Origin: Acidobacteriota bacterium | GTDB taxonomy: Bacteria; Actinomycetota; Acidimicrobiia; Spongiisociales; UBA5794 | Reading direction: 5' to 3' | NCBI GenBank assembly: GCA_022562055.1 | Contig: JADFQA010000009.1 | Location: 17,255-81,254 of the forward strand | DNA: 64,000 bases | In this document: one piece after another, positions 1-64,000 of the stretch | Layout of the letters: each line of letters starts with the position of its first letter | Position numbering within the stretch: the stretch's first letter is position 1 | Notes under the pieces: model-generated | Told to the model about the DNA's origin: nothing | The model's input: only the letters and a program-made list of their open reading frames with translations | Databases searched by the model: none | Made by a program: the position numbers and the translations under genes

Positions 1-2
1 CT

Positions 3-1190
3 GACACGACGTCAAGCGCGGCTCCGGCCGAACCGACGACCATCAGATACTTTACGTTTTCTGCGGCGCCCGACAATCTCACGGTTCTCGATGAGATGAT
101 CGCAGCCTTCGAAGCGCAAAACCCTGATGTCAAGGTCGAGGTGGAGACGGCACCCTTCGACGACTACTTCACTCTGTTGCAAACTCAGATCGCGGGAGGG
201 GATGCTCCCGACACTTTTGAGCTCAACTTTGAGAACTTCGTGTCGTTTGCATCGAAGGGCACCCTTGCTGACCTCGGTCCTCTAACCGCAGCCGACTCGG
301 GCTTCGATGGCGGAGCTTACTACCAACCGGCGTTTGACGCCTTTTCGGTGGGTGGCACGCAGTACGGGCTGCCGGCGAGCTACTCGACTGTCATGCTGTT
401 CTACAACAAGGACCTATTCGACGCCGCAGGTGTCGCGTACCCGACCGACACTTGGACATGGTCTGACGAACGTGCGGCGGCGGAGGCCATTGGTGCCACC
501 GACGAGAACGTTTGGGGATCCTTTGCGGGTGTCCAGTTCTGGGAGTTCTACAAGACCGCGGCTCAGAACGGTTGCTCGTTCTTCTCCGGTGATCAGGTAA
601 CGCTCAACGATGCCGGTTGTGTAGATGCGCTCCAGTTCATGATCGACAATGTCAACAGCGGTCTGCAGCCGACCTCGGCAGACATGGGCGGAGTTTCCGA
701 TGGTGACATGTTCATCAACGGAGAACTCGGCATGATCACGACCGGGATCTGGATGTTCTCAGCATTCGAAGACAACGACTTTGGTTGGGATGTCGTCGTT
801 GAGCCTGGGAACACCCAAGGCGGAAGCCACTTCTTCGCTAATGGCGTTGCGGTTTCTGCAGCCTCCGACAAGCAGGAAGCTGCCTACCGGTGGTTGCGGT
901 TCTTCACGTCGAGTGATGAATCAGCTCGGCTTCGGGTCGGTGCGTCCTGGGAACTCCCAACGTTGACCGATTCGTCGCTGTACGACGAGTACCTAGCAGC
1001 GGAGTCGCCGGCGAACCGCGCTGCGGTGCTTGCGTCGCTTGCGAACGTTGTCGTTCCTCCGGTAATCGAGCGTCAGGCAGAGATGCAGGACTCGCTGAAC
1101 AGCCTCATCGAGAGGGCGTTGGCTGGCGAAATGACCGTGCAGGAGGCACTCGACCAGGCGAAAGCAGAGGTTGAGGCCCTTCTCAACTAA
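3..1190 (+). CDS. Sugar ABC transporter substrate-binding protein, 5'-partial; probable cycloalternan/isomalto-oligosaccharide binder
   Basis: Frame is open from base 3 (DTTSSAAPAEPTTIRYFTFS...). SBP_bac_1-type motifs QTQIAGGDAPDTFELN, LFYNKDLFDAAG, TWTW and WDVVVEP are present. It lies directly upstream of GH31 and GH15. Confidence 0.9.
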   Translation, partial: DTTSSAAPAEPTTIRYFTFSAAPDNLTVLDEMIAAFEAQNPDVKVEVETAPFDDYFTLLQTQIAGGDAPDTFELNFENFVSFASKGTLADLGPLTAADSGFDGGAYYQPAFDAFSVGGTQYGLPASYSTVMLFYNKDLFDAAGVAYPTDTWTWSDERAAAEAIGATDENVWGSFAGVQFWEFYKTAAQNGCSFFSGDQVTLNDAGCVDALQFMIDNVNSGLQPTSADMGGVSDGDMFINGELGMITTGIWMFSAFEDNDFGWDVVVEPGNTQGGSHFFANGVAVSAASDKQEAAYRWLRFFTSSDESARLRVGASWELPTLTDSSLYDEYLAAESPANRAAVLASLANVVVPPVIERQAEMQDSLNSLIERALAGEMTVQEALDQAKAEVEALLN

Positions 1191-1196
1191 CAACTC

Positions 1197-1235
1197 CGTG
1201 AGGGCGGAGCGTCTCTTGTGCGCTCCGCCCTCACG
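1197..1235 (+). terminator. Perfect 15-bp stem-loop after the binding-protein gene (mRNA stabiliser or attenuator)
   Basis: CGTGAGGGCGGAGCG (1197-1211) pairs with CGCTCCGCCCTCACG (1221-1235) around a 9-nt loop. There is no U-tract. Confidence 0.75.
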
Positions 1236-1258
1236 TCTACCGAAACTCGGAGACAACT

Positions 1259-3835
1259 TTGGTTGATGTGTTGGATCATGACCCCGCGGGCGATCGAAAT
1301 CCGTACGAGTCGGTGCCTTGGTCGCGCAACCCTCTGCTACCTACATCGCTCGACGAGGTAGCGATTGGTGTGCGGACCCACGAGGATTTTGACTCTGTTG
1401 CCATCGAATGGCGATCAGAGCATCAGGCGACTCGCGTTGCTCTTGGCAAAACGGGCGATGTGTGGTCAGCAACGTTCGGTCCGTTCGATGTCAGTGGTGA
1501 GTATCGATTTGTCGCGTCTCGTTCTTCATCCGAGCCGAACACTGTGTCAGAGTGGTTTCTCTTGCCCGTTTCTCGTTGGGAGTCGGTGGCGCTTTCGTCC
1601 GTGGTCGGCGACTCAGACCGCCTTTACGTTGTAGGCGACGGTGCCGTTCTCACCCTCAGTTCGCTCGGAGCCGATGTCGTCGACTGGAATCTGACGGTAC
1701 GCTCGGTTGATACCGATTCCGGCACGTCGGCTAAATGCGGGGAGTGGACCGCAACTGTTGACAATGGTCGACTCACGATGTCTCGCGAAGGCATGTCTCT
1801 CATAATTTCGGTAGAGATCCTTCGCGCTGACGGATTGCTGACCGGATGGCGGCTGTCCTGGGAACTTGACCCTTCGGAGCGAATCTTTGGCACGGGGGAG
1901 CGTTTCGACAGCTTTGACCAACGAGGCAGAACGCCCGATGTCAGGGTGTACGAGCAGTACAAGCAGCAAGGGGATCGAACCTATTTTCCTCTCCCTTGGC
2001 TGTGGTCAACCCGTGGGTACGGCCTTGCCATTCACGGCCAATCCCGAATTGCGTACGACCTGGGTTCGGCGAACCCGAATCTGGCGTCCGTAACCATTCC
2101 CGGTACCTCCGAAGCTTCGGGACGCTGGTACTTTGGCGAACCGAAATCCATGTTGCGGGCGTATGCGAAGGATGTCGGTGCGCCGACTCCGTTGCCGCTG
2201 TGGGCCTATGGGCCGTGGATGTCTGGGAACGAATGGGACAGTGATCGCAGCGTACGCGAAGTTGTAGACCGGACTAGGGCCGAGGGCATCCCGTCAACTG
2301 TGATTGTGATCGAGGCTTGGTCCGATGAGGTCACCTTTTACCTTTTCAACGGAACGGAGTACGACCCGGTTGATGGCGGTGACGCTGTCTCGACCGACAA
2401 CATGAGACACGGAGAGCAATGGCCCGATCCAAAGGGTCTTGTTGACTGGTTGCACCAACAGGGGATTCGGGTTCTGTTGTGGCAGATTCCTCTTCTGAAG
2501 AACGTCCAAGGTCATGTACAACACGACGCCGACATGCGGCATGTGGACCAAGCTCAGCTATCCGTACGCACTACGGGAGGGGACCCCTACTTCAACCGAG
2601 GCTGGTGGTTCCCCGGTTCTCAGGTGATCGACTTCACGAATCCGGAGGCGCGCACGTGGTGGTTCAACAAACGATCGTATCTACTCGACGAGGTTGGGAT
2701 TGATGGGTTCAAGACCGACGGCGGTGAGCACCTGTGGGGCGACGATGTAATCACGTATGCCGGTGAGGTTGGGGACGAAGCTGCAAATGCGTACCCGGCG
2801 CACTACATCGAGGCATATCACGCGTTCCTCCGCGGCCACGGCCATAGCCAACCGGTTACGTTTAGCCGCGCCGGATTCACTGGCGCCCAGACGTATCCAG
2901 CTCACTGGGCGGGGGATGAGGACTCCACATGGGACGCTTTTCGAGCATCTCTGACCGCCGGACTGTCGGCTGCCGCGTCGGGCATTGCTTTTTGGGGATG
3001 GGATCTTGCAGGCTTCTCCGGCGAGTTGCCCACGGCGGAGCTGTATATGAGGTCGACAGCGATGGCCGCTTTCTGCCCGATCATGCAGTACCACTCTGAG
3101 CACAACGAACATCGTCTGCCGTCTGCCGACCGCACTCCTTGGAACGTTGCGTCGGTCACCGAGGCCCCAGAGGTGGTTGAGGTGTACAGGTTCTACGCGA
3201 GGTTGCGGATGAACCTCGTTCCGTATCTATTCGGTCTTGGAATCGAGGCGGCCAGGGATTGCCTTCCCATCATTCGTCCGTTGGCCGTTGAATTTCCCGA
3301 CGACGCGCAAGCCGGTGGCATCGACGACCAATTCCTCCTGGGTCCTAACGTCCTCGTTGCGCCGGTGGTGACGCCCGGAGCGACCGAGCGGCGCGTCTAT
3401 TTGCCGGCTGGTACTTGGTTCAATTTTTGGAACGGTGAGCGGGTTGGCGATGGATGGGTCGACGTCTCGGTCGAAACACACCTTCTCCCAGTGTTCGTCA
3501 GGGCCGGATCGTGCATACCGCTCTGGATGCCCGAGTCGATCGAACTGGGGACCGATGTCGCCCTACCGGACAGGGATTCGGGTCGCCTTGTGCTGATGGC
3601 TTTTCCCGGTTCAGCTCGGACCACCGGTGTCGATCCTGTGACGTCATCCGAATGGACCGTTGAGCTCTTGGCGGAGGGGCAGACGCTCAAGGTGTCGGCC
3701 GAGGGCATGCCTTCGAACACCGTTCTGTGGATCCGAGAGCAGGGATCCTCGGAGGGTCGCCGGCGTGATTACGAATTGGGTCTCGCTGCTGGAACATCCA
3801 ACATCACCATCGACTTGACCTTCGATGTCTCTTAG
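1259..3835 (+). CDS. GH31 glycoside hydrolase, CtsY/cycloalternan (CNN)-degrading type
   Basis: Motifs GERFDSFDQRG, EQYKQQG, SGNEW, IEAWSDE, WPDPKG, NRGWWFP, nucleophile GFKTDGGEH, WAGDEDSTW, WGWDLAGFSG and MQYHSE match Kribbella Kfla1895 as I recall it. No signal peptide. Confidence 0.9.
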   Translation: MVDVLDHDPAGDRNPYESVPWSRNPLLPTSLDEVAIGVRTHEDFDSVAIEWRSEHQATRVALGKTGDVWSATFGPFDVSGEYRFVASRSSSEPNTVSEWFLLPVSRWESVALSSVVGDSDRLYVVGDGAVLTLSSLGADVVDWNLTVRSVDTDSGTSAKCGEWTATVDNGRLTMSREGMSLIISVEILRADGLLTGWRLSWELDPSERIFGTGERFDSFDQRGRTPDVRVYEQYKQQGDRTYFPLPWLWSTRGYGLAIHGQSRIAYDLGSANPNLASVTIPGTSEASGRWYFGEPKSMLRAYAKDVGAPTPLPLWAYGPWMSGNEWDSDRSVREVVDRTRAEGIPSTVIVIEAWSDEVTFYLFNGTEYDPVDGGDAVSTDNMRHGEQWPDPKGLVDWLHQQGIRVLLWQIPLLKNVQGHVQHDADMRHVDQAQLSVRTTGGDPYFNRGWWFPGSQVIDFTNPEARTWWFNKRSYLLDEVGIDGFKTDGGEHLWGDDVITYAGEVGDEAANAYPAHYIEAYHAFLRGHGHSQPVTFSRAGFTGAQTYPAHWAGDEDSTWDAFRASLTAGLSAAASGIAFWGWDLAGFSGELPTAELYMRSTAMAAFCPIMQYHSEHNEHRLPSADRTPWNVASVTEAPEVVEVYRFYARLRMNLVPYLFGLGIEAARDCLPIIRPLAVEFPDDAQAGGIDDQFLLGPNVLVAPVVTPGATERRVYLPAGTWFNFWNGERVGDGWVDVSVETHLLPVFVRAGSCIPLWMPESIELGTDVALPDRDSGRLVLMAFPGSARTTGVDPVTSSEWTVELLAEGQTLKVSAEGMPSNTVLWIREQGSSEGRRRDYELGLAAGTSNITIDLTFDVS

Positions 3836-5006
3836 TTCTTCAAGACGCCCCCTCATCCAGTCGAGTATTGATCTGATCGGGCACTATCAAGCATCTACCG
3901 GTGCGTATCTGGCGGCTCCGGGGTACAGAACGTACGAGTACAGCTGGTTGCGCGATGGAGCCTTTATCGCCGCCGCCATGGATGCGCACGGCGAACCCGC
4001 TAGTGCTCGCGCGTTTCACACATGGGTAGCCGGCACCGTTGAACGCTACGCCTCGAAGGTTTTGGATCTGGAGGCGAATGTTGAGCTTGCCGTCAGCCGG
4101 ACCCCGGATCCGTTGGTTCCGCTCGACGGGAGGTACGTACTGCACACGCGGTTCACCGTTGATGGTGACGAGGCTGTCGGAGCATGGGGAAATTTCCAGC
4201 TCGATGGTTACGGATTTTGGCTGACCAGCGTTGTTCGCCATCTCGAAAAGACTGGGGCCGATCCGGCGCCCTTCATCAATGCGATCGACCTTGTATGTCG
4301 GTATCTCTCGATCACGTGGAAGCTTTCGTGTTACGACTGCTGGGAAGAGTTTCCGACACGCCACCACACGACGACGCTCGCGGCGGTTGCCGGAGGTTTA
4401 CAGCGGAGCGCAGGGTTGTTGCAAAACGATTCGGTGAACGCAGTAGCCGGTCTCATCACCGATCGACTGCGTGAGCGCGCCGGCGCAAGCGGTGTACTTC
4501 GGAAATTTGTCCATGATCGGGTTCCCGAGATTGCGAAAGTAGAAACGCCGGCGCCAGGTGCCGTTGCGGGGCACGAACGAGTCGGTAGGGTCCTTGGCGA
4601 AGGGGCGATCGATGGGAGCATCCTTCTCGTGCTCGGGGATTTTGGTCTAGACGGATCTGAGGTGGATATCAGGCGGCGCACTCTGGCGGCAGTCGAAGCG
4701 ACGTTGGTAGTGGAAAGTGGTGTCCATAGGTACCTTGAGGATGAGTACTACGGGGGAGGTCTGTGGATTGTCCTGGCCGGTGCCCTTGCGTGTGTGCAAG
4801 CAGAGCACCGCGTTGAACGAGCCAACGACATTCTGGACTGGATCGAGCATCAAGCCGACGGCGATGGTCACCTCAGTGAGCAGACGGACTCTCATCTTCG
4901 CCACCCAGATCAGCTTCCACCGTGGGTCGACCGGTGGGGTCCTCCGGCAACACCCCTGCTGTGGTCGCACGCCATGTACCTCTTGGGAGTCGCCAGCACA
5001 CAGTGA
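3825..5006 (+). CDS. GH15 glycoside hydrolase, isomaltose glucohydrolase-like
   Basis: Motifs YSWLRDG, FQLDGYG, YDCWEE, GVHRY..D.YYGGG, LSEQ and TPLLWSHAMY match Kfla1896 as I recall it. It overlaps the GH31 stop. Confidence 0.9.
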   Translation: MSLSSSRRPLIQSSIDLIGHYQASTGAYLAAPGYRTYEYSWLRDGAFIAAAMDAHGEPASARAFHTWVAGTVERYASKVLDLEANVELAVSRTPDPLVPLDGRYVLHTRFTVDGDEAVGAWGNFQLDGYGFWLTSVVRHLEKTGADPAPFINAIDLVCRYLSITWKLSCYDCWEEFPTRHHTTTLAAVAGGLQRSAGLLQNDSVNAVAGLITDRLRERAGASGVLRKFVHDRVPEIAKVETPAPGAVAGHERVGRVLGEGAIDGSILLVLGDFGLDGSEVDIRRRTLAAVEATLVVESGVHRYLEDEYYGGGLWIVLAGALACVQAEHRVERANDILDWIEHQADGDGHLSEQTDSHLRHPDQLPPWVDRWGPPATPLLWSHAMYLLGVASTQ

Positions 5007-5109
5007 CAATCCAGCTGCGTTCTCCAGATTGTACATTTGCACCGACCGAAAGCTACGCCAACAATCTGTGGCGTTGGCTCGTCCGTCGGACTTGGTGGGA
5101 GAGCGAACA

Positions 5110-5469
5110 ATGATATACCCCTTCAGTTTCACATTCTTCTTGACCGGTAGCACTGGCCTCCGTATCGGTGCGAACCGCCTGGAGGAGGCTTCCACCCAAT
5201 TGATGGACGCCATGCTTGTGCGCGAAACCGATGTCGTGTTCGACTCATCGGTGGGTGCGGTCCTCTCAACAGGCGAGGTCGATGTCGATGCGACGGTCAA
5301 GGCGCCGAACGAGGCTGTCGCCGCCACGATCGCCTGAGATTTCCTCATCGAGGCGATCAAGGCTGCCGGCGGTGTCGCTATGGGTATCTTCGTCTTCCCC
5401 GTAACTCACCCGCGCAAGACTCCAAGACAGGAGTGGCATGAGCGCCGGGCGGAGCTTACGACGGTCTAG
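5110..5469 (+). pseudogene. Hypothetical protein interrupted by an in-frame TGA at 5335-5337
   Basis: ATG at 5110 follows GGGAGAG. The frame continues past TGA as DFLIEAIKAAGG... to TAG at 5467-5469. No family recognised. Confidence 0.35.
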
Positions 5470-5561
5470 AGCGAAGCGAGTCAGCCGGTTCTTGTGCGTC
5501 AGCGCCAGTTGTATGCGAATCGATCTCCGTGCCAGTGACCGCCGTTGTTAGTGTGAGCGGC

Positions 5562-5966
5562 GTGAGTGTTCACTACGACTGGCGCGGGGATTTCACTAAC
5601 AAAGAGCTGAATGCGCTGCACGCCGAGGCGTTTGAAACTCGGGTGTTCGCAGATGATGAGTAGGACTGGCGGAGTCAAGTCGACCGGCACAGCCTTGGCT
5701 GGGTGGTCGCACGCGACGGGGACGCGCTGATCGGCTTTGTCAATGTTGTTTGGGACGGCCTCGTTCACGCCTGGATCCAGGACGTCATGGTTGCCGCCGA
5801 TGTCCGCCACCGCGGCGTCGGAGTCCTGATGGTCCGTGGCGCTGTCGCAGGGGCGAAGGACGCAGGGTGTGAGTGGCTGCACGTCGACTTCGACGACGAT
5901 CTCAAGACGTTCTACCTCGACGCGTGCGGGTTTACACCAACGAACGCTGGACTCATTGAGCTATAA
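5562..5966 (+). pseudogene. GNAT acetyltransferase with an in-frame TAG at 5661-5663
   Basis: Reads VSVHYDWRGDFTNKELNALHAEAF...DDE*DWRSQVDRHSLGWVVARDG..GFVNVVWDG...RHRGVG...GCEWLHVDF in one frame. TAG sits where a Trp (TGG) is expected. Confidence 0.75.
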
Positions 5967-6005
5967 GATTGCACGGAACGCTCTGGTTGGAAGATCCAAA
6001 AGAGA

Positions 6006-6033
6006 TGCCGGGGAGTAAGCGCACTCCCCGGCA
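6006..6033. terminator. 11-bp GC-rich hairpin between the convergent GNAT and nrdJ genes
   Basis: TGCCGGGGAGT / ACTCCCCGGCA with a 6-nt loop. Confidence 0.7.
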
Positions 6034-6058
6034 CCGGATCACGACTGCTACTGGGCTG

Positions 6059-9000
6059 CTAGCTGCAACCCTTGGAGTCTCCACAGTTGAGACAGCGGTA
6101 ACACGAGCCGTTGCGGATGGTGATGTGTCCGCAGGTGTCACACAACGGGGCATCGCCCATCTTGTCTGCGAGCATTGCCTGCACCGCGGCGGTTTGCACA
6201 TCCGCCGCGGACAAGATCGGTTGGGCCTGCCTCAGGTCCACAGACTCGGTTATCACTGTTGATGTCGCCACCGAACCCGCTGGTGACATCGCTACTGCTG
6301 ACGTCGCTACGGCGGGAGCCGGCCCTCGGGACGAAGGCGGCGGTGCGGCATCCACAAACCTTGCGGCGGATACTTGCACTGCGATGTCGGCTTCCATCGC
6401 TGCGTCGTTGAGATCGAGTTGTGTGCCGGCTTCTACTGCGAGTCCCTTTGGTAGTTCCGCCAGGTCTCTTTCTGGCGGGACCTGGGCGAGATCGTCACGG
6501 TGCAGGTAGTCGATGCCGAGTGACCGGAACACATAGTCGATAATCGAGTTCGACATCTTGATATGTGGATGCCCTTCGACCATGCCCCGGGGTTCAAACG
6601 TCTGGAACGTGAACGTGTCGACAAACTCTTCGAGTGGGACTCCGTACTGAAGTCCCTTGCTCACCGCAATCGCAAAACACGACAGAATGCCGCGTAGCGT
6701 GGCACCTTCCTTTGCGAGATCGATAAAGATTTCACCAAGAGTTCCGTCCTCGTACTCGCCGGTGCGGACGAACAACTTGTGGCCACCGACACGTGCCTCT
6801 TGAGTGAAGCCGACACGGCGTCCAGGCAACAGGAATCGAGGCCGTGGCATGTTGGCGTACGCTTCGGTGGGGGACATTCCGTACGGCAGCGAACCGGTGA
6901 CGGCGAAGGTTGCCACAACATCGATCTCTGCTTCGAGGGCGTCGGTGAGTTCCTCGTCCTCCTCATCGGACATGCCCCCGTCGGATTTCGCCGAGAGTGG
7001 CTGCGACGCCTTTGACCCATCGCGGTACAACGCCATCGCCTTAAGACCAAGCTCCCACGACATCCGGTACGACTCCTGGATGTCTTCAAGTGTTGCTTCG
7101 TTTGGCAGGTTGATCGTCTTGGATATGGCACCTGAGATGAACGGTTGCGCGGCAGCCATCATCTTGATGTGACCCGAATGGTGGATAAACCGTTCGCCGT
7201 ACTTGCCGTTTCGGTTAGCGCAGTCGAACACCGCGAGATGCTCAGCAAGCAGGTGCGGCGCCCCTTCAATGGTTTGGCGTCCGCAGATGTAGTCGTTTGC
7301 TTCGATGATCTCAGCCTGTGTAAAGCCGAGCGCTTTGAGCATGTCGAAGCCGGCGCCGTTGTATTCCTCGGGCGTGAAACCAAGACGCTGCATCGTCTCA
7401 TCACCAAGTGACCACTGGTTAAACGCAAAACCGAGCTCAAACACACCGGGCAGCAACGCCTCGATCGTGTCGAGGTCCTTTGCAGTGAAACCTTTGGCTC
7501 GCAGAGTGGCAGTGTTGATATGCGGCGTGCCGTGCAGGCTCATCATGCCGATCACATAGTTGATGATCTCCTCATTGTGGCTTTCCGAATATCCGAGGGT
7601 CCGCAACGCTGGGGCAACGGACTGGTTCACGATCTTGAAGTAACCACCACCAGCCAGCTTCTTGAACTTCACAAGTGCAAAATCAGGTTCGATACCGGTT
7701 GTGTCGCAATCCATCAGCAACCCAATGGTGCCCGTCGGTGCGAGGACCGTTGCCTGGGCGTTGCGGTAGCCAAACTGTTCGCCAAGTTTTACCGCAATGT
7801 TCCACGCATTGTGGGCTTCGGCGAGGAGGTCATCCGGGCAGATGTCTTGGTCGATGGAAAGTACCTGATGGCTAATGCCTTCGTACTCTTCGATCGCTAC
7901 ACCGTACGCAGCGCGGCGATGATTGCGCATCACACGAAGCATCGCATCACGGTTCTCGTCATATTTCGGGAACGGCCCGACTACAGATGCCATCTCGGCG
8001 GATGTTGCGTAGGAATAACCGGTGAGGATTGCAGTGAGTGCGCCGGCAATGGAGCGGCCCTTTTCGGAATCGTACGGAATGCCCGAGCGCATCAGTATTG
8101 AACCGAGGTTTGCGTACCCGAGTCCGAGTGTGCGGTAATCGTACGATCCCTGGGCGATTTCCTTGGAAGGAAACTGCGCCATGGTGACCGAGATCTCGAG
8201 GACGATTGTCCAGATGCGGATCGCGTGCCGGTAACCCTCAAGGTCAAACGTTGCAGTGGCGGAGTCGTAGAAGCTGACAAGGTTGAGCGATGCGAGGTTG
8301 CATGCTGTGTTGTCGAGAAACATGTACTCGGCACACGGGTTCGACGCCCTAATCTCGCCGCCGGCGGGGGAGGTGTGCCACTCGTTGATGGTGGTGTGGA
8401 ACTGCACACCGGGGTCGGCGCACGCCCACGCCGCTTCGGCGATCCTGTCCCAGAGTCCACGTGCGCTCACGGTCCGCATCACAGAACCATCGGTGCGTGC
8501 GGTGAGGTCCCAGTCGCTATCGCTGAGAACCGCCTCAACAAACTCATTTGAAAGGCGGACTGAGTTGTTGGAGTTCTGACCCGAGACGGTGAGATAAGCC
8601 TCGCCGTTGAAGTCTGCCGGGTAACCGGCAGCGATCAATGCACGGACCTTGTCTTCTTCTTTGGCTTTCCAATCAATGAAAGTCTCGATATCGGGGTGGT
8701 CGATGTCGAGGATCACCATTTTGGCTGCGCGACGGGTCGTTCCACCGGATTTGATAGCCCCGGCGGCGCGGTCGCCAACCTTGAGGAAAGACATCAGACC
8801 GGACGATTTTCCACCGCCGGAGAGCCGTTCGCCTTCGCCGCGAATACTTGAAAAGTTGGTACCGGTGCCTGATCCAAACTTGAAGAGTCGAGCTTCACGG
8901 ACCCACAGGTCCATGATCCCGCCCTCGTTGATGAGGTCGTCTTTCACAGCTTGGATGAAACAGGCGTGTGGCGATGGACGGCTGTAGGAGTCTGGCGATT

Positions 9001-9520
9001 TTTCGAGTTGTTCGGTGACGGGGTCGACAAACCAGAAACCTTGTGCAGGTCCCGAGATGCCGTAGTTGTGGTGCAGCCCGGTGTTGAACCATTGCGGCGA
9101 GTTTGGTGCAGCCATCTGGTTGACAAGCATGTAGACGAGTTCGTCTTCAAAGGCCTGGGCGTCGTGTTCGGATGCGAAGTAGCCATGGTTCTCGCCCCAC
9201 CAACGCCACGTCGAAGCGAGTCTCTCGATGACCTGGCGGGCGGAACGTTCGGGTCCGAGAATCGGATTGCCATCATCGTCGGTGATAGCCTCGCCGTTGT
9301 TGTCGAGCTGGGGAACTCCCGCCTTGCGGAAGTACTTAGAAACCATGATGTCGGCAGCTATTTGGGACCACTGTTTGGGAATCTCAGCATCGGTCATCTC
9401 GAACACTATCGAACCGTCGGGGTTGGTAATGCGCGAGTCTCGGCGGGACCATGCAACGGTTTCGTACGGGTTTTCGCCCTCATTGGTGAACCGTCGTTCG
9501 ATGCTCAGACCTTGGGTCAT
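6059..9520 (-). CDS. nrdJ: Vitamin B12-dependent class II ribonucleotide reductase
   Basis: Motifs PNSPQWFNTG, HACFI, GSGTGTN, GGTTRRAAKM, NPCAEY, APTGTI and SKTIN; TSCPD-type C-terminal domain; terminal CxxC-CxxC zinc ribbon. No intein seen. Confidence 0.97.
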   Translation of the reverse strand: MTQGLSIERRFTNEGENPYETVAWSRRDSRITNPDGSIVFEMTDAEIPKQWSQIAADIMVSKYFRKAGVPQLDNNGEAITDDDGNPILGPERSARQVIERLASTWRWWGENHGYFASEHDAQAFEDELVYMLVNQMAAPNSPQWFNTGLHHNYGISGPAQGFWFVDPVTEQLEKSPDSYSRPSPHACFIQAVKDDLINEGGIMDLWVREARLFKFGSGTGTNFSSIRGEGERLSGGGKSSGLMSFLKVGDRAAGAIKSGGTTRRAAKMVILDIDHPDIETFIDWKAKEEDKVRALIAAGYPADFNGEAYLTVSGQNSNNSVRLSNEFVEAVLSDSDWDLTARTDGSVMRTVSARGLWDRIAEAAWACADPGVQFHTTINEWHTSPAGGEIRASNPCAEYMFLDNTACNLASLNLVSFYDSATATFDLEGYRHAIRIWTIVLEISVTMAQFPSKEIAQGSYDYRTLGLGYANLGSILMRSGIPYDSEKGRSIAGALTAILTGYSYATSAEMASVVGPFPKYDENRDAMLRVMRNHRRAAYGVAIEEYEGISHQVLSIDQDICPDDLLAEAHNAWNIAVKLGEQFGYRNAQATVLAPTGTIGLLMDCDTTGIEPDFALVKFKKLAGGGYFKIVNQSVAPALRTLGYSESHNEEIINYVIGMMSLHGTPHINTATLRAKGFTAKDLDTIEALLPGVFELGFAFNQWSLGDETMQRLGFTPEEYNGAGFDMLKALGFTQAEIIEANDYICGRQTIEGAPHLLAEHLAVFDCANRNGKYGERFIHHSGHIKMMAAAQPFISGAISKTINLPNEATLEDIQESYRMSWELGLKAMALYRDGSKASQPLSAKSDGGMSDEEDEELTDALEAEIDVVATFAVTGSLPYGMSPTEAYANMPRPRFLLPGRRVGFTQEARVGGHKLFVRTGEYEDGTLGEIFIDLAKEGATLRGILSCFAIAVSKGLQYGVPLEEFVDTFTFQTFEPRGMVEGHPHIKMSNSIIDYVFRSLGIDYLHRDDLAQVPPERDLAELPKGLAVEAGTQLDLNDAAMEADIAVQVSAARFVDAAPPPSSRGPAPAVATSAVAMSPAGSVATSTVITESVDLRQAQPILSAADVQTAAVQAMLADKMGDAPLCDTCGHITIRNGSCYRCLNCGDSKGCS

Positions 9521-9575
9521 CTGGACTCTCCCTCAGTGACGTGTTCCTCGCGGCCGCCACAAGCTTGTTGTTTGC

Positions 9576-9596
9576 ATATCCACAAAATTATCCACA
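9576..9596. promoter_or_regulatory. Two DnaA boxes in the nrdJ upstream region
   Basis: ATATCCACA at 9576-9584 (1 mismatch) and a perfect TTATCCACA at 9588-9596. Confidence 0.6.
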
Positions 9597-9597
9597 T

Positions 9598-9645
9598 CCA
9601 CAACATGTAGTAGAAGGTTTTGCGTTGGCCTACTAGATATTGCGC
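9598..9645. promoter_or_regulatory. Tandem NrdR boxes
   Basis: Cores CAACATGTAG (9601-9610) and CTAGATATTG (9633-9642) fit CwAnATrTwG. They are 32 bp apart, the spacing known for NrdR box pairs, and lie upstream of nrdJ. Confidence 0.8.
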
Positions 9646-9879
9646 AAGGGGGTTTGCAGCATAGTTACAAGGATGTAACTACGTCAAGGGCATTCCCCAA
9701 ATGGATGGTTCTTGCAGCATATGGCGAGGCAGTGACATTTGTACCGCGCCACGCCACAAAAGAGCAAGTCGAAACCGTAGTTTTGTTTCGCGATGTGGGG
9801 AGGTTTTTCGCGTACTTGACCGAATCCGGAGCCGTTGCTGTATTCTGGCTTGCGGAGACGGGCTGGTTCTGGAGGACCT

Positions 9880-10629
9880 ATGAAAAAGATTGTTCTTGCG
9901 GTACTGGTAGGCGTCCTTGCCACCGTCCTAGTCGGTCCGGCGAGTGCTTCGGTCACTCAAGGGGACTGCGCCGGCAGCGCGACCATCCTTGGTGTCACCT
10001 ACACACCAGACAACGACACCCCTGGCAACCCAATTTTGTTGCCGAATCGGGACGGTGTTGTCATTCCCTACGAAGGCGGAGTGGGGTTTGTAAACACCAA
10101 CCACTCAGGTGAGATCGGTGTAACCGTTGCCGGTATCAACATCAAGGTCGACGATTGGGCGGGGACCAACGAGGACGACGATCGACAGACGATGTCCGAG
10201 TACCGACTCGACGAGTTCTACCAACTGCTCGACGACCGGGTTCCGGGTGGACGGGTTCCCGGATTATGGCGTCTCTGGGTGACTCACAATGCCGACGGTG
10301 GCAACTGTACAGCGTTTGCGCTCGTGAAAATCGAAGGCAACCCACTGGCAACACCGCTCGGTGCCGCAGTGCTGATCATGACCGTCATCGCTCTCGGTCT
10401 CATGTTTCGTAGTCTCTACGTCAAAGTGATCAGCAAAACGGTCAAACATCGGATCGCTCTTGGAGTCATTGCAGGGCTGTTCCTCGGACTCGGCATCGGG
10501 ATTCTCACGTTTATGTATGGATTCCGAACGCTTGACACCACAGTTGTCTTCATCTTTCCGCTCATCGCGGCGATTGTCGGATTCCTGCTCGCAAAGTGGG
10601 GTCCCATGGGGCGACCGGTCAACTTGTAA
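9880..10629 (+). CDS. Hypothetical exported, membrane-anchored protein
   Basis: GGAGG RBS with ATG at 9880. Signal peptide MKKIVLAVLVGVLATVLVGPASA, an extracellular domain with 2 Cys, and three C-terminal hydrophobic helices. Confidence 0.8.
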   Translation: MKKIVLAVLVGVLATVLVGPASASVTQGDCAGSATILGVTYTPDNDTPGNPILLPNRDGVVIPYEGGVGFVNTNHSGEIGVTVAGINIKVDDWAGTNEDDDRQTMSEYRLDEFYQLLDDRVPGGRVPGLWRLWVTHNADGGNCTAFALVKIEGNPLATPLGAAVLIMTVIALGLMFRSLYVKVISKTVKHRIALGVIAGLFLGLGIGILTFMYGFRTLDTTVVFIFPLIAAIVGFLLAKWGPMGRPVNL

Positions 10630-10683
10630 CGGACTCTGGCGCTGCTCACGACCGTATACGGTCGTGGCTAGCGCCAGAGTCCG
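10630..10683. terminator. 54-nt near-perfect hairpin between convergent genes
   Basis: CGGACTCTGGCGCT / AGCGCCAGAGTCCG outer stem plus an inner palindrome CACGACCGTATACGGTCGTG. Confidence 0.75.
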
Positions 10684-10695
10684 AGAACCGGCCGG

Positions 10696-12744
10696 CTACT
10701 GGTACCAGCGGACGAAAGACTTCCGTTCCAAGGTATCAAGAGAGGACTGCAGTAGGCCGCCTTCAGAGATGGTGTACACCACCTCACCGATAACGACGCT
10801 ACGCCGGACTTGTGACTCCCAATCCCACGGGTTGTGGTGATCGTTCGTGTTCGAGATGCGCTTCACTTCACGGATCCCATCCTTGGTGATCTCGAGCCCG
10901 ATAGCGCCAACAAAACCTTGTTCAGTGCCGGTTTCGTCATTCCACGAGTATGTTGTGATGGGGAGGACAACAAGGCCAGTCGGTTCCCAGTACAAGAAGG
11001 CACGGTGGTCCCACTCAGCCTCAGAGTTGCCGTTCTCGATCGTGTACTTGTCGATACGCTTTGGATTGGCAGGGTCAGAGACATCGAACAACGACACCTG
11101 AGTCCCAAGCACTCTGCCGTTGTCCGTCGCTGCCTGGCCGACACCGATCAAGAGATCGTCCGAGATGGGGTGCAGATAGGCTGAGTAGCCGGGGATCTTT
11201 AGCTCCCCTACGACTTTCGGGTCGGTGGGGTCTGACAGGTCGAGTGTGTACAGCGGGTCGGTCTGGCGGAAGGTGACGACATAACCGACGTCACCGATGA
11301 ATCGGACTGCGAAGATGCGCTCAGACTTGCCGATTCCGCCAACCTGGCCGATTGTCTCTAGGGTGCCGTCCTTCTCCGTGAGAACGGTGATGAAGCTCTC
11401 GGACTCTTGATCGCCACGCCAGTCGGGCTGTGAAGTCGAAGCGACTCGCAGATCGCCGTTGTACTCGGACATTGACCATTGCGACAACATGTAACCCTTG
11501 ACAGATCCGCTGCCGCGGTACGTGACGCTGTCGGGGTCTGAGATGTCGAATTTGTGAATGTCGGTTGTGGCCTCGTTGACCACGGTGGCAATCGCGTTCG
11601 AATCTTCAATGGCCTGCCAGTCGACCCAACGGTTGGTGGCGATGTAGAGAGCATCGGTCGACGCGTACACCGTTTCACCGCTGGAAAGCACGCCCGTGGC
11701 GGCCTTCACGTCGAGTCCTTTGGATATGTCGATCGTGACTATCGAGATCATGTCGAGACCGGCGAAGTCTGCGGGTGCGTTGGCCTCGTTGCAGGACAGC
11801 AGAGCTCCTTGCTTTTTGACGGTGACCCGTCCGTTGTCTGAGACGGTTTCGAGCACGTAGTACGGGACCCAGTTTTCGATCGTCGAATCTTCAATGATCT
11901 GCTTGTTGGCTTCCGTTGCTTGACGTTCGGCGCGCAGACCAGAACCTTCCGGCTGGACAAACTGGAGGCCGACGGGGGACGAGTTGACGACAAGTCGGAC
12001 CGTGTCACCGATCATGCGGGCGCTGACATAGCGGCCGTCCATCTCGAGCTGCCTTGTCACTCGCATGTTGTCTCCGTCTGAGATATCGACCTCGACGATC
12101 GAGAGGGTGCTTGAGAAGCCGCCCCCGTACCCCTGGCCCGACCGCGATGCGAAGTTGCTTGTGTAGACGTCTCCATAACCCTGTGCGATGAGCAACACCG
12201 TGTCGCCCGAAAGCAGCATGTCCTGGATGTACAGGTCGCCGAGCCTCAGCGTGCCCCGCAGTTGCGGGCTAGCACCGGTTACGTCGACGTATCGCAGCTC
12301 GCCGTTGGTGAGGACCAGCAACCGCCTGCCGTCGGTCTTTACGATGTCGGGTTCGTCGACACCCTTCTCCTGTACGTTGGTCGTCGAAAAGGCTGGTGTC
12401 GATTTCGCACCGCTCTCGTACGCTATCGACGCTGCCGCGGTGGTTGGCACGACGCGCTGAGCGGAAGAGTCCAATTCGGCGGCCAAGATTCCGTCTTCCA
12501 AGATGGCCGGGAAGCCCCACCCGTATCCGAAACCGTACGGACCCACGATGTCTTTGGCGTGAGATTTCACGTACGACAAGAAATCGTCGCATGCGTTGAA
12601 GCTTTGCAGCGAGAATTCATGGATTGCGGGGTCGATCCTGGGGAACTCGCGTTGGCCGACCGTTGGTTCGGATGAGGTCTGAGTGCAGGTAGCGGCGATC
12701 AAACTGAGTGCCGTGGCTGCAAGAAGGATTCTGGTTGTTTTCAT
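10696..12744 (-). CDS. Beta-propeller domain lipoprotein (Beta_propel / COG4880-like)
   Basis: Lipobox-like LIAATC; STTNVQEKGVDEPDIVKTDG, MSEYNGDLRVA, ERIFAVRF, VVTFRQTDPL, GELKIPGYSAYLHP and WDHRAF. Confidence 0.88.
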   Translation of the reverse strand: MKTTRILLAATALSLIAATCTQTSSEPTVGQREFPRIDPAIHEFSLQSFNACDDFLSYVKSHAKDIVGPYGFGYGWGFPAILEDGILAAELDSSAQRVVPTTAAASIAYESGAKSTPAFSTTNVQEKGVDEPDIVKTDGRRLLVLTNGELRYVDVTGASPQLRGTLRLGDLYIQDMLLSGDTVLLIAQGYGDVYTSNFASRSGQGYGGGFSSTLSIVEVDISDGDNMRVTRQLEMDGRYVSARMIGDTVRLVVNSSPVGLQFVQPEGSGLRAERQATEANKQIIEDSTIENWVPYYVLETVSDNGRVTVKKQGALLSCNEANAPADFAGLDMISIVTIDISKGLDVKAATGVLSSGETVYASTDALYIATNRWVDWQAIEDSNAIATVVNEATTDIHKFDISDPDSVTYRGSGSVKGYMLSQWSMSEYNGDLRVASTSQPDWRGDQESESFITVLTEKDGTLETIGQVGGIGKSERIFAVRFIGDVGYVVTFRQTDPLYTLDLSDPTDPKVVGELKIPGYSAYLHPISDDLLIGVGQAATDNGRVLGTQVSLFDVSDPANPKRIDKYTIENGNSEAEWDHRAFLYWEPTGLVVLPITTYSWNDETGTEQGFVGAIGLEITKDGIREVKRISNTNDHHNPWDWESQVRRSVVIGEVVYTISEGGLLQSSLDTLERKSFVRWYQ

Positions 12745-12924
12745 GTGCGACTCCTAGCCTGTGTCGCCGCTATGACGCACGGAACCGTCACGCAGGTTCC
12801 CAAGATCTCGTCCGTCGGCGTGCCCTCGTACGGCGTACCGCGGTGGAATGGCCGTCAGACAGGGGAGGTAGGAGGCGGGGAGCTATGGTGACGCGCTACA
12901 TTGGCTGGCCGACGTGGAGCAACG

Positions 12925-14730
12925 GTGACCGACTACCCGATCTGGCAACCCGACCCTGACGACTACGCCGCGACGAACGTTGCGGCCCTGGCAGCGCGGG
13001 TGAGGGTCGACTCGTACGAAGCGCTGCACACCTGGTCAGTCGACAACCGTGCCGAGTACTGGGCCGAAGCAATCAACGATCTCGGGATTGTTTTCGAGAC
13101 GCCGCCATCGCAAGTCCTGGATCTGACCGACGGTGTCGAACAACCCGTGTGGCTTCCAGGAGCCCGGCTGAACATCGTCGCCTCATGTTTCACTACGGAT
13201 CCGAAAGCCACCGCCGTCGTTCACCGTCGCAATGGCGTCCTCCATTCAGTGACGTACGCGGATCTGCTGTCCCAAGTGCAAGCTTTCGCCGCGGGTTTCG
13301 CCGCGGCTGGTTTGCGCCCCGGCGACGCGGTTGCGATTGCAATGCCGATGCTGCTCGAGGCGGTAGTTGCGTACCTTGGCATCATCTACGCCGGTGGTAT
13401 TGCGGTGTCCATTGCTGACAGCTTTGCACCGGACGAGATTGCAACCCGATTACGAATTTCGGATACCAAGGCCATTGTCACGCAGGACGCAACGGTGCGG
13501 TCCGGCCGTACACTTCCGATGTTTGACAAGGTCGTTGCCGCGGGTGCGCCGATGGCGATCGTCGTGTCGACGGGCGCAGATGCGGCGCTACGGGGCGAGG
13601 ACGTTTTCTGGGACGACTTCGTAGGCGAAGGGTCCGTAGAGCCTGTCATCGGAACGTCCAAGACCCACATCACGATCCTGTTCTCTTCCGGCACGACGGG
13701 TGATCCGAAGGCGATCCCGTGGACGCACATCAATCCGATCAAGGCCGCCGCGGACGCTTATTACCACCACGACATTCAGCCCAACGACGTGCTCGGGTGG
13801 CCAACAAACATGGGGTGGGTCATGGGACCGTGGCTGGTGTTCGCAGCTCTTGTGAACGGTGCCTCGATGGTGTTGTTTGACGATGCCCCGACCGGTGAAG
13901 ATTTTGGACGGTTTGTGCAGGACACCGGCGTGACGATGTTGGGTGTAGTCCCATCGCTGGTAGCCGCGTGGGTGGAGTCTGGCTGCATGGAGGATCTCGA
14001 TTGGTCGACTATTCGGCGGTTTTCGTCAACGGGAGAATCCTCGAACCCCGACCACATGGTGTACCTCATGGCGCTGGCGGGCAACGTCCCTGTCATTGAG
14101 TACTGCGGAGGGACCGAGATTGGCGGCGCATACATCACGTCCACGATGGTGCAGCCGTCCGCACCATCGATGTTTACGACGCCAACCCTAGGACTTGACG
14201 TTGTGATTCTTGATGACGAAGGGAGGGAGGCTGAGTTGGGAGACCTGTATCTGGTTCCGCCGTCGATTGGGTTGAGTCAAGAGTTGCTGATCCGCGATCA
14301 CCACGAGGTGTATTACGCGGACTTGCCGAAGTTTGGTCGACCTCTGCGCAGGCATGGCGACTATTTCCGTTACGTCCGTGGTGTCGGGTACCGCGCAATG
14401 GGGCGAACCGACGACACCATGAACCTAGGTGGTATCAAGGTGTCGTCCGCCGAGATTGAGCGTGTTGTCGACGATGCCGGTGTCGTTGGTGAGGTCGCCG
14501 CAGTTGCGGTGTCTCCGCCTGGGGGAGGACCGTCAGACCTTGTGTTGTTCGTAACGGGCGCAACGGTGTCGGGCGCTGAGTTGCTCTCGGTTTTGCAGGA
14601 GGCGATCCGTTCGCATCTCAACCCGCTGTTCAAGATCTACGACGTGGTCGAGGTTGAAGAGCTACCGCGGACGGCGTCACAGAAGGTTATGCGTAGATCG
14701 TTGCGCGCCGACTACAAAGCATCTCACTAG
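12925..14730 (+). CDS. AMP-binding acyl-CoA synthetase (acetate/acetoacetate-CoA ligase-like)
   Basis: LFSSGTTGDPK, YCGGTEIGG, GRTDD and PRTASQKVMRR. Likely GTG start at 12925 after GGAG. Confidence 0.9.
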   Translation: MTDYPIWQPDPDDYAATNVAALAARVRVDSYEALHTWSVDNRAEYWAEAINDLGIVFETPPSQVLDLTDGVEQPVWLPGARLNIVASCFTTDPKATAVVHRRNGVLHSVTYADLLSQVQAFAAGFAAAGLRPGDAVAIAMPMLLEAVVAYLGIIYAGGIAVSIADSFAPDEIATRLRISDTKAIVTQDATVRSGRTLPMFDKVVAAGAPMAIVVSTGADAALRGEDVFWDDFVGEGSVEPVIGTSKTHITILFSSGTTGDPKAIPWTHINPIKAAADAYYHHDIQPNDVLGWPTNMGWVMGPWLVFAALVNGASMVLFDDAPTGEDFGRFVQDTGVTMLGVVPSLVAAWVESGCMEDLDWSTIRRFSSTGESSNPDHMVYLMALAGNVPVIEYCGGTEIGGAYITSTMVQPSAPSMFTTPTLGLDVVILDDEGREAELGDLYLVPPSIGLSQELLIRDHHEVYYADLPKFGRPLRRHGDYFRYVRGVGYRAMGRTDDTMNLGGIKVSSAEIERVVDDAGVVGEVAAVAVSPPGGGPSDLVLFVTGATVSGAELLSVLQEAIRSHLNPLFKIYDVVEVEELPRTASQKVMRRSLRADYKASH

Positions 14731-14866
14731 CCCTCCCCTGCGCGCACACCACTTGAAACCACCGCACATTGATGCACAAATGGACGCCAGAACGCGGTCG
14801 GGTGCTCTGGGTGTCCATGCTGGGTGGCAGTTAGGACACCGTCGGAGCGTTTCTGTCCCAGCTCTC

Positions 14867-15023
14867 TGAACCCGCCCGAGGAACACCACTGTTTTGTTTG
14901 AGTCCGGCTGTGTCGCCGGGACTGTTGTCACGGTAGTAGTTGGCTTCGTGTTCGGCTGGCGAGATGTCTCCTATCGGCTGAAGGATGCGTTTGTGGTTGA
15001 ACCAGTCGACCCATTCCAACGTG
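14867..15023 (-). mobile_element. IS3-family remnant: 3' end of the transposase plus terminal inverted repeat
   Basis: Minus-strand TTLEWVDWFNHKRILQPIGDISPAEHEANYY (rve_3 tail). The end TGAACCCGCCCGAGG at 14867 resembles IS6110-type ends. Confidence 0.8.
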
Positions 15024-15157
15024 GTGCCCTCGACGCTGTCGCTCTCGCCCTCAACACCCGCCCCCGCAAGACCCTCGGCTGGAGAACACCCACCGAGGCC
15101 CTCAACGATCATCTACTCTCACTCCAACAAGGCGGTGTTGCAACGACCCCTTGAACC
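15024..15157 (+). mobile_element. IS30-family remnant: 3' end of the transposase plus right inverted repeat
   Basis: LDAVALALNTRPRKTLGWRTPTEALND...GGVATTP* followed by the end GTGTTGCAACGACCCCTTGAACC. Confidence 0.85.
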
Positions 15158-16392
15158 TGAGGTTGTATCGATATCAAACCCGGACCCACCCGATTTGGTA
15201 GCGGTGTTCGCGATAGTGTTTCCGACGGTTCCAGCGTCGACCGTTGCAACGATTGTGAGCGTCTCGGTGACCCCGTTCGCAAGCGTACCGACATCCCAGA
15301 TGCCCGTGCCAGACGAATACGTGCCCTGCGTGGTCGATGCCGAGACGAATGTCAGGCCGCCAGGAAGTGCGTCAGTCACTTGGACGCTTGTCGATGTGTT
15401 GGCTCCGTTGTTTGAAGCCGTCACGGTGAACGTGACCGTGTCACCAGGGTCCGGCGTGGCGTTGTCGACGTCCTTGGTGATTCCAATGTCCGCTGACTGG
15501 ATTGCGGAGGTGAGAACAAACGAGGACAAAAGTATAAAGTCGTTGCCGGACGACATGCGGAGCTGCGTCGACGTGGTGCCGGCGGAAAGGGCGCCGGACG
15601 GTACCGCCATGAGGTCCATGTCGACCGCCACTGCAGTCGATAAGTTCCATTGGTTGTCTCCCGAGCTGACGACCGTGCCGTTCACACGGAACCGCTCAAG
15701 AAATCCGTTGCGGGAACCGCTTAGGCCCGAGTCGCCCTCGAACAAGAGTACCTCTATGGCCCCGATTGCAGAGGCCGCCAATGGAGGGTGAGAGACGTTG
15801 ACCGTAATCTCGCTGCCGTACACGATCTCAAGTCCCGAGTAGAAGTTGAGCTGCACAACGGGCAATGTTGCGTCCTCGTAGAACACGTAGATTGTTGCAC
15901 TCTTCATCACGGTCGCGAAGGTGCACCACGGTGCTCCAGTGGACGAGGTGATATCCGCAATCGTGTATGAACCGCCTGCGGCTGACACTAACGAGGTGAT
16001 GTCGGCGCGAGTCTGGTAGTAACCCTCGGTGGGGTCGAAAAAGTCCTGTACTGCGACACCGGTTACAGATGTTCCGTTCACCGTTGCTGTCGTGTCCGTG
16101 GTGTTACCGGACGCAGCCCACACCAGGTATGCGGTGTTGATCGTCGCCCCAGCCGGTGCTGCGGGGAGAACGATCGTCGAACTCGCCGACAGCGAGCAGG
16201 CGGCGGTCATGAATGATGCACTTGCGTTGTACGTCCCGAATCGTCCCTGGAATGTCTGGACCGACGTCGGAATTACGGCCTGAGCTACCGGAGCATTTGC
16301 TACCAAGCCAAGGCGACGATGAGGAATGCGAGACTCAGAACATGAGCCCTCCTCAGAAAAGAATGTACGACGTGGCCACCCACCATTGTCAT
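15158..16392 (-). pseudogene. Secreted DUF11-domain surface protein, frameshifted near 16310 and truncated at the 3' end by the IS30 end
   Basis: ATG at 16392 gives MTMVGGHVVHSFLRRAHVLSLAFLIVAL, which joins GLVANAPVAQA in another frame. DUF11 motif ADIGITKDVDNATPDPGDTVTFTVTASNNG..VTDALP..WDVGTLANG. The frame runs into the IS30 inverted repeat. Confidence 0.75.
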
Positions 16393-16598
16393 CTCGCTTT
16401 CGCGGGTCGTTGTACGACCAAGAAGCGAGCCTGCCGATAAGGGTGCGAACGATTTCGGGGGGTGCTGTCTTGGCATCACCAGTTGTGTCGTAGAATCGGG
16501 CTAGTCACATATGACCTTGAGATATTTCGGCCAAGGCGACCGAACATCCCGGCCTAGTCGAACCGCCACCCCGATCCCGATCCGAACCGGAGTCCTCG

Positions 16599-17852
16599 AT
16601 GACCGCCAATCGACATGACGCAGAGGAAGTCACAGCGCACCTGACGCTGTCGTCCGAGATCTACATAAAGTCCGATTCGGTGAGCCGCAAGTTCGCGAAG
16701 CGGCTTCGTAAGAACATCCGTGCAGCACTCAGGCCGATCGATGTGCAAATGCGATCTCTTGGCAAGGCGCGCATCGAGATCAAAACCACGGAGTACAAGA
16801 CACTTGCGGATCGTCTTGCAACCGTGTTTGGCATACAGTCGATCGCTCGGGTTGAGACATTCGAGTTCTCCACGCTCGACGAACTCATCGAGCTACTCAC
16901 GCCACGCACGCAGCCGCTCGTTGTAGGAAAACGTTTCGCGGTGCGGGTGAAGCGCAGAGGTGCACACGACTGGCGGGCTGCCGATCTCGAGGCTGCGCTT
17001 GGCGCTGCTCTCTATGACTCTTCGGCGGGTGTTGACCTCACAAATCCGGAGGCGACCGTTCGAGTGAGGATTGAGGGCCACCGCGCCCACGTCACGCTTG
17101 ATCGCATCGAAGGTGCGGGCGGGATGCCGCTCGGCAGCCAGGGGCGCGCACTCGTGTTGCTATCCGGCGGATTCGATTCTCCAGTGGCTGCGTGGTCTCT
17201 GATGAGTCGTGGTGTTGCCGTGGAGTTCGTCCACTTCAGACTTGAATGCTCGCAAGCCGATCATGCCATTGCTGTTGCCCAGCAACTGTGGGAGAAGTGG
17301 GGGACCGGCAGTGGAGGCCGTGTGCACGTCATCGAGTTCCAGCCCATCAAGGACGCGTTGCGCGACCAGCTCGATGCGCGACTTCGCCAAATTGTCCTCA
17401 AACGTTTGATGATGGTCGCGGGTGACGGGGTCGCCGGGCGCCTGGGGATTCCTGTACTTGCGACTGGCGAAGCCATTGGTCAGGTTTCGTCGCAAACGTT
17501 CCCGCACCTTGTCGAGCTTGATCAAACGATCCAGCGACCGATCTTTCGACCGTTGCTGACCGCGGACAAAAACTCGATCATCGAGACCTCCCGACGTATC
17601 GGGACCTTCGACCTCTCGTCGAGGGCGATAGAAGTGTGCGACCTGTCCGACGGGAGGCCGGTAGCCACTCAGGCTAAACGTCGAGACATCGTCGCGGCTG
17701 AAGCAACGCTGGGGAGTGACATCGTTGCGGATGCTCTTGCTGACTGGGAGATAGTTGACCTGGCAACCTGGCTTCCCGGCGAACCGTTGCGGCGCTTCGA
17801 CCCGGTAAAAGATGTGCCAGCCTTTCTCAGGCCGGACTCGTTGCCGGCATGA
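16599..17852 (+). CDS. thiI: tRNA 4-thiouridine synthase (THUMP + PP-loop, no rhodanese domain)
   Basis: N-terminal EIYIKS, THUMP FAVRVKRRG, PP-loop LLSGGFDS, TGEAIGQVSSQT and RPL. Confidence 0.9.
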   Translation: MTANRHDAEEVTAHLTLSSEIYIKSDSVSRKFAKRLRKNIRAALRPIDVQMRSLGKARIEIKTTEYKTLADRLATVFGIQSIARVETFEFSTLDELIELLTPRTQPLVVGKRFAVRVKRRGAHDWRAADLEAALGAALYDSSAGVDLTNPEATVRVRIEGHRAHVTLDRIEGAGGMPLGSQGRALVLLSGGFDSPVAAWSLMSRGVAVEFVHFRLECSQADHAIAVAQQLWEKWGTGSGGRVHVIEFQPIKDALRDQLDARLRQIVLKRLMMVAGDGVAGRLGIPVLATGEAIGQVSSQTFPHLVELDQTIQRPIFRPLLTADKNSIIETSRRIGTFDLSSRAIEVCDLSDGRPVATQAKRRDIVAAEATLGSDIVADALADWEIVDLATWLPGEPLRRFDPVKDVPAFLRPDSLPA

Positions 17853-19003
17853 CCGAGGTGGTTACCGGCACCCTGCTCAACCCGTCACTGCATATCGCGT
17901 TTAGCCTTTCGCTCGCCGTGGCCGGTGCGTTTCTCATTCTCGGCACAATGCTGTCGGCGGTACGCACTGTGATCTTGCCGCGTGGCACATCCTCACTCAT
18001 GAACTGGATTGTGTTCCGACTCTCACATGCTTCGTTCTCAGGATTTTCGCGTCGACGGAAAACGTACGAGCAACGTGACCATGTGATGGCGCACTTTGCG
18101 CCTGTGAGTCTTGTCCTGCTGGGGATGTTCTGGCTGGCAGCGGTGGCGAGTGGGTACTCGCTGTTGTACTGGGCGACCGGCGCCGACTCACTGGCGTCGG
18201 GGCTGGTGCTGAGCGGCTCTTCGCTGACGACCCTGGGATTCATTGCGCCAGCGTTTGGGGTCCATCAGGCGCTGGGATACTCCGAGGCGATCCTGGGGCT
18301 ATTCCTTGGCGCCCTCATGATCACCTACTTCCCGTCCCTGTACGGAGTGTTTGCTCGGCGGGAGGTGCAGGTTGCGTCGCTCGAGGTACGTGCCGGGACG
18401 CCCCCGTCCGCGGGCGCGTTCATCATACGATTTCATCAGATCGGCTGGCTCGATCGTTTGGACGAAACGTTCCTCGCGTGGGAACGCTGGTTTGCAGAGT
18501 TGGAGGAATCACACACGTCGTATCCGGCACTCATCTTTTTCAGATCTCCGGTTGCTGACCGTTCGTGGATCACCGCTGCTGGGACGGTTCTCGATGCGGC
18601 AGCTCTTTCGCACTCTTGCGTTGACGTGAAGTATCCCCGGGGTTCGGCGGCGGTGTGCATCCGTTCGGGTTTCCTGGCTCTGCGGCGTCTGGCCGATTTC
18701 TTCGGGCTTGCTTATAACAAAAACCCGGAGCCGAGCGACCCAATAACGATCATGCGTTCCGAATTCGATGCCGTGTGGGACGACATGGAGCGAGCTGGTG
18801 TTCCGCTTGTCGACGACAAAGATCAGGCCTGGTTGGACTACTCGGGCTGGCGGGTGAACTACGACTCGCTGGTCCTGGATTTCGCTGAGATCACAATGGC
18901 ACCGTACGCACCCTGGACTTCGGATCGGTCCTCGCTCAGCCATCAGCGGCCCCGCATCGCTCGTTTCGGCAACGCAGCCGTAGATTCGTTCCCTGTCCAG
19001 TGA
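17849..19003 (+). CDS. Ion-channel-like membrane protein (pore-loop type) with a soluble C-terminal domain
   Basis: TM helices flank a pore-helix-like SGSSLTTLGF. C-terminal YPALIFFRS..SWITA. ATGA overlap with thiI. Confidence 0.65.
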   Translation: MTEVVTGTLLNPSLHIAFSLSLAVAGAFLILGTMLSAVRTVILPRGTSSLMNWIVFRLSHASFSGFSRRRKTYEQRDHVMAHFAPVSLVLLGMFWLAAVASGYSLLYWATGADSLASGLVLSGSSLTTLGFIAPAFGVHQALGYSEAILGLFLGALMITYFPSLYGVFARREVQVASLEVRAGTPPSAGAFIIRFHQIGWLDRLDETFLAWERWFAELEESHTSYPALIFFRSPVADRSWITAAGTVLDAAALSHSCVDVKYPRGSAAVCIRSGFLALRRLADFFGLAYNKNPEPSDPITIMRSEFDAVWDDMERAGVPLVDDKDQAWLDYSGWRVNYDSLVLDFAEITMAPYAPWTSDRSSLSHQRPRIARFGNAAVDSFPVQ

Positions 19004-19926
19004 CCTTAGAATCATCGATCATCGAGGAGCCGGTTATACAAGAGCAGAGATTCGCGTCGATCCGAGAGCGTATGGCTGGCGAGAGCGGTGTTGTGATGTT
19101 GATTGGACCTCGCGGCACCGGAAAGACGACCCTCGGTCGGCTGCTCATAGATGATGCTCTTGAGGCCGGTATGCGTTGTGCAATGGTGGACGCCGACATA
19201 GCCCGATCTTCCATCGGTCCGCCGGCGTGTGTCGGGATGAGAATCATCGACTCGCCCGGTGCCTTTGGCGGTCGCAACGGTGCCGACGCACTGCGGTTCG
19301 TCGGATCGACGTCGCCAAACGGTGTCGTGCTTCCCCACGTCGTTGGTGCGACCGCGCTCATCGACGAGGCCAGACCTGACGCCGACTTCATTGTTTTGGA
19401 CACAACTAGCGTGGTCGCGGGGGTTGTAGGCCAGACTTTGAAATATCACCTGGCCGAGTTGGCGAAACCCACGATCGTTATCGCCCTGCAGCGAGGCAAC
19501 GAGATGGATCCGATCATCGGGATGTTGCGTCGGTTTCTTTCGGCAAGGGTTGCCGTCCTTCAGCCCGAGTCTGACGCGCTGCCTGCGGGGCCGGTAGAAG
19601 CCGCACAGGAACTCGCCGCGGCGTTCCGCGCGGAGCTGGAAGCGCCGCTGCCAAGGTGGCGGGTCCAGTCAACAGTGTTTGCACCAACTCTTCCTGATGG
19701 TTTCGAACTCGGTCCGCTTGACGGCATGATCGTCGGCATCCAGGATGCGCGCGGAGCGTGTCTTGGGCTTGGTGTGCTCGATCACGACGGCGACACTTTG
19801 CGTGTCGCGACGCGGCACGGAGACGCGATGAGTGGTTTACGGCTCGGTTCGTTGAAGATTGATCTTGAGACCTTCGCAACCACCCGCATACGGCTGCGGG
19901 AGTTTTTCTTTGGTCTGAAGAAATAA
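19000..19926 (+). CDS. Clp1/Grc3/Nol9-family polynucleotide 5'-kinase-like P-loop protein
   Basis: Walker A GPRGTGKT, DADIARSSIGPP (DxDxGQ-like), FVGSTSP, LDTT, and C-terminal CLGLGVL. GTGA overlap with the upstream gene. Confidence 0.78.
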   Translation: MTLESSIIEEPVIQEQRFASIRERMAGESGVVMLIGPRGTGKTTLGRLLIDDALEAGMRCAMVDADIARSSIGPPACVGMRIIDSPGAFGGRNGADALRFVGSTSPNGVVLPHVVGATALIDEARPDADFIVLDTTSVVAGVVGQTLKYHLAELAKPTIVIALQRGNEMDPIIGMLRRFLSARVAVLQPESDALPAGPVEAAQELAAAFRAELEAPLPRWRVQSTVFAPTLPDGFELGPLDGMIVGIQDARGACLGLGVLDHDGDTLRVATRHGDAMSGLRLGSLKIDLETFATTRIRLREFFFGLKK

Positions 19927-19993
19927 CAAGGAAAGGTTTCGGCGCGGTACCGACGGTACGACAATTGTTATGGGTCCGGATTGTTGTTTGTGT

Positions 19994-20542
19994 TCAACGG
20001 GCGCGGTCGGGCGACATCACTGCGAAACCCGCCTCGGTGTCCCGGACGGTAAAGATTCTTCTCCCGGGCTGGATTGCGTGACGGACCGAGGACACATTGA
20101 GACCGCGGGCTCGCCAACGCAACGCTATCGCTTCGAGGTGCTCGTCCGCGACAAGTGTCAATCCATACAGCGACGGTCCGCGCACCGGAGACTCGATCAC
20201 TTCGATAATCGGGCCGGCGCGGAAGAAGGCAGCGGGTCGCCCCTTGACTTTGATTGCAAGTCGGGGAGCAAGATCGAGTTGGGCGAACGTCGTGACCGCC
20301 TCCGTGAGGTCGGGCACAAGCAGCACCACATGGTCGACAGCCCAACCCTCGACCCCGGTGGTGGCCGTTGAGGACTCTTCCACCAGCGGAATATCGAAAG
20401 CAGGCGGTTCGCCCGACCAGGTCCATGCAGGGTCGCCGGTGGTGAGTCGAACCGAGCGCCCGATCCATTGCGCCGGAAAACCAAACACCTCCCAGGGAAG
20501 CGGGAGCTGTAGCTGGACGAGGTGGGAGGCTTGCAAGGTCAT
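19994..20542 (-). CDS. VOC/glyoxalase-like protein
   Basis: VDHVVLLVPDLTEA...AFFRAGPIIEVIE beta-alpha-beta-beta-beta pattern. Start placed at the ATG at 20542. Confidence 0.7.
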   Translation of the reverse strand: MTLQASHLVQLQLPLPWEVFGFPAQWIGRSVRLTTGDPAWTWSGEPPAFDIPLVEESSTATTGVEGWAVDHVVLLVPDLTEAVTTFAQLDLAPRLAIKVKGRPAAFFRAGPIIEVIESPVRGPSLYGLTLVADEHLEAIALRWRARGLNVSSVRHAIQPGRRIFTVRDTEAGFAVMSPDRAR

Positions 20543-20827
20543 CGACTTTGTGGCGGGACCGGGGGAGTGTACAGACGCAAGACCCGACGTGCCGCATCGG
20601 ATTCCCCGCACTTCCCCGTTTAAGGTTTCTGACTGCCGCACGTCGGGTCTCTACATGGAACATATCGAACCCTCAAATCGAATTCAACCCCCTCTAACTG
20701 CGCTTATTCGCTGGAGTTCTCTGCACTGTGTGAATCCGAAGTTACTCACAGTGGTCGAATGCGGCTCGATTCAAGGGTTGTCCACATATCCACAGTCGGT
20801 TGTGCACAACCGCTAGGGACAAGTATC

Positions 20828-21256
20828 TCAGCGCGATGTTTCGCGCCCCGCTTTTATAGCGGCGATGCAATGGGGGAACAGTCTCTCGACCCCCGTGTGG
20901 ATGCCGGCAACGATGATCCCGAGTGTTTCTTCGTCGATAACTTGTACTGGCAAGCGGCCGGAGAGGAAGATGTCCTCTCCGGAGTCGAATGCGACCAACA
21001 CGGGCCAACTGCCCGTGTTGAACCGCAAGAACCGGCGCGCCAACTCGTGGTTCGACACCCGCCCGAAGAGATATGCCTCGAAGTGCAAGGTGATGGTCCC
21101 AGGGTCAAACCAGATCGTTGTCGCGTCGCGGCATTCTTGTTCTATTCGGATGCCGAGACGGTTTTCAAACTCACCCGCCCACACGACACCCGAATCGTTG
21201 TCTTGCACCCACTCGGATGTAATCACCGAGACCTGCTCCCAAAGGTTGCCCTTCAC
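20828..21256 (-). CDS. YbjN-domain (T3SS-chaperone-like) protein
   Basis: About 140 aa, overlapping the mshA stop. The mshA-ybjN pairing is typical of actinobacteria. Confidence 0.7.
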   Translation of the reverse strand: MKGNLWEQVSVITSEWVQDNDSGVVWAGEFENRLGIRIEQECRDATTIWFDPGTITLHFEAYLFGRVSNHELARRFLRFNTGSWPVLVAFDSGEDIFLSGRLPVQVIDEETLGIIVAGIHTGVERLFPHCIAAIKAGRETSR

Positions 21257-22476
21257 GACGCCGATATGCCGTCGTAAAGTTCCAACAGGCGCTCGACCGT
21301 CCTATCCCACGAGAACTGTTCAGCATGCGCAACGGCACCTTCCCTCATCGCGGCATGGTGTTCGGGCGACGACAGGAGTTTGTCGATCGCCGCGGCGAAA
21401 GAGCTCGGGTCGTGTCCATCGATGAGGACGCCAGATTCGCCGTCCTCCACTACGTACGAGAGGCCGCCGACCGCGGCTGCGACCACGGGTAGGGCACATG
21501 CCTGTGCCTCGGCTGCAACGAGACCGAACGACTCGCTGCGACTTGGCATTAAGAGAAGCTCAGCACCCCGGTAGAACATCGGCAGGGTCCGGTGAGGTTT
21601 GGCATCGATGAAATCGACGTTGTGCGCTATGCCGAGGTCGGCTGCCAGGGTCCTGAGCATGGTCAGCTCATCGTTGCCCGTCGGGCCACTCGGTCCTCCG
21701 ACGATGACAAGCCGGAATGCCCCGAGTCCACGTCCAAGGAGGTCGGCTGTGGTTTTGACAGCGATGTCGAATCCTTTCAACGACTGGATTCGACCGACAC
21801 ACAGCAGCACATGCTCAGCGCCCCACCCGAGCTGTTCGCGAGCGGTTTCTTTGTCGCCGGGCCGAAACAACGAGTGGTCAATGCCGGGTGGGCTTATGCA
21901 AAGACGGCCCGGATCTGCGCAATAGTGGTCGAGGAGGTCGTCGAACTCATACGGGGTCGCAGCGATCACGCAGTTTGATTGGGCAATGGTGTCCAACTCG
22001 ATCTCCATGCGGATCGAAGGAGACGCTGGTTCGTCGGCGCGGCGGTTGACATCCTTGACGCGGCCGAGTGTGTGGAAGGAGTTTGCCAGCGGGATCCCGA
22101 GAGCGTGTTTGAGCTTCACTCCGGCCCGACCGCTGAGCCAGTAGTGCGAGTGGATAATGTCAAACGTAAGCCCCGATTCCGTTATCCAGCGCAGCACTCC
22201 GTCTGCAAACTCGTCTGCGTAGTTCGCCATGTCGGTCATAGGGATTTCAGATGGGGGACCCGCGTCGATCCGGACAACGGTGTATCGCGGCGATACCGTG
22301 ACGATCTGCTCGGTCCCCGTTTCGAAACGCCGCGTAAACACAACAACATGGATGCCACGTCGCGCCATCTCGACTGCGAGTTCATCGACATAGACGTTCA
22401 TCCCGCCGGCGTTGCCGACTCCCGGTTGAAGGCGCGGAGACGTGTGCATGCTCAGCACGGCAATGCGTGAGATCAC
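21253..22476 (-). CDS. mshA: D-inositol-3-phosphate glycosyltransferase (mycothiol biosynthesis)
   Basis: IAVLSMHTSP..QPG.G.AGGMNVYV, HSHYWLSG, HTLGRVK, GRIQSLKG and SRSESFGLVAAEAQACA. Confidence 0.92.
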   Translation of the reverse strand: MISRIAVLSMHTSPRLQPGVGNAGGMNVYVDELAVEMARRGIHVVVFTRRFETGTEQIVTVSPRYTVVRIDAGPPSEIPMTDMANYADEFADGVLRWITESGLTFDIIHSHYWLSGRAGVKLKHALGIPLANSFHTLGRVKDVNRRADEPASPSIRMEIELDTIAQSNCVIAATPYEFDDLLDHYCADPGRLCISPPGIDHSLFRPGDKETAREQLGWGAEHVLLCVGRIQSLKGFDIAVKTTADLLGRGLGAFRLVIVGGPSGPTGNDELTMLRTLAADLGIAHNVDFIDAKPHRTLPMFYRGAELLLMPSRSESFGLVAAEAQACALPVVAAAVGGLSYVVEDGESGVLIDGHDPSSFAAAIDKLLSSPEHHAAMREGAVAHAEQFSWDRTVERLLELYDGISAS

Positions 22477-23375
22477 GTCGCTGCCTCCACTTCGTAGAGA
22501 TCGCGCGCGGTGGCGCCCATGCGGAATTTGTACGGCTCGTCACCCTTGAGAAAATCGAACCGGTGCACTCCCATTTCGATGACGTGCTCGATCAGGAGAT
22601 CCAGGAGGACCACTCCGGGCGCACCCTCAGCGAACGACGGCTCGAGCGCAGAGTTGTACAGGTAGTAGGCGTCGGATTCGAAGAAACCAAACGCCATCGC
22701 CGCGGGTCTTTCGTCTGCACCCAGCAATGTGGTGATCGTCGCCCCGGAGTCCGCGTGGAGACCGTGAAAGAACGCTGCCATCTGTTCCGTCATGAAGACT
22801 CCCTTCTCGCCGATGGTGTTTCTGTGCATCTTCGCAAATGTTGCCACAGCATCTGCTCCGGATACCGTCACAAGTCTCGGTTCACCAAACGCTTCCGCAA
22901 AGCGGCGTCGTTTGCGACGGACCTCGTGACGTTGTTTCTTGGACAGCGTGGCAAGCCACTCGTCCCGGCTGTCGCCCAGCGTCATCACCGCGGCGACTTC
23001 GTGGATTCTCTTGGTTGGTGTGAGCCCGGTCGCTTCGATCGCTTTCATCACAACCGCCGCAGCTTCGTCCGGCAGCGAATCGAAAACCAACGAGGTGCCT
23101 CTTGGCAGCGCACCGATCCAGTCGGCGAGGAGATCTACCGCGGTCGGACCGAGCGGCGAGTGATAGTCAGTGACATCGCGGTGGCCGGCAAATGACACCC
23201 TGCCGTCCTCAAACACAAGAGGGACGAGCGAATCGTTGTTTGCGAGCACGACAAGGTCACCGGCAGGAAAGTGTTCTCTCCACGCCCGTAAGAACGGTGC
23301 ATGGGGGAACGGGCCGAGCAGTTGCGCCGCGGGCTGAGCCGCAAAAACTGGGTTGTCGAATGGTGATTTGCTCAC
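22473..23375 (-). CDS. GNAT-family protein (Acetyltransf_6, CelD/BcsL-like)
   Basis: DVTDYHSPL, LSKKQRHEVRRKRRR, YYLYNS and FDFLKGDEPYKFRMGA. Start placed at the GTG at 23375. Confidence 0.82.
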   Translation of the reverse strand: MSKSPFDNPVFAAQPAAQLLGPFPHAPFLRAWREHFPAGDLVVLANNDSLVPLVFEDGRVSFAGHRDVTDYHSPLGPTAVDLLADWIGALPRGTSLVFDSLPDEAAAVVMKAIEATGLTPTKRIHEVAAVMTLGDSRDEWLATLSKKQRHEVRRKRRRFAEAFGEPRLVTVSGADAVATFAKMHRNTIGEKGVFMTEQMAAFFHGLHADSGATITTLLGADERPAAMAFGFFESDAYYLYNSALEPSFAEGAPGVVLLDLLIEHVIEMGVHRFDFLKGDEPYKFRMGATARDLYEVEAAT

Positions 23376-23379
23376 GAAC

Positions 23380-24315
23380 TCAATCCTCGAACGCCGGCTC
23401 GGTGGTGCCTTGGGAAACACCACCGCCGATCGTCGTCGGGTGGGCAATGTCATGGACCGCGGTGACCGCTGCATCAGATAGTAGGCCGTACCGGCGCGTC
23501 CCTTCGACGAGCAGCATCACAGCGATCCCGGCATCCCCGGACCAGCTTTTGGCGGCGATTCCGACACCGTGGCGGGCGGCGACCAGAAGACCTTCGGCGC
23601 CGACTTTCATCGGACCGTCCCACCATTGGCCAAGCTTTGTATCAGACCGTTCGCTACCGCCGATCAGTGCGGTGTATCGGCAATTCGCGGACACGGCTTC
23701 GGCGAAACGAGGGTCACATGAGATGCCCACAAAGGTTCGTGCGGCCGCACTGAGCGTTGTGCGCAGGACCGGCGCACCGCACCCGTCGACGCCGACCGGT
23801 TCCGGGTCAAACCCCGAGACCTTTCGGGTCAGGTCTATCACCCGTCTCTGGAGCGGGTGATCATCAGCCAGATAGGTGTCAAGAGGCCACCCTTGGGCGA
23901 CACATGCGCGTAGCCACGCCGCGTGCTTGCCCGAGCAGTTGTGGAACAGACGTTTTGGAGTGCGGTGCCCGGTTGCGATGAGGAGTTGTCTGGCCCGAGA
24001 GGCCTGCGGCCAGTCCGGTGGGCAACGCAGCGCGTCCTCGTCGAGATCGACAGATGCGAGACTCTGTCGGATGATTGCAAGGTGTATAGGCCAACCGGAG
24101 TGCGAGGAACCGGCGATAGCCATGTGTTGCGGGTTGAGGTTTGCGCCAGCCTCCTGTGACACGGTCGCTTGGACGAGCTTGAGAGATGATCTCCAGTAAA
24201 ACACCGGATCAGTGTCCCCCCATGACGCGAGAACTCTGCCGGTCGCATCAGCAATAACAACGCCTCCGTTATGCGTCGTTTCGGCGAGACCGTTGCGCAC
24301 GGTGCGGGCCAGCAC
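23380..24315 (-). CDS. L-asparaginase II (Rhizobium-type, class 3)
   Basis: RSSLKLVQA, SHSG..H, HNCSGKHA, GVDGCGAP and KVGAEG. Confidence 0.9.
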   Translation of the reverse strand: MLARTVRNGLAETTHNGGVVIADATGRVLASWGDTDPVFYWRSSLKLVQATVSQEAGANLNPQHMAIAGSSHSGWPIHLAIIRQSLASVDLDEDALRCPPDWPQASRARQLLIATGHRTPKRLFHNCSGKHAAWLRACVAQGWPLDTYLADDHPLQRRVIDLTRKVSGFDPEPVGVDGCGAPVLRTTLSAAARTFVGISCDPRFAEAVSANCRYTALIGGSERSDTKLGQWWDGPMKVGAEGLLVAARHGVGIAAKSWSGDAGIAVMLLVEGTRRYGLLSDAAVTAVHDIAHPTTIGGGVSQGTTEPAFED

Positions 24316-24323
24316 GAGCCGGT

Positions 24324-24872
24324 CTACGACTTCTGGAGGATGTTTTCCGCTTTTGTCAGGCCCTCGCGATATCGGCGGGCGAGTTCGTCGTTGATTTGCT
24401 CATGTGCGGCGTACACCGCACGTCTGTCGCGTGACACCAATCGTTCGACATCGGCAAGTGACGTGCGAATCTCTTCAAGTTCGGCGTCTTCGAGGACCGG
24501 TAGCCTCGTCAGAAAGTCATCGCCGAGGACGCGGTCAACAATTCGGCGCCCCTCTTCGGGTATGTCCGGCATGTCAACCGATAACGGGCGGGGCATGCCA
24601 GATCGACTGCCACCAGACATGTCGCTTGCGAGGATCTCAGGGAGTGCATCGATGAGGCTACGAGTCTCTTCGCCCGAGCGTCGCCGCACTTCGAAGCTGA
24701 GAAGGTCGAGTCTGCCATGGAGTAACCGGCGGTAGTACGACAGTTCGGTATCGAGGTCGTTGCAGATGGACCGCTTTTCTCGAAGCTCGTCCATGTCAGC
24801 ATCGGCGAGTCCTTCGACGAACGCGGACTCTGTCACGATGTCGATACGGCGTTTATGCGTGTCTGTCATCAT
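24324..24872 (-). CDS. rsiG: RsiG/AmfC-family anti-sigma factor with two variant c-di-GMP motifs
   Basis: DTELSYYRRLLHGRLD and ERLVSRDRRAVYAAHE resemble the E-x3-S-x2-R-x3-Q-x3-D repeats. Adjacent to asparaginase II. Confidence 0.8.
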   Translation of the reverse strand: MMTDTHKRRIDIVTESAFVEGLADADMDELREKRSICNDLDTELSYYRRLLHGRLDLLSFEVRRRSGEETRSLIDALPEILASDMSGGSRSGMPRPLSVDMPDIPEEGRRIVDRVLGDDFLTRLPVLEDAELEEIRTSLADVERLVSRDRRAVYAAHEQINDELARRYREGLTKAENILQKS

Positions 24873-24899
24873 TGCTCTCCGAGTGGCGGTGTATGCAGG

Positions 24900-25994
24900 T
24901 TAACAATTTGCTCGCAGAGTCGGGTACGGGTTTTTCCACCGGCTTCCGACCGCCTGGATCTGGAAGTGAACGTGGGGTCGCCCGCCGGCGGCGTTGCCGG
25001 AAGCACCGTTGTAGGCGATCACTTGGCCAGCCGTCACCCGGTCGCCGGTCTTGAGCCCGGACACATATCCATCGAGGTGTGCGTAGTAGAACCGCATCCC
25101 GTAGTCGGTGGTCAAATACACGACGATGCCACCGAGTCCGCCGGTCTTGAGGCGCACGGTGCCGTTGCCCACCGCGACAACCGACTTGCCACGGCCCGCA
25201 AATATGTCGGTTCCCTGGTGCGTCCTCCCGCCCGAGCGCGGGAAGCCCCAGTCGTTGATGAATGTTCCACCCGGAAGCGGACAGCGCAACCCCGGCGTTG
25301 CGTCGGGGGGAAATCCACCGGAAGCGCCGCGTTTTTTGGCAGCCTCGATCGCTCTGAGTCGGGCCTGCTCACGGTTGTATGCGTTGACGGCGGCCCGCGT
25401 CGTTGCGCTTGCAGCGTGGAGCTGTTCGTCGCGTTCGCGCTCGATTTTATCGAGCACGGTGACGAGTTCTTCACTGCGCGCATTGATCTCAGCGACACGA
25501 ACTCTGTCGGTGTCCAGAATCGTCTTCAGCTTGTTGGCTTCTACCGTGATGGACGTGTAGTTCTGAAGCTGTGCGATTTCTCGTTCGGCCGCCCGTTCGA
25601 GTAGAAGCTGGGTTGTCATGAGGTCTTGAATCGATCCGGCAGACAGGGCAAGTCCGATGATCGACGCGCTCGTGTTCGACGTGTACGATTCAAACAGCAG
25701 CGTTTCTGCCCGGTTCTTGAGGTCTGTGGCCTCACTTTCGTACGCCCTGATTTGGTCCACCAACCGGGTAGTTTTGTATGTGAGTTGTTCGAGTTCAGCG
25801 TTGATCAGCTGATACTCGGTGAGTGCCGCCTCAAGCTTGTCGTTGGCAATCTGGTATGCCGCAACGGCCCTTTCTTCTTCGGCCCGCGCGCGATTGATCT
25901 GCTCTTTCGTCTGGGCGAGTGCGCCCGTCGGGATGATGAGGAAAACCGCTAGCGCAGCCCCTACAAGCGCACGGGCGCGTGGTCGTGAGGTCAT
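24900..25994 (-). CDS. Secreted coiled-coil M23 peptidoglycan endopeptidase
   Basis: Signal peptide from the ATG at 25994, a long coiled coil, and M23 motifs HQGTD, YAHL and HVH. Confidence 0.9.
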   Translation of the reverse strand: MTSRPRARALVGAALAVFLIIPTGALAQTKEQINRARAEEERAVAAYQIANDKLEAALTEYQLINAELEQLTYKTTRLVDQIRAYESEATDLKNRAETLLFESYTSNTSASIIGLALSAGSIQDLMTTQLLLERAAEREIAQLQNYTSITVEANKLKTILDTDRVRVAEINARSEELVTVLDKIERERDEQLHAASATTRAAVNAYNREQARLRAIEAAKKRGASGGFPPDATPGLRCPLPGGTFINDWGFPRSGGRTHQGTDIFAGRGKSVVAVGNGTVRLKTGGLGGIVVYLTTDYGMRFYYAHLDGYVSGLKTGDRVTAGQVIAYNGASGNAAGGRPHVHFQIQAVGSRWKNPYPTLRANC

Positions 25995-26119
25995 AACCAC
26001 AAGCTTAGCGACGCTCGTGTCGAATACATCACTCGGGTGGTGCCGACTGCTGGTACGGTTCGGTGCTGTGTCGATCACGAATTCTCAGCGTGCACTTCAA
26101 TTCGTGCGGTCGTAGTTGG

Positions 26120-26431
26120 GTGACACGGACGCGGCCAGCCAGCGGGGTCGGTTTTCCGATTGGGACGTTCGCCGTGAACGTCTTCGGTTCAGCGATGTTG
26201 GGACTTCTTGTCGGATACTTTGGGTCGTCTGCCAGCGCCGATCTCCGCCTCGGCCTATTTGTCGGTGTGCTTGGCGGGTTCACGACGTTCAGCACATTTG
26301 CGGTCGAGTCGGGGAACCTGGCGAGAGGTGGCTTTGCGAGCACCGCAGCGGTCTATGTTGCGGTATCGGTTCTCGCCGGGCTGGTTTTTGCTTTGGCAGG
26401 TCTCCACCTAGGCGAGCTGATCGCCGACTAG
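26120..26431 (+). CDS. crcB: Fluoride channel Fluc/CrcB, apparently lacking TM1
   Basis: GTFAVNVFGS and GVLGGFTTFSTF. No GGxxGAxxR TM1 motif was found upstream in any plus frame. Confidence 0.75.
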   Translation: MTRTRPASGVGFPIGTFAVNVFGSAMLGLLVGYFGSSASADLRLGLFVGVLGGFTTFSTFAVESGNLARGGFASTAAVYVAVSVLAGLVFALAGLHLGELIAD

Positions 26432-27429
26432 AGAAACCAGGTTGTCGCCACCCAGTAGCTAGCTACGCCGAGGGTCATCGAGTCGAGACCTGTGAGACGC
26501 CCGGGCGATGTTGTCGTGTGGAGCACCCGGTCTGTGCGGATCAGCGAGCCGACCGACCTGCCGGCGATCATGCCGAGGGCTGTCATGATCGCGATGAGAG
26601 CGGCGCTGGGGATCGAGATCCCTTCGGTTAGAAACGTCGACGCGATTCCACCGAGGAGGGCTGCACCAAGAGTTGCGGTGTTTGCGTCGAATGTGGACAC
26701 GTGGCTTGAGGCGCTGGTTTGACGGGTTGCGATCCAAACGCCGACACCGGTGAGTCCGGCTATGAGAAGCAGCATCCGAGTCTGCTGAATCGACGCCAAG
26801 CGCACCAGGACGAGGCTCCCTGACGCCACCGTTCCCACGACCGAGAGAGTGACCGTGTGTGAGAGGTTGGCCACGTTGCGGTGTTCCGCGCCCAGTACGG
26901 TCCATGCCATCGGCACGATCGCCGCGATCGCGATCGCGCCCGCCAGCCCCGTGAATCCCCAAGCCCACACCGCGTTGGCGCCCGCAGCCGCGCCGACCAT
27001 GGCTGCCGGAAAGTTTACGTGCGCACCGCGACCGCGCATTGTCTCGCCGACATCCCAGACCCACCCGAGCACCGCACCGACTGAGAGCACAACCCACACT
27101 TCGCTACTCAACGTGAGGCCGAGAGCGAAGACACCGAGGATCGTCGCCGACAATACACTGTCAATCGTTGGGGCATCGACGGTTTCGGCGAGCGCTCCGC
27201 CTGACACTGGCGGGATAAGCGCAATCTCGTCCGTTGCAGCAACAGTCGTGTCCCGATCGGTGGGGTCACCGTTTAGCCACACCTGAGCCGTTTCGAGACC
27301 TGCAGCAAAGCGGTCGCCAAAGCGGCCTGACGCCTCGTCAAGCACTGCACCAACAGTGGTCGCGTCGATGTCTACTGAAGATGTGCCCGCCGCTTCGCGG
27401 AGGGATGCAAAGAGTCGTAGAGTCGCCAC
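26428..27429 (-). CDS. MoaD/ThiS ubiquitin-like domain fused to a multi-pass membrane domain (degenerate CdsA-like)
   Basis: LRLFASLREAAG...EIALIPPVSGG ends at residue 78 and continues in frame into about 8 TM segments, ending GRSVGSLIR...PGRLTGLDSM. Confidence 0.85.
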   Translation of the reverse strand: MATLRLFASLREAAGTSSVDIDATTVGAVLDEASGRFGDRFAAGLETAQVWLNGDPTDRDTTVAATDEIALIPPVSGGALAETVDAPTIDSVLSATILGVFALGLTLSSEVWVVLSVGAVLGWVWDVGETMRGRGAHVNFPAAMVGAAAGANAVWAWGFTGLAGAIAIAAIVPMAWTVLGAEHRNVANLSHTVTLSVVGTVASGSLVLVRLASIQQTRMLLLIAGLTGVGVWIATRQTSASSHVSTFDANTATLGAALLGGIASTFLTEGISIPSAALIAIMTALGMIAGRSVGSLIRTDRVLHTTTSPGRLTGLDSMTLGVASYWVATTWFL

Positions 27430-27606
27430 ACGTGTCCTTAGAGTTCAGAGCACCAGGCTAGCGGCTGAAACGCAAGGCCTCGCGCCAGGAGAACGTGTCG
27501 GTAGGGCAGCTGCGCTCAGGCAGGTTTCCATGTGGGTGTGACGAAGCTCGGGGCGCTTGCGTTTAGTCTCGGAGACCGCATCGTACTTGACCGCGTCTCA
27601 CCGGTG

Positions 27607-28497
27607 ATGAAACGACGTTTGTTCAAACCGGCTTTGGTTCTGGCAGTGATATCGGTGTCCTGTGCAACGGCCGCGCAACTCACTCCCTTGTCAACGCCGG
27701 TGTCGACGCGGATCGCTCCGGCGTCTACTTCGACGACATCCCAGACCGCGCCGGTTGCCGCGCAAAGTCCGAAGTCTCCCGATCTGATGCTTGTGTCGAG
27801 CGACTTCCCAGTTCGCCTCGGAGGCTTCGACTATTGCTGGCAGGCGGCCGGGGGCGAGTCCGCGGTGTGCGCCGATAGCTTCGGGACGGAGGTGCCGCTC
27901 GCCGCGACGGCCAACGACGGCTCCGTGGACCTCGAGTGGATGGTCGGTGGCACGCTCACAGCATGGTTCCGTCGCGATTCCGCCCAGTGTTCTGAGAAGC
28001 TTGCGCTCGCCGCACTCGGGTCCGGAAAGTGGCGGCTGTCCTTGCCTGAGGAGCCGGGAACATATCGCATCGATTTCAGCGGAGAGGCCCCGGCTGGAAA
28101 CACACGGTTCGCCGTGCTCATGACATCCACCGTTGGGGGGCCGGCCAGCAGCATCACTCCGTCGGTCGATTTATCCGTAAGCGTGGCGAAACAATTGCTC
28201 ACGGTTGAAGCAGAGTTTTCAGATCTCCGTATGGGGCCAGAGGCTGCGGTTGAGTTCCGCTCCGCTGACGCTGTGGTCTCGACGTGGACAATGTCGCTCT
28301 CCGAAAGCGGTCCTGGATGTGGTCGCTTTTTCGGCATCGTCGAGATCGAAGATATCACGGTCGTCGGCAAGCTTCCTTTGGACGGACTGCTGGTTGTGGA
28401 CGACGGACTCTCGCGATTCGAGTTGGCCTTCCGCTGGCCGGACGATTTTGTCGACAGCTACGTCACCGGTGCAATGCAGCGAAGGTCGAGTGAGTAG
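27607..28497 (+). CDS. Hypothetical exported protein or lipoprotein
   Basis: MKRRLFKPALVLAVISVSC, a Thr/Ser/Pro-rich linker, and a beta-rich domain with several Cys. Confidence 0.7.
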   Translation: MKRRLFKPALVLAVISVSCATAAQLTPLSTPVSTRIAPASTSTTSQTAPVAAQSPKSPDLMLVSSDFPVRLGGFDYCWQAAGGESAVCADSFGTEVPLAATANDGSVDLEWMVGGTLTAWFRRDSAQCSEKLALAALGSGKWRLSLPEEPGTYRIDFSGEAPAGNTRFAVLMTSTVGGPASSITPSVDLSVSVAKQLLTVEAEFSDLRMGPEAAVEFRSADAVVSTWTMSLSESGPGCGRFFGIVEIEDITVVGKLPLDGLLVVDDGLSRFELAFRWPDDFVDSYVTGAMQRRSSE

Positions 28498-28705
28498 GAG
28501 ACCAGTGACGGGGCCCATCGATTAGGTCGCAGCAGAGGACTCCATCGCCGACGATATCAAGCACGCCGTCGGTCCGATCGTCGAACCGGGCGATGGCATC
28601 GGGTTTTCGGGTAGATGCACAGGCCCTCGGCCGGATTTTTCTGCGAGTCGGTTGTGCTGCCGCACCCCGCGATCGCGACAGTAATCGGCACTGTTGTTTG
28701 GAAAG

Positions 28706-29947
28706 CTAGGGGCGGATGGTGGTCCGGATCTCTCCGAAACCTATACGGGGGGTGGTGGTGCCGCCAGCGTGGCCGCGGATTATCACCTCGTCACCGTCGA
28801 GGAGGAACGTGCGTTGCGTGCCGTCGTCGAGGGTGATCGGTTCAGCGCCGTTGCGGGTGATCTCGAGCAAACAACCAAGCGAATCGGGCGTGGGCCCCGA
28901 GATCGTGCCGGAGCCGTAGAGGTCGCCAGGGTTGATCAGTGTGCGATTTGAGGTGAGGTGCGCGAGCTGCTGCGACACGGTCCAATACATGTGACGAAAG
29001 TTCGAGTTCGAGACACGGTTCCCGTTCAGATCGACGCTCAGAGCAATGTCGAAACCAGCGCTTTTCGTGGCTGACAGATGAGGGAGCGGTTCGGGTTTTT
29101 GTTCGGATGGCGGCACGCGGGTATTGGCGAGTGCTTCGAGTTGCACGATCCAGGGGGCCGTCGTTGTGGCAAACGACTTCGCGTTGAACGGACCGAGCGG
29201 GCGGTACTCCCACGCTTGGATATCACGAGCGGACCAGTCGTTGAGAAGCATCAACCCAAAAATGTGGCTCTCAGCCTCGGCGACTTCGATCGGGTCGCCA
29301 CCGGGATTGGACGGGCCGGTCACAAAGGCCATCTCGAGTTCAAAGTCGAGTTTTTCCGTTGGTCCGAACACCGGGCCCCCTGGCCGCGGGAGTTGGCCGG
29401 ACGGTCTGCGAAGCGGTGTGCCCGACACGGAGACTGTCGAAGCTCGGCCGTGGTACGCAACGGGCAGATGGCGCCAGTTCGGCAGAAGTGCTTCGTCGTC
29501 TGGGCGAAAGAGCCTCCCGACGTTGGTCGCGTGATACGCCGACGAGTAGAAGTCAACAAAGTCGCCAATCCTCACAGGCAGGTGCATCGTTGCGTGGGAT
29601 TGGGGGATAAGCGCGGATCCAGCGATGGCCGCAAGACCGGCGCCCTCTTCGGCCAGAAGTTGCGACAGACGCCTCCTTACGTTGATCCACGTGTCTTTCC
29701 CGAGCGACAGGTAGTCGTTCAACGTCCCGGTCGCGAACACGTCATCGGGTAGGCCGAGCTCGTCGAGAAGGCCGCTGGACTGGAGGACCACCAAGTCAAT
29801 GACGTCTTGACCAATCGCGACCGCGCACCGACGGTCGCCTCCTGTGCTGAAGACTCCGAACGGAAGGTTCTGGATAGGAAAGTCGCTCTCTTGAGTGACC
29901 GGTACCCATGACGTCAACGCCGGGTCGAGTGTTGGGTCTGACGTCAC
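28706..29947 (-). CDS. fahA: Fumarylacetoacetase
   Basis: FPIQNLPFG, DFYSS..HATNVG, PVAYHGRAS, LDFELE, NDWSARDIQ..EY.PLGPF and GSGTISG. Confidence 0.95.
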   Translation of the reverse strand: MTSDPTLDPALTSWVPVTQESDFPIQNLPFGVFSTGGDRRCAVAIGQDVIDLVVLQSSGLLDELGLPDDVFATGTLNDYLSLGKDTWINVRRRLSQLLAEEGAGLAAIAGSALIPQSHATMHLPVRIGDFVDFYSSAYHATNVGRLFRPDDEALLPNWRHLPVAYHGRASTVSVSGTPLRRPSGQLPRPGGPVFGPTEKLDFELEMAFVTGPSNPGGDPIEVAEAESHIFGLMLLNDWSARDIQAWEYRPLGPFNAKSFATTTAPWIVQLEALANTRVPPSEQKPEPLPHLSATKSAGFDIALSVDLNGNRVSNSNFRHMYWTVSQQLAHLTSNRTLINPGDLYGSGTISGPTPDSLGCLLEITRNGAEPITLDDGTQRTFLLDGDEVIIRGHAGGTTTPRIGFGEIRTTIRP

Positions 29948-30909
29948 GGCCGCTCCTTCGGGAGTAGGACCAGCGGCCTCGGCAGCAACTCAAGGGATCG
30001 GAGGTCTTCGGTCGGTTCCTCGAAGCTGCAGCTTCCGTAGGACGGGAACAGCGCGGTCCTGATCCGCTGTAGTGCTGGGATGTCGAAGGTTGTGTCACCG
30101 ACCGTCATACCGGCGACACCAATGTGGAACTGGTGGTCCTGCGATCTCGAGAGGGCCGCAACGATGGTCTCCCGCGTCGCCCCGTGGTCCGCGAGCGCAG
30201 CGGCGGCGAGCAGGTTGATGAAACCGTGACGTTCCACGCCCAGATCCGCCCACTTGTGTCGATATGGGTGGTGCAGACCGGCAGTTGCCTTGAACGGAAC
30301 TCCGTGTGTGGCGCATGCGATCACGAAGTCGGCGACCTCGCCGAGGCTTGGGAACGCCGCGGCGGTCGCCCCGCCGGTGCGCAGCTTGGCGCCGAGCGTG
30401 CGGTGTCGGTCGGTCGTTTCGTTGGCGATTGCCGGAACCACAATATCTAGGGTGGTCTGCCAGGACTCCGTCCGCGGTATTTCGAAGAAAGGCACAACGG
30501 TCGGGGAGATCGAGCACGCTGCGTCGATGTATGGCACGATGTCGGGGCGCCCGGATGTAAGTGCGAACTCAGACGGTAGCGGCACTTCGGTGAATACGAT
30601 CTGTACCGCCGACCCCATCTCTGCGGCGAATACCTGCGTCGTCGCTGCCGCGCTCGCAACGTCGCCGTCGAGGATCACGGCGAGCGGCCATGGCGCCTCA
30701 CCGTTCTCCATTGTTGGTATCAGCGAGGCGGCAAGTTCGGCAAGACGGCTTGCCGGGCAGATGAACCTGCCGGCAATCCATGCCTCAGGCGAGCTGCGTG
30801 CGTTGCGGTACCCGGCTATCGCGTCGTCCATCGCCAGCGATGCCGGTGGGAACAGTCCGGCGTAGTCGACGAGTCCTTCGAACAGGACGCGCCGTGCGTC
30901 TAGGAACAT
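29944..30909 (-). CDS. Conserved hypothetical protein between hmgA and fahA
   Basis: FEGLVDYAGLFPPA, KLRTGG, PFKATAGLHHP, HGFINL and YGSCSFEEP. Coupled to fahA by a GTGA overlap. Confidence 0.8.
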   Translation of the reverse strand: MFLDARRVLFEGLVDYAGLFPPASLAMDDAIAGYRNARSSPEAWIAGRFICPASRLAELAASLIPTMENGEAPWPLAVILDGDVASAAATTQVFAAEMGSAVQIVFTEVPLPSEFALTSGRPDIVPYIDAACSISPTVVPFFEIPRTESWQTTLDIVVPAIANETTDRHRTLGAKLRTGGATAAAFPSLGEVADFVIACATHGVPFKATAGLHHPYRHKWADLGVERHGFINLLAAAALADHGATRETIVAALSRSQDHQFHIGVAGMTVGDTTFDIPALQRIRTALFPSYGSCSFEEPTEDLRSLELLPRPLVLLPKERP

Positions 30910-30934
30910 GGCGCTGGGATCCAGGTGTGCAATA

Positions 30935-32089
30935 TCATGTCTGCCAGCTCGAAAGGTATGCGGGATCCTCGCAGTCGAAGCCCGAAGTTCCAATGTCGAG
31001 CGGTCGGAAGGTGTCAATCATGACAGCGATTTCCTCAGTTCCCGCCTTACCGATTCCGGCCTCGACAGACCCAGGCTGTGGGCCGTGTGTGTGGCCGGCC
31101 GGGTGCAGTGAGAGGGAGCCTTGCGCGATCCCGGACCCTTTTCTCGACATGAAGTCACCGTCCATGTAGAACAGAACCTCGTCCGAATCGACGTTGGCGT
31201 GGTGGTACGGGACCGCAATCGCGAGCGGGTGGTAGTCGAACAGCCGCGGCACGAACGAACACACCACCAGGTTCGGCGCCTCGAACGTTTGGTGCACCGT
31301 TGGTGGTTGGTGGATGCGGCCGGTGATTGGCTCGAAATCGAATATCGAGAATGTGTGCGGGTAGAGACATCCGTCCCATCCCACGACATCGAACGGGTGG
31401 TTCTCAAACACGAACCGTGACGTCCCGCCGCGGTGTTTGACCAGCACGGGCACGTCCGTGCCTTCTTCGAGGAGGGGTTCGGTGGGTCCGTGGAGGTCCC
31501 GCTCGCAGTACGGGGCGTGTTCGAGGAACTGACCATGGCGTGACAAGTACCGCTTCGGTGGGGTGATGTGGCCGGTCGTTTCGAGGATCAGCGCCCGCAC
31601 TGTGTCTGACGTGATTACCCATCGGTGGATCGTTGATGCCGGGATGATGACGTAGTCGCCCCGCTTGAAGGGGAGCCTACCGAACGTCGAGTCGAGGAAA
31701 CCCTCGCCGTGCTCGATGAAAACCATTTCGTCCCCAATGGCGTTCTTGTACAAACCCGATGTAGTGGACACATGGGCGTACGAGATCCGGCAGTCGTTGT
31801 TCCCCATCAGCAGGTTGCGACCCTCGACGAGGTCGTGCGTCACTCCCAACTTATGTGACCGCATGTGGCGCGGCATCAACGGGCGGTTCGGTTCGAGTGT
31901 CTCGTGGCTCAGCGATAGCGATTCAATGCTCTTCATCGCGGTTGGGCGGGTCTTGTGATAGAGCAGCGCCGAGTCGAAGGAGAAACCCTCTTCGCCCATG
32001 AGTTCTTCGGTGTACAGGGAGCCGTCTTCTTGTCTGAATTGAGTGTGACGTTTTGGTGGAATCTCGCCGACGCTGCGGTAATACGGCAT
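30935..32089 (-). CDS. hmgA: Homogentisate 1,2-dioxygenase
   Basis: HPFDVVGWDG, HQPP.VHQTF, CSFVPR, Fe-ligand region PYHH.N.DSDE and LHPAGHTHGP. Confidence 0.95.
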   Translation of the reverse strand: MPYYRSVGEIPPKRHTQFRQEDGSLYTEELMGEEGFSFDSALLYHKTRPTAMKSIESLSLSHETLEPNRPLMPRHMRSHKLGVTHDLVEGRNLLMGNNDCRISYAHVSTTSGLYKNAIGDEMVFIEHGEGFLDSTFGRLPFKRGDYVIIPASTIHRWVITSDTVRALILETTGHITPPKRYLSRHGQFLEHAPYCERDLHGPTEPLLEEGTDVPVLVKHRGGTSRFVFENHPFDVVGWDGCLYPHTFSIFDFEPITGRIHQPPTVHQTFEAPNLVVCSFVPRLFDYHPLAIAVPYHHANVDSDEVLFYMDGDFMSRKGSGIAQGSLSLHPAGHTHGPQPGSVEAGIGKAGTEEIAVMIDTFRPLDIGTSGFDCEDPAYLSSWQT

Positions 32090-32091
32090 GA

Positions 32092-32799
32092 CTATCTCCT
32101 TACGAGTTTCTGTCGGGGTGGTGTTGCTGTTGCTGCGGATGCGACAAGTGCGATCGCGGGGCCAAGTTCTGCAATGGGTGGTAGCCGGTTTGTCGGTGCG
32201 ACGATGCCGATCGACGCGACGGCCGTTCCCGTGTGATCGAGGACCGGTGCCGCTATACCCGTGACGCCAGGCTCGATTTCGTCGTGGGAGACCGCAAAAC
32301 CTGCAATGCGGACTTGTTCGACTTGTGCTTCGGTCTCGCTGTTGAGTCGTAGTGTGAGACGATTCGGATGAAACGCGAGAATTGCGCGCCCGTGCGCCCC
32401 AACTGTCATGTGGTGAGAGGACCCGACGCGGTAGTCGACCCTAACCATGCGACCAGACGCCACCACTTGGTCGGTGGCGATGGCGAAAGCGCCGTCGGGT
32501 ATTGCAACGAGCGCGGTCTCGTTCCATATATCCGCCAACCTAACGATGGCAGGTCGGAGGGCGTCGGTTACGTTGCTCGTAGCCCTGCGAGCCAGGTCGA
32601 GGATCCCACTGCCGAGGACCCACCCGGTCTCGCTCTGGCGAACCAAGTCTCCGTATTCGAGCGACCGTAGACATCTGAGCACGGCCTGTCGGCTCGCACC
32701 GAGATCCTGCGAGATGCCGGTCGCCGTTGCAAGCGCGGCGTCGGGGATGTGGTGGAGCACACGCAACGCAAGATCCACGGTCTTGGATGTCTCTGCCAT
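32092..32799 (-). CDS. IclR-family transcriptional regulator
   Basis: N-terminal winged HTH, GAHGRAILAF and EIEPGVTGIAAPV. Confidence 0.92.
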   Translation of the reverse strand: MAETSKTVDLALRVLHHIPDAALATATGISQDLGASRQAVLRCLRSLEYGDLVRQSETGWVLGSGILDLARRATSNVTDALRPAIVRLADIWNETALVAIPDGAFAIATDQVVASGRMVRVDYRVGSSHHMTVGAHGRAILAFHPNRLTLRLNSETEAQVEQVRIAGFAVSHDEIEPGVTGIAAPVLDHTGTAVASIGIVAPTNRLPPIAELGPAIALVASAATATPPRQKLVRR

Positions 32800-32817
32800 G
32801 TCATCACTCTAGAGACC

Positions 32818-32856
32818 GCGTCCGTATTATTCAATCGGGCGTCCGTATAACGGACG
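32818..32856. promoter_or_regulatory. IclR (PobR/PcaU-like) operator: palindrome plus an extra half-site
   Basis: CGTCCGTATAACGGACG at 32840-32856, with a direct-repeat half-site GCGTCCGTAT at 32818 and 32839. Confidence 0.7.
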
Positions 32857-32968
32857 AATCTCCTCAGTTGGCGCACTAGCCACTTTGACCAACCAAAAAC
32901 GGGTCTACCGCGGTAGCCCGTGGTGGCCTACGGTGCTAGTGGTGCGGTGAGGAAAAGGGAGTGCTGGT

Positions 32969-33685
32969 GTGGCAGCGCAAGTGAAGGCCCCGAACGTGGT
33001 GATCCCACTGCAGGCCTTGTTTGAGGTGATGAGCGACGGCGTGCTCATTACCGACGTTCATGGGCAGCGGTCGTACTCGAACCGTGCTCTCAACAATCTC
33101 GTTGGCGGGGACGCCCGTGACCCGATCGGCTCTAACGAACCACCCAGTTGGCTGCCAACCGACCAGCACGACCGCTACCGGTCCCTGGTCTCCTCGATCC
33201 GCAAGGGCGGCCTGTACGATGCGACCTTGTCGCTCGAGTGGACAGTGTTGTCCAAGAGCGGCCCGTCGCGTTCGGTCGCCATCCAGATCATCCCGATGAA
33301 CGGGTCTGGCAGCGCAGTGAGTGCGTTGCTCTGGCTGATCATTGCGTCCGAGCCGGTACCTGTGGCAACGGGTCCGGCGCGGCTTGCCCAGTTGGAGGAG
33401 TCGCTGCGGCGTATCGCCGGGGAGGTAACGCGTGCCGGGCTTGATGTTGCGCGAGTCGTTAACACCCGGTCGCTAGATCACGACGAGCTTGCATCCCTTT
33501 CCCGACGCGAGCGCGAGGTGCTTGGGCAACTTCTCGAAGGCCACAGGGTTATCTCGATTGCGCGAGAACTCGGTGTATCGGAGCACACGGTTCGTAACCA
33601 CATTAAGTCGATGTTCCGCAAGGTGGATGTGCACTCGCAGGCGGAATTGGTGTCCCTCGTCCGTAGGATTCAGAACGCCGGCTGA
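32969..33685 (+). CDS. PAS-LuxR HTH transcriptional regulator
   Basis: PAS-like DGVLITD..G...YSN..L and C-terminal LSRREREVL...IARELGVSEHTVRNHIKSMFRKVDVHSQAEL. Confidence 0.9.
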   Translation: MAAQVKAPNVVIPLQALFEVMSDGVLITDVHGQRSYSNRALNNLVGGDARDPIGSNEPPSWLPTDQHDRYRSLVSSIRKGGLYDATLSLEWTVLSKSGPSRSVAIQIIPMNGSGSAVSALLWLIIASEPVPVATGPARLAQLEESLRRIAGEVTRAGLDVARVVNTRSLDHDELASLSRREREVLGQLLEGHRVISIARELGVSEHTVRNHIKSMFRKVDVHSQAELVSLVRRIQNAG

Positions 33686-33718
33686 GGAGCGACCGTTCGG
33701 GTCTGGCATACTTGAACC

Positions 33719-34633
33719 ATGGATGTGCAGCTTGTCGAGGTCGGACCGCGAGATGGTCTGCAAAACGAATCCGCGATTCTTGACACCAAAACGAAGGTGG
33801 CATTGGTCCGTCGGTTGATGGACGCTGGAGCGACGCGGATCGAGGTTGCATCGTTCGTGCACCCTCGGCTGGTACCGCAAATGGCCGACGCCGAGAATGT
33901 GTGTGCCGCTCTCCCTGAGAGCCAATACGTCTCCTACATCGGGGTTGTCCTCAACGGTCGCGGTTTGGACCGAGCGCTGTCCACCAACGTCAACGAAGTC
34001 AACTTTGTCGTCGCTGCAAGCGAGGAGTTCTCTGAGCGAAACCAGGGTGCAGCGTTAGAGGAAGCCGTTTCGGAAGTCGAGCGGATGATACCCGTTGCCC
34101 GAGGAGCCGACAGGTTTGTGACTGTCACGATAAGCGTTGCTTTCGGGTGCCCGTTCGAAGGCGAGGTCGACCCCGCAACGGTGATCCGCCTTGCTGAGCG
34201 GGCGGTGGCTGCCGGTGCACAAGAAGTCGCGCTTGGCGACACCATCGGGGTTGCGGTGCCAAGCGACGTGTCGAGAATCGTGCCGCAGCTCCAGGACGCC
34301 ATTGGGGACTCGGTGTTGCGTGTGCATTTTCACGACACCCGCCGGACGGGTCTCGGCAACGTAGCGGAAGCGTTGCGTCTGGGTGTCCGCGTCGTCGATG
34401 CCTCTGTTGGTGGCGCTGGCGGTTGCCCGTTTGCGCCACAGGCGACAGGGAATGTTGCGACCGAGGACGTGCTCTATTTGTTTGAGCGGGCCGGCTACGA
34501 ACATGGCATCGACGGAGGTGCCATTGTCGAAACTGGCCGTTGGCTCGGCGATCAACTCGGCGTCAAGCTGCCCGCAGCGATCGCTCGTTCTGGCGGGTTC
34601 CCCACTGGGCGTGCGTCGGATGAACAGGAGTAA
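33719..34633 (+). CDS. hmgL: Hydroxymethylglutaryl-CoA lyase
   Basis: EVGPRDGLQNE, AFGCPFEG, LGDTIG, HFHDT and GGCPFAP.ATGNVATED. Confidence 0.93.
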   Translation: MDVQLVEVGPRDGLQNESAILDTKTKVALVRRLMDAGATRIEVASFVHPRLVPQMADAENVCAALPESQYVSYIGVVLNGRGLDRALSTNVNEVNFVVAASEEFSERNQGAALEEAVSEVERMIPVARGADRFVTVTISVAFGCPFEGEVDPATVIRLAERAVAAGAQEVALGDTIGVAVPSDVSRIVPQLQDAIGDSVLRVHFHDTRRTGLGNVAEALRLGVRVVDASVGGAGGCPFAPQATGNVATEDVLYLFERAGYEHGIDGGAIVETGRWLGDQLGVKLPAAIARSGGFPTGRASDEQE

Positions 34634-34642
34634 CGTTCACTC

Positions 34643-35485
34643 ATGCCCATGCCCATTTGTTTTCTCTCCGATCTGGGTCACACGCCCGAGCACGTTGGTG
34701 TTGCGCACGGCGTCATCGGCCGCATAGATCCATCGCTCACGGTCATAGACATAACGCACGAGATCCCCTCCGGGAACGTGCGAGCAGGAGCGCTCGCCCT
34801 GCTGCGCACCGTCCAGTACTTGCCGGAGGGTGTGATTCTCGGTTGTGTGAATCCGCTGGGTTCCCGCCTCATTGCGGCGCGGACTCCCGCTGGCATCTTT
34901 GTCGGACCCGATAACGGCCTGCTGGCTCCAGCGGTCGCGATGGTCGGTGGGGCAGACAAAATCGTTTCGATCGAGTCTGACGAGTTTCGAATCCCCTCGT
35001 CGGGTGAGACCTTGGTCCTTCGCGACGTTCTTGCTCCGGCCGCTGCAGCGCTGGCATCCGGCCAAGCGGTCATCGATGATCTCGGACCGGTTCGTACACC
35101 CGAGTCGGTGACACCGCTCATCCTTCCTCTTGTTGACCACACCGAATCCGGCGTCGTTGGGGAAATACTCTGGGTAGATGGCGATGGCACGGCCCAATCC
35201 AACGTGTCACCTGCCGATCTCAACATGATCGACGTTGCTGAGGGTGACGAGGTGGTGGTGCGTGTCGGGGCAATCGAGCATCGGATCACGTGGGTCGACG
35301 ATCGGCGTTCCGTTGGCGGCGGCGACGGGTATTTGTTTACGGACTCCTTCGGGCAGATCGCCATCGGCGTGACCGGCGGATCAGCGGCTGAGTACTACGC
35401 CCTTGAAGAGCGGATTGCAGTGACGTTTCGACGAGCCGAGCGAGGCATTCCGATCTCTGTTGCTCCGAGAAGGGCAGACGGATGA
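34643..35485 (+). CDS. SAM hydrolase / chlorinase-fluorinase (DUF62) family protein with a divergent active site
   Basis: LSDLG, DITHEI, FVGPDNGLL and RDVLAP are present. VNP replaces VDPG and TLVLRD replaces TFHGRD. Confidence 0.85.
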   Translation: MPMPICFLSDLGHTPEHVGVAHGVIGRIDPSLTVIDITHEIPSGNVRAGALALLRTVQYLPEGVILGCVNPLGSRLIAARTPAGIFVGPDNGLLAPAVAMVGGADKIVSIESDEFRIPSSGETLVLRDVLAPAAAALASGQAVIDDLGPVRTPESVTPLILPLVDHTESGVVGEILWVDGDGTAQSNVSPADLNMIDVAEGDEVVVRVGAIEHRITWVDDRRSVGGGDGYLFTDSFGQIAIGVTGGSAAEYYALEERIAVTFRRAERGIPISVAPRRADG

Positions 35486-35532
35486 ATCGAAGGTTGGCAT
35501 GCGCTGCCTCCTGATCCCACGCCGTCGGGTTC

Positions 35533-35625
35533 TCAGACGATCCCGCGTAGGTAGATGTTGATCACGAATGCACCCATAATCAGAGCGAGTAGGACCATGA
35601 GGACGAGAGACGTTGCTGGACGCAT
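35533..35625 (-). CDS. Putative 30-aa single-TM small protein
   Basis: MRPATSLVLMVLLALIMGAFVINIYLRGIV* fills the gap between the DUF62 and glutaredoxin-like genes. Confidence 0.5.
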   Translation of the reverse strand: MRPATSLVLMVLLALIMGAFVINIYLRGIV

Positions 35626-35649
35626 AGTTGCAAGGTTAGTGGTGCGCTA

Positions 35650-35913
35650 GTGAACAGATCCGTCGTTATCTTCGTAACCAGAGATGGCTGCGCGTTGTGC
35701 GATGAGTTGTTCGAGCGAGTTGTCAACCAGGCCAAACATCTCGGTGTCGAGGTGACTACCGTTGATGTCGACGCCGACCCGGACCTTCTCGCCCGTTTCG
35801 GGCACGCGGTGCCTGTGTTGATGCGTGCCGGCGGAAAGGTGCTCGCCTCCGGCCGTGTATCTTCGGTGGATGTGTGGGTTGCACTCATAAGGGCGAAGTT
35901 CTCGCCAAAGTAG
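35650..35913 (+). CDS. Glutaredoxin-like protein (DUF836)
   Basis: FVTRDGCALCD (CxxC), VDVDADPDLLARFG..VPVL; upstream of rex. Confidence 0.8.
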   Translation: MNRSVVIFVTRDGCALCDELFERVVNQAKHLGVEVTTVDVDADPDLLARFGHAVPVLMRAGGKVLASGRVSSVDVWVALIRAKFSPK

Positions 35914-35955
35914 GCGCTTAGGATTTCAGTGGCGAGGACCAGGGCTATCCTCCGC

Positions 35956-35973
35956 TTGTGAAAAATATCACAA
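35956..35973. promoter_or_regulatory. Rex operator overlapping the rex start codon
   Basis: TTGTGAAAAATATCACAA has 1 mismatch to TTGTGAA-N4-TTCACAA and contains the GTG start. Confidence 0.75.
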
Positions 35974-36593
35974 TCCCGTCCGCAACGATTTCACGTCTCC
36001 CGGTGTACCTGAGGTCGTTGGGTGACATCGCAACCGCGCAGACCACGATCAGCTCGATCCAGCTTGCGGAGATAGCGGGTGTTAACGCGGCTCAGGTGCG
36101 CAAAGACCTCTCGAATCTAGGAGCTACTGGTGTTCGAGGCGTCGGGTACAGCGTCGCGGATCTACGCCTGGACCTTCGCGAGGCTCTCGGCCTCACCCAC
36201 GGCTACCACGTGGCGATCGTCGGCGCAGGCAACCTTGGAGCTGCCCTTGCCAACTACGGCGGTTTCGCCTCCTGGGGATTCGAGGTCGGCGCGGTATTCG
36301 ACACCGACCCGCACAAAATCGGCGAGACCATCGGCGACCTCACAATCGACGACCTTGTCCATCTGGGAACCATTGTGAAGCAGCGTGGCATTGAGATTGG
36401 CATCGTCGCGACACCCGCTAGTGGAGCGCAAGATGTTGTGAATCGTTTCGTGGACGCGGGTATCCGCTCCATACTCAACTTCGCGCCCGCGGTAGTGCAC
36501 GTCCCCGCCGACGTCGCGTTGCGCAGAGTCGATCTCTCAACCGAGCTCCAGATCCTCACCTACCACCTACATCATCGCAAGGCCGCCGGGTAG
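35958..36593 (+). CDS. rex: Redox-sensing transcriptional repressor Rex
   Basis: IPSATISRLPVYLR, QVRKDLS..G..G.RG.GY, IVGAGNLG and ILNFAP. Confidence 0.97.
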   Translation: MKNITIPSATISRLPVYLRSLGDIATAQTTISSIQLAEIAGVNAAQVRKDLSNLGATGVRGVGYSVADLRLDLREALGLTHGYHVAIVGAGNLGAALANYGGFASWGFEVGAVFDTDPHKIGETIGDLTIDDLVHLGTIVKQRGIEIGIVATPASGAQDVVNRFVDAGIRSILNFAPAVVHVPADVALRRVDLSTELQILTYHLHHRKAAG

Positions 36594-36711
36594 ACGCCGC
36601 GCAGGCGAACACATCTTCTGAGATCTACCAAAGTCAGAATCCCGGATCGATTTGGCGGCCTGCTGAGTTGCGCCGGACAGCCGCTCAGACCTCCGCTACT
36701 CGGGGACCCGA

Positions 36712-37212
36712 CTACAGGTCGGACTCTTTTTCGTACTTGTCTAGTGCAACGATGAACATGACGAACAGGATCAGCGATGCAACGGTGAGTCCGATGGCGG
36801 GGATACGAACCTCAATGGCGTTGAGACCCTGGACGCTTGAGGGTCGAATGCCTCGCGGTGCGTAAACGACGAAAAGCGTAGACCCGATGGTCAACCAGCC
36901 AAACAATGCTGCGCCAGACACGAGAAGGGCCAGGCGTTTCCCAAGATTGGTGTAGATCAGCGCAACGCCGCTGCCGATGAAGGCGAGCAGTGCCGATCCG
37001 GCGATCAACAATCCGCGGGCGGCGACAGAGAATCTGGTGAGCTCCCCGGTTTCGTCGATCTGTTTGAAAATGTTGGTGTATGCGTCTCCGAGAACGCCCC
37101 GTGCCGCCGGGATGAAGGCAGTGAACGCGACGACAATCGCAAAGACTCCGAGTTTTTCCAGACCTGATAGTCCGGACTCGTCACGATGGATGCGATGGAG
37201 TAGCGTTTTCAC
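36712..37212 (-). CDS. Membrane protein, last gene of the cytochrome bc operon, with a Flp-prepilin-like N-terminus
   Basis: GTG at 37212 overlaps the stop of the cytochrome c gene. RDESG|LSGLE followed by a hydrophobic helix and three further TM segments. Confidence 0.75.
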   Translation of the reverse strand: MKTLLHRIHRDESGLSGLEKLGVFAIVVAFTAFIPAARGVLGDAYTNIFKQIDETGELTRFSVAARGLLIAGSALLAFIGSGVALIYTNLGKRLALLVSGAALFGWLTIGSTLFVVYAPRGIRPSSVQGLNAIEVRIPAIGLTVASLILFVMFIVALDKYEKESDL

Positions 37213-38807
37213 ATCGAGTCCTCGTAGATGGCGATGAGTTCGATGTCTCGTTGGCTGAGCATCTTTCCGAAGGCTGGCATACGCCCGGTGCCAATTCCGT
37301 TGATCCCGTAGGACTGGCCGAATGTGGTGCCTTTGATGATGAGTTTCAGATGATCTTCGAACCGAACAAACTGCGAATCGGCTCTGCCATCGAGCAACGA
37401 CGGACCCCACGCTCCCGACCCCGCGGGTTGTTCGTATGCAACACCTGCGGAGTATCCACCGGTGTGGCAACGGGCGCAGTATGCGTTGTACAGGCCGACA
37501 GCCCGGGTTGCCTCGTCCAATGAAAGCCCGGTGTTCGCGCTGACCTCGCTGAAGTCCGTGAACCACTTTCGATCCTTGGCAGACTGGACGAGGAAGCCCA
37601 TGGACGTGTTGGCAGTCAGCAGGAACGCTTCATTGCGTTCGGTCATGACCTGAAGGTTGAGGTGGCGTGCGCCGACCAAGGTGAGAAACTCGTCTACCTC
37701 GTCAAGGTCGCTCTCGAGCATCCCCGAGGCGTCAGCCATCGAGAATGGGTTGTCGGTTTCGAGGGCGAGCAAGAGGGCTTCGGTCTCGACAAACGAGACG
37801 ACAAACTCTCCATCGACCTTCTTGACGAGTCGTGTTTGCATCTGCTCGAACGCCAATTCGGACATGTCGTTCAGCGTGGTCTCGGCTGCATCGGTAATGC
37901 CGTCGCGATCCGTGTCGACTCCAGACGTCCCACATACTCGGTCGACGAGAGCTGCGGATTTACTCGTGCACGTTCCGTCACCACCGAGCAGGGCGCTGAG
38001 CTGCTCCGGGAAGGTTTCGATCGGCTTAAACCGCGACGGAGCGTCGGCGATGTCGTCGATAACCGCTTGCTGGATGAGGATCAATTCGGCGACCTTTTCG
38101 TCACCCGTCTCGAGGCGCTTGATAGCGGAGTCAACTGCAGGCTCGATCTTGCGCAACACGTCGCCCTGGGTAACACCAAAGTCCTCAATGTAGGCCATGA
38201 CTTGAAGAACCTCTTGAAACGTCATGGCGCCACCGCCGGGTATGCCGTTCGCAGGCATCGGTGTTCCCTGGCGCCCGTGGTTGATGATCCCCGAGATTTC
38301 TTCCTCGTCGAAAAGGAAAAAGAGGTCGTTTAGCGAGGGGGCGCTCCACGAGGTGCTGAGTCCCGATCGGACCTCGACGAAGCTTGCCCCGCCGCCGACA
38401 CCATCCGCTCCGTGACAATCGATGCAGGAGAACTGGTTGAACCATCTCTCTCCCTCATCGATGTCTTTTTCGTGGATTGCTTCCGCAGCGCCGATCTGGC
38501 GGTCGGCTTCGTTGAGGTAGTAGATGGGTACGACCAGAGCTAACACGGCCGCGGCGACCATTGCCGAGCGCAACACAGTGTTGAGCTGGACGTTCTCGAG
38601 ATCGCCGTCAGACAGATATGGCTGGAGGTTCTTTGCGGGCTCTTCGCCGCCTGACTGGGGCCGGGCGGCAATCCACAGCCACGCAATCCACATCACGAAC
38701 ACCGCGGTGGCGACGATCAGAACTATCGAACCAATGCCGACGTTTGGTGGTCCCGTGCCGGTTGGACGCGCTTCGACGAAGAAATACAACGTTTGTAAGT
38801 CAATCAA
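37209..38807 (-). CDS. Membrane-anchored di-heme c-type cytochrome (QcrC-like) with a large inter-heme insertion
   Basis: CIDCH...GTPMP and CARCH...GRMP (His/Met ligation), two N-terminal TM helices. Confidence 0.9.
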   Translation of the reverse strand: MIDLQTLYFFVEARPTGTGPPNVGIGSIVLIVATAVFVMWIAWLWIAARPQSGGEEPAKNLQPYLSDGDLENVQLNTVLRSAMVAAAVLALVVPIYYLNEADRQIGAAEAIHEKDIDEGERWFNQFSCIDCHGADGVGGGASFVEVRSGLSTSWSAPSLNDLFFLFDEEEISGIINHGRQGTPMPANGIPGGGAMTFQEVLQVMAYIEDFGVTQGDVLRKIEPAVDSAIKRLETGDEKVAELILIQQAVIDDIADAPSRFKPIETFPEQLSALLGGDGTCTSKSAALVDRVCGTSGVDTDRDGITDAAETTLNDMSELAFEQMQTRLVKKVDGEFVVSFVETEALLLALETDNPFSMADASGMLESDLDEVDEFLTLVGARHLNLQVMTERNEAFLLTANTSMGFLVQSAKDRKWFTDFSEVSANTGLSLDEATRAVGLYNAYCARCHTGGYSAGVAYEQPAGSGAWGPSLLDGRADSQFVRFEDHLKLIIKGTTFGQSYGINGIGTGRMPAFGKMLSQRDIELIAIYEDSM

Positions 38808-39670
38808 TTGCAGGCCGGTCCTTGCGGGTAGGCGACGCTCTTGACTTTGGCACGCGAAGTCTCGAACACTGTGCCAGTATGGATGATGAGGTTGTTTTCC
38901 TCGTCGACCGTGACCATGAACCGGTCCATGTTGCGAGGCGCCGGACCTTCAATGTATTCGCCGTGCAAGTTGTACTTCGACCCGTGACATGGGCACTCGA
39001 ATCCCTGCGACGGCAGACACTCAGGTACTCGGCACCCTAGGTGAGGACACCGGTGCCAGATCGCCATGATGCCCGGTTCGGCACCGGCACCAACGATCAC
39101 GCTGTCCGCGATGTCGGCGAGAATCGACGCGGATACATCTCCACGGAATGGCACAATCCACGCTTGCGCGGCAGGGATAGGCTTCGGCTTGATCGTGCCA
39201 TCGGCCTGAATGACCTCCGTCCGGAGATCGTCGATGTTGCCGGCTGAGATCGGTGAGCCAAATCCGCCTTTGACTTTTGGCCAAAGAAACGCAAGGTACG
39301 CAAGGCCCTGTGTAGCGAGAAATGTGCCGAAGAAACCGAGGATGGCGCGGTTGAAAAACATCCGCCGGGTCGCACCGTAGTCCTCTTCGGATACCACCTC
39401 GCGCTCCGTAAGCGGATCGGCGATCGGCCCTGCATCCTCAACAGCTTCGGGGACGAGGACCTCGATCGAATCAGACTCAGCGCTAGGCGCGGAGAGCTTT
39501 CGCGCCTCGGCCTTACGAGCCCTGCGGTCCGCTTTTGCAGCGCGCCTGTCGAACGATCCTGTTATCGGTCCTGCGTCGGGGCCGCGTCCGACAGCGATGC
39601 TCGCAACAGCAGCGACAACGAGGACAGTTACGAGTCCAATACCGATAATGAAGGCGGTTTGAGCGTCCAT
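38804..39670 (-). CDS. Rieske 2Fe-2S subunit of a menaquinol:cytochrome c reductase (QcrA/PetC-like)
   Basis: CPHLGC and CPCHGSKY; TRRMFFNR Tat-like anchor. Confidence 0.95.
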   Translation of the reverse strand: MDAQTAFIIGIGLVTVLVVAAVASIAVGRGPDAGPITGSFDRRAAKADRRARKAEARKLSAPSAESDSIEVLVPEAVEDAGPIADPLTEREVVSEEDYGATRRMFFNRAILGFFGTFLATQGLAYLAFLWPKVKGGFGSPISAGNIDDLRTEVIQADGTIKPKPIPAAQAWIVPFRGDVSASILADIADSVIVGAGAEPGIMAIWHRCPHLGCRVPECLPSQGFECPCHGSKYNLHGEYIEGPAPRNMDRFMVTVDEENNLIIHTGTVFETSRAKVKSVAYPQGPACN

Positions 39671-40506
39671 CAGAAATCGAAGAATATCCCGTCTACCCAG
39701 GGGAATGTGAAGTTAAACCCTGGGCCTCGGAAAAACGAGCCGTACGTCGTGAGCACCGCGGCTCCCATGAAGAAGAATGAAAAGATCATGATTGCTAGCT
39801 TGCGGTCAGACGGCCGAACTGATGGATTGCGGTCAATGTAGGGAATGAATGCCAGCGCGGCCAAACCGTATCCAGGCAGGATAATGCCGGCAACCATTGG
39901 ATCGAAGTAAGACAGCAATTCCTGCAAGCCGAGGAAGTACCACGGCGCCTTGGACGGGTTCGGTTGCTGGTTGAAGTTCGCAAACTCGAGCAGCGGCGCA
40001 TCGACGTAGATCGAGAAAACGAACAGTCCTGCGGTGACGACCAGCAGTGCTACAAACTCGATGGCGACCAGGTGCGGCCAAGTGTTCACTTTGTCCGTTG
40101 GCTCCCGCTTTGTCTGCTGGATTGCGCCAGCCCGGACGACTGTCAGAAGCCGTTGTGTGCGGACACCTTCTGGAATGGTCGGCATGGGTGCAGGAGTGCC
40201 GGCAGCGACCGGCGCCGACGCGGTCTGCGCTGCTTGGGGGGCGCCGCTCGTCGTTGCCGCCACTGGGACGCCGGAGATTTTCGCTCTTGCCGTCATTGAG
40301 CGTTGGAGGAGATCCTCAGGGACACCGAGTTCCGCTGATTCTGTGGAGATATCGCGTGCCGCGCCCACGGCTTCCGCCGTACTAGCGGAGGACGATGGGG
40401 GCGCCTCGCCTTTCATTTCAGCGAGAATCTCATCGACCGGACGGCCTGTTGCTTTGGCTTTTGCCTCGGCCGAGCGACGAAGAAGGTGTTCTGGAAGTCC
40501 TGCCAT
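39670..40506 (-). CDS. Cytochrome b6 subunit IV / PetD-like, with a repeated N-terminal extension
   Basis: ATG at 40506. WPHL..IEF, NPSKAPWYFLGLQELL and PYIDRNP..RP..R; three TM helices. Confidence 0.9.
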   Translation of the reverse strand: MAGLPEHLLRRSAEAKAKATGRPVDEILAEMKGEAPPSSSASTAEAVGAARDISTESAELGVPEDLLQRSMTARAKISGVPVAATTSGAPQAAQTASAPVAAGTPAPMPTIPEGVRTQRLLTVVRAGAIQQTKREPTDKVNTWPHLVAIEFVALLVVTAGLFVFSIYVDAPLLEFANFNQQPNPSKAPWYFLGLQELLSYFDPMVAGIILPGYGLAALAFIPYIDRNPSVRPSDRKLAIMIFSFFFMGAAVLTTYGSFFRGPGFNFTFPWVDGIFFDF

Positions 40507-40514
40507 CGTATTCC

Positions 40515-41288
40515 CTAGAGCGGCCCTGAGATGCCGCCGTCCTTGCGGACTCGCCAGAAGTGCACGGACATGAAGATGACGATGATAAATGGTAAGAACA
40601 GGACATGCAGTACATACCACCGCAGCAGTGTGTCTGGTGTGATTTGTGTGCCACCGATCAGCGCAAAGCTCACTTGCTCGCCGATGACGGGAGCATAGCT
40701 GCCCATGTTTGAACCGACGGTCACCGCCCACACTGCAAGCTGATCCCACGGCAGCAAGTAGCCCGTGAAGGAGAGCAGCAGTGTAAGAAGCAACAGCACG
40801 ATACCGACAACCCAGTTGAACTCGCGTGGTGGTTTGTAGGCGCCGTGATAAAACACACGGGCCATGTGGAGGAACACGGTCAGCACCATTGCATGCGCGC
40901 CCCACCGGTGCATATTCCTCACAACCTGACCAAACGTAACGTCGGTCGCCAACGCCTGGATGTCGAGATACGCCTGCGGCGACGTTGGTCGGTAATAGAA
41001 CATCAAGAAGATGCCCGTAATGGTGAGCAGGATAAAGAGGAAGAAACTCAGCCCGCCAAGACACAACGTATACGACAATCGGACGCCGTGGCGCTTCACC
41101 TTCACCGGATGCAGGTGATACAAAACGTTGTTCATGATCACGTATGACCGGTTGCGAGGGGTGTCGGCGTAACCATCGCGGAACGGCGAGCCGGGACGAA
41201 AAATACTCGACCACGCTGCAGAAGACCTGACGTGTTGTCCGGTCTCGGCAAGTTTCGACATCAACCCGTTTTTGCTTTTGTCGCTCAC
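40515..41288 (-). CDS. Cytochrome b6-type N-terminal cytochrome b (PetB-like)
   Basis: CLGG (heme ci site), [26 protein letters not shown], and LHV...HFW with 14 residues between the His ligands. Confidence 0.95.
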
Positions 41289-41366
41289 CTACGCTCCTCG
41301 TCTACATTCTTGGTGCGGTGCCGTGGGCTGCCGCCGAGTGCCTTGCGCACTCGCGCACTCGCGTAC

Positions 41367-41810
41367 TTACCAACGGATGCCATACATGTACCCGTTCTTG
41401 AAATCGCGCTGCCCAGTGTCGTGCTCCCACGGCGTTGCTTCAAATCCGTCGGTTTTGTCGGCTACGGAACCGCTGAATTTTCCGAGGCTGATAACCCCCG
41501 TGGGGCAGCGATCGATGCACAGAGCGCACCGTGTGCAGACATCTTCGTCGACGATAAAGAATCCGCCGTTTTCCTTGTTCTCGTCCGGATGATCCACGTT
41601 GACACCTTCTGAAATGGCGTCAAGCGAAAGGAAGTGGATGCACTTCCACGGGCAAATGTCAACGCATCCCTCGCAGATAATGCATTCCGACTCGTCGATG
41701 TGGAGAAACGTTTTCGGTTTGACGGCCGCCACCAGGTATGCGCCGTCGACCAACGCGAGCTGGTAGTCGTCTCGGATCGGTGGGAGGTCTTGCCACACGT
41801 CATTCGCCAC
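41367..41810 (-). CDS. 2x[4Fe-4S] ferredoxin
   Basis: CIICEGCVDICP and CTRCALCIDRCP. Confidence 0.95.
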   Translation of the reverse strand: MANDVWQDLPPIRDDYQLALVDGAYLVAAVKPKTFLHIDESECIICEGCVDICPWKCIHFLSLDAISEGVNVDHPDENKENGGFFIVDEDVCTRCALCIDRCPTGVISLGKFSGSVADKTDGFEATPWEHDTGQRDFKNGYMYGIRW

Positions 41811-41813
41811 GGG

Positions 41814-42422
41814 CTACCGCTCCTGCTTGACAGTTGGCCTGCCGAACGCCGAAATCGGCGTTACGGGGTCTGATTCGATGCGGTTCTTTTCGTAGGTTTG
41901 CCACTTCACCATGGCGACTGGGATGCCGATCAGAAGGTTTCCCGTCATGCCGGCTACGAGGATCTCTTTGAGGACCTCGTACGAGATCGAAATATCGTTG
42001 TTGAGTGCCAGCACGCGTGGAATCGTGAACAAGGTTCTTTGCGATGACCAATCGAGATCGGTTTGGGCAATGGTCAATAGTTGGTTCGGGATTACGCCAA
42101 AGAGCAGCATCACCATGGATGTGAATACGAATGCCCCGATGGCTGCTCGCGCCCAAGTCAACTGTCGGCGGTACAAGAATGCCAGTGTTATTCCCCCAAG
42201 CAGCATGAATATCCCGGTTAGGGAGATGGTTTGTGCCAGTGTGCGAATGGGCAAACCGCGCGGGATCGAGGGGTACAGCTCGCGACCGACGGAGTCCGTT
42301 GCAGGGAGGCCTACGAAATGCGCAAGCACCGCACCGCCGATAGCAGTGAAAACCCCAAGGACCGCGACAGCGATACCGATTCGGTAGAACGTGCGCAGTT
42401 GCTTTTCGTCCAGGGCCTTCAC
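41814..42422 (-). CDS. Hypothetical membrane protein, first gene of the bc operon
   Basis: Three to four hydrophobic helices, 3 nt upstream of the ferredoxin gene. Confidence 0.75.
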   Translation of the reverse strand: MKALDEKQLRTFYRIGIAVAVLGVFTAIGGAVLAHFVGLPATDSVGRELYPSIPRGLPIRTLAQTISLTGIFMLLGGITLAFLYRRQLTWARAAIGAFVFTSMVMLLFGVIPNQLLTIAQTDLDWSSQRTLFTIPRVLALNNDISISYEVLKEILVAGMTGNLLIGIPVAMVKWQTYEKNRIESDPVTPISAFGRPTVKQER

Positions 42423-42650
42423 CTCGTTGTCCGTCTCGTGCGAGACGCCTCATCCTGTCAGTACCGTCTAGGTCGGTACGCGCATTCTACGCATGTGAAG
42501 TCGTCTGTGAAATCCATGCCCTTTTGACCATCGTCTCGAAGGATATGACAATGCACTGGGTGCGAGGTCTACTCAGAGGTCACGCGACTCAGATGCCGCA
42601 CTCGCAAAGACTAGGCTGGCGTGGCGAAGACCTACCCAGGTTGAGTATGT

Positions 42651-42710
42651 GCTTTGGCCGAGCATTGAAAGCGATACGAGGCTTTGGCCGAGCATTGAAA
42701 GCGATACGAG
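42651..42710 (+). repeat. Perfect 30-bp tandem duplication
   Basis: GCTTTGGCCGAGCATTGAAAGCGATACGAG occurs twice with no spacer. Confidence 0.95.
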
Positions 42711-42722
42711 GAAACGAAAACG

Positions 42723-44687
42723 GTGACCGCCGATACCAGTCTTACCGATGACGCTTCTGCGTCCTCATCAGACGTACCCGACGCTTTCATAGATCACGCC
42801 AACGTGCGCGTGTTTGCAAAGCTTGCGGTGCTGTTTCTCGTCGTCTCCACAGTTCTCGGTTCCATCGCGGCTGTTTCTCTCGTGAATCCCACCGTTGCCG
42901 ATATCTCTAGGTTTCTCTCGTATGGCCGGTTGTACCCGGTGGCGACAAACTTGTTCATTAACGGTTGGTTGACTCTCGGGTTCCTCGCGGTCGTTATGTA
43001 TCTCGTGCCCAGACTGCTCAACAGATCTCTTGCAGCCGCTGGTTCCGCGGTAGTCGGCGCCGGACTGTATGCCGCTGGTGTCATCGCTGCGGCTGGGTTC
43101 GTCACGGTGCAAGGCGTTGACGGGAACGTCGGTTTTGAGGCGCCCTGGTATATCGACTTTGTCACCTTGATCGGCGTAATCCTGATTTCACGAGCCGTCG
43201 CGTTAACCGTCCGCAAGCGTCCGAAATCGGGCGACGGTGGCGCTGCACCTATTCCGCCGGTGGTGCTGTTTCTTACGGCAGGGGTCATTTGGTTGACCCT
43301 TGCGTTGGCAGTCGCACTGCCGTTTGGTGGTGGTCCGACGACTGGTCTTGGTGGGGTTCTCCAGAACATATTTGCCCGGGGCGCCATCGTGGGCCTGTGG
43401 TTAACGTCGGCGGGTTTTGGTGCCGTCTACTACATATCTCACCGCATCACCGGCGCCCCGAGCCGTGCCACTGACCGAAGCGTCTTGGCTGCCTTCTGGT
43501 CTGTCGCTGTCGTCATGCCGTTTTACGGGGCGACGCAATTGGCACACTCGGTCATGCCTGACTGGTTGGAGACGGTGGGGGCCATGTTTGCAATTGGTGC
43601 GCTATTGCCCGCGCTCATTCTAGCGAACGACCTCGCCAGGACAGTGCGATCGCGCATCGACAACGTGACCGATGCTGTCACGCTGAAGTGGCTTTCTTTC
43701 GGCACCGCTAGCTTCGTTGCTTTCATTGCACTCACGGTTCTCGGAACAATTCGTTCGGTTGCGGCAGTCGCGCAGTTGACGACGTGGACGTCGGGTATCG
43801 AGTTCCTCGCACTCGGCGGTGCCTTCACCGCTTGGTTGGTCGCCTTTTACCGGCACGCCGGTGTTGAGTTTTCGGGTAGACATGTCGACCGTGCAACTTC
43901 TGAGTGGCATCTCCGCCTTACCGTGCTCGGCGTGGTTGGTTTCGTTCTGGCTTCCATGTCCGCCGGCGTCGTTTCGGGATATGCCTGGATCGGCGCAGCG
44001 AATTCGCCCAACGTCGGAGTGACCGGCGTTGACTTTGCGCTGGCTTCGCAGCCGACGTTATTTGCGCTGGCCACCCGTGGCGCCTCCCTGGGCGTTTTCG
44101 CGTTAGGCGCTATCGTGTTCGCAGCGTCGCTGCTGGGTTCTGCGTCGCCGACCACTGACACGCCCGAGGTCGACTCCCTCGATGACGGTCGCTCCGTGCT
44201 CTCCGGCTCTCCGGTGGGATTCCCCAAGCTTGTCGGCGCCAGTGTCGGTCTGTTCATCGTGGCGATGTCGGTGGTGTGGCTCATTCCGTCGACCGAAGTG
44301 AACCCGACCGAAGGGACCATCCTTGGCGACACCACCAGAATGGAATCAGACGATGTGTTTGCGGCGGGTAAGGCCATCTATCTGCAAGAAGGATGTGTCT
44401 ACTGTCACACGCAGCAGGTCCGTCCAATTGTTACCGACGTCGATCTTGGCGCGGTGAGCGCGTACGGCGATTACGTGAACGAAGATGTTGTGCCCCTCGG
44501 TGTCGCCCGCCTCGGTCCCGATTTGATGCACGCCGGCACTGGCGAGGACACCGGGTCCGTTGTTTTCCTGCGTAGTTTTCTTGAAGATCCTCGGGCGGAG
44601 CGTTCTTGGTCCACAATGCCGAGCTATGCGCACCTCTCAGACGCTGAGATCGAAGCGCTTGCGATTTATCTGACCGGGCTTAAGTGA
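42723..44687 (+). CDS. Degenerate cbb3-type subunit I (CcoN-like, no heme/CuB His) fused to a CcoO-like cytochrome c
   Basis: CcoN-collinear segments SYGRLYPVATN, EAPWYID, YGATQLAHS.MPDWL and TTWTSGIEF. C-terminal GKAIYLQEGCVYCHTQQVRP, RLGPDL and STMPSY. Confidence 0.85.
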   Translation: MTADTSLTDDASASSSDVPDAFIDHANVRVFAKLAVLFLVVSTVLGSIAAVSLVNPTVADISRFLSYGRLYPVATNLFINGWLTLGFLAVVMYLVPRLLNRSLAAAGSAVVGAGLYAAGVIAAAGFVTVQGVDGNVGFEAPWYIDFVTLIGVILISRAVALTVRKRPKSGDGGAAPIPPVVLFLTAGVIWLTLALAVALPFGGGPTTGLGGVLQNIFARGAIVGLWLTSAGFGAVYYISHRITGAPSRATDRSVLAAFWSVAVVMPFYGATQLAHSVMPDWLETVGAMFAIGALLPALILANDLARTVRSRIDNVTDAVTLKWLSFGTASFVAFIALTVLGTIRSVAAVAQLTTWTSGIEFLALGGAFTAWLVAFYRHAGVEFSGRHVDRATSEWHLRLTVLGVVGFVLASMSAGVVSGYAWIGAANSPNVGVTGVDFALASQPTLFALATRGASLGVFALGAIVFAASLLGSASPTTDTPEVDSLDDGRSVLSGSPVGFPKLVGASVGLFIVAMSVVWLIPSTEVNPTEGTILGDTTRMESDDVFAAGKAIYLQEGCVYCHTQQVRPIVTDVDLGAVSAYGDYVNEDVVPLGVARLGPDLMHAGTGEDTGSVVFLRSFLEDPRAERSWSTMPSYAHLSDAEIEALAIYLTGLK

Positions 44688-44694
44688 GTTAAGA

Positions 44695-45540
44695 ATGGAC
44701 CAATCGCTCAACAAGATTTCGGACGAGTACGGCTACCCCGCTGACCTGGTTTCAAGAGCCGCCGCCGCGCGAGCCCAGGTGGAGGGAATCAGCCGCGAAG
44801 CCGTCGCCGCCCGCTGGGCGGGGGAAGAAGTGCCCGAAGGGGGAGCGGCACCTGCGGCCGCACCCGCAGCCGTCGCAACCACACAGGACGATGCCGCAAC
44901 TCCGGCCGGTCTTGATGTCGAAGTGCTCGAAGCCGTTGGGCACGATGAACCTGACCTGCCCGACTCGCCGTCTGTAGTAGATGAGCCAAGTCCGGTAGGC
45001 GGGTTCGTGAGATGGCTCGCCATTGTTGCGTTCATCATTCCTGTCATTGCTCTCACGTACGCCTTTGTCGCGCCCGATGGTCCGGCCTGCGGAGCAGCCG
45101 GTCAACTCGACGTCGATCCTGCGACTGGGAACGCGGTCGGGTGCGACGGCAAGGCCTACGGTGCCGGTGCCGTCAATTTCTTTGCGCTCGGCCAGGACGT
45201 GTACACCGCACAGTGCGTTGCGTGTCACGCTGCCGACGGCAGCGGCGGGGTTGGACCTGCATTCTTCGGTGGGTCAATCGTCGAGACGTTCCCGGCGAAT
45301 ATTTGTGCGGACCATCTTGAGTGGATCACGCTCGGGTCCTCTGGGTGGCAGAACGAGCGTGGTAATACGTACGGTGCCTCCGCCAAACCAGTGCTCGGAT
45401 TTTCCGGTGTGCCGATGCCAGGCTTTAGTAAGCTGACAGCCGACGAGCTTTCCGCGGTAGCTATATATCAACGTGTCGCATTTGGTGGCGAGGAAATCGC
45501 TATCGCAGAAGCTTCCTGCCTCGTCTCCGCAGCCAGTTAG
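44695..45540 (+). CDS. Membrane-anchored monoheme cytochrome c with a cytoplasmic N-terminal extension
   Basis: One TM helix, CVACH and GVPMPGF; four further Cys outside the heme motif. Confidence 0.9.
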   Translation: MDQSLNKISDEYGYPADLVSRAAAARAQVEGISREAVAARWAGEEVPEGGAAPAAAPAAVATTQDDAATPAGLDVEVLEAVGHDEPDLPDSPSVVDEPSPVGGFVRWLAIVAFIIPVIALTYAFVAPDGPACGAAGQLDVDPATGNAVGCDGKAYGAGAVNFFALGQDVYTAQCVACHAADGSGGVGPAFFGGSIVETFPANICADHLEWITLGSSGWQNERGNTYGASAKPVLGFSGVPMPGFSKLTADELSAVAIYQRVAFGGEEIAIAEASCLVSAAS

Positions 45541-45597
45541 CGATCCCAATTCGTACCGAGGTAAGTTCCGGCGTCCGTAACCCGTAGGATCATCGTC

Positions 45598-46833
45598 ATG
45601 CCTTCTCTAGATGTTCTCGTAGTCGGTGGTGGACCCGGTGGCTGTGCGGCCGGATACTGGTTAGCCCGCCAGGGTGTTTCCGTAAGCGTCATCGAGAAGA
45701 AGACGTATCCGCGAGCAAAGACGTGCGGGGACGGTCTCACCCCGCGGGCGATCAAGCAGCTTATCGACATGGGGTTCGACTTCGACATCCCTGAGATTCA
45801 TAAGATCAAAGGACTCCGTGCATACGCCGGCGACCTGGTTCTTGAGATGCCGTGGCCTGAACGAACGACGTACCCGAACTGGGGTGCGTCGATACGCCGA
45901 GCCGACTTGGACGGTGCGGTTGCCGAGCTTGCTCGTAGTCAGGGCGCCGAGGTCCGAGAAGGCACGGAGGCAGTTGCAGTTATCGAGGACTGGAGACTGA
46001 TCGCCGTCGACCTCAAAACAGCCGACGGTTCTGTCGAACGAGTTTTTCCCAAGATTGTCATCATTGCTGATGGATCGTTGAGTCGTTTCGGCCGGGCGCT
46101 TGCGGTCCAGCGTCGCCGAGACTACCCGTACGCCCTCGCGGTCCGCACGTATTACCGATCGCCGTATTCGACGAATGAGTTCATCGAAAGCCAACTCGAT
46201 ATCCGCGACAAGGATGGTCGCTCTCTGCCCGGTTACGGGTGGGTGTTCCCGCTCGGTGACGGCACGATCAACGTCGGTGTCGGTGTGCTCTCGACGTTCA
46301 AGGGATGGAAAGAGGTCAACACTTCGCACATGCTCGAGTCGTATGTTGCTCGCCTGCCCGAGCATTGGCAGGTTTCGGAGAATGATGTCCTCCAGCCGCC
46401 GACTGGCGGCAAGCTGCCGATGGCGATGTCGGTCGGTCCGAAGGTTGGTGCCAACTGGCTCGTCATTGGCGATGCTGCCGGCGCGGTCAATCCGTTCAAC
46501 GGCGAAGGCATCGACTACGCATACGAGACAGGTCGCATGGCTGCTGATGTGATTGTCGAGGCGCTAGCTGCGAACGATCTTGCGTTGTTGCACCGATACT
46601 CGCAAGTACTCGACGACGAGTACGCCGCCTACTACAAGGTCGCGCGGATATTTGTCAACGTCATCGGTAATCCATCGGTGATGAAGGCGCTGACCCAGGT
46701 CGGGTTGCGGTCGCGCCCGCTCATGGAGTGGACGTTGAAGGTCATGGCGAACCTGCTCGAGCCCGAGGAGTACGGCATGTCAGAGCGCGTGTACAAAGCG
46801 ATCGAAAAGGTCGTCCGTTTCGTCCCCAAGTAG
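45598..46833 (+). CDS. Geranylgeranyl reductase family protein (MenJ-like menaquinone reductase)
   Basis: VVGGGPGG, KTCGDGLTPRA, GYGWVFP, GDAAG.VNPFNGEGI.YA.ETG; located near nuoA. Confidence 0.88.
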   Translation: MPSLDVLVVGGGPGGCAAGYWLARQGVSVSVIEKKTYPRAKTCGDGLTPRAIKQLIDMGFDFDIPEIHKIKGLRAYAGDLVLEMPWPERTTYPNWGASIRRADLDGAVAELARSQGAEVREGTEAVAVIEDWRLIAVDLKTADGSVERVFPKIVIIADGSLSRFGRALAVQRRRDYPYALAVRTYYRSPYSTNEFIESQLDIRDKDGRSLPGYGWVFPLGDGTINVGVGVLSTFKGWKEVNTSHMLESYVARLPEHWQVSENDVLQPPTGGKLPMAMSVGPKVGANWLVIGDAAGAVNPFNGEGIDYAYETGRMAADVIVEALAANDLALLHRYSQVLDDEYAAYYKVARIFVNVIGNPSVMKALTQVGLRSRPLMEWTLKVMANLLEPEEYGMSERVYKAIEKVVRFVPK

Positions 46834-46859
46834 CCGCCGTTTTCGGATTCTGGCGCTCT

Positions 46860-47480
46860 TTACGCCCGTATACGGGCGTGGTTAGCGCCAGAATCCATTT
46901 GTCGCGCTGGGGCGCCGATAAGCGCTCGGATACCCGGGCCGAGGCCGTCGAACACGGTGATGTCGTTGCGAATCTCAGCGACGAGAAGCATGCCTTCGGT
47001 CAGGGCGAGCACGGCGTCTGCTGCTGCTGCTGACGAGTCTTGCTCGGGGATTTCGCCGGCCGCAATAGCGTCGTCGATTGCTCCCTTGAACAGCTCGCTC
47101 ATGCGAGCGAGCATTTCCGCAGCAGCGTCCTGAAGACCTGGGTGGAGGCCGGTGGCCTCGCTCCCCACGCTGCCGAATGGGCATCCGTACGCCCGGTCCC
47201 ATCCCTCTTGCATCGTCTTTACCGACTCGGCATATCGGTCGAATCGTTCGAGCGGCGGGAGATCGCTAGAGAAAGCCGACCCATAGATCCGTTTTGAAGA
47301 CTCTTCCCAGTCATGGTCCAGAACTGCAAGTCCGAGCTCTTCCTTCGTCTTGAACCAGTAGTAGAAGCTGCCCTTGGGTATCCCGACTGCCTCACAAATG
47401 TCGCGGATGCTCACGGCCTCGTACGAACGGGCGCGGATTAGACGTGCGGCCGCTGAAACGATCTCTGGTTTTGTGGTCAT
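46860..47480 (-). CDS. TetR-family regulator (NemR/LmrA-like C-terminus)
   Basis: SIRDICEAVGIPKGSFYYWFKTKEEL and GCPFG. Confidence 0.92.
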   Translation of the reverse strand: MTTKPEIVSAAARLIRARSYEAVSIRDICEAVGIPKGSFYYWFKTKEELGLAVLDHDWEESSKRIYGSAFSSDLPPLERFDRYAESVKTMQEGWDRAYGCPFGSVGSEATGLHPGLQDAAAEMLARMSELFKGAIDDAIAAGEIPEQDSSAAAADAVLALTEGMLLVAEIRNDITVFDGLGPGIRALIGAPARQMDSGANHARIRA

Positions 47481-47490
47481 ACCCAGATAC

Positions 47491-47552
47491 TAGTCGGTCG
47501 GTCGACTTGCGTCATAGCAAAGTTCCCTGTATTGTCGTCGACCGGTCGACTA
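47491..47552. promoter_or_regulatory. Two related TetR-type operators
   Basis: TAGTCGGTCGGTCGACTT (47491-47508) and TCGTCGACCGGTCGACTA (47535-47552, perfect 14-bp core) lie in the divergent gap. Confidence 0.65.
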
Positions 47553-47566
47553 CCAGGAGATACCGC

Positions 47567-48067
47567 GTGCAGATTAAGTATGAGACAACGATTGAGGCTC
47601 CCCGGGACCACGTGTGGAAGATCCTCAACGACTTTGGAAATATTGAGAATTTCCACCCCTTCGTGCTCGAGTCGCATTCGCTCTCAGACGCCGCCGGTGG
47701 GCTCGGCGCGACGAGGAGGTGCGACTTCGGCAAAGGTGTCGCGGTGAGCGAGCGAATCGTTGGTTGGTCGGATGGAGAGTCGATGGACATCGACATTTAC
47801 AAACGCGAAGGGATGCCGTCCGTCGTAAAGTCGATGACGGCCCGGTTTGAGTTGTCCGACGCTGGCGACGCAACCCGCGTCGTCGGCTCGCTCTCGATCG
47901 AAATCGCGCCAAAGGTCGTTGCGGTGCTCATGGGTCCCATCATGAACCGACAAATGACTAAAGCGTTGCGAGGGCTTTTGGCAGGTATGAAACGGCACGC
48001 TGAGACGCAAGACCTCGTCAATGTGGAGTCCGACGTTGACATTGATGCTGTTGTCGCCGTCGCTTAG
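47567..48067 (+). CDS. SRPBCC / polyketide cyclase-family protein
   Basis: GGAG RBS with GTG at 47567; TIEAPRDHVWKILNDF...GATRRCDF...ERI..W. Confidence 0.85.
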   Translation: MQIKYETTIEAPRDHVWKILNDFGNIENFHPFVLESHSLSDAAGGLGATRRCDFGKGVAVSERIVGWSDGESMDIDIYKREGMPSVVKSMTARFELSDAGDATRVVGSLSIEIAPKVVAVLMGPIMNRQMTKALRGLLAGMKRHAETQDLVNVESDVDIDAVVAVA

Positions 48068-48121
48068 CGCTAGTCCGGTATGCCGTTAGTCACCCAAGTT
48101 CGCGATCGGTCGGTCCGTTAA

Positions 48122-49081
<960 letters not shown>

Positions 49082-49170
49082 CCGTCGCTTCGCTGAGACG
49101 CAGCTCGTCATAGTTTTGGTGGAATGCGATCTCGTTTCTAGGCTGCGGACGTGGAAAGAGGAGTGTCACC

Positions 49171-49590
49171 GTGACTCTTGTTGCGTATTTACCAATCGGC
49201 CTCATGATGCTGCTGGGAATCGGCTTTGCCACGACCGCGATGTGGGTGTCGTGGAAGATTGCACCCAACAATCCCTCCCCCGAAAAGCTCGCTCCGTACG
49301 AGTGCGGCATCGTTCCCCTCCAAGAACCCGCCGAGCGTTTCCCCATTAAGTTCTACCTCGTTGCCATGTTGTTCGTGATCTTTGACGTCGAACTTGTGTT
49401 TCTGTTCGCATGGGCCGTGCGCTTCGAATCATTCGGGTGGACAGGCATCGCCGCGATGGCAGTGTTCGTCGCGCTGCTCGCAGAGACGCTCGTCTATGTG
49501 TGGAAGCGTGGCGCTCTCGACTGGAACGTGGCTCACCGGGCCCGATACCGCAGAGTCGTTGCTGAGTACGCCGACGAAGAGGCGGCGTAG
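49171..49590 (+). CDS. nuoA: NADH-quinone oxidoreductase subunit A
   Basis: [19 protein letters not shown] and KRGALDW. Confidence 0.97.
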
Positions 49591-50060
49591 TGGCCGGTGA
49601 GACGACCCCACCGGGATTCTTGCTCACCACTCTCGACAAGGGTGTCAACTGGGCGCGAACCCGCTCGATGTGGCCGGCGTCTTTTGGTCTCGCGTGTTGC
49701 GCCATCGAGATGATGGCGACCGGCGCATCTCACAACGACATTGCGCGTTTCGGCATGGAAGTGTTCCGCGCTTCTCCGCGTCAGGCTGACCTGATGATCG
49801 TTGCCGGGCGCGTTTCGCAGAAAATGGCCCCGGTACTGCGCCAGGTGTATGACCAAATGGCCGATCCGAAATGGGTGATCTCGATGGGTGCGTGCGCATC
49901 CACCGGGGGAATGTTCAACAACTACGCGCTGGTGCAAGGCGTCGACCAGATCGTTCCGGTCGACATGTACGTCCCGGGTTGCCCGCCAGGTCCGCAGTCG
50001 TTGCTGCACGGTATTTTGAGCCTGCAAGAAGAAATCATGGCTGGCACCATCCGCCGGTAA
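49590..50060 (+). CDS. nuoB: NADH-quinone oxidoreductase subunit B
   Basis: [21 protein letters not shown] and PGCPP. Confidence 0.97.
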
Positions 50061-50079
50061 TCGAGGAGTAGCAGAACCA

Positions 50080-50652
50080 GTGTCTGAGGAGAGCAAAACA
50101 AAGCCTAAGAGCGCGACGGCTCAGAGTGTGACGCACGGAGGTGACGCTGGCGCGGCGCGCGTCATGCCCGCAGACGCCGTCTTGGCCGCCCTCGCCGAGG
50201 AGTTTGCGAGCGCCGAATTCGAGGTGTTTGAAGCTGCCGGCGCATCGTGGGACATCGTTACGGTGTCGGTAGACGACTATCACGGGTTTGTCGCTGCGGC
50301 CCATGCCAGCGGGTACACCATGTTTGTTGACCTGTGCGCCGTTGATTATCTGAGAAGAGACCCCCGTTTCGAAGTCGTGGTGCACATTGAGTCGCCCAGT
50401 CCCTACACGAGGTTGCGTATCAAGGTCGGGGTTACGATGCCCGACGTTCTCGTTTCGTCGATCTCCGACATCTACGCGGGTGCCAACTTTTTTGAACGCG
50501 AGGCGTTCGACCTCATGGGTGTCAACTTCTCGGGTCACCCCGACCTGACGCGTCTGCTGCTTCCTGACGACTGGGAAGGTCATCCGCTGCGCAAGGACGC
50601 AGCGACAGGCACGGTGCCCGTCCAGTTCAAGGCGTCGTACAAAGCCACATGA
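50080..50652 (+). CDS. nuoC: NADH-quinone oxidoreductase subunit C
   Basis: EREAFDLMG..F.GHPDL.R and GHPLRKD. Confidence 0.96.
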   Translation: MSEESKTKPKSATAQSVTHGGDAGAARVMPADAVLAALAEEFASAEFEVFEAAGASWDIVTVSVDDYHGFVAAAHASGYTMFVDLCAVDYLRRDPRFEVVVHIESPSPYTRLRIKVGVTMPDVLVSSISDIYAGANFFEREAFDLMGVNFSGHPDLTRLLLPDDWEGHPLRKDAATGTVPVQFKASYKAT

Positions 50653-52070
50653 GCGACACGCCAAACATCCTTGCCGACGAGGACGAAACCAACGGTGGCG
50701 ACCTGTCACCTATGGCCAGTGACGCGGATTCTCGTCGCGAAATTCACGACCTGTGGGTTGCCGGCACCGAAGAGCCCGATTGGCTGAAGTCGGCGACCGA
50801 CGAAGGTGCCCAGGAGATCCTCCCAGAGTCCCAAGACCCCGCCGCAGCCATTCAGCTCGGCATCACTGTGGACAACGACTACGTCGATAGCAGCGACGTT
50901 GTGCAGGAGCAGCGTCAGATTCTCAACATGGGACCGCAACACCCGTCGACACATGGAGTGTTGCGCCTTCACCTCGAGCTCGAGGGCGAGACCATTCGCC
51001 GCGTGAAACCGATCATCGGATACCTCCACACAGGGATGGAAAAAACCGCCGAAACCCTCTCGTACATGCAGGGTTCGACCAACGTCACACGCATGGATTA
51101 CCTCTCACCGTTTCACAACGAGCTAGCTTTTTCGCTCGCCGTTGAACAGCTCCTCGTCGTTGACATCCCTGCGCGTGCACAGGCCATCCGCGTTCTGATG
51201 ACCGAATTGAATCGCATTTCGAGCCATCTTCTCTGGGTCGCCACCCAGGGTATGGACATCGGCGCTGTGTCGCTGATGTTGTTCGGGTGGCAAGAGCGCG
51301 AATACTGTCTGGAGTTTTTCGAAAAAGTCACCGGTCTTCGTATGAACCACAACTTCATCCGTCCCGGTGGAGTCGCGGCCGACATGCACGACGGCTGGGA
51401 AGACGACGTCGAGGATCTTCTCGTCAAGATTCCGCTGGGCATCGAACGGTACGAGAACATGCTCAGTGAGAGTCCCATCTTCCTCGACCGCACCCAGGGC
51501 GTTGGTGTAATCACTCCCGAAGAATGCCGTCAGTACGGCGTAACCGGCCCTATCGCACGAGCCTCGGGGATCGACCATGACCTCCGCAAGGTGTTCCCGT
51601 ACAGCGGAATCGAGCAGTACGACTTCGATATCCCGATTGGGAAACACGGCGACGTGTACGACCGCTACGTTGTGCGCATGGAGGAGATGCGTCAGTCTCT
51701 ACGCATAGTCAGCCAGGTGCTCAACACCATGCCAGCCGGCGACTATCGGACCGAGGACCGCAAAGTGACGCCGCCGCCGCGCAAGCGCATCGATGAGTCG
51801 ATGGAGGCGCTCATCCACCACTTCAAACTGTTTACCGAGGGGTTCCGTGTTCCTGCCGGCGAGGCGTACCAAAGTGTGGAGTCCCCTCGCGGTCACCTGG
51901 GTGTCTACCTCGTCTCCCAGGGCGGTGCGCGTCCGTGGCGACTCCATGTGCGTGCGCCCTCGTTTGCGGCGGTCCAAGCCATGCCCGTGATGATGACCGA
52001 CACGTTGATCGCTGACCTTGTCGCAACCCTTGCCTCCACCGACCCGGTACTCGGAGATGTCGATCGATGA
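50649..52070 (+). CDS. nuoD: NADH-quinone oxidoreductase subunit D, with an acidic N-terminal extension
   Basis: NMGPQHPSTHGVL, GYLHTG.EK, RMDY and DPVLGDVDR. Confidence 0.97.
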   Translation: MSDTPNILADEDETNGGDLSPMASDADSRREIHDLWVAGTEEPDWLKSATDEGAQEILPESQDPAAAIQLGITVDNDYVDSSDVVQEQRQILNMGPQHPSTHGVLRLHLELEGETIRRVKPIIGYLHTGMEKTAETLSYMQGSTNVTRMDYLSPFHNELAFSLAVEQLLVVDIPARAQAIRVLMTELNRISSHLLWVATQGMDIGAVSLMLFGWQEREYCLEFFEKVTGLRMNHNFIRPGGVAADMHDGWEDDVEDLLVKIPLGIERYENMLSESPIFLDRTQGVGVITPEECRQYGVTGPIARASGIDHDLRKVFPYSGIEQYDFDIPIGKHGDVYDRYVVRMEEMRQSLRIVSQVLNTMPAGDYRTEDRKVTPPPRKRIDESMEALIHHFKLFTEGFRVPAGEAYQSVESPRGHLGVYLVSQGGARPWRLHVRAPSFAAVQAMPVMMTDTLIADLVATLASTDPVLGDVDR

Positions 52071-52707
52071 CTGACCTAATGGCTGACCGTGTGATCAATC
52101 AATGGAGTCCCGAGCGTCAGGAGCGTGCTCGGGCGGTGTTGGCCGCCTACCCAGAGCGCCGCTCAGCCGTGATGCCACTGCTCTATCTGGCGTCCCGCGA
52201 ACACGGGCACTGTACGACCCAAGCAATGGTCGAGGTCGGCAAGATCACCGGACTCACGTCTGTTCAGGTCGAATCGGTCGCTTCCTTTTACTCGATGTAC
52301 AGGCGCGAAAATGTTGGGAAGTACGTCATCTCGGTCTGTACCTCTATCTCTTGTTTTCTCCTCGGTGCCGATGACGTTCTGGCAGCGATTGAAGATGAGA
52401 CCGATACGCCAGACGGCGAAACCTCGTCTGACAAGCTTTTCTCGGTCGAACATGTTGAGTGCTCAGGGGCGTGCGGCGGTGCTCCCGCCGTGTCAGTGAA
52501 CTGGGAACTCATCGAAGGAGTACTTCCTGAAAGGGGGCGCGCATTATGCCGGTGGCTCAGGGACGCACGGCCCGTCACGGTGCTTGCGGACGAAATGCAG
52601 ACACTCTTCGGCGGTCAGCAGTCCTTTGACTGGGGGATTGTGGAACTTCAGGGCGCGACGAGTCACATACCGGCCTTTGAACCCTACGAGTCGGCCGGGG
52701 AATCAGC

Positions 52708-52711
<4 letters not shown>
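52067..52711 (+). CDS. nuoE: NADH-quinone oxidoreductase subunit E
   Basis: SFYSMY, VCTSISC and ECSGACGGAP. Confidence 0.95.
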
Positions 52712-54022
<1,311 letters not shown>

Positions 54023-54030
<8 letters not shown>

Positions 54031-56470
54031 TCACGAAACACAAGAGATGGTGACGATCACACTCGACGGCGTCGACACGCCAGTTCCCAAAGGGAAACTG
54101 CTGATCGACGCTGCTGAAGCGGTCGGGACCTACATACCGCGGTTCTGTCACCAGGCTCGGCTCAAGCCTGTCGCCATTTGCCGGATGTGTCTCGTCGAGG
54201 TCGAAGGGCCTCGTGGAAAGGCGCTGGTTCCCTCCTGCACGCAACCTTGTAACGAAGGCATGGTTGTTGAGACCACGAGTGCTGTTGTCCAAAAGGTACA
54301 GGAGGGCGTACTTGAGTTCTTGCTACTCAACCATCCTCTCGACTGTTCGGTGTGCGACAAGGGTGGCGAATGTCCGCTCCAGGACCACACCATTGCGTAC
54401 GGCCCGGGGGAGTCTCGGTTTGTCGAGGAGAAGCGCCACTATGAGAAACCCATCGAGATTTCTGAACTCGTCTTGCTTGACCGCGAGCGCTGCATCCTGT
54501 GTGCCCGCTGCACGCGTTTTAGCGATGAGATATCCGGTGACCCGCTGATCGAATTCATCGATCGAGGCAACGGAACCCAAATACTCACGTTTTCCGACGA
54601 ACCGTTTGCGTCTTACTTCTCCGGCAACACCGTGCAGATCTGTCCGGTCGGCGCTCTGACCGCCAAGCCGTTTCGATTCCGTGCTCGGCCGTGGGATCTT
54701 GAAGCGATCGAATCCGTTTCGATGGTCGATTCGGTAGGGTCGAAGGTTTCTGTGCAGACGAGCCAGAACAGCGTGCTTCGCATCGACGGCGTGGATTCGG
54801 ACACCACCAACCACGGTTGGCTGTCCGACAAGGACCGGTTTATCTACCAGGCGATTCAATCCGAGGACCGGCTCACGATGCCGCTCGTCCGCAAAGACGG
54901 GAAGCTTGTCGAGGCTGAATGGGGTGAGGCCTTTGATATCGTCGCTGAACGGCTTGGCGCCCTCCTTGGTGGGGAGATCGCCGGTCTTGGTGGCACCCGC
55001 TCAACTAACGAAGAGGCATTCGCGTTCGGAAAGTTCTTGCGGTCCGTTGTTGTCACACCGCACATGGATGCCCAGCTCGACGACGCAATTGCTGACGATT
55101 TCCTCGCCGCAGTCGTCGACCGCGCCGAAATCAACGACCTCGAAACCGCAAAGACGATTCTGCTGTGGGCGGGTGACCTGAAGGAGGAGCTGCCGGTCCT
55201 CTACCTTCGTGTGCGCCGCGCGGCCACCATCCTTGGAGCCGATCTCATCGTGGTCCACCCTCGGTGGACGGGCCTCAGCGACGTTGCAAAGCATGTCATT
55301 ACCTACCGCCCCGGTGAGGGGGCAGACACACTTCGCCGTCTCAAGGCTGGGACCGATTCGCTTGCAGACGCCCGCGAGACTCTCAACTTCGGTCCGGTTG
55401 TTGCACTTATCGGTCGCACCGGGGGCGCAGAAGATCCGCGTCTCGCCGAGTCTGTCGCCGCCTTCGTCCGCGAACTCCCTGACGCAACCATCTTGCCGCT
55501 GGCACGCAGACCTAACGTGTACGGGGCCCTTGACATGGGTGTTTCAGCCGAGCTGCTTCCCGGGCGGGTCAGTGTTCACGATGCCGACGGGAGGGCTGCG
55601 CTCGAGGACCACTGGGGACCTCTGCCGGAGGGCCGCGGAAAACACGCGACGGAGATACTTGAGAGCCTGCGCGATGGGTCGATAAGGGCACTTATCACGC
55701 TCGGCGCCGACCCGATCGGGAACCATCCACAACCCGGTCTCGCCGCCGAGGCAATCGAAGCTGCGGAATTCGTCGTGTCCCTCGACATATTCTTGAACCA
55801 GACTTCAAGCAGAGCCGACGTCGTGTTCCCGGTGGCAGGCTATGGCGAATCCGAGGGGACGGTCACAAACCTTGAAGGACGCGTCCAAAAGCTCAACCGC
55901 ATCGTCGCCGCCCCAGGCCAAGTACGAACCACATGGTCAGTGCTCGATGAACTTGCCCAGCGCATGGGCGGAAACCTGTCCGCGCACAGCGCGGAAGCGT
56001 TAATGAAAGAGATATCCACCGTTGCACCCGCATACCGTGGTATCGACTGGACCCTGCTTGACTGGGGCGACGGACGAGACGGTGTCGTAGTACCGATGCC
56101 AGAGGCCACCCAGCCGCTTCAGTACATCCCCGTCGAGTCGTCCACAACAGCCACAACCGGTCGGTTCACGCTTCACCTCGGTCGTGTTCTCTTCGACGAC
56201 TCGACCATGCTGCAAAACAGCCCCTCGCTAGCGGTTCTTGTGCCGCAGGCCGCCGCCGCGTTTCATCCTCGCGACCTCGCCGTCCTTGCTGTGAAACCAG
56301 GCGACGTTGTGAAGGTCTCTGGTGAGTACGGCTCGATCGGACTGCCGGTCAAGGCCGACGAGTCGCTTGTTGAGGGCACGGTGTACGTGCAAGCAAACCT
56401 GTCCGGATCGCGGGCATTGGGTGCGTCCCTGATCGTTCAGGTCGACGCGTTGAGAGGGGGCGGTTCCTAG
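54023..56470 (+). CDS. nuoG: NADH-quinone oxidoreductase subunit G
   Basis: PRFC...CRMC, HPLDCSVCDKGGEC and CILCARC...CPVGAL. The N7 cysteines are absent. Confidence 0.96.
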
Positions 56471-57514
56471 GTGGACATCTTCGTCGAGGCCGCCGTCAAG
56501 GTCCTTGTCGCGTTTGCGCTGTTACTCAACGTTGTCGTGGTCATCGTGTGGATGGAACGCAAAGTTGTCGCCGCCATGCAAACCCGTATCGGACCGGATA
56601 GGGCAGGTCCGTGGGGCATGTTCCAGACCATTGCGGACGGTATCAAGCTGATGATGAAGGAGTCCTTGACGCCACGCAAGGTGCAGTTCGGCCTCTATAT
56701 TGCAGCACCAGTTATGGCCTTGGTGCCCGCGCTGCTGCTCTTCCTTGTCATTCCAATCGGAGCACCGTTCCAGTTCGGGGACAGGACCATCACTCTTGCC
56801 GTTACCGACCTCAACATCGGCATCCTCTATGTGCTTGCGATTTCTTCGATCGGCGTGTACGCGGTGGTCCTGGCGGGCTGGTCGTCGGGTTCGAAATACC
56901 CTCTGTTTGGTTCGGTGCGTGCCTCTGCGCAGATGATCTCCTACGAGGCGGCAATGGGACTCTCGCTTATCCCGGTCATTATCTTTGCAAGGTCAGCGTC
57001 GCTCACGGGCATTGTCACCGCACAGGGCGGTGACACTTTCGGGTTCCTCGGCACATGGAACATCGTGCTACTCCCCTCGTTCATCATCTTCTTCATATCC
57101 GGGGTCGCGGAGACGAACCGCCCTCCCTTCGATATGGTCGAGGCAGAATCCGAGATCGTCGGCGGTTACCACACTGAATACTCTGGATTCCGGTTTGCGC
57201 TCTTCTTCCTTGCAGAGTTCATGAACATGTTCACCATGTCAGCACTGACGATCACCCTGTTCTTCGGCGGGTGGATGGGACCGACCTTTGGGCTTCCCGA
57301 GCGAATCCATTGGGTCATCTACATTGCATGGTTCTTTGCAAAGACGTTCACCTTTGTATTCATCTTCATCTGGCTGCGCGCGGCACTGCCTCGAATGAGA
57401 TACGACCAGCTCATGGGCTTCGGGTGGAAGCGGCTGATCCCGGCCGCGCTGATGTGGTTGGCCACGTTCACCGTCGCCATTGGATACCGGACGTTTGGGC
57501 TCCCATGGTCTTGA
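56471..57514 (+). CDS. nuoH: NADH-quinone oxidoreductase subunit H
   Basis: [33 protein letters not shown] and RMRYDQLM. Confidence 0.97.
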
Positions 57515-57524
57515 AAGGTGCAAC

Positions 57525-58157
57525 ATGAGTCTGTTAGACACACTCGGCCTGGGCGGGTTCAAAGGCTTCCCAGTCACGTTCAAGCAGATGTTCACGAAGA
57601 AAGTTACGCGCAAATACCCGCAAGAAAAGCGCGAGAAGCCACCGCGCTTCCACGGGCGGCATGTGCTCAACAGGTACGAAGACGGCATGGAAAAATGCAT
57701 CGGATGTGAGTTGTGCGCCGGGGTCTGCCCTGCCCGATGCATATACGTGCGTGGTGCTGACAACCCACCGGAGGCACCGATTAGCCCCGGCGAACGGTAC
57801 GGATTCGTCTACGAGATCAACATGCTCCGCTGTATCTTCTGTGGCCTGTGTGTCGAGGCGTGCCCGACGACCGCGATCACCATGACCCAGCTCTTCGAAA
57901 TGTCTGTGACCGACCGTGACGATGCGATCTACACAAAGGACATACTCCTCGTCGAGCCGGACGGCACACCAAATCACACCCAACCAGCCGGCCCGCTCAT
58001 CGATCTGAACGAACTCAAACTTGCTGACGGGTGGATGCGTGCAACGTCGCCATCGGGCCGGGCCGCGTACGAGGGAATCCCGCAGTGGCCGGGCTCTGCC
58101 GGCGTCGGCGTACGTGCGCCTGAGCAGGGCCAACACCCACAGGACGGTGATGCGTAG
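57525..58157 (+). CDS. nuoI: NADH-quinone oxidoreductase subunit I, with a C-terminal extension
   Basis: [12 protein letters not shown] and [12 protein letters not shown]; ATG at 57525. Confidence 0.97.
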
Positions 58158-58694
58158 ATGGACGTACGCGTCCTGGTCTTTGCAGTGTTCGCTGTCGCCG
58201 CGCTCAGCGGTGCAATCAGCATGGTGCTCGCCAAGAACCCCGTGTATTCGGCGTTCGGCCTGTTGTTGACAATGTTCTCGATTGCGGTGTTCTACATCAT
58301 GAATGACGCACACTTCGTGGCTGCGTTGCAGATTCTGATCTATGCGGGCGCAGTGATGACTCTGTTCCTCTTCGTCATCATGCTTGTCGGGGTCGACACC
58401 TCCGACGAAGCCGAGGAACACATCCGTTTCCAGCGGCCCCTCGCAATGATTCTCGGATCAGGACTGGTGATACTCATCGTGTCCTCCGGTGTCCAGACCT
58501 GGGTAAATGCGGGCGCCCAAACGGGTCGCGGGTCGCTTGGGACAATCGAAAACGTCTCGGATGAGTTGTTTGGCACATGGTTGCTACCGTTCGAAGCAAC
58601 CATTTTCTTACTGACGATCGCCGCTGTTGGGACGATCGGACTTGCGCAGTTTGCCTCCAGACTGCGAGGCGTCGACGGAGAAGACAATGAGTGA
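58158..58694 (+). CDS. nuoJ: NADH-quinone oxidoreductase subunit J
   Basis: [25 protein letters not shown] and LLPFE. Confidence 0.96.
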
Positions 58695-59001
58695 TCTAGC
58701 CGTCACTGCGGGTTGGTACATGACGCTTGCCGCGCTCCTGTTTTCCATCGGCGCCGTCGGGTTGCTGACTCGCCGTAACGCCCTGGTGATGTTTATGTCG
58801 ATAGAACTCATGTTGAACAGCGTGAACCTCACGTTTGTGGCTGTAGGCAAGGAGTTACGAACTCTCGAAGGCCAGATCGCAAGTCTGTTCGTGGTCGTTG
58901 TGGCCGCCGCGGAGGTCACCATAGGGCTTGCGATCATCGTTGCGGTGTTTCGTCACCGATCAACGGCGAGCGTCGACGAACTCTCAGAGATGAAGGGCTA
59001 G
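58687..59001 (+). CDS. nuoK: NADH-quinone oxidoreductase subunit K
   Basis: [14 protein letters not shown] and AAAEV.IGLA; ATG at 58687. Confidence 0.96.
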
Positions 59002-59004
59002 GGA

Positions 59005-60882
59005 GTGGTCGACTTCCTGTGGCTCGTTATCGCCCTGCCGCTGTTCGGCGCCGTCGTGCTGCTGCTTTTCGGGAAGCGGCTCGGCGAGCCAACCGCCGGC
59101 CGCATCGGGACGCTCATGGTCGCGACAAGTTTTCTCATCGCCGTTATCGCCGCACTGCCGGCGTTCGGCGGCGACATGCAAGCAGAGACCGTGTATCTGT
59201 TCGAGTGGATCCCGTCCCTCGGCGTGAACTTCTCGTTGTTATGGGACCCGCTCAGCGCAATGATGACTCTCGTGATCACCGGCGTCGGTACCCTGATTCA
59301 CATCTACGGTGCCGGATACATGCATGGTGACAAGCGGTTCGGACGCTTCTTCACCTACCTGAATCTATTCATTGTATCGATGCTGATCCTGGTGCTCGGG
59401 GACTCGTTCGCGACAATGTTTGTTGGGTGGGAACTGGTCGGGCTGAGTTCGTATCTGCTGATCTCCTTCTGGTTCGAGAAGCCGTCGGCGGCAGCTGCCG
59501 GCAAGAAAGCGTTCATTGTCAACCGCATTGGTGACTTCGGGTTTCTGATTGCACTCATGATCATCTTTGCGACGTTCGGGTCACTGTCTTACGAGACCGT
59601 TTTCGCCAACGCCAATAGCCTTCAAATCGGGGGCGGGACCGTTACCGCAATCACTCTGCTGCTCCTCGTCGGTGCCGCCGGGAAGTCGGCGCAGTTGCCG
59701 CTGTATGTATGGCTCCCGGACGCCATGGAGGGTCCGACGCCAGTATCGGCGCTCATCCACGCGGCAACGATGGTCACCGCGGGTGTGTACATGATCGCCA
59801 GGTCGGCGTCGTTGTTTTCCATTGCCCCCGTGTCGTCTGGTGTGGTTGCCACCGTTGGGGCCCTTACGGCGTTGTTTGCGGCAACGATCGCGGTTGGCCA
59901 ACGTGACATCAAACGGGTTTTGGCGTACTCGACGATCAGTCAGCTCGGTTACATGTTCATGGCGGTCGGTGCCGGAGCATACGTTGCCGGAGCATTTCAC
60001 TTGCTCACACATGCATTCTTCAAGGCGCTTCTGTTCCTCGGTGCCGGCGCTGTGATCCACGGGATGGGAGACGAACAAGACATGCGCAAGATGGGTGGGC
60101 TGCGCAAGGCAATGCCGGTGACGTTTGTCACAATGGCTGTCGGTTGGCTGGCCATCTCCGGCATCCCGCCGTTTGCGGGCTTCTGGTCAAAGGACGAAAT
60201 CCTCGCAATCACCTACGGCAAGGGTGGTGCGTGGATTGCACTGTGGGCGATCGGCATTGTGACTGCGGCCCTCACCGCGTTTTACATGTCGCGTCTCATG
60301 TTTCTCACATTTTGGGGCGAACCGCGCTGGGAGGCCGGTGTAGAGCCGCATGAATCCCCTCGGTCGATGACCCTGCCGCTCGTCGTTCTGGCGGCGTTCT
60401 CCGCAGGTATTGGTCTGCTCAACACGCCGTTCAAGCCGTCGCTCGAACACTTTCTTGAGCCAGCGTTCGAAACTGTGCGCGCAGCCCATCTGCCCGAAGG
60501 CACGACACCGTGGCTGCTCGCCGGCGTATCGGTGTTCGTCGCGATTGTTGGGATCGCGTTCGCCTACCGGCGATACGTCGTGCGTGAGGTGCCGGCCGAG
60601 GACGGGCCACGATGGGATTTGCTCGAAGATGGCTATCGCGTCGACGAACTCTACGGTCGAACGATCGTGCTTCCAGGTAAGGCCGTTGCGAACGTCGCAG
60701 CGTTTACCGCCGATGTGAAGGGTGTCGACGGGTTTGTCAACGGTGTCGGTGCTGCCGCGAAGAAGGTTGCGGCAGCGGCGACGCGGCTTCAGACAGGACA
60801 GGTGCGATCTTACGGATCCGGAATGTTCATCGGCACCATTGCGCTCATCGTATGGTTCTTGGTGCGGGGAGGGGCGTTCTAG
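59005..60882 (+). CDS. nuoL: NADH-quinone oxidoreductase subunit L
   Basis: GKSAQLPL..WLPDAMEGPTPVSALIHAATMVTAG and LAYSTISQLG. Confidence 0.97.
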   Translation: MVDFLWLVIALPLFGAVVLLLFGKRLGEPTAGRIGTLMVATSFLIAVIAALPAFGGDMQAETVYLFEWIPSLGVNFSLLWDPLSAMMTLVITGVGTLIHIYGAGYMHGDKRFGRFFTYLNLFIVSMLILVLGDSFATMFVGWELVGLSSYLLISFWFEKPSAAAAGKKAFIVNRIGDFGFLIALMIIFATFGSLSYETVFANANSLQIGGGTVTAITLLLLVGAAGKSAQLPLYVWLPDAMEGPTPVSALIHAATMVTAGVYMIARSASLFSIAPVSSGVVATVGALTALFAATIAVGQRDIKRVLAYSTISQLGYMFMAVGAGAYVAGAFHLLTHAFFKALLFLGAGAVIHGMGDEQDMRKMGGLRKAMPVTFVTMAVGWLAISGIPPFAGFWSKDEILAITYGKGGAWIALWAIGIVTAALTAFYMSRLMFLTFWGEPRWEAGVEPHESPRSMTLPLVVLAAFSAGIGLLNTPFKPSLEHFLEPAFETVRAAHLPEGTTPWLLAGVSVFVAIVGIAFAYRRYVVREVPAEDGPRWDLLEDGYRVDELYGRTIVLPGKAVANVAAFTADVKGVDGFVNGVGAAAKKVAAAATRLQTGQVRSYGSGMFIGTIALIVWFLVRGGAF

Positions 60883-62460
60883 ATGTTCCCCGTCCTTGCC
60901 TTCCTCGTCGGCCTCCCAGTTCTGGCAGCGGTTGCGGTTGCGCTCATACCAAAGTCGCGCAGCGAACTGCTGCTGCCTGTCGCGTTCGGTCTCAGTCTGC
61001 TCCCACTCGCAGTCGCCGGGTACATGGTTTGGACGTTTGACCCGGTCGGTGGCTTCCAATGGACCGAATCGATCATTTGGATAGACCGTCTACGGATCGG
61101 GTGGACAGTCGGGGTCGATGGCATCTCGCTATTTCTCGTCGCGTTGACGGCGCTCCTCTTTCCGCTGTCGGTCCTCGCATCGGCGAACATCACGGATCGT
61201 CTCAAGGGTTACCTAATCTCGCTGTTTGTTCTCGAAACTGGTGTGCTCGGGGTGTTCATCGTCCTCGACCTCGCGCTTTTCTTCGTCTTTTTCGAGATCG
61301 TGCTGATTCCGATGTTCTTTATGATTGGAATCTGGGGCAGCTCGAACCGCCGTTACGCGGCGGTGAAGTTTTTCATCTACACCGCTTTCGGCTCCGCATT
61401 TCTACTGGCGGCGATCATCGCCCTCGCCAACAATGCCGGACCCACCCTCCAGACGGTCACGTATCAATGGAGCGAGCTGCTCACCGTCCCCATGTCGACC
61501 ACGATGGAGACGTGGTTGTTCTTCGGCTTTGCGATTGCGTTTGCAATCAAGGTTCCGCTCTTCCCGCTGCACACGTGGCTACCCGATGCGCACACCGAGG
61601 CACCGACCGCGGGGTCGGTGCTGCTGGCAGGCGTGATGCTGAAAATGGGGACGTACGGGTTTATCCGGTTCAACCTGACGTTGTTCCCCAACGCAACCGT
61701 GAAATACGGGAAGTGGGTGGCGTTGGTTGCGGTGATCGGCATTGTGTACGCAGCGCTCGTTGCCGTCGTCCAACCCGATGTGAAGCGCCTCGTTGCGTAC
61801 TCGTCGGTCAGCCACCTCGGGTTCATTGTGCTCGGCACATTTGCACTGACACTTTCCAGCGTGCAGGGCGGACTCATCCAAATGGTGAACCACGGGCTGT
61901 CTACCGGTGCACTTTTCCTCCTCATCGGGATGATCTACCAGCGCACCCACACACGAAAAATTGCTGACTACGGTGGGCTTGCGAGCACGATGCCGGTGTT
62001 CTCCGGCTTCTTCCTGTTCGCCGTTTTCGCCTCGATCGGTCTACCCGGGCTCAACGGTTTCGTCGGCGAATTCAAGATTCTGGTCGGTTCCTGGCAGACC
62101 TTCCCGCTGCTGACGGTTGTTGCGACATCAGGTGTTGTGCTTGCAGCTATCTACCTTTTGTGGGCATACGAGCGGATGTTCACAGGCGCGCCCGGCAAGG
62201 CCAACAAAGATCTTGAGGACCTCAACGGGCGTGAGATCGCCATCCTTGTTCCGATCGTTGCGCTGATTCTTTTCCTTGGCATCTATCCAAAACCCGTCCT
62301 TGATCGGATGGAGAACGATGTGAACGCGGTGATTACCCGGATCGAGCAAGTCACCGGGTACGAACGTCCAACGTTCGACCTCGAGGGTCGCATATTGAGT
62401 GGTGTCTCTGAGGATCCAGACAACCCAACCTCGGACGATTCTGAAGAGGTGGGTGAGTAG
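60883..62460 (+). CDS. nuoM: NADH-quinone oxidoreductase subunit M
   Basis: GVDGIS, KVPLFPLHTWLPDAHTEAPT, LKMGTYG and LPGLNGFVGEF. Confidence 0.97.
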   Translation: MFPVLAFLVGLPVLAAVAVALIPKSRSELLLPVAFGLSLLPLAVAGYMVWTFDPVGGFQWTESIIWIDRLRIGWTVGVDGISLFLVALTALLFPLSVLASANITDRLKGYLISLFVLETGVLGVFIVLDLALFFVFFEIVLIPMFFMIGIWGSSNRRYAAVKFFIYTAFGSAFLLAAIIALANNAGPTLQTVTYQWSELLTVPMSTTMETWLFFGFAIAFAIKVPLFPLHTWLPDAHTEAPTAGSVLLAGVMLKMGTYGFIRFNLTLFPNATVKYGKWVALVAVIGIVYAALVAVVQPDVKRLVAYSSVSHLGFIVLGTFALTLSSVQGGLIQMVNHGLSTGALFLLIGMIYQRTHTRKIADYGGLASTMPVFSGFFLFAVFASIGLPGLNGFVGEFKILVGSWQTFPLLTVVATSGVVLAAIYLLWAYERMFTGAPGKANKDLEDLNGREIAILVPIVALILFLGIYPKPVLDRMENDVNAVITRIEQVTGYERPTFDLEGRILSGVSEDPDNPTSDDSEEVGE

Positions 62461-63947
62461 TGGGAAACATTGCATTCCTCCCCATTGGTCTTGAAGTCGG
62501 TCTGCTGGTTGGTGCGGTCACGGTCCTCATGGTGGCTGTGACGATGGATCTTGGCGCCCGCGTATGGGCGTACGTTGCCGCAACTTCAATCGGATTCGGT
62601 TTCGCCATTTCCGTCCGCCAGTGGATCGTTGTAGGGGAGAGGGGTCCGTCGCTTGCGTTCGGCACCCAGGGTCCAGACGGGTCGGCCGTCGCGAACCAGA
62701 TGGTCGCCCTTGATCGGTTCAGCGCACTCGGCGGGATGATCTTGATGGTTGTGGTTGCGCTCGCCCTCGCCGGTGGGTGGGAACTTGTGAAGGAACTCGG
62801 CGATAGAGGGGCAGAGTTCGTCGTGCTCGTCCTGTTGTCAGCCGCGGGTATGCACATGATGATCTCCGCGGCCAACCTCGTCATGCTGTTCGTCGGGCTT
62901 GAGACGGCCTCGATCGCTCTCTACGTAATCGCCGGCTTCCTCCGTGACCGGCGCGGCTCGGACGAGGCCGCAATGAAGTACTTCTTGATGGGGTCGTTTG
63001 CGTCGGCTTTGTTCATCTACGGCGTGGCCCTGGTCTTTGCGGGTACCGGGTCGACATCGCTCTACGGTGCCACGTCCATCGGGATATTCCTCAATGAAAA
63101 CGTGGTACCTGACCCCGGGATTCTGCTGATAGGCATAGCGCTGATCATTGTTGGGCTTGGGTTCAAGATCTCCGCAGCGCCATTCCACCAGTGGGCGCCG
63201 GACGTCTACCAAGGGGCCAGCACGAGCGCGGTTGCGTTCATGTCGACAGGTGTGAAGGTGGCGGCTGTCGCCGCTCTGGTCCGCATCATGTACGTCGGCT
63301 TTTTCAGCTTCTACGACACCTGGTCCGGTGCCGTCGCAATCATCGCGGCACTGTCGATAGTCGTCGGCACCTTCACCGCGATCGCCCAGACCGACATCAA
63401 ACGCATGCTCGCGTACTCGGGCATTGCCCACGCAGGCTTTTTGCTGATTGGGGTGCTGAGCGCCCGCGTCGATCTCGGAGCCATGTGGTTCTACGTCGCA
63501 ACCTATACAGTGAGCCTGGTGGGTGCTCTAACGATCGTGTCGCTGGTCGCCGGTCCGAGTTCGGGTCCGGTGCCTATCGACACGTTCCGCGGCCTCGGTA
63601 AACGGTCGCCGTTTCTTGCAATGTCTCTTGCGGCGTTTATGTTTTCAATGGCCGGTATACCTGCAACCGCGGGCTTCGTCGGGAAGTTCACCATATTCAC
63701 TGGAGCAGATCTCTTGGGATTCCGTTGGCTTGTAGTGCTTGCGCTAGTGGCTTCGGTGGCGGGTATGTTCTTCTACCTGCGTATCATCGTGGTCGCTTTC
63801 TTTGATGATGCCGAAGACGAGGAGATGCTATCAGCACCGAGAGTCCCGAAACTTGCCATCGGATTCTCCGTCTTTGCAACGGTGCTACTTGGTCTTTGGC
63901 CTGCTCTGCTGCTGGACTTCGCACGTGAGGCCCTTCCGCATCTCTAG
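62460..63947 (+). CDS. nuoN: NADH-quinone oxidoreductase subunit N
   Basis: EAAMKYFLMG, FKISAAPFHQWAPDVYQG, KRMLAYS and AGIP.TAGF.GKF. Confidence 0.97.
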   Translation: MGNIAFLPIGLEVGLLVGAVTVLMVAVTMDLGARVWAYVAATSIGFGFAISVRQWIVVGERGPSLAFGTQGPDGSAVANQMVALDRFSALGGMILMVVVALALAGGWELVKELGDRGAEFVVLVLLSAAGMHMMISAANLVMLFVGLETASIALYVIAGFLRDRRGSDEAAMKYFLMGSFASALFIYGVALVFAGTGSTSLYGATSIGIFLNENVVPDPGILLIGIALIIVGLGFKISAAPFHQWAPDVYQGASTSAVAFMSTGVKVAAVAALVRIMYVGFFSFYDTWSGAVAIIAALSIVVGTFTAIAQTDIKRMLAYSGIAHAGFLLIGVLSARVDLGAMWFYVATYTVSLVGALTIVSLVAGPSSGPVPIDTFRGLGKRSPFLAMSLAAFMFSMAGIPATAGFVGKFTIFTGADLLGFRWLVVLALVASVAGMFFYLRIIVVAFFDDAEDEEMLSAPRVPKLAIGFSVFATVLLGLWPALLLDFAREALPHL

Positions 63948-63959
63948 GTCGTCTCGGCA

Positions 63960-63974
63960 CCTCCGCTCCGGAGG
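63960..63974 (+). terminator. Short hairpin after nuoN
   Basis: CCTCCG-CTC-CGGAGG; short stem and no U-tract. Confidence 0.35.
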
Positions 63975-64000
63975 CCTTCGTTGGAAGCAGTGGCTCGGGC

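Follow-up and report, generated by a model that had tools for sequence, protein, structure and literature searches.

Carriers of the ThiS/MoaD fold in the CysO/Mec, QbsE/QbsD and SAMP/HvJAMM1 systems have their Gly-Gly exposed by a JAMM/MPN+ protease. A different use of the fold is found in EccD of ESX type VII secretion, whose ubiquitin-like domain lacks a Gly-Gly and stays uncut. Two MoaD-MoaE fusions are also known: MoaX (Rv3323c) of M. tuberculosis, whose MPT-synthase activity depends on cleavage behind Gly82 (PMC4326299), and DR2607 of D. radiodurans, which is cleaved by a JAMM protease of that organism (PMC8832034).

The gene described here lies in a window of 64,000 nucleotides (the whole stretch of DNA analysed) from a bacterium of the class Acidimicrobiia. 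Like MoaX and DR2607, its product has an N-terminal MoaD domain with an internal Gly-Gly exactly at the domain junction, then a flexible linker, and a JAMM/MPN+ protease is encoded in the genome. The partner of MoaD in those two proteins is MoaE, whereas here it is a nine-helix CdsA-derived membrane protein, so the precursor would be anchored in the membrane. MoaX and DR2607 are extra copies whose cleavage has been demonstrated; the present fusion is, in contrast, the sole MoaD of many genomes, and we infer its cleavage. What is extra on precursors of the CysO, QbsE and SAMP type is a handful of residues or an amino-acid adduct; in the fusion it is a 255-residue membrane protein. EccD and the YukD-type proteins likewise place a cytoplasmic beta-grasp domain ahead of a polytopic membrane domain, but there is no sequence homology to EccD and the superposition is poor (rmsd ~16 A).

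The fused gene and its distribution

The coordinates of the gene, its parts and its conserved neighbors are collected in Table 1.

Table 1. Features of the fusion locus (window positions)
Feature	Position	Strand	Description or basis
Whole gene	26428..27429	(-)	One ORF, 333 codons + TAG stop: MoaD domain, linker, CdsA-derived membrane domain
Shine-Dalgarno-like AAGGA	27435..27439	(-)	5 nt upstream of the GTG start; read from sequence
GTG start codon of fusion gene	27427-27429	(-)	
MoaD/ThiS beta-grasp domain, residues 1-78	27196..27429	(-)	Pfam PF02597, TIGR01682/TIGR01687/SAMP1 models, Foldseek
Gly77-Gly78 codons; proposed cleavage site behind Gly78	27196..27201	(-)	86/86 invariant
Flexible linker, residues 79-86	27172..27195	(-)	pLDDT <50 for residues 78-84
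CdsA-derived nine-helix membrane domain, residues 87-333	26431..27171	(-)	Profile searches, hhalign, AF2
Remodelled CdsA signature, residues 289-317: AGRsvGSliR...H..tsPGrLtgLDS	26479..26565	(-)	Family alignment
M23 peptidase with signal anchor + coiled coil	24900..26078	(-)	Pfam; downstream conserved neighbor
RsiG-like protein (anti-sigma, c-di-GMP type)	24324..24872	(-)	PF22802 E 3e-14; synteny-conserved neighbor

The Pfam ThiS model (PF02597) matched residues 5-78 over profile positions 2-76 of 76 (E 2e-11), with 44.7 bits against a gathering cut-off of 22.5, which places the domain in the ThiS/MoaD family. Since the match reaches the last profile position at residue 78, the domain model ends exactly at Gly78, and the matches to the TIGR moaD, archaeal moaD and SAMP1 models end at the same residue. 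The domain closes with PPVSGG (residues 73-78), that is, with the Gly-Gly of the family. Its scores with the TIGR01682 moaD equivalog (47.7 bits, cut-off 66.15) and with the archaeal moaD subfamily model (46.1 bits, cut-off 49.5) fell below the cut-offs, and Pfam and NCBIfam found nothing beyond ThiS in the whole fusion protein. Foldseek against the PDB aligned the N-terminal domain at TM ~0.8 and 32-35% identity with MoaD2 of M. tuberculosis (6jbz_B, TMt 0.81), SAMP1 (3po0, 0.72) and MoaD of E. coli (1fm0_D, 0.80). The complete MoaD fold that the sequence-only reading had proposed for residues 1-78 is thus supported by both profile and structure matches. The AF2 model of the whole protein (pLDDT 92.4) consists of the beta-grasp domain, a disordered stretch at residues 78-84 and the helical membrane domain; the two domains are not confidently docked, and the pTM is 0.77 compared with 0.88 for the membrane domain alone.

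The same architecture was found in ~100 homologues of 327-335 aa, all beginning with MATLRLFA and encoded in an uninterrupted frame in NCBI, JGI, ENA and Logan assemblies, down to 30% identity. In an alignment of 86 of these sequences, P73, P74, V75, G77 and G78 are invariant, as is the DE[VI]ALIPPVSGG block around them, and the P1' position behind Gly78 is taken by Ala in 66 sequences and by Thr in 16. Conservation of both the fusion and its Gly-Gly, which the earlier reading had wanted to see checked, therefore holds across the family. Mean pairwise identity is 62% in the MoaD domain and 39% in the membrane domain. The linker varies in sequence, but its length hardly does: counted from behind Gly78 up to residue 91, it is 12-13 residues in 77 of the 86 sequences.

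The family is restricted to one order of Acidimicrobiia, where 58 of 61 genomes, closed ones included, carry it. In one relative the parts are separate: an 80-aa MoaD gene ending in PPVSGG-DR-stop precedes the CdsA-like gene by 4 nt. In two further proteins (P0099 and P0100) the same type of MoaD is joined at the same Gly-Gly to RsiG. MoaD is thus tied to this cluster in three ways: through fusion to the CdsA-like protein, as a neighboring gene, or through fusion to RsiG. The existence of a split arrangement in at least one relative would suit an artefact, in which a sequencing or assembly error deleted a stop codon behind the Gly-Gly and joined two neighboring genes. We practically dismiss this explanation, because ~100 independent homologues from several assembly sources share the architecture with an unbroken frame, closed genomes among them. 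The erroneous fusion that the sequence-only reading had named as its own undoing did not materialize, and the MoaD-CdsA-like fusion is a real, order-wide gene of Acidimicrobiia.

The CdsA-derived membrane domain and its neighborhood

The resemblance of the C-terminal tail to the CdsA signature, noticed earlier from the sequence, turned out to extend over the full length of the membrane domain. Comparison with CdsA by hhalign gave 98.3% (E 1.4e-14, 241 columns). The family profile matched true PF01148 proteins over the full length in a search of 1.84e9 sequences (E 9e-8 to 4e-4), and the reciprocal search with the CdsA profile matched the membrane domain (E 2e-4). The domain modeled alone by AF2 (pLDDT 91.4) has nine helices, the same number as CdsA. 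PF01148 itself gave no match at E<=1 in the membrane domains of 21 members and none at E<=10 in the query, and a PDB sequence search with the membrane-domain profile retrieved no match. Pfam and NCBIfam scans that covered the whole protein and the 21 membrane domains gave a DUF1427 match at E 0.008-0.02, which was set aside as noise. Foldseek, which is weak on all-helical membrane proteins, retrieved MoaD but not CdsA from the PDB with either the full or the membrane-only model; no match to the membrane domain reached E<0.1, and 4Q2E was absent from the 50 matches listed. The assignment to CdsA thus depends on profile homology rather than on fold. These profile comparisons identify the membrane domain as a genuine, if distant, homologue of CdsA along its whole length. 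Our reading of the helix pattern and of the CdsA alignment predicts nine transmembrane helices with the N-terminus inside.

CdsA (PF01148; TmCdsA, PDB 4Q2E/4Q2G) and the membrane domain thus have full-length profile homology and nine helices in common, together with a WE motif that became WD and, at the same position, the G..S..[KR] and PG...D remnants of the signature. Within the remodeled signature, G290, R298 and D316 are invariant and R291, G294, S295, P309 and G310 nearly so; aligned to CdsA, R291 takes the place of the Asp of 'GD', R298 that of the Lys, and D316 that of one Asp of DRxD. Invariant charged residues also occupy positions of the CdsA active-site funnel (D126, R184, D248, R291, R298 and D316). 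The metal-binding Asp dyad of TmCdsA is reportedly D219/D249 (Liu et al. 2014). We take the 'GD' Asp to be one half of this dyad, with which the 30-residue spacing in the alignment agrees, and unlike in CdsA this metal-binding Asp is replaced in 84 of the 86 sequences, by Arg in 80 and by Lys in 4. Also lost are the signature Glu (now Gly) and the KD, HGG and SPKKSWEG motifs, and a single Asp (D316) is kept, so that the pattern S-x-x-K-R-x4-K-D-...-P-G-H-G-G-x-x-D-R-x-D with the 'GD' Asp is absent from the membrane domain. The earlier remark that the catalytic residues were missing applies to most of the signature, and to judge from the alignment the cytidylyltransferase active site is lost. 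The same genome has a gene for a genuine CdsA at another locus.

The CdsA-like protein is also found without a MoaD domain, in two genomes of one family of the order (f8) and on several metagenome contigs, and for this reason must have a role of its own. Three other candidates for stand-alone relatives were rejected: the gene of P0107 runs off a contig end, and P0212 and P0227 belong to a different degenerate CdsA-like lineage beside NifU with no MoaD upstream. Downstream of the fusion, the M23 peptidase occupies the same position at eight related loci (L001, L003, L004, L032, L035, L036, L039 and L041). M23 is a family of Gly-Gly endopeptidases. We rejected this neighbor as the processing enzyme, as its signal anchor should place it outside the cytoplasm, whereas the MoaD domain is predicted to lie inside. 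The analysis thus defines a small, previously unnamed family of CdsA-derived membrane proteins, with Arg replacing a metal-binding Asp, encoded beside an M23 peptidase and RsiG.

Partner genes in the host genome and across the order

In the host genome, which is 97% complete, the fusion is the only ThiS/MoaD-family sequence. A free MoaD was found neither by the Pfam scan (E<=0.1), nor by the family HMM run with --max on all 38,999 frames, nor by inspection of 196 frames of at most 170 aa among the 231 ending in Gly-Gly; no MoaD-like ORF was visible among the unannotated ORFs beside moaE on its contig (C41). The genome does encode the partners of a MoaD, namely MoaE, MoaC and a rhodanese-ThiF E1, all on contigs other than that of the fusion, in agreement with the earlier observation that no moa genes are nearby. 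A search for JAMM/Mec and MoeB/E1 genes, suggested at the same time, yielded this E1 and a single, competent JAMM protease (C48:10827-11297; PF14464, 58 bits; E..HSHPEGAPYPSSVD motif intact, HxHx7SxxD). With MBL, RNase PH and RdgB downstream, it is the positional equivalent of mycobacterial Mec, but unlike in the CysO/Mec system, neither cysO nor cysM adjoins it. Searches for ThiG gave only weak TIM-barrel cross-matches, so nothing points to a thiazole route through ThiS/ThiG.

Across 61 genomes of the order, the fusion was present in 58, MoaE in 58 and JAMM in 57. The fusion was the only ThiS-family match in ~27 of them, 25 of which have MoaE; these fusion-only genomes include assemblies of one contig (G027) and two contigs (G049), as well as G009, G012 and G034. 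The gene set of the host genome, with the fusion as sole carrier beside MoaE, MoaC, the E1 and JAMM, recurs in ~25 relatives, some of them closed genomes. In about half of the relatives there are other small ThiS-family proteins, among them CysO-type ones encoded beside JAMM, which could in principle be alternative carriers for MoaE. In the two f8 genomes, G043 and G054, the CdsA-like gene has no MoaD domain and JAMM is absent, a pattern that stems from MAGs and counts as a single evolutionary event. A canonical moaD ending in GG-stop directly adjoins moaE in G043, with moaC in the same cluster, and MoaD, MoaE and MoaC are all absent from G054. Two other genomes depart from the general pattern. 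G026 (94% complete) has an intact fusion and JAMM without MoaE and MoaC, so the MoaD domain may have a non-Moco role; this hints at a function in addition to Moco synthesis. In G052 (95% complete) the fusion is present, and the search for JAMM gave no match.

Going beyond the sequence-only reading, these inventories suggest that the fused domain is probably the cell's only MoaD, serving MoaE and not merely acting as a modifier or tag, and that the CdsA-like protein also exists without it.

Cleaved precursor or permanent fusion

The interpretation we prefer, with a probability of roughly 0.55, is that the fusion is a precursor cut behind Gly78, as in MoaX and DR2607, to yield the cell's MoaD. 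The cytoplasmic MoaD domain would be severed after translation, probably by the genome's single JAMM metalloprotease, which otherwise has no substrate. The freed Gly-Gly carboxylate would then be adenylated and thiocarboxylated by the rhodanese-ThiF E1, and the thiocarboxylated MoaD would pair with MoaE in molybdopterin synthase as its small subunit, possibly with other sulfur-transfer or modifier roles. The CdsA-like protein would remain in the membrane and work separately with its conserved M23 peptidase/RsiG neighborhood. The use by MoaE is deduced from the genome inventories, and the cut and the protease are likewise proposed by inference. In favor of a precursor are the sole MoaD in a genome with MoaE, MoaC, E1 and JAMM, the order-wide pattern, the natural experiment of f8, the invariant PPV-GG, the more conserved MoaD domain, the disordered linker, the split gene, the RsiG fusions and the precedent of MoaX and DR2607. 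Against it stand G026, G052, the extra ThiS-family proteins, the moaD equivalog score below cut-off and the origin of the f8 pattern in one event. The precursor model also leaves the order-wide tie of MoaD to one particular membrane protein without explanation.

Alternatively, the MoaD domain would never be released and would instead form a permanent cytoplasmic beta-grasp which regulates the CdsA-derived pseudo-enzyme or recruits partners (E1, MoaE, RsiG, others) to it, much like EccD. The appearance of EccD among the Foldseek matches provides a precedent for a ubiquitin-like domain on a polytopic membrane domain, although the match is architectural only given its rmsd, and the order-wide retention of the fusion with a linker of constant length, as well as G026, would fit a permanent fusion. 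However, such a protein would not need its Gly-Gly, yet this and the block before it are invariant; ~25 genomes would be left with MoaE, MoaC and E1 and without a sulfur carrier that they could use; one relative has a split form, with MoaD as a free 80-aa protein; and AF2 does not dock the two domains confidently, with a linker of pLDDT <50 and a lower pTM for the whole protein. We regard an uncleaved protein as unlikely, and comparative genomics favors a cleaved precursor over an uncleaved regulatory tag. Both halves could also belong to one new membrane-bound ubiquitin-like system, in which the released and E1-activated Gly78 is handled in the remodeled nucleotide/lipid pocket of the CdsA-derived domain, being coupled for example to a lipid head group (Atg8-like) or another acceptor, and could feed the M23/RsiG - sigma-WhiG module downstream. 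The three ways in which MoaD is tied to the cluster, the invariant charged residues of the funnel and the presence of fusion and JAMM without Moco genes in G026 speak for such a joint function. It is nevertheless doubtful, being conjecture throughout: neither an acceptor nor an E2-like or ligase component came to light, the CdsA-derived domain has lost its nucleotide-binding motifs and has another residue where the metal-binding Asp was, and the CdsA-like protein persists in f8 and on metagenome contigs without MoaD domain or JAMM, which argues that it does not need the ubiquitin-like domain. One version of it, an undescribed system that, after release by JAMM and activation by E1, would attach Gly78 to a membrane lipid, in analogy to the lipidation of Atg8, or to a target, with its output tied to the M23 peptidase and to the RsiG/sigma-WhiG c-di-GMP switch, is highly improbable.

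Within the literature library searched, no paper linked MoaD to Acidimicrobiia or to phosphatidate cytidylyltransferase. The joining of one ubiquitin-like domain through the same Gly-Gly to different partners, CdsA-like or RsiG, parallels the fusion precursors from which eukaryotes make ubiquitin. If the fusion is indeed a cleaved precursor, a whole order of Acidimicrobiia would synthesize the sulfur carrier of its molybdopterin synthase, the only one it has, at the front of a membrane protein. Proteolysis would be needed for every MoaD molecule, turning maturation by JAMM from the oddity that it has been in MoaX and DR2607 into an obligatory, and possibly regulated, step of Moco synthesis. 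The orphan Mec-like JAMM would gain a substrate.

The MoaD domain and its CdsA-derived partner

An AAGGA lies 5 bases upstream of the GTG start of the fusion gene (see the table below). Pfam ThiS (PF02597, positions 2-76 of 76) matches fusion residues 5-78 with an E-value of 2e-11, above the gathering score, so that the MoaD domain model ends exactly at Gly78. The TIGR moaD, archaeal-moaD and SAMP1 models also end at residue 78, all with scores below the equivalog cut-offs. An AlphaFold2 model of the fusion built with 86 homologues (mean pLDDT 92.4) presents a beta-grasp domain, disordered residues 78-84 (pLDDT <50) and then the helical membrane domain. Foldseek matched the N-terminal domain to M. 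tuberculosis MoaD2 (6jbz_B), H. volcanii SAMP1 and E. coli MoaD (target TM 0.72-0.81, 32-35% identity). The nine helices, together with a CdsA signature loop facing the cytoplasm, predict a cytoplasmic location for the MoaD domain.

The membrane domain had no match in Pfam, NCBIfam or PDB sequence searches. With a profile built from 21 such domains, a search of 1.84 billion representatives brought up no more than 137 proteins; the fusion family itself accounted for the strong matches, and the weak but significant full-length ones (E 9e-8 to 4e-4) proved to be true phosphatidate cytidylyltransferases, which PF01148 matches at E ~1e-57. When the fusion family was compared with five actinobacterial CdsA sequences, hhalign gave a probability of 98.3% (E 1.4e-14, 241 columns). 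The reciprocal CdsA profile search of the window's own genome matched the fusion (E 2e-4) and the real CdsA on another contig, C18; against TmCdsA 4Q2G the same profile reached E 3e-33. The AlphaFold2 model of the membrane domain alone (pLDDT 91.4) has nine helices, the number found in CdsA. Since Foldseek did not retrieve 4Q2E with either the fusion or the membrane-only model, the link to CdsA rests on sequence profiles, and by these the membrane domain is CdsA-derived.

The sequence-only reading had described an echo of CdsA devoid of catalytic residues, and the alignments bear this out. The 'GD' Asp of CdsA, which we take to be one of the two Asp residues that make up the metal-binding dyad of TmCdsA, in keeping with the 30-residue spacing in the CdsA profile-4Q2G alignment, aligns to Arg291 of the fusion (Arg in 80 and Lys in 4 of 86 sequences). 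The signature Glu is replaced by Gly294 and the signature Lys by an invariant Arg298, with Ser295 retained; 'WE' has become 'WD' (W125-D126), and the KD, HGG and SPKKSWEG motifs are missing from the fusion. Only one Asp of DRxD is left (invariant D316), which of the two depending on the loop alignment. Degenerate CdsA-like proteins of other Actinomycetota (P0212 on contig L029 and P0227 on L031, e.g. GDIGGRLLR...VPGYGGVMARLD) form a second lineage, intermediate between true CdsA and this family; its genes stand alone, convergent with a NifU_N gene.

Conservation and gene neighborhood of the fusion

Around 100 homologues of the fusion were found among 5.8 billion proteins, nearly all of 327-335 aa, with identities down to 30%; the named ones are labelled Acidimicrobiia or Actinomycetota MoaD/ThiS proteins. 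That nearly all share one architecture, in NCBI, JGI, ENA and Logan assemblies, leaves virtually no chance that the fusion is an artefact. Both the fusion and its Gly-Gly proved conserved: P73, P74, V75, G77 and G78 are invariant among 86 aligned sequences, the DE[VI]ALIPPVSGG block is essentially fixed, and the next (P1') residue is Ala in 66 and Thr in 16. The linker that follows is variable in sequence and 12-13 residues long in 77 of the 86, and the MoaD domain averages 62% pairwise identity, against 39% in the membrane domain.

When 251 genomes were sampled evenly across the phylum, the membrane-domain family turned up solely in the window's own order (7 of 7 genomes); it was absent from the 11 genomes that represent the rest of the class and from all others. 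The fusion occurs in 58 of 61 genomes of the order, which are MAGs or isolates of varying completeness. Downstream, a conserved same-strand gene order (21253-26078) is kept in relatives at 34-39% identity; YbjN, present in the string of the relatives checked, was not detected in the window.

Features around the fusion gene (window positions)
Feature	Position	Strand	Remark
Fusion gene	26428-27429	-	single 333-codon ORF, GTG start
crcB (fluoride channel)	26063-26431	+	between fusion and M23 genes, convergent with fusion
M23 peptidase with coiled coil	24900-26078	-	conserved string
RsiG-like protein	24324-24872	-	conserved string
Asparaginase II	23380-24315	-	conserved string
Acetyltransf_6/FemAB-like	22473-23474	-	conserved string
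GT4 glycosyltransferase	21253-22476	-	conserved string
Upstream cluster	28706-32799	-	fumarylacetoacetase, unknown 357-aa protein, cupin/HgmA-like dioxygenase, IclR regulator

The RsiG-like protein carries DxxxSxxRxxxHxxxD and ExxxSxxRxxxYxxxE, resembling the two c-di-GMP-binding motifs of RsiG, homologues of which are known in Acidimicrobiales (PMC8325347). The overlap of crcB is 4 nt with the fusion stop and 16 nt with the M23 start; the gene is also convergent on contig L030 and is not found in L001, L003 or L004. The upstream cluster probably encodes a homogentisate or gentisate-type ring-cleavage pathway, and the fumarylacetoacetase gene is likewise the upstream neighbor of the fusion on L001.

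Partner genes and alternative arrangements

As the sequence-only reading had stated, no moa genes lie near the fusion. The own genome (97% complete) does encode MoaE and MoaC, and a search for JAMM and E1 genes, both of which that reading had pointed to, uncovered one intact JAMM metalloprotease (motif E...HxHx7SxxD) and an E1 that combines a rhodanese with a ThiF domain. The fusion is the sole ThiS/MoaD-family sequence there: neither a Pfam scan (E<=0.1) nor a family HMM run on all 38,999 frames turned up another, and no free MoaD was seen among the 196 GG-ending frames of up to 170 aa inspected, out of 231. The JAMM gene has the same position as mycobacterial mec (MBL, RNase PH and RdgB downstream), but neither cysO nor cysM adjoins it. 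Its locus (C48:10827-14500; L010:5828-9500) is apparently tandemly duplicated for JAMM, a small membrane protein and the MBL gene start, the second JAMM copy being split over two frames (L010:6939-7331, 7171-7473) as a frameshifted pseudogene or sequencing error. The E1, the only one of the ThiF family (C24:22307-23710; L011:5308-6711), has its rhodanese domain (residues 103-192) N-terminal to ThiF (211-445), opposite to the arrangement usual in MoeZ/MoeBR.

Of the 61 genomes of the order, 58 have MoaE and 57 have JAMM. In ~27 genomes, counted after setting aside TGS-like matches in ~740-aa frames, the fusion is the only ThiS-family match, and 25 of these have MoaE; they include the near-closed assemblies G027, G049, G009, G012 and G034. 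Where extra small ThiS-family genes are present, nine directly adjoin JAMM and are read as CysO; the remainder are of different types, some extended past the GG.

Two genomes of one family of the order, f8 (G043 and G054), carry the CdsA-like gene (E 2e-75 and 2e-68), flanked by the same neighbors, MaoC dehydratase and M23, with a short N-terminal tail of ~25 residues and no MoaD domain. Arg291, conserved in the other proteins, is Gln in these (L039:1426-2238, L041:1489-2283; IVAGQTAGSLLR). The order-wide scan found no JAMM in either genome. In G043, a canonical moaD closing with GG-stop lies immediately upstream of a divergent moaE, and the cluster also contains moaC; G054 lacks MoaD, MoaE and MoaC alike. 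Without the fused MoaD domain there is thus no protease, and MoaE is served by an ordinary MoaD or is absent; the pattern belongs to one lineage and counts as one evolutionary event. One metagenome contig shows a split state, in which an 80-aa MoaD ending PPVSGG-DR is closed by two stop codons, the GTG of the CdsA-like gene follows 4 nt past the stops, and M23 and RsiG come next. The CdsA-like gene is alone on three further contig sets. In two proteins, P0099 and P0100, the same MoaD type carries an RsiG-like domain behind that GG; there (L028:513-1283) the MoaD is 57% identical, the junction reads ...PPVSGG-S, no membrane domain or M23 gene lies in between, and an HTH gene is next.

Proposed processing of the fusion and competing models

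The most economical reading, to which we give a probability of about 0.55, is that the fusion is a precursor. A cut behind Gly78, with the orphan JAMM as a plausible protease, would free its MoaD domain, which the rhodanese-ThiF E1 would then activate for use by MoaE, and the CdsA-derived part would be an independent membrane protein belonging with the M23/RsiG neighborhood. Precedents for cleavage at the GG are MoaX, active only if cleaved between Gly82 and Ser83 (PMC4326299), and the D. radiodurans MoaD-MoaE fusion, cleaved by its JAMM (PMC8832034). Phyletic correlations across these genomes are not phylogenetically independent, and two genomes count against a precursor: G026 (94% complete) has an intact fusion and JAMM without MoaE and MoaC, and G052 has the fusion with no JAMM match. 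It is rather unlikely that the MoaD part is a permanently attached regulatory beta-grasp domain, and we are more doubtful again of a joint ubiquitin-like/membrane system using a remodelled CdsA pocket.

No description of a MoaD/CdsA pairing was found in the literature searched. Compared with the known GG-cleaved MoaD precursors, the partner in this fusion is new and membrane-embedded, and the recurring link of this MoaD to the cluster, in three different arrangements, hints, as a further point against the precursor reading, that it may be more than a housekeeping carrier.

Follow-up and report, generated by a model that had tools for sequence, protein, structure and literature searches.

Here we describe a locus of an Acidimicrobiia genome in which the organism's sole Rieske/cytochrome b complex, a haem-ci-type b6c complex of the APWY clade with seven conserved products, is encoded back to back with a module of the cbb3 oxidase family whose subunit I (CcoN'), judged from its sequence, retains neither of its haems, b and b3, nor CuB. 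The fusion protein that carries this subunit (CcoN'-CcoO') is still under purifying selection; its fold has been preserved, as have the haem c of CcoO and the periplasmic face. We favour, with modest confidence, the reading that a fossil cbb3 module would have been kept as an electron-carrier scaffold between the b6c complex and a caa3 oxidase. A literature search found no published account of a dead cbb3 module beside a b6c complex. All positions refer to the window, i.e., the whole stretch of 64,000 nucleotides that was analysed.

The b6c operon and its genomic setting

Every gene that the first-pass annotation had named in this region was found in its place when ORFs, Pfam and NCBIfam families and motifs were checked. 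The minus-strand operon opens with memA (41814-42422), an ORF call of 202 aa for a polytopic membrane protein that is present in every related locus compared, carries the conserved motifs AHF, IPRxW, TWARA and a C-terminal YGRP, and matches no family in Pfam or NCBIfam. It is followed by a 2x[4Fe-4S] ferredoxin-type subunit (41367-41810, minus strand; 147 aa, Pfam Fer4 families), devoid of signal peptide and transmembrane (TM) helix, whose cluster motifs CIICEGCVDICP (aa 43-54) and CTRCALCIDRCP (aa 92-103), of the type CxxCxxCxxxCP, are separated by a long insert. This subunit is 65-90% identical class-wide, only b6 being more conserved, and it aligns with the C-terminal FeS domain of a GltD-like flavoprotein from an acidobacterial Rieske/cytochrome b-cbb3 cluster (33% identity, E 3e-15).

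Cytochrome b6 (40515-41288, minus strand; 257 aa, Pfam Cytochrome_B, 162 bits) is the four-helix N-terminal half of cytochrome b, with a conserved N-terminal HLHPVKV, the haem ligand pairs His127/His141 and His228/His243 at the b6f-like spacings of 14 and 15, and the haem-ci Cys76 within LCLGG (nt 41061-41063). It passes the NCBIfam ExtP model (304.9 bits, cut-off 290) and fails that of the cytochrome b6 subfamily (213 vs 325). Subunit IV (39670-40500, minus strand; 276 aa, Pfam Cytochrom_B_C), which scores below the cut-off of NCBIfam ExtQ (59 bits vs 150), begins with two cytoplasmic copies of a 30-residue motif (approximately nt 40408-40497 and 40237-40323), followed by an Ala/Pro-rich linker and three TM helices bearing the Qo motif APWY (aa 185-188, nt 39937-39948). 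The Rieske [2Fe-2S] protein (38804-39670, minus strand; 288 aa, Pfam Rieske) has its cluster ligands in CPHLGC...CPCHGS (aa 208-229). An extra helix lies N-terminal to its internal twin-arginine anchor (RRMFF). Next comes a membrane-anchored di-haem cytochrome c (37209-38807, minus strand; 532 aa, Pfam Cytochrome_CBB3 and Cytochrom_C), in which the haem motifs CIDCH (aa 128) and CARCH (aa 444) flank an insert of about 220 aa between the haem domains; its stop codon overlaps the GTG start of memB, the gene that closes the operon (36712-37212, minus strand; 166 aa, ORF and motif call). The product of memB belongs to no Pfam family and has a conserved C-terminal three-helix core (YTNLG...YAPRG...), preceded by an N-terminal helix with the pattern DESG|LSGLE that is absent in some lineages. 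The "pilin-like" label it had received found no family support, although a pattern DE(R/S)G|(L/M)(S/T)xLE is indeed conserved in many relatives.

None of the NCBIfam models of the classical actinobacterial complex reached its cut-off at the locus (QcrB, NF050120, 112 vs 500; QcrA 25 vs 275; QcrC 17 vs 200), and the contrast drawn earlier with QcrCAB-aa3 is upheld by the QcrB score. The b6 of this locus is the single cytochrome b of the genome; copies at least 71% identical exist in about 140 of 151 Acidimicrobiia genomes. An inventory of intact oxidases, which had been proposed beforehand, returned one real enzyme, a caa3 oxidase on contig C63 with a CtaC-cytochrome c fusion, as the only intact haem-copper oxidase. 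Neither a bd oxidase nor RuBisCO was found in the genome, so the b6c complex is best seen as a housekeeping complex III feeding caa3. Furthermore, the genome holds about six c-type cytochromes, with no other cytochrome-c-dependent terminal enzyme recognised, as well as a complete NADH-oxidising complex I (nuoA-N, including NuoEFG, 49171-63947, plus strand). Taken together, caa3, complex I, the lone cytochrome b and the few c-type cytochromes make forward flow from menaquinol to O2 via caa3 the simplest reading.

Downstream of the divergent operon lies a gene for a geranylgeranyl-reductase-family flavoprotein (45598-46833, plus strand; 411 aa), which also flanks the locus in most relatives. It passes NCBIfam GG-red-SF (240 bits, cut-off 159) and stays below the MenJ equivalog (295 vs 700), hence a MenJ-like saturation of the menaquinone side chain can only be surmised. 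The order proposed at first, a MenJ-like gene and then nuoA-N, was right, but the two are not directly adjacent, a TetR regulator and an SRPBCC protein being encoded between them. The intergenic region that separates the two operons (42423-42722) contains promoter-like hexamers placed back to back, at 42511-42484 on the minus strand and at 42524-42552 on the plus strand, together with a perfect tandem repeat of 2 x 30 bp (42651-42711). Between this locus and its nearest relatives, L008 and L009, identity over the segment 42472-42567 is 81-84%, and the hexamer count over the whole region is not above chance.

The CcoN'-CcoO' fusion and the adjacent cytochrome gene

The plus-strand operon begins with a CcoN-CcoO fusion (42723-44687; Pfam COX1 78 bits, FixO 60 bits). 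Its first 472 residues (42723-44138) form a CcoN-like domain of 12 TM helices in which His60, His207, His257, His258, His345, His347 and the cross-link Tyr251 (P. stutzeri numbering) are replaced by A, G, T, Q, I, F and M, respectively. The domain had been called "His-less", which is accurate for the six ligand positions, a few non-ligand His remaining elsewhere. The ligands are missing from 52 of 52 CcoN-like proteins of Acidimicrobiia, whether fused or split; these come from seven or more families, genomes of about 1 Mb among them. All of the ligands are present in 33 of 33 CcoN from other phyla. In a phylogenetic tree, a single branch parts the ligand-less from the intact proteins (SH-aLRT 97); long-branch effects may contribute to this single origin of the dead clade. 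Because every haem and copper ligand is gone, and clade-wide, CcoN' cannot be a high-affinity oxidase; the earlier claim that this subunit I cannot reduce O2 is thereby confirmed, and the database label "high-affinity (cbb3) oxidase" cannot hold for ligand-less CcoN'-CcoO', which scores far under the cut-offs of the NCBIfam cbb3 family models (129 vs 1080 and 66 vs 583).

The fold is another matter. An AF2 model of the CcoN-like domain (pLDDT 80, pTM 0.87) has as its best structural match the cbb3 CcoN 3mk7, with a TM-score of 0.83. Within CcoN', conservation is higher in the periplasmic half than in the cytoplasmic one (0.61 vs 0.55; 44 vs 21 strongly conserved columns; p = 3e-4). The remainder of the fusion (44139-44687; Pfam FixO 60 bits) consists of a linker on the cytoplasmic side (aa 473-499), TM helix 13 (aa 500-525) and a haem-c domain like that of CcoO, in which CVYCH occupies aa 558-562 (nt 44394-44408) and Met632 is the axial ligand. 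The CxxCH and Met of CcoO' are invariant family-wide, this being the most conserved region of the fusion. In six independent pairs, dN/dS of CcoN'-CcoO' was 0.07-0.16, i.e., in the same range as for the Rieske protein and the di-haem cytochrome c.

The gene in the CcoP position, cytC1 (44695-45540, plus strand; 281 aa, Pfam Cytochrom_C and Cytochrome_CBB3), encodes a monohaem cytochrome c made up of an N-terminal cytoplasmic three-helix module, a disordered linker, a TM helix (aa 102-125) and a class I cytochrome c domain, with CVACH at aa 174 and Met241. Residues 14-43 of its cytoplasmic module (nt 44734-44823) are a further copy of the motif described above for subunit IV. A motif HMM run genome-wide retrieved the two copies on subunit IV and the one on cytC1 only. 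Separate, unfused CcoO' proteins also bear the motif, which AF2 models as confident short helices.

This dead module (N'O'P') occurs in 53 of the 151 class genomes, and in all of the approximately 55 loci that hold both it and the b6c operon the two are adjacent and divergent. That the two operons are linked, as had been presumed, thus follows both from this arrangement and from a motif exclusive to them in the genome. Co-conservation holds in one direction: the dead module is always beside b6c, but about two thirds of the sampled class genomes encode b6c, together with its ferredoxin, and no such module. The b6c complex thus has no obligate partner in the CcoN-like protein, which is an accessory.

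A sister lineage offers a variation on this theme. In one family (f15) and in three metagenome contigs, a single co-directional string, divergent from the b6c operon, reads ResABC - CcoN'-cupredoxin - CtaC - CtaD - CtaE - CtaF - CtaG - CcoO' - P' - GGR. The CcoN' proteins of these strings are 37-66% identical to one another and carry an intact type-1 copper domain (H..C..H..M) in place of the haem c domain. The caa3 genes are here nested within the dead module, which ties the module to caa3.

Possible roles of the retained module

In the arrangement that we favour, electrons would pass from NADH through complex I to menaquinol, and from there through b6c (Rieske, di-haem c) to the caa3 oxidase encoded on another contig. 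N'O'P' would not reduce O2; it would be a membrane platform holding one or two periplasmic one-electron carriers beside b6c, and the cytochrome c domain of caa3 would be the destination towards which it relays or docks electrons. The helical motif of 30 residues that they share probably ties the platform to subunit IV at the cytoplasmic face. The module may be the fossil of an ancestral assembly of Rieske/cytochrome b and cbb3, a type for which Acidobacteriota still have genes, with the cbb3 active. The ferredoxin subunit, in turn, would most likely exchange electrons with haem ci at the n-side. Several observations count against such a scaffold. About two thirds of the class run b6c with no such module, and therefore the relay cannot be essential; moreover, an extra relay is not obviously needed because caa3 has a fused cytochrome c and b6c has a di-haem c. 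The location of the caa3 genes on a separate contig in this genome also counts against it, as does an FeS-NrfD-monohaem c locus on contig C20, which could provide a second quinol:cytochrome c route.

The neighbours of the f15-type module, cytochrome c maturation and copper insertion genes, fit an assembly role as well as electron transfer. There, CcoN' directly follows ResA-ResB-ResC and Caa3_CtaG is in the same string, so that N'O'P' could be conceived as biogenesis factors for cytochrome c maturation or for copper/haem insertion into caa3 or b6c, outside the working chain. We consider this unlikely: no maturation genes adjoin window-type loci, purifying selection is as strong as on structural subunits, and full redox ligation, typical of electron carriers, is kept (CxxCH and Met in CcoO' and cytC1, H..C..H..M in the cupredoxin).

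The first-pass annotation had proposed instead that b6c and the dead oxidase might route electrons among ferredoxin, menaquinone and an outer chain of cytochrome c, this chain either feeding some acceptor other than O2 or running in reverse, i.e., uphill. Reverse operation has been suggested for uncharacterised complexes of the APWY clade (Kao and Hunte, 2014; PMC4122944), and related anammox complexes have been proposed to bifurcate electrons to NAD(P)+ (PMC12954380); in addition, an FeS subunit is encoded in the b6c operon, and other parts of the genome encode a molybdopterin enzyme and modules of the NrfD type. The genomic inventory did not bear the proposal out, and it now seems quite unlikely: the lone cytochrome b stands alongside complete complex I and caa3, the genome has neither RuBisCO nor bd oxidase, no multihaem or other cytochrome-c-dependent reductase was recognised among its approximately six c-type cytochromes, and the sister lineage embeds the module in a caa3 operon.

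A new activity of the CcoN' domain, such as an ion or proton channel, a sensor or a non-His cofactor site, with the b6c neighbourhood reflecting shared regulation only, we regard as highly improbable. Charged residues do mark the former active site, Arg344 and Glu/Asp360 (98% each, the latter between two former His positions), and Glu139, Asp145 and Glu283 are invariant or nearly so. Nevertheless, within the membrane core not one His, Met, Cys or Lys is conserved, the best-conserved positions cluster on the periplasmic face and in the CcoO domain, and the shared motif and nested caa3 genes point to physical partnership. Finally, that the gene is a decaying relic without function is effectively refuted by its dN/dS (0.07-0.16). 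Reading frames intact in most loci, an invariant haem-c site and the persistence of the gene in streamlined genomes (about 1 Mb, 33-35% GC) also speak against decay, even if no other gene of the locus is so poorly conserved (31-40% identity, as against 80-88% for b6), its branches are long and many families of the class have lost it.

Comparison with known systems

With the b6c complexes of Bacillus and heliobacteria and the b6f complexes of cyanobacteria and chloroplasts, the complex of the window shares a split cytochrome b, the His spacings of 14 and 15 and a haem-ci Cys placed within (Y/L)CLGG, besides belonging to a menaquinol-type organism. It differs in its Qo motif (APWY vs PDWY or PEWY), in the additional memA, memB and ferredoxin subunits and in having a long di-haem c where those complexes have cytochrome f or a fusion of subunit IV with cytochrome c. 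The QcrCAB-CtaCDEF bcc-aa3 systems of the same phylum (M. smegmatis 6adq, C. glutamicum 7qhm) resemble it in their di-haem cytochrome c subunit and in a terminal A-type oxidase that needs no soluble cytochrome c; here, in contrast, cytochrome b is split and of another clade, and the ferredoxin and the dead cbb3 module are added.

The APWY clade includes the Geobacter ExtO/P/Q complexes, the anammox R/b complexes with NAD(P) oxidoreductase subunits and, among Acidimicrobidae, Ilumatobacter (Kao and Hunte, 2014; PMC4122944). Split b6 and subunit IV, the APWY Qo site, the CxGG haem-ci motif and an ExtP-level b6 place the window complex there, and the n-side FeS clusters recall the anammox models (PMC12954380). 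Unlike those complexes, it lacks multihaem Ext cytochromes, porin, selenoprotein, an ExtQ-level subunit IV and a flavoprotein partner in its operon, and its host, to all appearances an aerobic heterotroph, has no other complex III, which makes forward operation likely. The published descriptions of APWY-clade complexes that we found do not mention a dead cbb3 module.

The module itself is like cbb3 (CcoN/CcoO/CcoP; fusions PRK14485; P. stutzeri 3mk7) in the 12-TM fold of subunit I, in a haem-c domain of the CcoO type that has CxxCH, Met and a TM anchor of its own, in a gene for a membrane-anchored cytochrome c where CcoP would be encoded and in the non-ligand motifs SYGRL, FWS and PDW. It is unlike cbb3 in its missing ligands and O2 reduction, in the one haem of P' instead of two and in the absence of FixG and FixH from this genome. 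The bc1-cbb3 supercomplexes of R. capsulatus (6xkw), P. aeruginosa (8smr) and an alphaproteobacterium (9g83) are the solved precedent for Rieske/cytochrome b joined to cbb3. Acidobacterial clusters (Rieske - cytochrome b - multihaem c - CcoN - CcoO) encode a b6 region 52-56% identical to that of the window and, in the same cluster, an FeS domain homologous to its ferredoxin, there part of a GltD-like NAD(P)H flavoprotein. In both, however, cytochrome b is a single unsplit chain without the haem-ci Cys, and cbb3 is catalytically intact, whereas at the locus described here the oxidase is dead and a separate caa3 reduces O2.

Two divergent operons and their distribution

The gene content named in the first-pass annotation is borne out by an ORF listing and family scans. 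The minus strand encodes the b6c operon: memA (41814-42422), a 2x[4Fe-4S] ferredoxin of 147 aa (41367-41810), cytochrome b6 (40515-41288; His127/141, His228/243 and Cys76 in LCLGG), subunit IV (39670-40500, with the Qo motif APWY), a Rieske protein (38804-39670), a di-haem cytochrome c of 532 aa (37209-38807) and memB (36712-37212). These genes are tightly coupled, with gaps or overlaps of mostly a few bases and the exception of 78 nt between ferredoxin and b6. On the plus strand, a CcoN-CcoO fusion of 654 aa (42723-44687; CcoN'-CcoO') and a monohaem cytochrome c of 281 aa (44695-45540; cytC1 or P', in the CcoP position) constitute the dead module, N'O'P'. They are followed by a geranylgeranyl-reductase-family gene (45598-46833), by a minus-strand TetR-family regulator and an SRPBCC/polyketide-cyclase-like protein (46860-48067, between the reductase gene and nuoA) and, beyond these on the plus-strand side, by nuoA-N, including NuoEFG. 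The reductase scores below the MenJ equivalog (NF045655, 295 bits vs 700) and falls within the geranylgeranyl reductase superfamily (TIGR02032, 240 vs a cut-off of 159).

Pfam searches at E values up to 10 gave no match for memA, memB or a 30-residue motif shared by two subunits of the locus, and no Flp/TadE match for memB. The N-terminus of memB, DE(R/S)G|(L/M)(S/T)xLE(K/W)(L/F)G, is similar to a class III (Flp/TadE-like) signal and is kept in many loci; its N-terminal helix is wholly absent in two of the coded families of the class (f2 and f11). In related loci L001 and L002, the place of the TetR and SRPBCC genes is taken by very large ORFs, of 2317 aa with cadherin/Big_9 repeats and of at least 1731 aa, respectively. 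Between the two operons, back-to-back promoter-like hexamers lie in 42472-42567, one set per operon and 13 bp apart (TTCACA-16-TAGAAT on the minus strand, TTGACC-17-GACAAT on the plus strand). L008 and L009, the nearest relatives, share 81-84% identity with it over this stretch, and a hexamer count over the whole divergent intergenic region gave no excess over chance. Lying 12 bp upstream of the GTG with which the CcoN-CcoO gene starts is a perfect tandem duplication of 2 x 30 bp (GCTTTGGCCGAGCATTGAAAGCGATACGAG, 42651-42711), not found in the same two relatives.

Of the 151 class genomes sampled, about 140 carry a b6 with at least 71% identity, and 53, including 34 of the 40 from the window's order, carry a CcoN'O' homologue (E <= 1e-10). 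Eight genomes without CcoN'O' retain the seven-gene b6c operon, with the reductase gene, a monohaem cytochrome or nothing recognisable on its other side. Complex III of the class as a whole is therefore the ferredoxin-bearing b6c, with the dead module as an accessory. The expected co-conservation of both operons holds in one direction: the dead module, wherever found, adjoins the b6c operon and is divergent from it, but b6c often occurs without the dead module. In some Acidimicrobiia there is a second cytochrome b of b6-like type (e.g., G018, contig C20, 11285-11941; G146, contig C53; G023, contig C1, 1456785), about 55% identical to that of the window, the same distance as the acidobacterial ones, with no CcoN gene beside it.

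A CcoN homologue without metal ligands

Alignment to solved cbb3 structures and to genuine CcoN-CcoO fusions shows that the CcoN part had rightly been called His-less: at the positions of the six His that ligate haem b, haem b3 and CuB in active CcoN, and of the cross-link Tyr, it has A, G, T, Q, I, F and M. The His ligands are absent at all six positions in 52 of 52 Acidimicrobiia homologues, fused or split and from at least seven coded families, and the position of the cross-link Tyr in helix 7, Met in the window protein, is Trp, Ala, Ser or Gln in its relatives. All seven residues are kept in the 33 CcoN sequences from other phyla (Acidobacteriota, Cyanobacteriota, Melainabacteria, a Brocadiaceae MAG, two MAGs labelled Heliomicrobium, and Flavobacterium). 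A single tree branch divides ligand-less from ligand-bearing CcoN (SH-aLRT 97), and the topology is compatible with a single loss of the ligands, although branches in the dead clade are long. Since all metal ligands are absent, reduction of O2 (or NO) by CcoN' is, judging from its sequence, very unlikely. The membrane core of the family has no conserved His, Met, Cys or Lys, so an alternative haem ligation was also rejected.

The fold of subunit I is retained. The AF2 model (pLDDT 80, pTM 0.87) displays 12 TM helices, then a cytoplasmic linker, a 13th helix and the CcoO domain, and its closest structural matches are cbb3 CcoN chains (Foldseek against 3mk7 CcoN: TM 0.83, rmsd 3.3 A, about 475 residues). 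The general Pfam COX1 is the only family model passed by the CcoN part (78 vs 35), which scores far below the curated CcoN cut-offs (TIGR00780, 65.9 bits vs 583; PRK14485, for CcoN-CcoO fusions, 129 vs 1080). The CcoO' domain has the TM helix (500-525), the haem-binding CVYCH (558-562) and Met632, invariant in 41 sequences, and passes Pfam FixO (60 bits vs 30) while remaining below the TIGR00781 equivalog (56 vs 201). It is the most conserved part of the N'O' protein and, within the membrane domain of CcoN', conservation is higher in the periplasmic than in the cytoplasmic half (p = 3e-4). Foldseek on the cytC1 model returned generic class I cytochrome c matches alone (best E 0.016).

Two residues of CcoN' (window 42723-44138) are near-invariant, Arg344 (98%) and the acidic position 360 (Glu360 in the window, Glu or Asp in 98%), the latter falling between the former haem b3 and haem b His sites; together they may form a buried salt bridge that fills the old active site.

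Six independent pairs give the CcoN-like domain a dN/dS of 0.07-0.16, in the same range as that of the Rieske protein and di-haem cytochrome c of the same loci, and these values rule out a pseudogene. Even genomes as small as about 1 Mb, with 33-35% GC, retain the CcoN'O' gene.

Probable electron route and proposed role of the dead module

The source assembly (G000, 2.93 Mb, 97% complete) contains two COX1-family genes, the dead CcoN' and a genuine A-type oxidase on contig C63, whose operon comprises ctaC with a fused cytochrome c domain (so a caa3 oxidase), ctaD, ctaE, a ctaF-like and a CtaG-like gene. The b6 of the window is its one cytochrome b. Neither a bd oxidase, FixG, FixH nor RuBisCO was found in the genome, which has about six recognisable c-type cytochromes and three NrfD-type modules. 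A hidden second bc-type complex III or a bd oxidase is thus ruled out and, with one cytochrome b, one genuine oxidase and no bd oxidase or RuBisCO, the simplest electron chain therefore runs from complex I through menaquinol, b6c and caa3 to O2.

Two NrfD loci of the same genome deserve mention. On contig C20 (26991-30384) a Tat-signal FeS protein, an NrfD-type membrane protein and a membrane-anchored monohaem cytochrome c stand in a row and could form a minimal ACIII-like second quinol:cytochrome c module. Contig C24 (12622-19595) encodes a quinol-linked reductase or oxidase, in which a molybdopterin oxidoreductase (867 aa, Tat signal) is accompanied by FeS, NrfD, what may be a chaperone and one more FeS protein.

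Two features of the locus bear on what the dead module does. The first is a 30-residue motif (consensus LPEHLLRRSAEARAKAEGRxVEEVLAEMKGE), present twice in subunit IV, once in the monohaem cytochrome and nowhere else in the genome, all three copies being N-terminal and cytoplasmic and confidently modelled by AF2 as short helices. Across loci, subunit IV carries one to five copies and the monohaem cytochrome one to three; CcoO' carries the motif too where it is a separate protein, and the motif is rare or absent in loci without the dead module. The second is a variant found in family f15 (L096, 903-14319) and in three metagenome contigs (L105, L106 and L107), in which the ligand-less CcoN is fused not to CcoO but to a cupredoxin whose type-1 copper site is intact. 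There, a co-directional string, divergent from the b6c operon, reads ResA-ResB-ResC, CcoN'-cupredoxin, CtaC, CtaD, CtaE, CtaF, CtaG, CcoO', P', reductase and nuoA, so that the caa3 genes lie inside the dead module.

The module has thus lost its ligands and kept its fold, its carrier sites and the mark of purifying selection, in a genome where b6c is the sole complex III and caa3 the sole oxidase; its genes are linked to those of b6c and, in a sister lineage, to those of caa3. The explanation towards which we lean, by somewhat better than an even chance, is that N'O'P' is a scaffold: in the periplasm it would present one-electron carriers standing between b6c, with its di-haem c, and the cytochrome c domain of caa3, and on its cytoplasmic face the shared motif would tether it. 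A cofactor-free haem-copper oxidase subunit I under purifying selection class-wide would be a clear pseudo-enzyme of the respiratory chain. The haem c and cupredoxin fusions, together with the nested caa3 genes, make this scaffold hypothesis directly testable.

Among the alternatives, each of which is unlikely, N'O'P' could be an assembly factor, a role that would suit the ResA-ResB-ResC and CtaG genes of the f15-type loci but not the redox-site ligands kept in the carrier domains. It could also have acquired a new activity, against which stands the lack of any conserved His, Met, Cys or Lys in the membrane core. The first-pass annotation had proposed that electrons reach another acceptor or flow in reverse; its observation stands, as does its view that this subunit I is dead towards O2, but this part of its interpretation found no support, given the intact caa3, which is the one intact oxidase that the inventory it called for revealed elsewhere in the genome, the lone cytochrome b and the absence of RuBisCO, which also rules out reverse flow driven by autotrophy. 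That the module is a functionless relic is contradicted by its dN/dS.

A bolder and, in our estimate, improbable reading is that many Acidimicrobiia respire through a three-part supercomplex of a haem-ci b6c, a caa3 oxidase and, between them, a cofactor-free cbb3 fossil. The 12-helix body of the fossil would serve only as a hub showing interchangeable periplasmic carriers, the haem c of CcoO in some lineages and a cupredoxin in others, and would be zipped to subunit IV through the repeated cytoplasmic helical motif. The n-side 2x[4Fe-4S] subunit would provide complex III with a second electron gate at haem ci, either as an input from ferredoxin to menaquinone or for the quinol-driven reduction of a low-potential acceptor. 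Should this long shot hold as a whole, the supercomplex would be an undescribed one. Neither a ligand-less CcoN nor the window locus was found described in a full-text literature search, and ligand-less CcoN is not mentioned in the papers on the APWY clade of cytochrome b (Kao and Hunte, 2014; PMC4122944), anammox complexes (PMC12954380) or Ext clusters (PMC5877670).

The practical consequence of a dead cbb3 module concerns genome annotation. In the protein collection the CcoN'O' genes go by the JGI names of cbb3-type oxidase subunit I/II, and published studies of Acidimicrobiales MAGs count a cbb3 oxidase among the respiratory capacities (PMC8357290). If the reported cbb3 belongs to the CcoN' family, high-affinity microaerobic respiration would have been wrongly inferred for Acidimicrobiia, including the abundant genomes of about 1 Mb and 33-35% GC. 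Similarly, annotation with the ExtP equivalog model would mis-name b6 (window 40515-41288) as a "selenite/tellurite reduction operon b-type cytochrome" (304.9 vs 290), a misleading name since the Ext context is wholly absent.

Relation to known bc-type and cbb3 complexes

The system is a b6c complex III with a degenerate cbb3 module. Its cytochrome b is split, a four-helix b6 and subunit IV being separate ORFs; the b6 His ligands have b6f spacing (14 for His127/141, 15 for His228/243), and the predicted haem-ci attachment Cys76, in YTLCLGG (CxGG), is kept in all aligned Acidimicrobiia loci. By its Qo motif, APWY at aa 185-188 of subunit IV within NPSKAPWYFLG, the complex falls in the APWY clade, where the split cytochrome b of Ilumatobacter (Acidimicrobidae) had been placed and from which no complex had been characterised at the time (Kao and Hunte, 2014; PMC4122944). 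Here b6c serves an apparently aerobic heterotroph as its only complex III, which argues against this clade working only in reverse.

The actinobacterial bcc complex, QcrCAB, with its unsplit QcrB, three-TM QcrA and di-haem QcrC, is a different assembly: the b6c proteins score far below its models (QcrB 112 vs 500, QcrA 25 vs 275, QcrC 17 vs 200) and the genome contains no second cytochrome b. Nor does the locus belong with ExtOPQ (NF040969, NF040970), part of a selenite/tellurite reduction operon in Geobacter from which the NCBIfam name of b6 derives (PMC5877670): b6 passes the ExtP model, but subunit IV fails that of ExtQ (59 vs 150), and the ExtHIJKLMN multihaem cytochromes and porin of the Geobacter context have no counterpart in the locus or genome, which lack multihaem cytochromes and porin.

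Anammox R/b complexes have a GltD/Nfn-like FeS flavoprotein in the operon, and anammox relatives have been modelled with n-side FeS flavoproteins (PMC12954380). The window has instead the 147-aa 2x[4Fe-4S] protein alone, and no flavoprotein is encoded in the b6c operon of any Acidimicrobiia locus examined; this ferredoxin subunit probably acts on the n-side as an electron gate at haem ci. About 16 residues N-terminal to the haem-ci Cys, b6 carries HLHPVKV (aa 57-63, window 41100-41120), invariant in Acidimicrobiia and kept in most acidobacterial cytochromes b as HIHP(V/I)K. In AlphaFold3 models of anammox complexes, an N-terminal His of cytochrome b bears an additional haem b between the monomers (PMC12954380).

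The acidobacterial clusters (L049-L086; e.g., L064 of Holophagaceae, 5957-18267) encode a small protein, a Rieske protein, an unsplit cytochrome b without haem-ci Cys, a multihaem cytochrome c (605 aa), an active CcoN, CcoO, a further small protein, a GltD-like NAD(P)H flavoprotein with 2x[4Fe-4S], CcoG and an 856-aa ORF in the CcoI position. The C-terminal FeS domain of their flavoprotein is homologous to the window ferredoxin. These strings are like the anammox R/b complexes but, in Acidobacteriota, joined to a cbb3 oxidase, and solved structures of bc1-cbb3 supercomplexes exist. Compared with them, the Acidimicrobiia locus reads as a derivative of a Rieske/cytochrome b plus cbb3 assembly whose oxidase core would have died, the chemistry being left to an A-type oxidase.

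Follow-up and report, generated by a model that had tools for sequence, protein, structure and literature searches.

Two divergent respiratory operons share a short motif that forms the core of a mobile mini-domain specific to their lineage. This module is a previously undescribed helical domain of respiratory membrane proteins of uncultured marine Acidimicrobiia, and on our best reading it is probably a cytoplasmic docking piece through which respiratory complexes are tied together or to a single partner. The window in which it lies, the whole 64,000-nucleotide stretch of DNA that was analysed, has the following genes around the module copies.

36712..37566, minus strand: reading frame containing the last small membrane protein of the b6c operon (match to the C-terminus of relative P0207, E = 1.7e-20)
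37209..38807, minus strand: dihaem cytochrome c (PF13442, PF00034)
38804..39670, minus strand: Rieske iron-sulfur protein (PF00355)
39670..40506, minus strand: subunit IV (PetD/QcrC-type) of a b6c-type menaquinol:cytochrome c reductase, 278 aa (PF00032)
40515..41288, minus strand: cytochrome b6 (PF00033, E = 1.5e-47)
41367..41810, minus strand: 2x[4Fe-4S] ferredoxin that heads the b6c operon (Fer4 families)
42723..44687, plus strand: CcoN-like 12-TM protein fused to a CcoO-like monohaem cytochrome c (PF00115, PF02433)
44695..45540, plus strand: membrane-anchored monohaem cytochrome c, 281 aa (PF00034, E = 1.6e-06; PF13442, E = 2.6e-06)

Subunit IV is encoded directly after the PF00033 cytochrome b6 gene and matches PF00032 (Cytochrom_B_C) over residues 176-257 (E = 3.7e-07; 30.7 bits, above the curated cut-off of 20.7), with transmembrane (TM) segments at residues 143-161, 203-221 and 235-253. 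The product of the 36712..37566 reading frame probably has its true start downstream of the dihaem cytochrome c stop at 37209, and the last small b6c-operon protein lacks the module in this genome. On the opposite strand, the cytochrome c gene lies directly 3' of the fusion gene, and its product has one TM segment at about residues 99-125 and a CVACH motif at residues 174-178 (nucleotides 45214-45228). Assignment of this protein as CcoP was rejected (TIGR00782, 12.6 bits against a cut-off of 179.95; one CxxCH, not dihaem), and it is CcoP-like by gene position only. The fusion product scores 65.9 bits against a cut-off of 583 for CcoN (TIGR00780), and in an alignment with CcoN of 9g6b_A it has Ala, Arg, Thr-Gln, Ile/Phe or a gap in place of the histidine ligands of haem b, haem b3 and CuB. 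Because all of the haem and copper histidines are lost, the unit opposite the b6c operon is not a working cbb3 oxidase.

A first-pass annotation of this DNA had placed the motif twice in subunit IV and once in the cytochrome c, and its coordinates and letters are exact for all three copies. It had taken the repeating unit to be about 22 residues long; relatives and AlphaFold models enlarge this to a module of 34-46 residues with two or three helices. The motif cores, modules and linkers are as follows.

40500-40444, minus strand: subunit IV motif core 1, GLPEHLLRRSAEAKAKATG
40326-40270, minus strand: subunit IV motif core 2, GVPEDLLQRSMTARAKISG
44731-44787, plus strand: cytochrome c motif core, GYPADLVSRAAAARAQVEG
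40405..40506, minus strand: module copy 1, type A, subunit IV residues 1-34, MAGLPEHLLRRSAEAKAKATGRPVDEILAEMKGE (AlphaFold)
40357..40404, minus strand: linker 1, subunit IV residues 35-50, Ala/Ser/Pro-rich, predicted disordered
40270..40356, minus strand: module copy 2, variant A', subunit IV residues 51-79, RDISTESAELGVPEDLLQRSMTARAKISG
40177..40269, minus strand: linker 2, subunit IV residues 80-110, Ala/Pro/Thr-rich
44695..44826, plus strand: module copy 3, type B, cytochrome c residues 1-44, MDQSLNKISDEYGYPADLVSRAAAARAQVEGISREAVAARWAGE, predicted three-helix mini-domain (AlphaFold)
44827..45003, plus strand: cytochrome c linker between module and TM anchor, residues 45-103, Ala/Pro/Asp/Glu-rich (by composition)

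Copy 1 begins at the initiator methionine of subunit IV and is modelled by AlphaFold as a helix-turn-helix hairpin (helices at residues 6-20 and 24-31; pLDDT 71-83 per 10-residue block). In copy 2 a leading helix precedes the main one (residues 53-60 and 64-78 in the AlphaFold model), and the last helix is lacking; this conserved variant is the last, membrane-proximal copy in relatives, with the consensus RDL-x-AES-x3-GVP-x2-LL-x-RAM-x-ARA. In the same models pLDDT is below 50 at residues 37-48 of linker 1 and 88-103 of linker 2, the latter running into a conserved IPEGVRTQRLL helix that precedes TM1. The earlier description of Ala/Pro linkers after all copies holds for subunit IV, but that of the cytochrome c is also rich in Asp and Glu.

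All three copies precede the first TM helix and had been predicted to be cytoplasmic, in agreement with the known topology of their carriers. The N-terminus of subunit IV is on the n-side, and in a c-type cytochrome with a single anchor the haem domain is necessarily outside the cell; the module is therefore cytoplasmic.

We assessed whether the resemblance between the copies exceeds chance. A looser pattern derived from relatives, P-x2-[LIVM]2-x-R-[SAT]-[AM]-x-A-[RK]-A-x3-G, matched only the three copies when scanned over the 4.78 million six-frame residues of the genome, and had no match in 20 residue shuffles. An HMM built from the three copies found nothing further in the 2.9 Mb genome (next E = 0.16). 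When copies were left out in turn, the cytochrome c copy retrieved subunit IV as its best non-self match in the genome (E = 0.026), and the two subunit IV copies retrieved the cytochrome c at E = 1.2, rank 6. Because these within-genome results are only marginal, the three copies alone do not prove kinship. Sequence comparison with relatives establishes it: subunit IV bears two to five copies in 121/121 sequences (the query and the 120 best of 7991 relatives), the cytochrome c bears one to three in 80 of 85, and P5, R11, A17 and G21 are conserved at 96-100% (n = 420 copies). The family search by HMM that had been proposed at the outset returned a conserved family, small and closed, with 436 representatives among 1.84 billion proteins. 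The first-pass annotation had not recognised it as a named domain, and the module matched nothing in Pfam, NCBIfam or the PDB, the best profile hits to PDB sequences were short fragments (E = 0.076 at best), Foldseek of the module model against the PDB reached E = 4.3 at best, and in the literature we found no paper describing it.

In type A (34 residues) a Gly turn is predicted to join a basic helix to a short acidic one, and type B (about 46 residues) has a further helix in front; behind each copy runs a disordered Ala/Pro(/Glu) linker, 15-90 residues long. The motif had been described as helical, and the AlphaFold prediction for type B, made with 48 aligned copies, is confidently so (pLDDT 89.9, pTM 0.67; helices at residues 2-12, 16-30 and 34-41). 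In both types helix 1 carries about +1.4 and helix 2 about -2.1, with a lower helix 1 charge in the few CcoO-like and polytopic copies. Because this pattern is identical, types A and B have no electrostatic complementarity.

In its size and its P-x-(helix)-A-x3-G-x-S/T-(helix) pattern the module resembles ribbon-helix-helix (RHH) proteins (FitA-like PF22513, CopG, Arc). PF22513 is matched by 4 of 48 copies (best E = 0.0011), and hhalign against local RHH proteins sets 26 columns in register. It is nevertheless very improbable that the module is a degenerate RHH with a role in dimerisation or nucleic acid binding. With hhalign the probability reaches only 18.6%, every Pfam match is far under the 27-bit cut-off, and a genome scan with PF22513 recovers the true RHH genes but not the modules. 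The module also has no beta strand, the site of the DNA-reading strand being predicted by AlphaFold as helix (residues 2-12, type B) or coil (residues 1-5, type A); its last helix is about half as long as that of RHH proteins, and turns of the G-x-S/T kind cap helices in general.

Five carrier families were found, every one of them respiratory or adjoining respiratory genes, with one to seven copies per protein; carriers 2, 4 and 5 bear the module in lineages other than this one.

Carrier 1: b6c complex subunit IV, type A
Carrier 2: last small membrane protein of the b6c operon, type A
Carrier 3: anchored cytochrome c, type B
Carrier 4: CcoO-like cytochrome, type B
Carrier 5: polytopic protein beside the caa3 oxidase operon, type B

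Among the best 150 of the 436 representatives, the classifiable matches fall into four of the five families and the others are fragments or frameshifted gene calls; the polytopic protein was detected by whole-genome scans. It has one type B copy in 116 of 120 relatives. In two streamlined genomes COX2-COX1-COX3-CtaG is immediately followed by its gene, and in four other genomes a distance of 2-3 kb separates the gene from that operon. Relative P0207 has seven type A copies ahead of the last b6c-operon protein domain. Free CcoO-like proteins bearing the module include P0284 and L006; the CcoN/CcoO fusion in the window abolishes the free CcoO N-terminus, which is module-bearing in relatives with separate genes. 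Type A has Met or Leu at position 31 and type B has Trp31-Ala-Gly together with the extra helix. Trp31 occurs in 162/179 cytochrome c, 13/13 CcoO-like and 4/4 polytopic copies, and in none of the 326 subunit IV or 10 small-TM copies. The subtype thus tracks the carrier, A on the b6c proteins and B on the rest.

This distribution bears on the possibility that the b6c complex has in the module an intrinsic regulatory arm, folding back on the n-side near the quinone-reduction site, with the other copies a secondary spread of little function. Subunit IV keeps two short N-terminal helices across the class (IPEHLL-x-R and IPAHLLERS); they are present in 12/12 genomes sampled from other orders, and these genomes have neither the last helix nor type B copies. 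The N-terminus of chloroplast PetD is a short, unrepeated tail that acts with the STT7 kinase, and we know of no sequence similarity between it and the module. In favour of a regulatory arm, the b6f subunit IV stromal tail is reported to be a functional, regulatory interaction surface at an n-side N-terminus (PMC13287000). Here, by comparison, the domain is folded, repeated and transferable. Three other carrier families show strong conservation of type B, and streamlined genomes of 1.0-1.1 Mb retain the module (1-7 matches per genome, mostly 3-6), both of which speak against a regulatory arm and make it a distinctly unlikely explanation.

The N-terminal placement could also reflect a biogenesis or topology device, a fast-folding plug and spacer that keeps the N-terminus cytoplasmic and aids insertion. 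All modules are N-terminal to the first TM helix, which emerges only after 100-470 residues; the first copy lies within the first 15-20 residues in two-copy and one-copy proteins; and few positive charges flank the cytochrome c anchor, whose linker is acidic. However, one copy would suffice for such a device, up to seven occur and their number changes fast. What the carriers have in common is a pathway and not a topology class, and most membrane proteins of the genome do without the module. We therefore consider this role improbable.

The first-pass annotation had proposed a docking or oligomerisation module that joins the two halves into a supercomplex, and the data support this in part. The arrangement of the two operons is conserved: the divergent synteny is maintained down to 45% identity, and both subunit IV and the cytochrome c carry the module in 53 of the 54 species loci that cover both genes. 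Docking is favoured by the confinement of the module to respiratory proteins, its presence in both divergent operons, the division of subtypes by complex and the confident fold. Retention of the module in the streamlined genomes also favours it, as does copy number, which has changed at least eight times on the 54-species tree and fits a tunable valency. The module would act as a protein-protein docking 'sticker' on flexible 'spacers', and stickers would bind one another, either across the two types or within a type. The b6c complex and the haem-c-bearing CcoN-like unit would thereby be kept near each other in the membrane, and the caa3 oxidase would also be drawn in where the polytopic carrier exists. 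That mutual association of stickers holds these three together is a putative arrangement that we propose tentatively, rating it at somewhat below even.

Several observations weigh against it. AlphaFold models the subunit IV N-terminus as independent beads on a string of disordered linkers, and its two copies do not pack against each other (pTM 0.30); the like charge of types A and B offers them no electrostatic match; and linkers of up to 90 residues exceed what lateral contacts between neighbouring complexes need. On the raw counts, copy number in subunit IV is negatively associated with that in the cytochrome c (Fisher p = 2e-05), but the association vanishes under phylogenetic control. Mechanical gene conversion can account for identical modules on the adjacent CcoO-like and cytochrome c genes; the module of the distant polytopic gene takes no part in it.

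The long linkers would suit fishing in the cytoplasm, and the module might instead recruit a common soluble partner, such as the operon ferredoxin or a dehydrogenase, and concentrate it at the complexes. The model for this is the peripheral subunit-binding domain (PSBD; E3_binding, PF02817) of 2-oxoacid dehydrogenase E2, which captures E1/E3. By analogy alone the module has the PSBD architecture, a helical mini-domain of about 35 residues between Ala/Pro linkers, variable in number, and it may likewise serve for docking in a multi-enzyme assembly. The ferredoxin is a candidate partner: its gene heads the b6c operon and is present in 70 of 80 species loci (the missing ten being mostly short contigs), and it is acidic (pI 4.4) whereas helix 1 is basic. 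However, the module as a whole is neutral to acidic, two conserved subtypes that track the carrier are unexpected with a single partner, and no partner gene was found. Sequence kinship with PF02817 is lacking, neither the three copies (at E up to 10) nor 48 copies (at E up to 1) giving a match. The PSBD, moreover, sits unrepeated within a soluble E2 core, whereas the module occupies membrane respiratory N-termini in one to seven copies of two subtypes. We consider a soluble partner unlikely.

Returning to docking between complexes, a stronger form of the proposal, putative and rather unlikely, is that the type A modules of the b6c complex cross-bind, over flexible cytoplasmic tethers, with the type B modules of the CcoN-like/cytochrome c unit and of the caa3-linked protein, and multivalently cluster one respiratory patch. 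Such a patch would unite complex III with the true terminal oxidase and with a dead oxidase scaffold that serves as a haem-c relay. If so, respiratory supercomplexes would be built from the cytoplasmic side, which to our knowledge has been described for no organism.

In the bc1-cbb3 supercomplex the flexible linker extends from the outer (p) face of the membrane and bears the haem domain there, and the contacts are transmembrane. Contacts in the obligate CIII2CIV2 supercomplex of Mycobacterium and Corynebacterium are transmembrane and periplasmic, and we know of no repeated cytoplasmic module in it. The bc1-cbb3 supercomplexes with tethered cytochrome cy of Rhodobacter capsulatus (PMC7876108) and Pseudomonas aeruginosa (PMC10556555) resemble the proposed assembly in pairing a bc-type complex with a C-family oxidase-type unit, and in having a cytochrome c that is anchored in the membrane and carried by a long, flexible linker. 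Here, in contrast, both linkers and modules lie in the cytoplasm, and metal ligands are absent from the CcoN-like subunit. CIII2CIV2 (PMC8523172, PMC8795186) comes from the same phylum and joins complexes III and IV, as is proposed here, with lineage-specific accessory subunits. It is of the bcc-aa3 kind and its cytochrome b is fused, whereas the complex in the window is b6c-type with a split cytochrome b.

We examined a small helical domain (hereafter the module) in the region of the window where two divergent operons lie back to back. The first-pass annotation had proposed it as a motif of ~22 aa shared by subunit IV and cytochrome c, with a docking or oligomerisation role, and its coordinates for all three peptides are exact. 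The genes concerned are as follows.

Genes of the two divergent operons (window coordinates)
41810-41367, minus strand: 2x[4Fe-4S] ferredoxin, b6c operon
41288-40515, minus strand: cytochrome b6, b6c operon
40506-39670, minus strand: subunit IV, b6c operon (module copies 1 and 2)
39670-38804, minus strand: Rieske protein, b6c operon
38807-37209, minus strand: dihaem cytochrome c, b6c operon
within ORF 37566-36712, minus strand: small membrane protein, last of the b6c operon
42723-44687, plus strand: CcoN-like/CcoO-like fusion, opposite operon
44695-45540, plus strand: anchored monohaem cytochrome c, opposite operon (module copy 3)

A pattern derived from relatives, scanned over the six reading frames of the 2.93 Mb genome (4.78 million residues), matches these three sites alone and gives 0 matches on shuffled sequence, and an HMM built from the three copies finds no further copies in that genome. 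Leave-one-out comparison of the three copies within the genome is marginal (E 0.026 in one direction, 1.2 in the other), and the case for the module therefore rests on relatives. Subunit IV carries 2-5 copies in all 121 sequences scanned (the query and its 120 best relatives), and cytochrome c carries 1-3 copies in 80 of 85. The HMM family search suggested by the first-pass annotation used a profile built from 19 diverse copies; among 1.84 billion representative proteins, only 436 match it at E <=1e-03 and 97 at E <=1e-10. The proposed unit length did not hold: in the relatives' consensus the unit spans ~34 aa, or ~46 aa on cytochromes c.

The motif had not been recognised as a named domain, and database searches agree. 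Neither Pfam nor NCBIfam contains a family for the whole proteins, the isolated copies or a set of 48 copies; matches to the PDB, whether by module profile against PDB sequences or by Foldseek on the model, are at chance level only; and a full-text literature search found no published description. The ribbon-helix-helix family PF22513 is weakly matched by 4 of the 48 copies. We rejected membership of this family, with an hhalign probability of 18.6%, no beta strand in the module and a PF22513 scan that recovers true ribbon-helix-helix genes but none of the modules. The closest analogue is the peripheral-subunit-binding domain that lies between the Ala/Pro linkers of E2 chains, although the likeness is one of architecture alone and the two have no sequence relation. 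The observation is confirmed and extended: the module represents a genuine domain family, undescribed and lineage-restricted, which complex III proteins share with those of a degenerate C-type oxidase unit and with a protein of the caa3 neighbourhood. At a minimum, the databases gain a new domain family.

The consensus over 420 copies reads G-[VIL]-P-E-x-L-L-R-R-S-A-E-A-R-A-K-A-E-G-R-[PSD]-V-E-E-V-L-A-E-[WM]-x-G, after which the sequence is rich in Ala/Pro; P5, R11, A17 and G21 are conserved in 96-100% of the copies. The longer unit of the cytochromes c arises from an additional conserved leading helix, M-D-E-L-L-x-x-V-A-E-x-x-G. AlphaFold2, run on an alignment of 48 copies headed by the cytochrome c copy of the window, predicts a three-helix mini-domain (pLDDT 89.9, pTM 0.67; helices at aa 2-12, 16-30 and 34-41). 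The subunit IV N-terminus (aa 1-124) is modelled as separate pieces (pTM 0.30), with helices at aa 6-20, 24-31, 53-60, 64-78 and 113-121 and linkers of pLDDT <50, a prediction that resembles beads on a string. No packing between the subunit IV copies is seen within this modelled molecule; contacts between molecules are a separate matter. The second subunit IV copy in the window is a conserved membrane-proximal variant that lacks the last helix. Helix 1 is basic, ~+1.4 for the main carriers; helix 2 is acidic (~-2.1), and the whole module is neutral to acidic, a charge on which we rejected the idea that a basic module binds the acidic ferredoxin by overall charge. The N-terminus of subunit IV faces the n-side in b6f and bc complexes, and c-type cytochromes with a single anchor place the haem domain outside the cell. 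From this established topology, all module copies are predicted to be cytoplasmic.

The copies fall into two subtypes. Trp at position 31 is absent from b6c carriers (0/326 subunit IV copies and 0/10 copies on small TM proteins) and prevails elsewhere (162/179 cytochrome c, 13/13 CcoO-like and 4/4 polytopic copies). Type A, with RR at positions 10-11 and Met/Leu31-Lys, marks b6c proteins; type B, with Trp-Ala-Gly and the extra helix, marks the non-b6c carriers. Among the best 150 of the 436 profile matches, those that could be classified belong to four carrier families, and the others are frameshifted gene calls or fragments. A fifth family came from scans of whole genomes.

Carrier families of the module
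Subunit IV (profile search)
Anchored monohaem cytochrome c like that of the window (profile search)
CcoO/FixO-like monohaem subunits (profile search)
Protein P0207, 618 aa, with seven copies and then a 4-TM domain (profile search)
Polytopic membrane protein of ~380-400 aa (whole-genome scans)

The seven tandem modules of P0207 are of type A and represent the highest copy number seen, and its 4-TM domain is homologous to the last protein of the window's b6c operon (E 1.7e-20). In protein P0010, adjacent copies match exactly, as do their linkers, suggesting that they were duplicated in tandem recently. The polytopic carrier has no Pfam family, and a single module copy is present in 116 of 120 relatives. 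Its gene directly follows COX2-COX1-COX3-CtaG in two 1 Mb genomes, and in four larger ones 2-3 kb separate it from this operon. The protein may be an unrecognised oxidase-associated subunit. Loci in which it comes after or close to a caa3 operon (COX2-COX1-COX3-(COX4)-CtaG) include L004 4063-9893 and L007 4213-9687, both on the minus strand, as well as L123 and L124. The window's genome has no homologue of this carrier.

The CcoO-like carriers bear on the protein encoded opposite the b6c operon. Because the CcoN-like and CcoO-like parts are fused in the window, the module-bearing CcoO N-terminus of other genomes is missing here. Aligned to CcoN (9g6b_A), the CcoN-like half of the fusion (42723-44687) has no histidine ligands left for haem b, haem b3 or CuB; the fused CcoO-like half retains CxxCH. 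With these ligands absent, the unit is a haem-c-bearing scaffold rather than a functional cbb3 oxidase. The true oxidase is of the caa3 type, and the caa3 neighbour bears type B modules in other lineages. The module marks the ferredoxin, the b6c proteins, the CcoN-like protein without metal ligands and the cytochromes c, a conserved cluster, as one functional unit.

The divergent arrangement of the operons is conserved down to 45% identity, and modules occur on proteins of both (subunit IV and cytochrome c) in 53 of the 54 species loci that cover both genes. Of the possible readings, a putative role in cytoplasmic docking or tethering has the best support, and we hold it tentatively. The modules could instead recruit a common soluble partner; this ranks next, and we consider it unlikely. 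The tests of docking were indirect throughout, and no positive result came from them. In raw counts, copy number on subunit IV falls as that on cytochrome c rises (Spearman -0.44, Fisher p = 2e-05), but a tree-based test of valency compensation, with four independent pairs only, is not significant, and we do not count the raw anticorrelation as evidence. Nor did we find charge complementarity between types A and B.

In the lineage with 1 Mb genomes, the CcoO-like gene and the adjacent cytochrome c gene have modules with 99-100% DNA identity within each of 12 genomes, one of them over 228 nt at 100%; between genomes, most pairs of these modules reach 67-76% and the closest pair 91%. Homogenised 5' ends of the two genes are seen in locus L005 (5246-5473 and 6268-6495) and in L038-L042 and L126-L142. 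At the DNA level this pattern indicates gene conversion of module and linker that is still ongoing. We rejected the proposal that such concerted evolution reflects matched interfaces: the module of the distant polytopic gene is outside the homogenisation and evolves orthologously, so that local gene conversion is a sufficient explanation.

If the docking role holds, a repeated, transferable cytoplasmic docking domain on complex III and complex IV-type proteins would represent a different assembly principle. The bc1-cbb3 and bcc-aa3 supercomplexes are joined by transmembrane and outer-face contacts, and to our knowledge the same is true of known respiratory supercomplexes in general. Docking is directly testable with peptides of 34-46 residues.

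Of the genomes sampled from the window's order, 33 of 35 give strong module matches, as do nearly all those sampled from one family with 1.0-1.1 Mb genomes; in the rest of the class matches are weak. Judging from GC content, habitat and the size of the genomes, the two module-bearing lineages are probably order UBA5794 and, as its sister, Ca. Actinomarinales (PMC12008989). The protein subunit IV is encoded in 140 of the 151 genomes of the class. The subunit IV N-terminus of other orders retains only two short helices, M-x-E-[IV]-P-E-H-L-L-[KR]-R and [KR]-I-P-A-H-L-L-E-R-S, and the last helix is absent. Because these helices are kept, the two subunit IV copies are ancient, with the full fold, extra copies and spread to other proteins arising later. 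Within the short helices (I-P-E-H-L-L and I-P-A-H-L-L) the His is invariant across the class (loci L026-L037, from other Acidimicrobiia orders); in the window's order it is often replaced. The tree requires at least 8 changes of copy number, and retention of the module in streamlined genomes argues for function. The hosts of the cluster are abundant, uncultured marine Acidimicrobiia whose respiratory chain is known from annotation alone, and all 80 named relatives are uncultured MAGs.

Where the b6c operon ends in the relative L001, it is adjoined by a gene for a Rex-type redox-sensing repressor (1415-2059; Put_DNA-bind_N and CoA_binding), and the window ORF at the matching position (35958-36593, plus strand) looks like the same gene. 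Downstream of the cytochrome c operon, at a distance of a few kb, a nuo (complex I) operon begins in the window (49171-50096, plus strand, from ORF translations) and likewise in L001 (18982-20873, Pfam-annotated). Finally, this cluster of Acidimicrobiia type is found in public MAG records assigned to unrelated phyla, under the labels Kiloniellales (L071, L084, L102), Gammaproteobacteria (L100), Saprospiraceae (L113), Armatimonadetes (L116) and Acidobacteria (L083, L111), with 51-62% identity to the window's subunit IV; these are probably mis-binned or mislabelled contigs.

Follow-up and report, generated by a model that had tools for sequence, protein, structure and literature searches.

Whether ferredoxin exchanges electrons with the n-side haem of the cytochrome b6f complex has been disputed in photosynthesis for decades, in connection with ferredoxin:quinone reductase activity and cyclic electron flow. 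Haem ci has an open axial side that is faced by a residue of subunit IV, Phe40 in b6f and Glu in low-potential forms. Iron-sulfur and flavin modules on the Rieske/cytochrome b complexes of anammox bacteria raise a similar question, and to our knowledge their function has so far only been modelled. An old idea for b6f is that electrons from ferredoxin/FNR enter at the n-side haem (PMC5600118, PMC7908018); in the model of the anammox operon, the FeS clusters lead away from haem bN/cN (PMC12954380). For the b6c group, a haem ci of low potential with a Glu ligand has been described (PMC4122944, PMC12954380), and the ext cluster of Geobacter encodes a porin, a rhodanese and 4- to 12-haem cytochromes, with no ferredoxin or FeS partner (PMC5877670).

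How does the present locus compare with these systems? In the window, by which we mean the whole 64-kb stretch of DNA analysed, the genes of a Rieske/cytochrome b6 operon all lie on the minus strand, in the order small membrane protein, ferredoxin, cytochrome b6, subunit IV, Rieske protein and dihaem cytochrome c. Its cytochrome b6 is the only cytochrome b in the genome (97% complete) and has a genetically hard-wired, minimal FeS partner in aerobic, nonphotosynthetic bacteria. The pairing is kept across deep-branching Actinomycetota and points to a possible entry or exit for electrons, not described so far, on the cytoplasmic face of a respiratory complex of the b6 type.

The operon and its cytochrome b6

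A promoter-like site on the minus strand (TTCACA-16-TAGAAT, 42484 to 42511) lies upstream of the operon's first gene and suggests that the operon starts there, although a 10/12 match in a consensus scan is no evidence of function. This first gene (41814 to 42422) encodes a 202-amino-acid (aa) membrane protein with four predicted transmembrane helices that belongs to no Pfam or NCBIfam family. It is followed by the gene for a 147-aa 2x[4Fe-4S] ferredoxin with Fer4 family matches (41367 to 41810) and, after a gap of 78 nt, by the GTG start of the 257-aa cytochrome b6 (40515 to 41288), which has a GAGGAG ribosome-binding site ahead of it. The minus strand of the gap has no terminator-like site. 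The earlier note had placed a dicluster ferredoxin gene immediately upstream of petB, which holds. Subunit IV (278 aa, 39670 to 40506), the Rieske iron-sulfur protein (288 aa, 38804 to 39670; PF00355, with CPHLGCRV and CPCHGSKY) and a membrane-anchored dihaem cytochrome c (532 aa, 37209 to 38807; PF13442 and PF00034, in two stretches) complete the operon; the cytochrome c gene is syntenic across the class and the phylum. Downstream lies a gene for another membrane protein without a family (36712 to 37212), which is syntenic in Acidimicrobiia. Its start is uncertain because the 5' part of the open reading frame as called (36712 to 37566) overlaps the cytochrome c gene. A CcoNO-like gene is also among the neighbours of the locus.

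The cytochrome b is split into a four-helix b6 and a three-helix subunit IV: PF00033 matches the 257-aa protein, and PF00032 the open reading frame that follows. Residues 73 to 257 of b6 align with residues 32 to 215 of b6 in the structures 1VF5, 2ZT9 and 6RQF (phmmer against the PDB, E = 5.6e-48), and therefore Cys76, encoded at 41061 to 41063 within SYTLCLGG, sits on the haem-ci Cys35 (IFYCLGG), whose CxGG motif marks the n-side start of helix A. A ten-residue C-terminal stretch aligns with RKQ-GISGPL of the same structures. The His ligands H127/H141 (helix B) and H228/H243 (helix D) have 13 and 14 residues between them, the b6-type spacing. Cys76 is the sole cysteine of the protein and the CxGG cysteine is invariant in 134 of 134 relatives, so that its presence is more than chance. 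The earlier note had read the cysteine, the split and the His spacing as hallmarks of a haem ci (cn)-carrying b6f/b6c type, and at the level of sequence these hallmarks are confirmed. CCB1 (PF12046) is absent from the genome, and also from that of Bacillus subtilis, which served as a control; as B. subtilis attaches haem ci to its cytochrome b (PMC4122944), CCB1 is not a defining feature outside oxygenic phototrophs.

Directly before Cys76 lies a cytoplasmic N-terminal extension of about 50 to 70 aa with a pI of 10.7 and the motif W-x-SIFRPGS-x-FR-x-GY-x-D-x-PRNR. Residues 1 to 50 are lineage specific, since the ExtP equivalog model NF040969 covers only residues 51 to 254. Subunit IV likewise has a cytoplasmic N-terminal extension, of 140 aa. 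Across 122 subunit IV sequences the Qo motif APWY is invariant, as are the Glu and His of WPH...EF, while the Phe is mostly kept; a weak alignment to Chlamydomonas subunit IV (E = 0.38) matches the Glu with residue 39 of that protein and the Phe with residue 40. The S and Y of the Rieske S-Y signature are invariant in 107 of 107 sequences.

The b6 protein scores 304.9 bits against the ExtP model (cutoff, 290), and subunit IV scores 59 bits against ExtQ, below the cutoff of 150. The APWY motif, the S-Y Rieske signature and the above-cutoff ExtP score together place the complex in the APWY clade of Kao and Hunte 2014, or subfamily G of Dibrova et al. (both as defined in PMC4122944), which also holds the anammox Rieske/cytochrome b complexes (PMC4122944, PMC5600118). 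Hence, of the likeness to b6f and to Bacillus/heliobacterial b6c complexes proposed in the earlier note, the haem-ci hallmarks stand, but the Bacillus and heliobacterial complexes are not the closest. The name ExtP was not transferred to b6, the neighbours not being of the extHIJKLMNOPQS type (no porin, rhodanese or multihaem cytochromes), although annotation can mislabel this cytochrome b as ExtP.

Conservation, loss and relatives of the ferredoxin

The adjacency of ferredoxin and petB, which the earlier note proposed to count, is conserved. The ferredoxin gene is immediately upstream of b6 in 73 of the 74 assessable genome_contigs loci among the matches listed, in 18 of 19 operon loci of Acidimicrobiia, and in all 20 loci from other classes of Actinomycetota, where the ferredoxin is 33 to 46% identical. 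The whole succession from the small membrane protein to the dihaem cytochrome c is kept at the same loci. It is kept in Euzebya pacifica (class Nitriliruptoria), a cultured strain carrying the system, and in the most divergent family member found. Nearly all of the best 80 genome_contigs loci are labelled Acidimicrobiia or Actinomycetota; the few other labels of metagenome-assembled genomes, e.g., Acidobacteriota and Gammaproteobacteria, are probably due to misbinning. Co-occurrence follows the same pattern. In a phylum sample of 401 genomes, 157 have both the ferredoxin and a b6-type cytochrome b, 6 have b6 only, 1 has the ferredoxin only and 237 have neither; in the class sample, the corresponding numbers are 253, 11, 3 and 34, and at least four, probably five, of the 11 b6-only cases are contig edges. 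Families of Acidimicrobiia whose cytochrome b is of a different type do not have the ferredoxin.

Only one protein of the operon is more conserved than the ferredoxin, which shows 50 to 88% identity within the class, compared to 25 to 48% for the small membrane protein and about 30 to 57% for the Rieske protein and cytochrome c, and it is kept in streamlined genomes of about 1 Mb. Its family is narrow (32 clusters at E ≤ 1e-30 among 1.84 billion representatives), and the members checked all lie within such operons. These distributions identify the ferredoxin as a conserved, operon-embedded partner of b6 and not a chance neighbour. One genome (G293) has a second, identical copy away from bc genes, with uninformative neighbours. 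Clean loss of the ferredoxin has occurred at least twice, in the genome G198 and in several genera of the family f92. As these lineages keep the candidate anchor described below, an unchanged CxGG cysteine and the rest of the operon, the ferredoxin is dispensable for the core Q cycle.

The protein has two CxxCxxCxxxCP motifs (C43 to C53 and C92 to C102). The eight cluster cysteines are invariant in 74 sequences, as is a ninth, Cys57, in CPWxC. It is acidic (pI 4.4) and soluble, with no transmembrane helix or signal peptide predicted. Its N terminus carries a conserved extension, 37 residues are inserted between the two cluster motifs, and the C-terminal tail reads HGYxYGxR(F/W). With the 74-sequence alignment, AF2 gave a model with a pLDDT of 67, in which the core reaches 70 to 85 and tail residues 113 to 147 fall below 50; with only 14 sequences the model was unusable (pLDDT 44.7). 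Foldseek searches of the PDB yielded only generic ferredoxin-like matches (FwdF, PscB and NdhI/NuoI; E ≥ 3e-3) and no specific structural homologue, and phmmer against the PDB found only polyferredoxins and generic Fer4 proteins.

The 202-aa membrane protein (pI 9.9), which has a conserved cytoplasmic C-terminal tail S-x-(F/Y)-G-R-P, is a candidate membrane anchor or partner of the ferredoxin. It is encoded directly upstream of the ferredoxin in 76 of 77 loci; more broadly, 127 of 133 loci have a hydrophobic open reading frame that ends close to the start of the ferredoxin gene, and in about 120 of them its stop lies at −4 to +7 nt (most commonly −1) from that start. In the window, the TAG stop lies 3 nt ahead of the ferredoxin GTG. 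From this spacing the two genes are judged to be translationally coupled in about 120 of the 133 loci. Shorter equivalents in other classes end in GGY(K/R) or KGYxxGK. Seven apparent fusions of the membrane protein and the ferredoxin look like frameshifted assemblies and were not used.

The nearest relatives outside the family are the C-terminal dicluster domains of Fer4_20 plus Pyr_redox_2 NAD(P) oxidoreductases (hhalign probability 99.6%, E = 2e-23 over 99 columns; BLASTP, 35% identity over 82 residues). All three full-length top matches with other bc-operon genes nearby are in Rieske/cytochrome b operons, and the cytochrome b of one such operon shares the W-x-SIFR-x-G N-terminal extension. 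It is operons of this kind to which the anammox model applies (PMC12954380). The architecture is not exclusive to bc operons, as three further relatives of the oxidoreductase type have no adjoining cytochrome b genes. In a related operon with an FeS-domain NAD(P) oxidoreductase, the cytochrome b has WGLGG and no cysteine, and thus an FeS partner does not require haem ci. Annotations of the ferredoxin gene in thousands of genomes of Acidimicrobiia and related bacteria read 4Fe-4S binding protein, NuoI, PreA or hypothetical.

Possible roles of the ferredoxin

We hypothesize that the 147-aa protein is an n-side iron-sulfur subunit, or a tightly bound partner, of the sole Rieske/b6 complex and not a housekeeping ferredoxin. 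It would be synthesized in step with the small membrane protein through translational coupling, and it probably docks on the basic N-terminal extension of b6 just ahead of Cys76, where haem ci is predicted to be attached; the charges of the ferredoxin and the extension (pI 4.4 versus 10.7) are complementary. Through its two [4Fe-4S] clusters, electrons could pass between low-potential carriers of the cytoplasm and the haem bH/haem ci/Qi end of the complex. In the direction that we propose, reduced ferredoxin would pass electrons inward to menaquinone at Qi, as a ferredoxin:menaquinone reductase branch on a normal Q cycle. Gene order, coupling, co-occurrence, the sequence hallmarks and the homology to the FeS domain of oxidoreductases from anammox-type operons are observed; that the ferredoxin binds the complex, where it docks, and whether and which way electrons pass through it are what we infer here. 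That the ferredoxin is a dedicated component of the complex is very probable, and its being a dedicated n-side subunit or partner that feeds electrons inward is the best overall explanation, which we favour by a little. Electron input through the ferredoxin, taken by itself, is a tentative proposal that falls somewhat short of an even chance; output by bifurcation is rather unlikely, and the lack of any through-flow is improbable. The ferredoxin:menaquinone route of the earlier note stays a plausible proposal.

The genome has four matches to the POR family of 2-oxoacid:ferredoxin oxidoreductases, which means that it makes reduced ferredoxin; the E1 component of 2-oxoglutarate dehydrogenase is also encoded. 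Genomes without the ferredoxin keep two or three POR-family genes, so there is no phyletic link between the ferredoxin and ferredoxin-producing enzymes. Together with the losses of the ferredoxin and the WGLGG cytochrome b, this retention calls for caution about inward flow via haem ci.

Because the Rieske signature is of the high-potential type, the reverse direction, quinol-driven reduction of ferredoxin, can equally be argued. Menaquinol would then be bifurcated at Qo, with one electron going to the Rieske protein and cytochrome c and the other through the b haems to the bound ferredoxin, giving an aerobe low-potential reductant through a minimal mechanism that dispenses with the flavin of the proposal for anammox Rieske/cytochrome b complexes. 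The invariant APWY and S-Y residues are both tied to mid- or high-potential Rieske proteins (PMC4122944), a MenJ-like gene and the affiliation with Actinomycetota speak for menaquinone, and an S-Y Rieske protein in a menaquinone lineage fits bifurcation at least as well as input. The potentials of anammox Rieske proteins were measured above +300 mV, and it has been argued that haem bP could then fall to about −475 mV, which would suffice for NAD(P)+ reduction via an n-side FeS chain (PMC12954380); the ferredoxin has a homologue in the C-terminal FeS domain of this class of oxidoreductase. However, the Rieske potential is deduced here from just two signature residues, some lineages run the complex without the ferredoxin, and the Qi-side features (the haem-ci cysteine and the Glu/His of WPH...EF in subunit IV) are fully conserved, which argues for continued quinone reduction at Qi. 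We consider outward flow unlikely, though a serious contender.

There might also be no steady-state electron flux at all, if the ferredoxin and the small membrane protein were an accessory for assembly, maturation or redox sensing, e.g., one that holds Cys76 and the haem iron in the reduced state so that a thioether can form, or one that gates activity by the oxygen or redox state. The two genes come first in the operon and are predicted to be coupled, cytochrome c maturation genes (ResA-like, CcsA-like and Ccm) lie just upstream in other lineages, and some lineages dispense with the ferredoxin. The lack of a CCB1 homologue, by which haem-ci attachment would need other machinery, says little because B. 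subtilis attaches the haem without CCB1 as well. A required maturation factor is hard to reconcile with a CxGG cysteine that is unchanged after ferredoxin loss, and a catalytic subunit better explains both the homology with an electron-wire domain of oxidoreductases and the very strong conservation of the sequence. We find the accessory role quite improbable. Could the protein instead be a soluble ferredoxin of the ordinary kind, or a paralogue of NuoI, placed next to petB by chance? The generic Fer4 matches, a best NCBIfam match to NuoI (38.8 bits) and the second copy in G293 would fit. But this score is far below the NuoI cutoff of 113, the true NuoI (206 bits) is encoded at 57480 to 58157 in the nuo operon, gene order and co-occurrence are conserved across phylum-level divergence, and the members of the family that were checked are confined to these operons. 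Synteny thus largely refutes a chance neighbour, an explanation that we find hardly credible.

We continue to prefer a dedicated n-side ferredoxin feeding menaquinone. With outward flow, complex III of deep-branching Actinomycetota would be an electron-bifurcating menaquinol:cytochrome c/ferredoxin oxidoreductase, a conjecture to which we give a low probability. If it is true, the high-potential Rieske branch pays for the reduction of the bound 2x[4Fe-4S] ferredoxin at the haem bH/ci end, and Acidimicrobiia, Nitriliruptoria and their allies, including abundant marine and soil lineages, have a respiratory source of low-potential reductant in aerobes, in a minimal, flavin-free form of a mechanism proposed only for anammox bacteria. 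Ilumatobacter is a further cultured host besides Euzebya pacifica (PMC4122944). With cultured hosts that are aerobic and nonphotosynthetic, the question of ferredoxin-haem exchange becomes directly testable without photosystems.

Comparison with known complexes

Among complexes of solved structure, cyanobacterial and chloroplast b6f (PetB/PetD, haem cn) is the best match of b6, with which it shares the Cys35 position, the His spacing, the C-terminal GISGPL and the split cytochrome b. Unlike b6f, the complex of the window has no cytochrome f, small Pet subunits or CCB1, has APWY instead of PEWY and, judging from the weak alignment, a Glu beside the Phe40 position of subunit IV, and probably works with menaquinone, with no photosystem and with an operon-encoded ferredoxin. 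The b6c complexes of Firmicutes and heliobacteria (QcrABC, PetCBDX) are nonphotosynthetic or anoxygenic menaquinol oxidizers with a split b6/IV and covalent haem ci, features that the present complex shares or is predicted to share, but they have PDWY or PEWY, a low-potential Rieske signature, YC(F/L)GG and no ferredoxin gene, whereas the present complex has APWY, S-Y and LCLGG. QcrCAB of actinomycetes (CIII2CIV2 of Mycobacterium and Corynebacterium) comes from the same phylum, uses menaquinol and has a dihaem cytochrome c partner. Its QcrB, however, is a long, unsplit cytochrome b without the CxGG cysteine or a ferredoxin and matches the present protein only at E values of about 1e-22 to 1e-32; genomes with a QcrB-type cytochrome b have no such ferredoxin.

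In Geobacter ExtOPQ and Cbc6 (CbcMNOPQR), the likeness lies in the ExtP match of b6 and the ExtQ match in subunit IV. The porin, rhodanese and 4- to 12-haem cytochromes of the ext cluster are missing at the window locus, and ExtP lacks the N-terminal extension, as its model starts at residue 51 of the present b6. ExtM/CbcM was considered as an FeS protein and ruled out, being a 12-haem cytochrome. PsaC/PscB and NuoI/NdhI, which dock on the n-side of a membrane complex, have a 2x[4Fe-4S] fold and a long insert between the motifs like the ferredoxin; the similarity is generic, with weak structural matches (E of about 3e-3, TM of about 0.35) and subthreshold sequence matches.

The complexes encoded by Kuste4569-4574 and Kustd1480-1485 of the anammox bacterium Kuenenia stuttgartiensis (subfamily G/G' of Dibrova et al.) belong by their motifs to the same cytochrome b clade, a comparison made with published descriptions of these complexes. 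Like the complex of the window, they have APWY, a high-potential-type Rieske protein and, in their short forms, CxGG, as well as a Glu/His pair that in the window is predicted to lie near haem cN, and the operons of both encode an extra n-side FeS protein (PMC12954380, PMC5600118). The n-side module of the window consists of a separate dicluster protein of 15 kDa and the small membrane protein. The 147-aa protein has Fer4 domains only and, lacking Fer4_20, FAD and NAD(P) domains, would be unable to make NAD(P)H itself. The p-side partner is a dihaem cytochrome c here and a multihaem or HAO-like protein in anammox bacteria, and the hosts of the present complex are aerobic, heterotrophic Actinomycetota.

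The bc operon and its ferredoxin

Gene order and co-occurrence support the ferredoxin as a conserved, dedicated partner of complex III, so that the earlier note's interpretation, a proposed ferredoxin:menaquinone route, is partly supported. The whole bc gene set forms one minus-strand operon, in which a promoter-like site found by consensus scan (42511-42484) is followed, in the direction of transcription, by the genes for a four-helix membrane protein of 202 aa (42422-41814), the 147-aa ferredoxin (41810-41367), cytochrome b6 (41288-40515), subunit IV (40506-39670), the Rieske protein (39670-38804), a dihaem cytochrome c (38807-37209) and, last, a second membrane protein. The ferredoxin gene lies directly upstream of b6, as the earlier note had described; it encodes two CxxCxxCxxxCP motifs and ends 78 nt from the b6 start, and a scan of this gap found no terminator-like site on the coding strand. 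In about 120 of 133 loci the membrane-protein gene has its stop codon -4 to +7 nt from the ferredoxin start, most commonly with a 1-base overlap, a spacing typical of products made in fixed proportion.

The adjacency of ferredoxin and petB recurs throughout the relatives, which carry Acidimicrobiia labels. Among the best 80 loci retrieved through the ferredoxin, b6 directly follows it in 73 of the 74 with enough downstream sequence, and the membrane protein directly precedes it in 76 of 77 assessable loci. Across 20 loci from Acidimicrobiia families the ferredoxin is present in 18 of 19 operons, a set that includes loci chosen by cytochrome b position alone (7 of 8 with ferredoxin). In the class sample (301 genomes), 253 genomes combine a strong ferredoxin match with a b6-type cytochrome b, and 34 lack the two; 11 have b6 only, at least four (probably five) of them at contig edges, and the three with ferredoxin only are all fragmented assemblies. 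The corresponding numbers for 401 genomes of the phylum are 157 with both, 6 with b6 only, 1 with ferredoxin only and 237 with neither. Moreover, the order small membrane protein, ferredoxin, b6, subunit IV, Rieske protein occurs in all 20 loci from families outside Acidimicrobiia, among them Euzebya pacifica (class Nitriliruptoria), at a ferredoxin identity of merely 33-46% and a b6 identity of 66-76%, and streamlined genomes of about 1 Mb retain the ferredoxin gene.

Families of the class sample with another type of cytochrome b (E about 1e-25 or 1e-75) do not have the b6-linked ferredoxin; these genomes (G078, G126 and G270 of family f6; G029 and others of f20) contain up to five cytochrome b copies. 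The genome studied here (2.93 Mb, 97% complete) has a single cytochrome b, the b6 of this operon. One genome, G293, carries an extra ferredoxin copy with an identical protein far from the bc operon and among unrelated neighbors (L011:6991-7404), which would stem from a recent duplication or else from an artefact of assembly.

Divergent from the operon, on the plus strand, are a CcoNO-like (CcoN-CcoO fusion-like) gene and a cytochrome c gene (42723-45540), a pairing kept in order-level relatives (most of loci L022-L101) and absent in remoter Acidimicrobiia and in other classes. They are followed by a geranylgeranyl-reductase-family gene (45598-46833, plus strand), which in most Acidimicrobiia loci also remains close to the bc operon and whose best NCBIfam match is the menaquinone reductase MenJ, at 295 bits and so short of the 700-bit equivalog cut-off. 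Upstream of the family's most divergent operon (L138:656-5271) are the System I maturation genes CcmABCEF, and in other classes ResA-like and CcsA-like genes.

A split cytochrome b6 of the APWY clade

The Cys predicted to attach haem ci was confirmed in the sequence. Cys76 (41061-41063), in SYTLCLGG, aligns in a phmmer search of the PDB with Cys35 of b6, the residue carrying haem cn/ci. The best PDB matches are cyanobacterial and chloroplast b6 (E 5.6e-48), and the C-terminus (10 residues, not shown) was aligned onto RKQ-GISGPL. Cys76 is the sole cysteine of the protein and is invariant in 134 relatives. The b6-type histidine spacing (H127/H141 and H228/H243) and the separate genes for b6 and subunit IV likewise bear out the earlier description. 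In subunit IV the His and Glu of WPH...EF are invariant in 122 relatives, and in a weak alignment to solved subunit IV the Glu adjoins the Phe40-equivalent position. Subunit IV (39670-40506, minus strand) begins with a cytoplasmic extension, residues 1-140, in which PE(H/D)LL-x-RS-x-x-x-(R)AK motifs recur and the linkers are rich in Ala and Pro; its conservation in relatives, seen in tblastn pieces, is limited to the first 33-40 residues or so.

The earlier likening to b6f and to Bacillus and heliobacterial complexes stands for the b6 hallmarks only. The Bacillus or heliobacterial type is rejected by the APWY Qo motif, the CPCHGS-x-Y Rieske signature (both invariant in the alignments of relatives) and the ExtP-like b6. 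Kao and Hunte (PMC4122944) described an APWY clade, in which they saw CxGG motifs and which they connected with mid- to high-potential Rieske signatures; its members come from Deltaproteobacteria, Chloroflexi, Nitrospirales, Planctomycetes, two deep Firmicutes and some Actinobacteria, Ilumatobacter among them. This clade is subfamily G of Dibrova et al., which in anammox bacteria co-occurs with FeS/NAD(P) oxidoreductases (PMC5600118). Consistent with this placement, cytochrome b6 scores 304.9 bits against the NCBIfam equivalog "selenite/tellurite reduction operon b-type cytochrome ExtP" (cut-off 290). Since no ext cluster genes are present beside it, automated annotation may misname the protein. 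Hence, a split b6 with a predicted haem ci is already published for this lineage, and both this predicted haem and the proposal of FeS modules on the n-side are known for the APWY clade. The new part would be the free-standing ferredoxin with the small membrane protein as a phylum-wide component of an aerobic complex III, for which we found no description in the literature searched.

Proposed docking and direction of electron flow

The ferredoxin is acidic (pI 4.4) and has neither a signal peptide nor a transmembrane helix. Residues 1-72 of b6 are basic (pI 10.7) and cytoplasmic, contain the highly conserved W-x-SIFRPGS-x-FRKGY-x-DSPRNR and lead straight into Cys76. The ExtP model from Geobacter, whose system has no FeS partner (PMC5877670), begins at residue 51 of our b6, so that the extension tracks an FeS partner across three systems. 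The ferredoxin was cleanly lost in L019 (G198) and in L134-L137 (G453, G489, G513, G465), where b6 directly follows the membrane-protein gene; in these lineages the FRKGY part is relaxed to IYRxGY, IYRGDH or PMRVDN, a pattern that is suggestive of ferredoxin docking on the extension and was seen in two or three independent events. The last 35 residues of the ferredoxin, conserved within Acidimicrobiia and of low confidence in the predicted model, are as expected of a putative docking tail.

Our committed reading is that reduced ferredoxin would pass electrons to menaquinone through complex III. Such a route would be useful, as the genome has four POR-family matches and 2-oxoglutarate:ferredoxin oxidoreductase serves the TCA cycle of at least one related order (PMC12008989). 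However, ferredoxin-less genomes still carry POR genes, the genome also encodes 2-oxoglutarate dehydrogenase, and the ferredoxin was lost without other changes to the operon, all of which count against this direction. The rival possibility, that quinol oxidation may instead drive the reduction of ferredoxin by analogy with the anammox proposal, draws support from the occurrence of an S-Y Rieske signature in a menaquinone lineage. A role of the ferredoxin in maturation or sensing is less likely, given that the lineages without it keep the Cys.

Relatives of the ferredoxin and the anammox complexes

When 1.84 billion representative proteins were searched with a profile, only 32 clusters reached E<=1e-30; at E<=1e-10 there were 310, including many fragments. 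The most divergent full-length member examined lies in the order ccm genes, small membrane protein, ferredoxin, b6, subunit IV, Rieske protein, dihaem c. In public annotation these proteins bear generic or incorrect names (4Fe-4S binding protein, NuoI, PreA, hypothetical); NuoI is rejected, the true NuoI of the genome being encoded at 57480-58157 inside the nuo operon. The ferredoxin (gene at 41367-41810, minus strand) has a ninth Cys, residue 57, which lies in CPWxC four residues past the final Cys of the first cluster motif and does not vary among 74 members of the family.

Just below the family, the best single-domain matches are C-terminal dicluster domains of 550-615-aa Fer4_20 + Pyr_redox_2 + Fer4 proteins (35% identity over 82 residues; hhalign probability 99.6%), which, like the ferredoxin, have a long insertion separating the two cluster motifs and an additional Cys, here in CPxxCI. 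Three of these proteins sit in Rieske/cytochrome b operons, and three other oxidoreductase relatives have no adjacent cytochrome b. In one of the three operons, the gene for a fused (long) APWY cytochrome b (L141:2959-4548) is accompanied by two NAD(P) oxidoreductase-ferredoxin genes; this cytochrome b starts W-R-SIFRHG...HLHPV, the same N-terminal extension as our b6, and has WGLGG in place of CLGG and thus no haem-ci Cys. By their published description, the putative NAD(P) oxidoreductases of Kuenenia have the same Fer4_20 + Pyr_redox_2 + Fer4 architecture; in AlphaFold3 models of the Kuenenia complexes, FeS clusters form a chain that runs from haem bN/cN to FAD, and the Rieske potentials measured for these complexes exceed +300 mV (PMC12954380).
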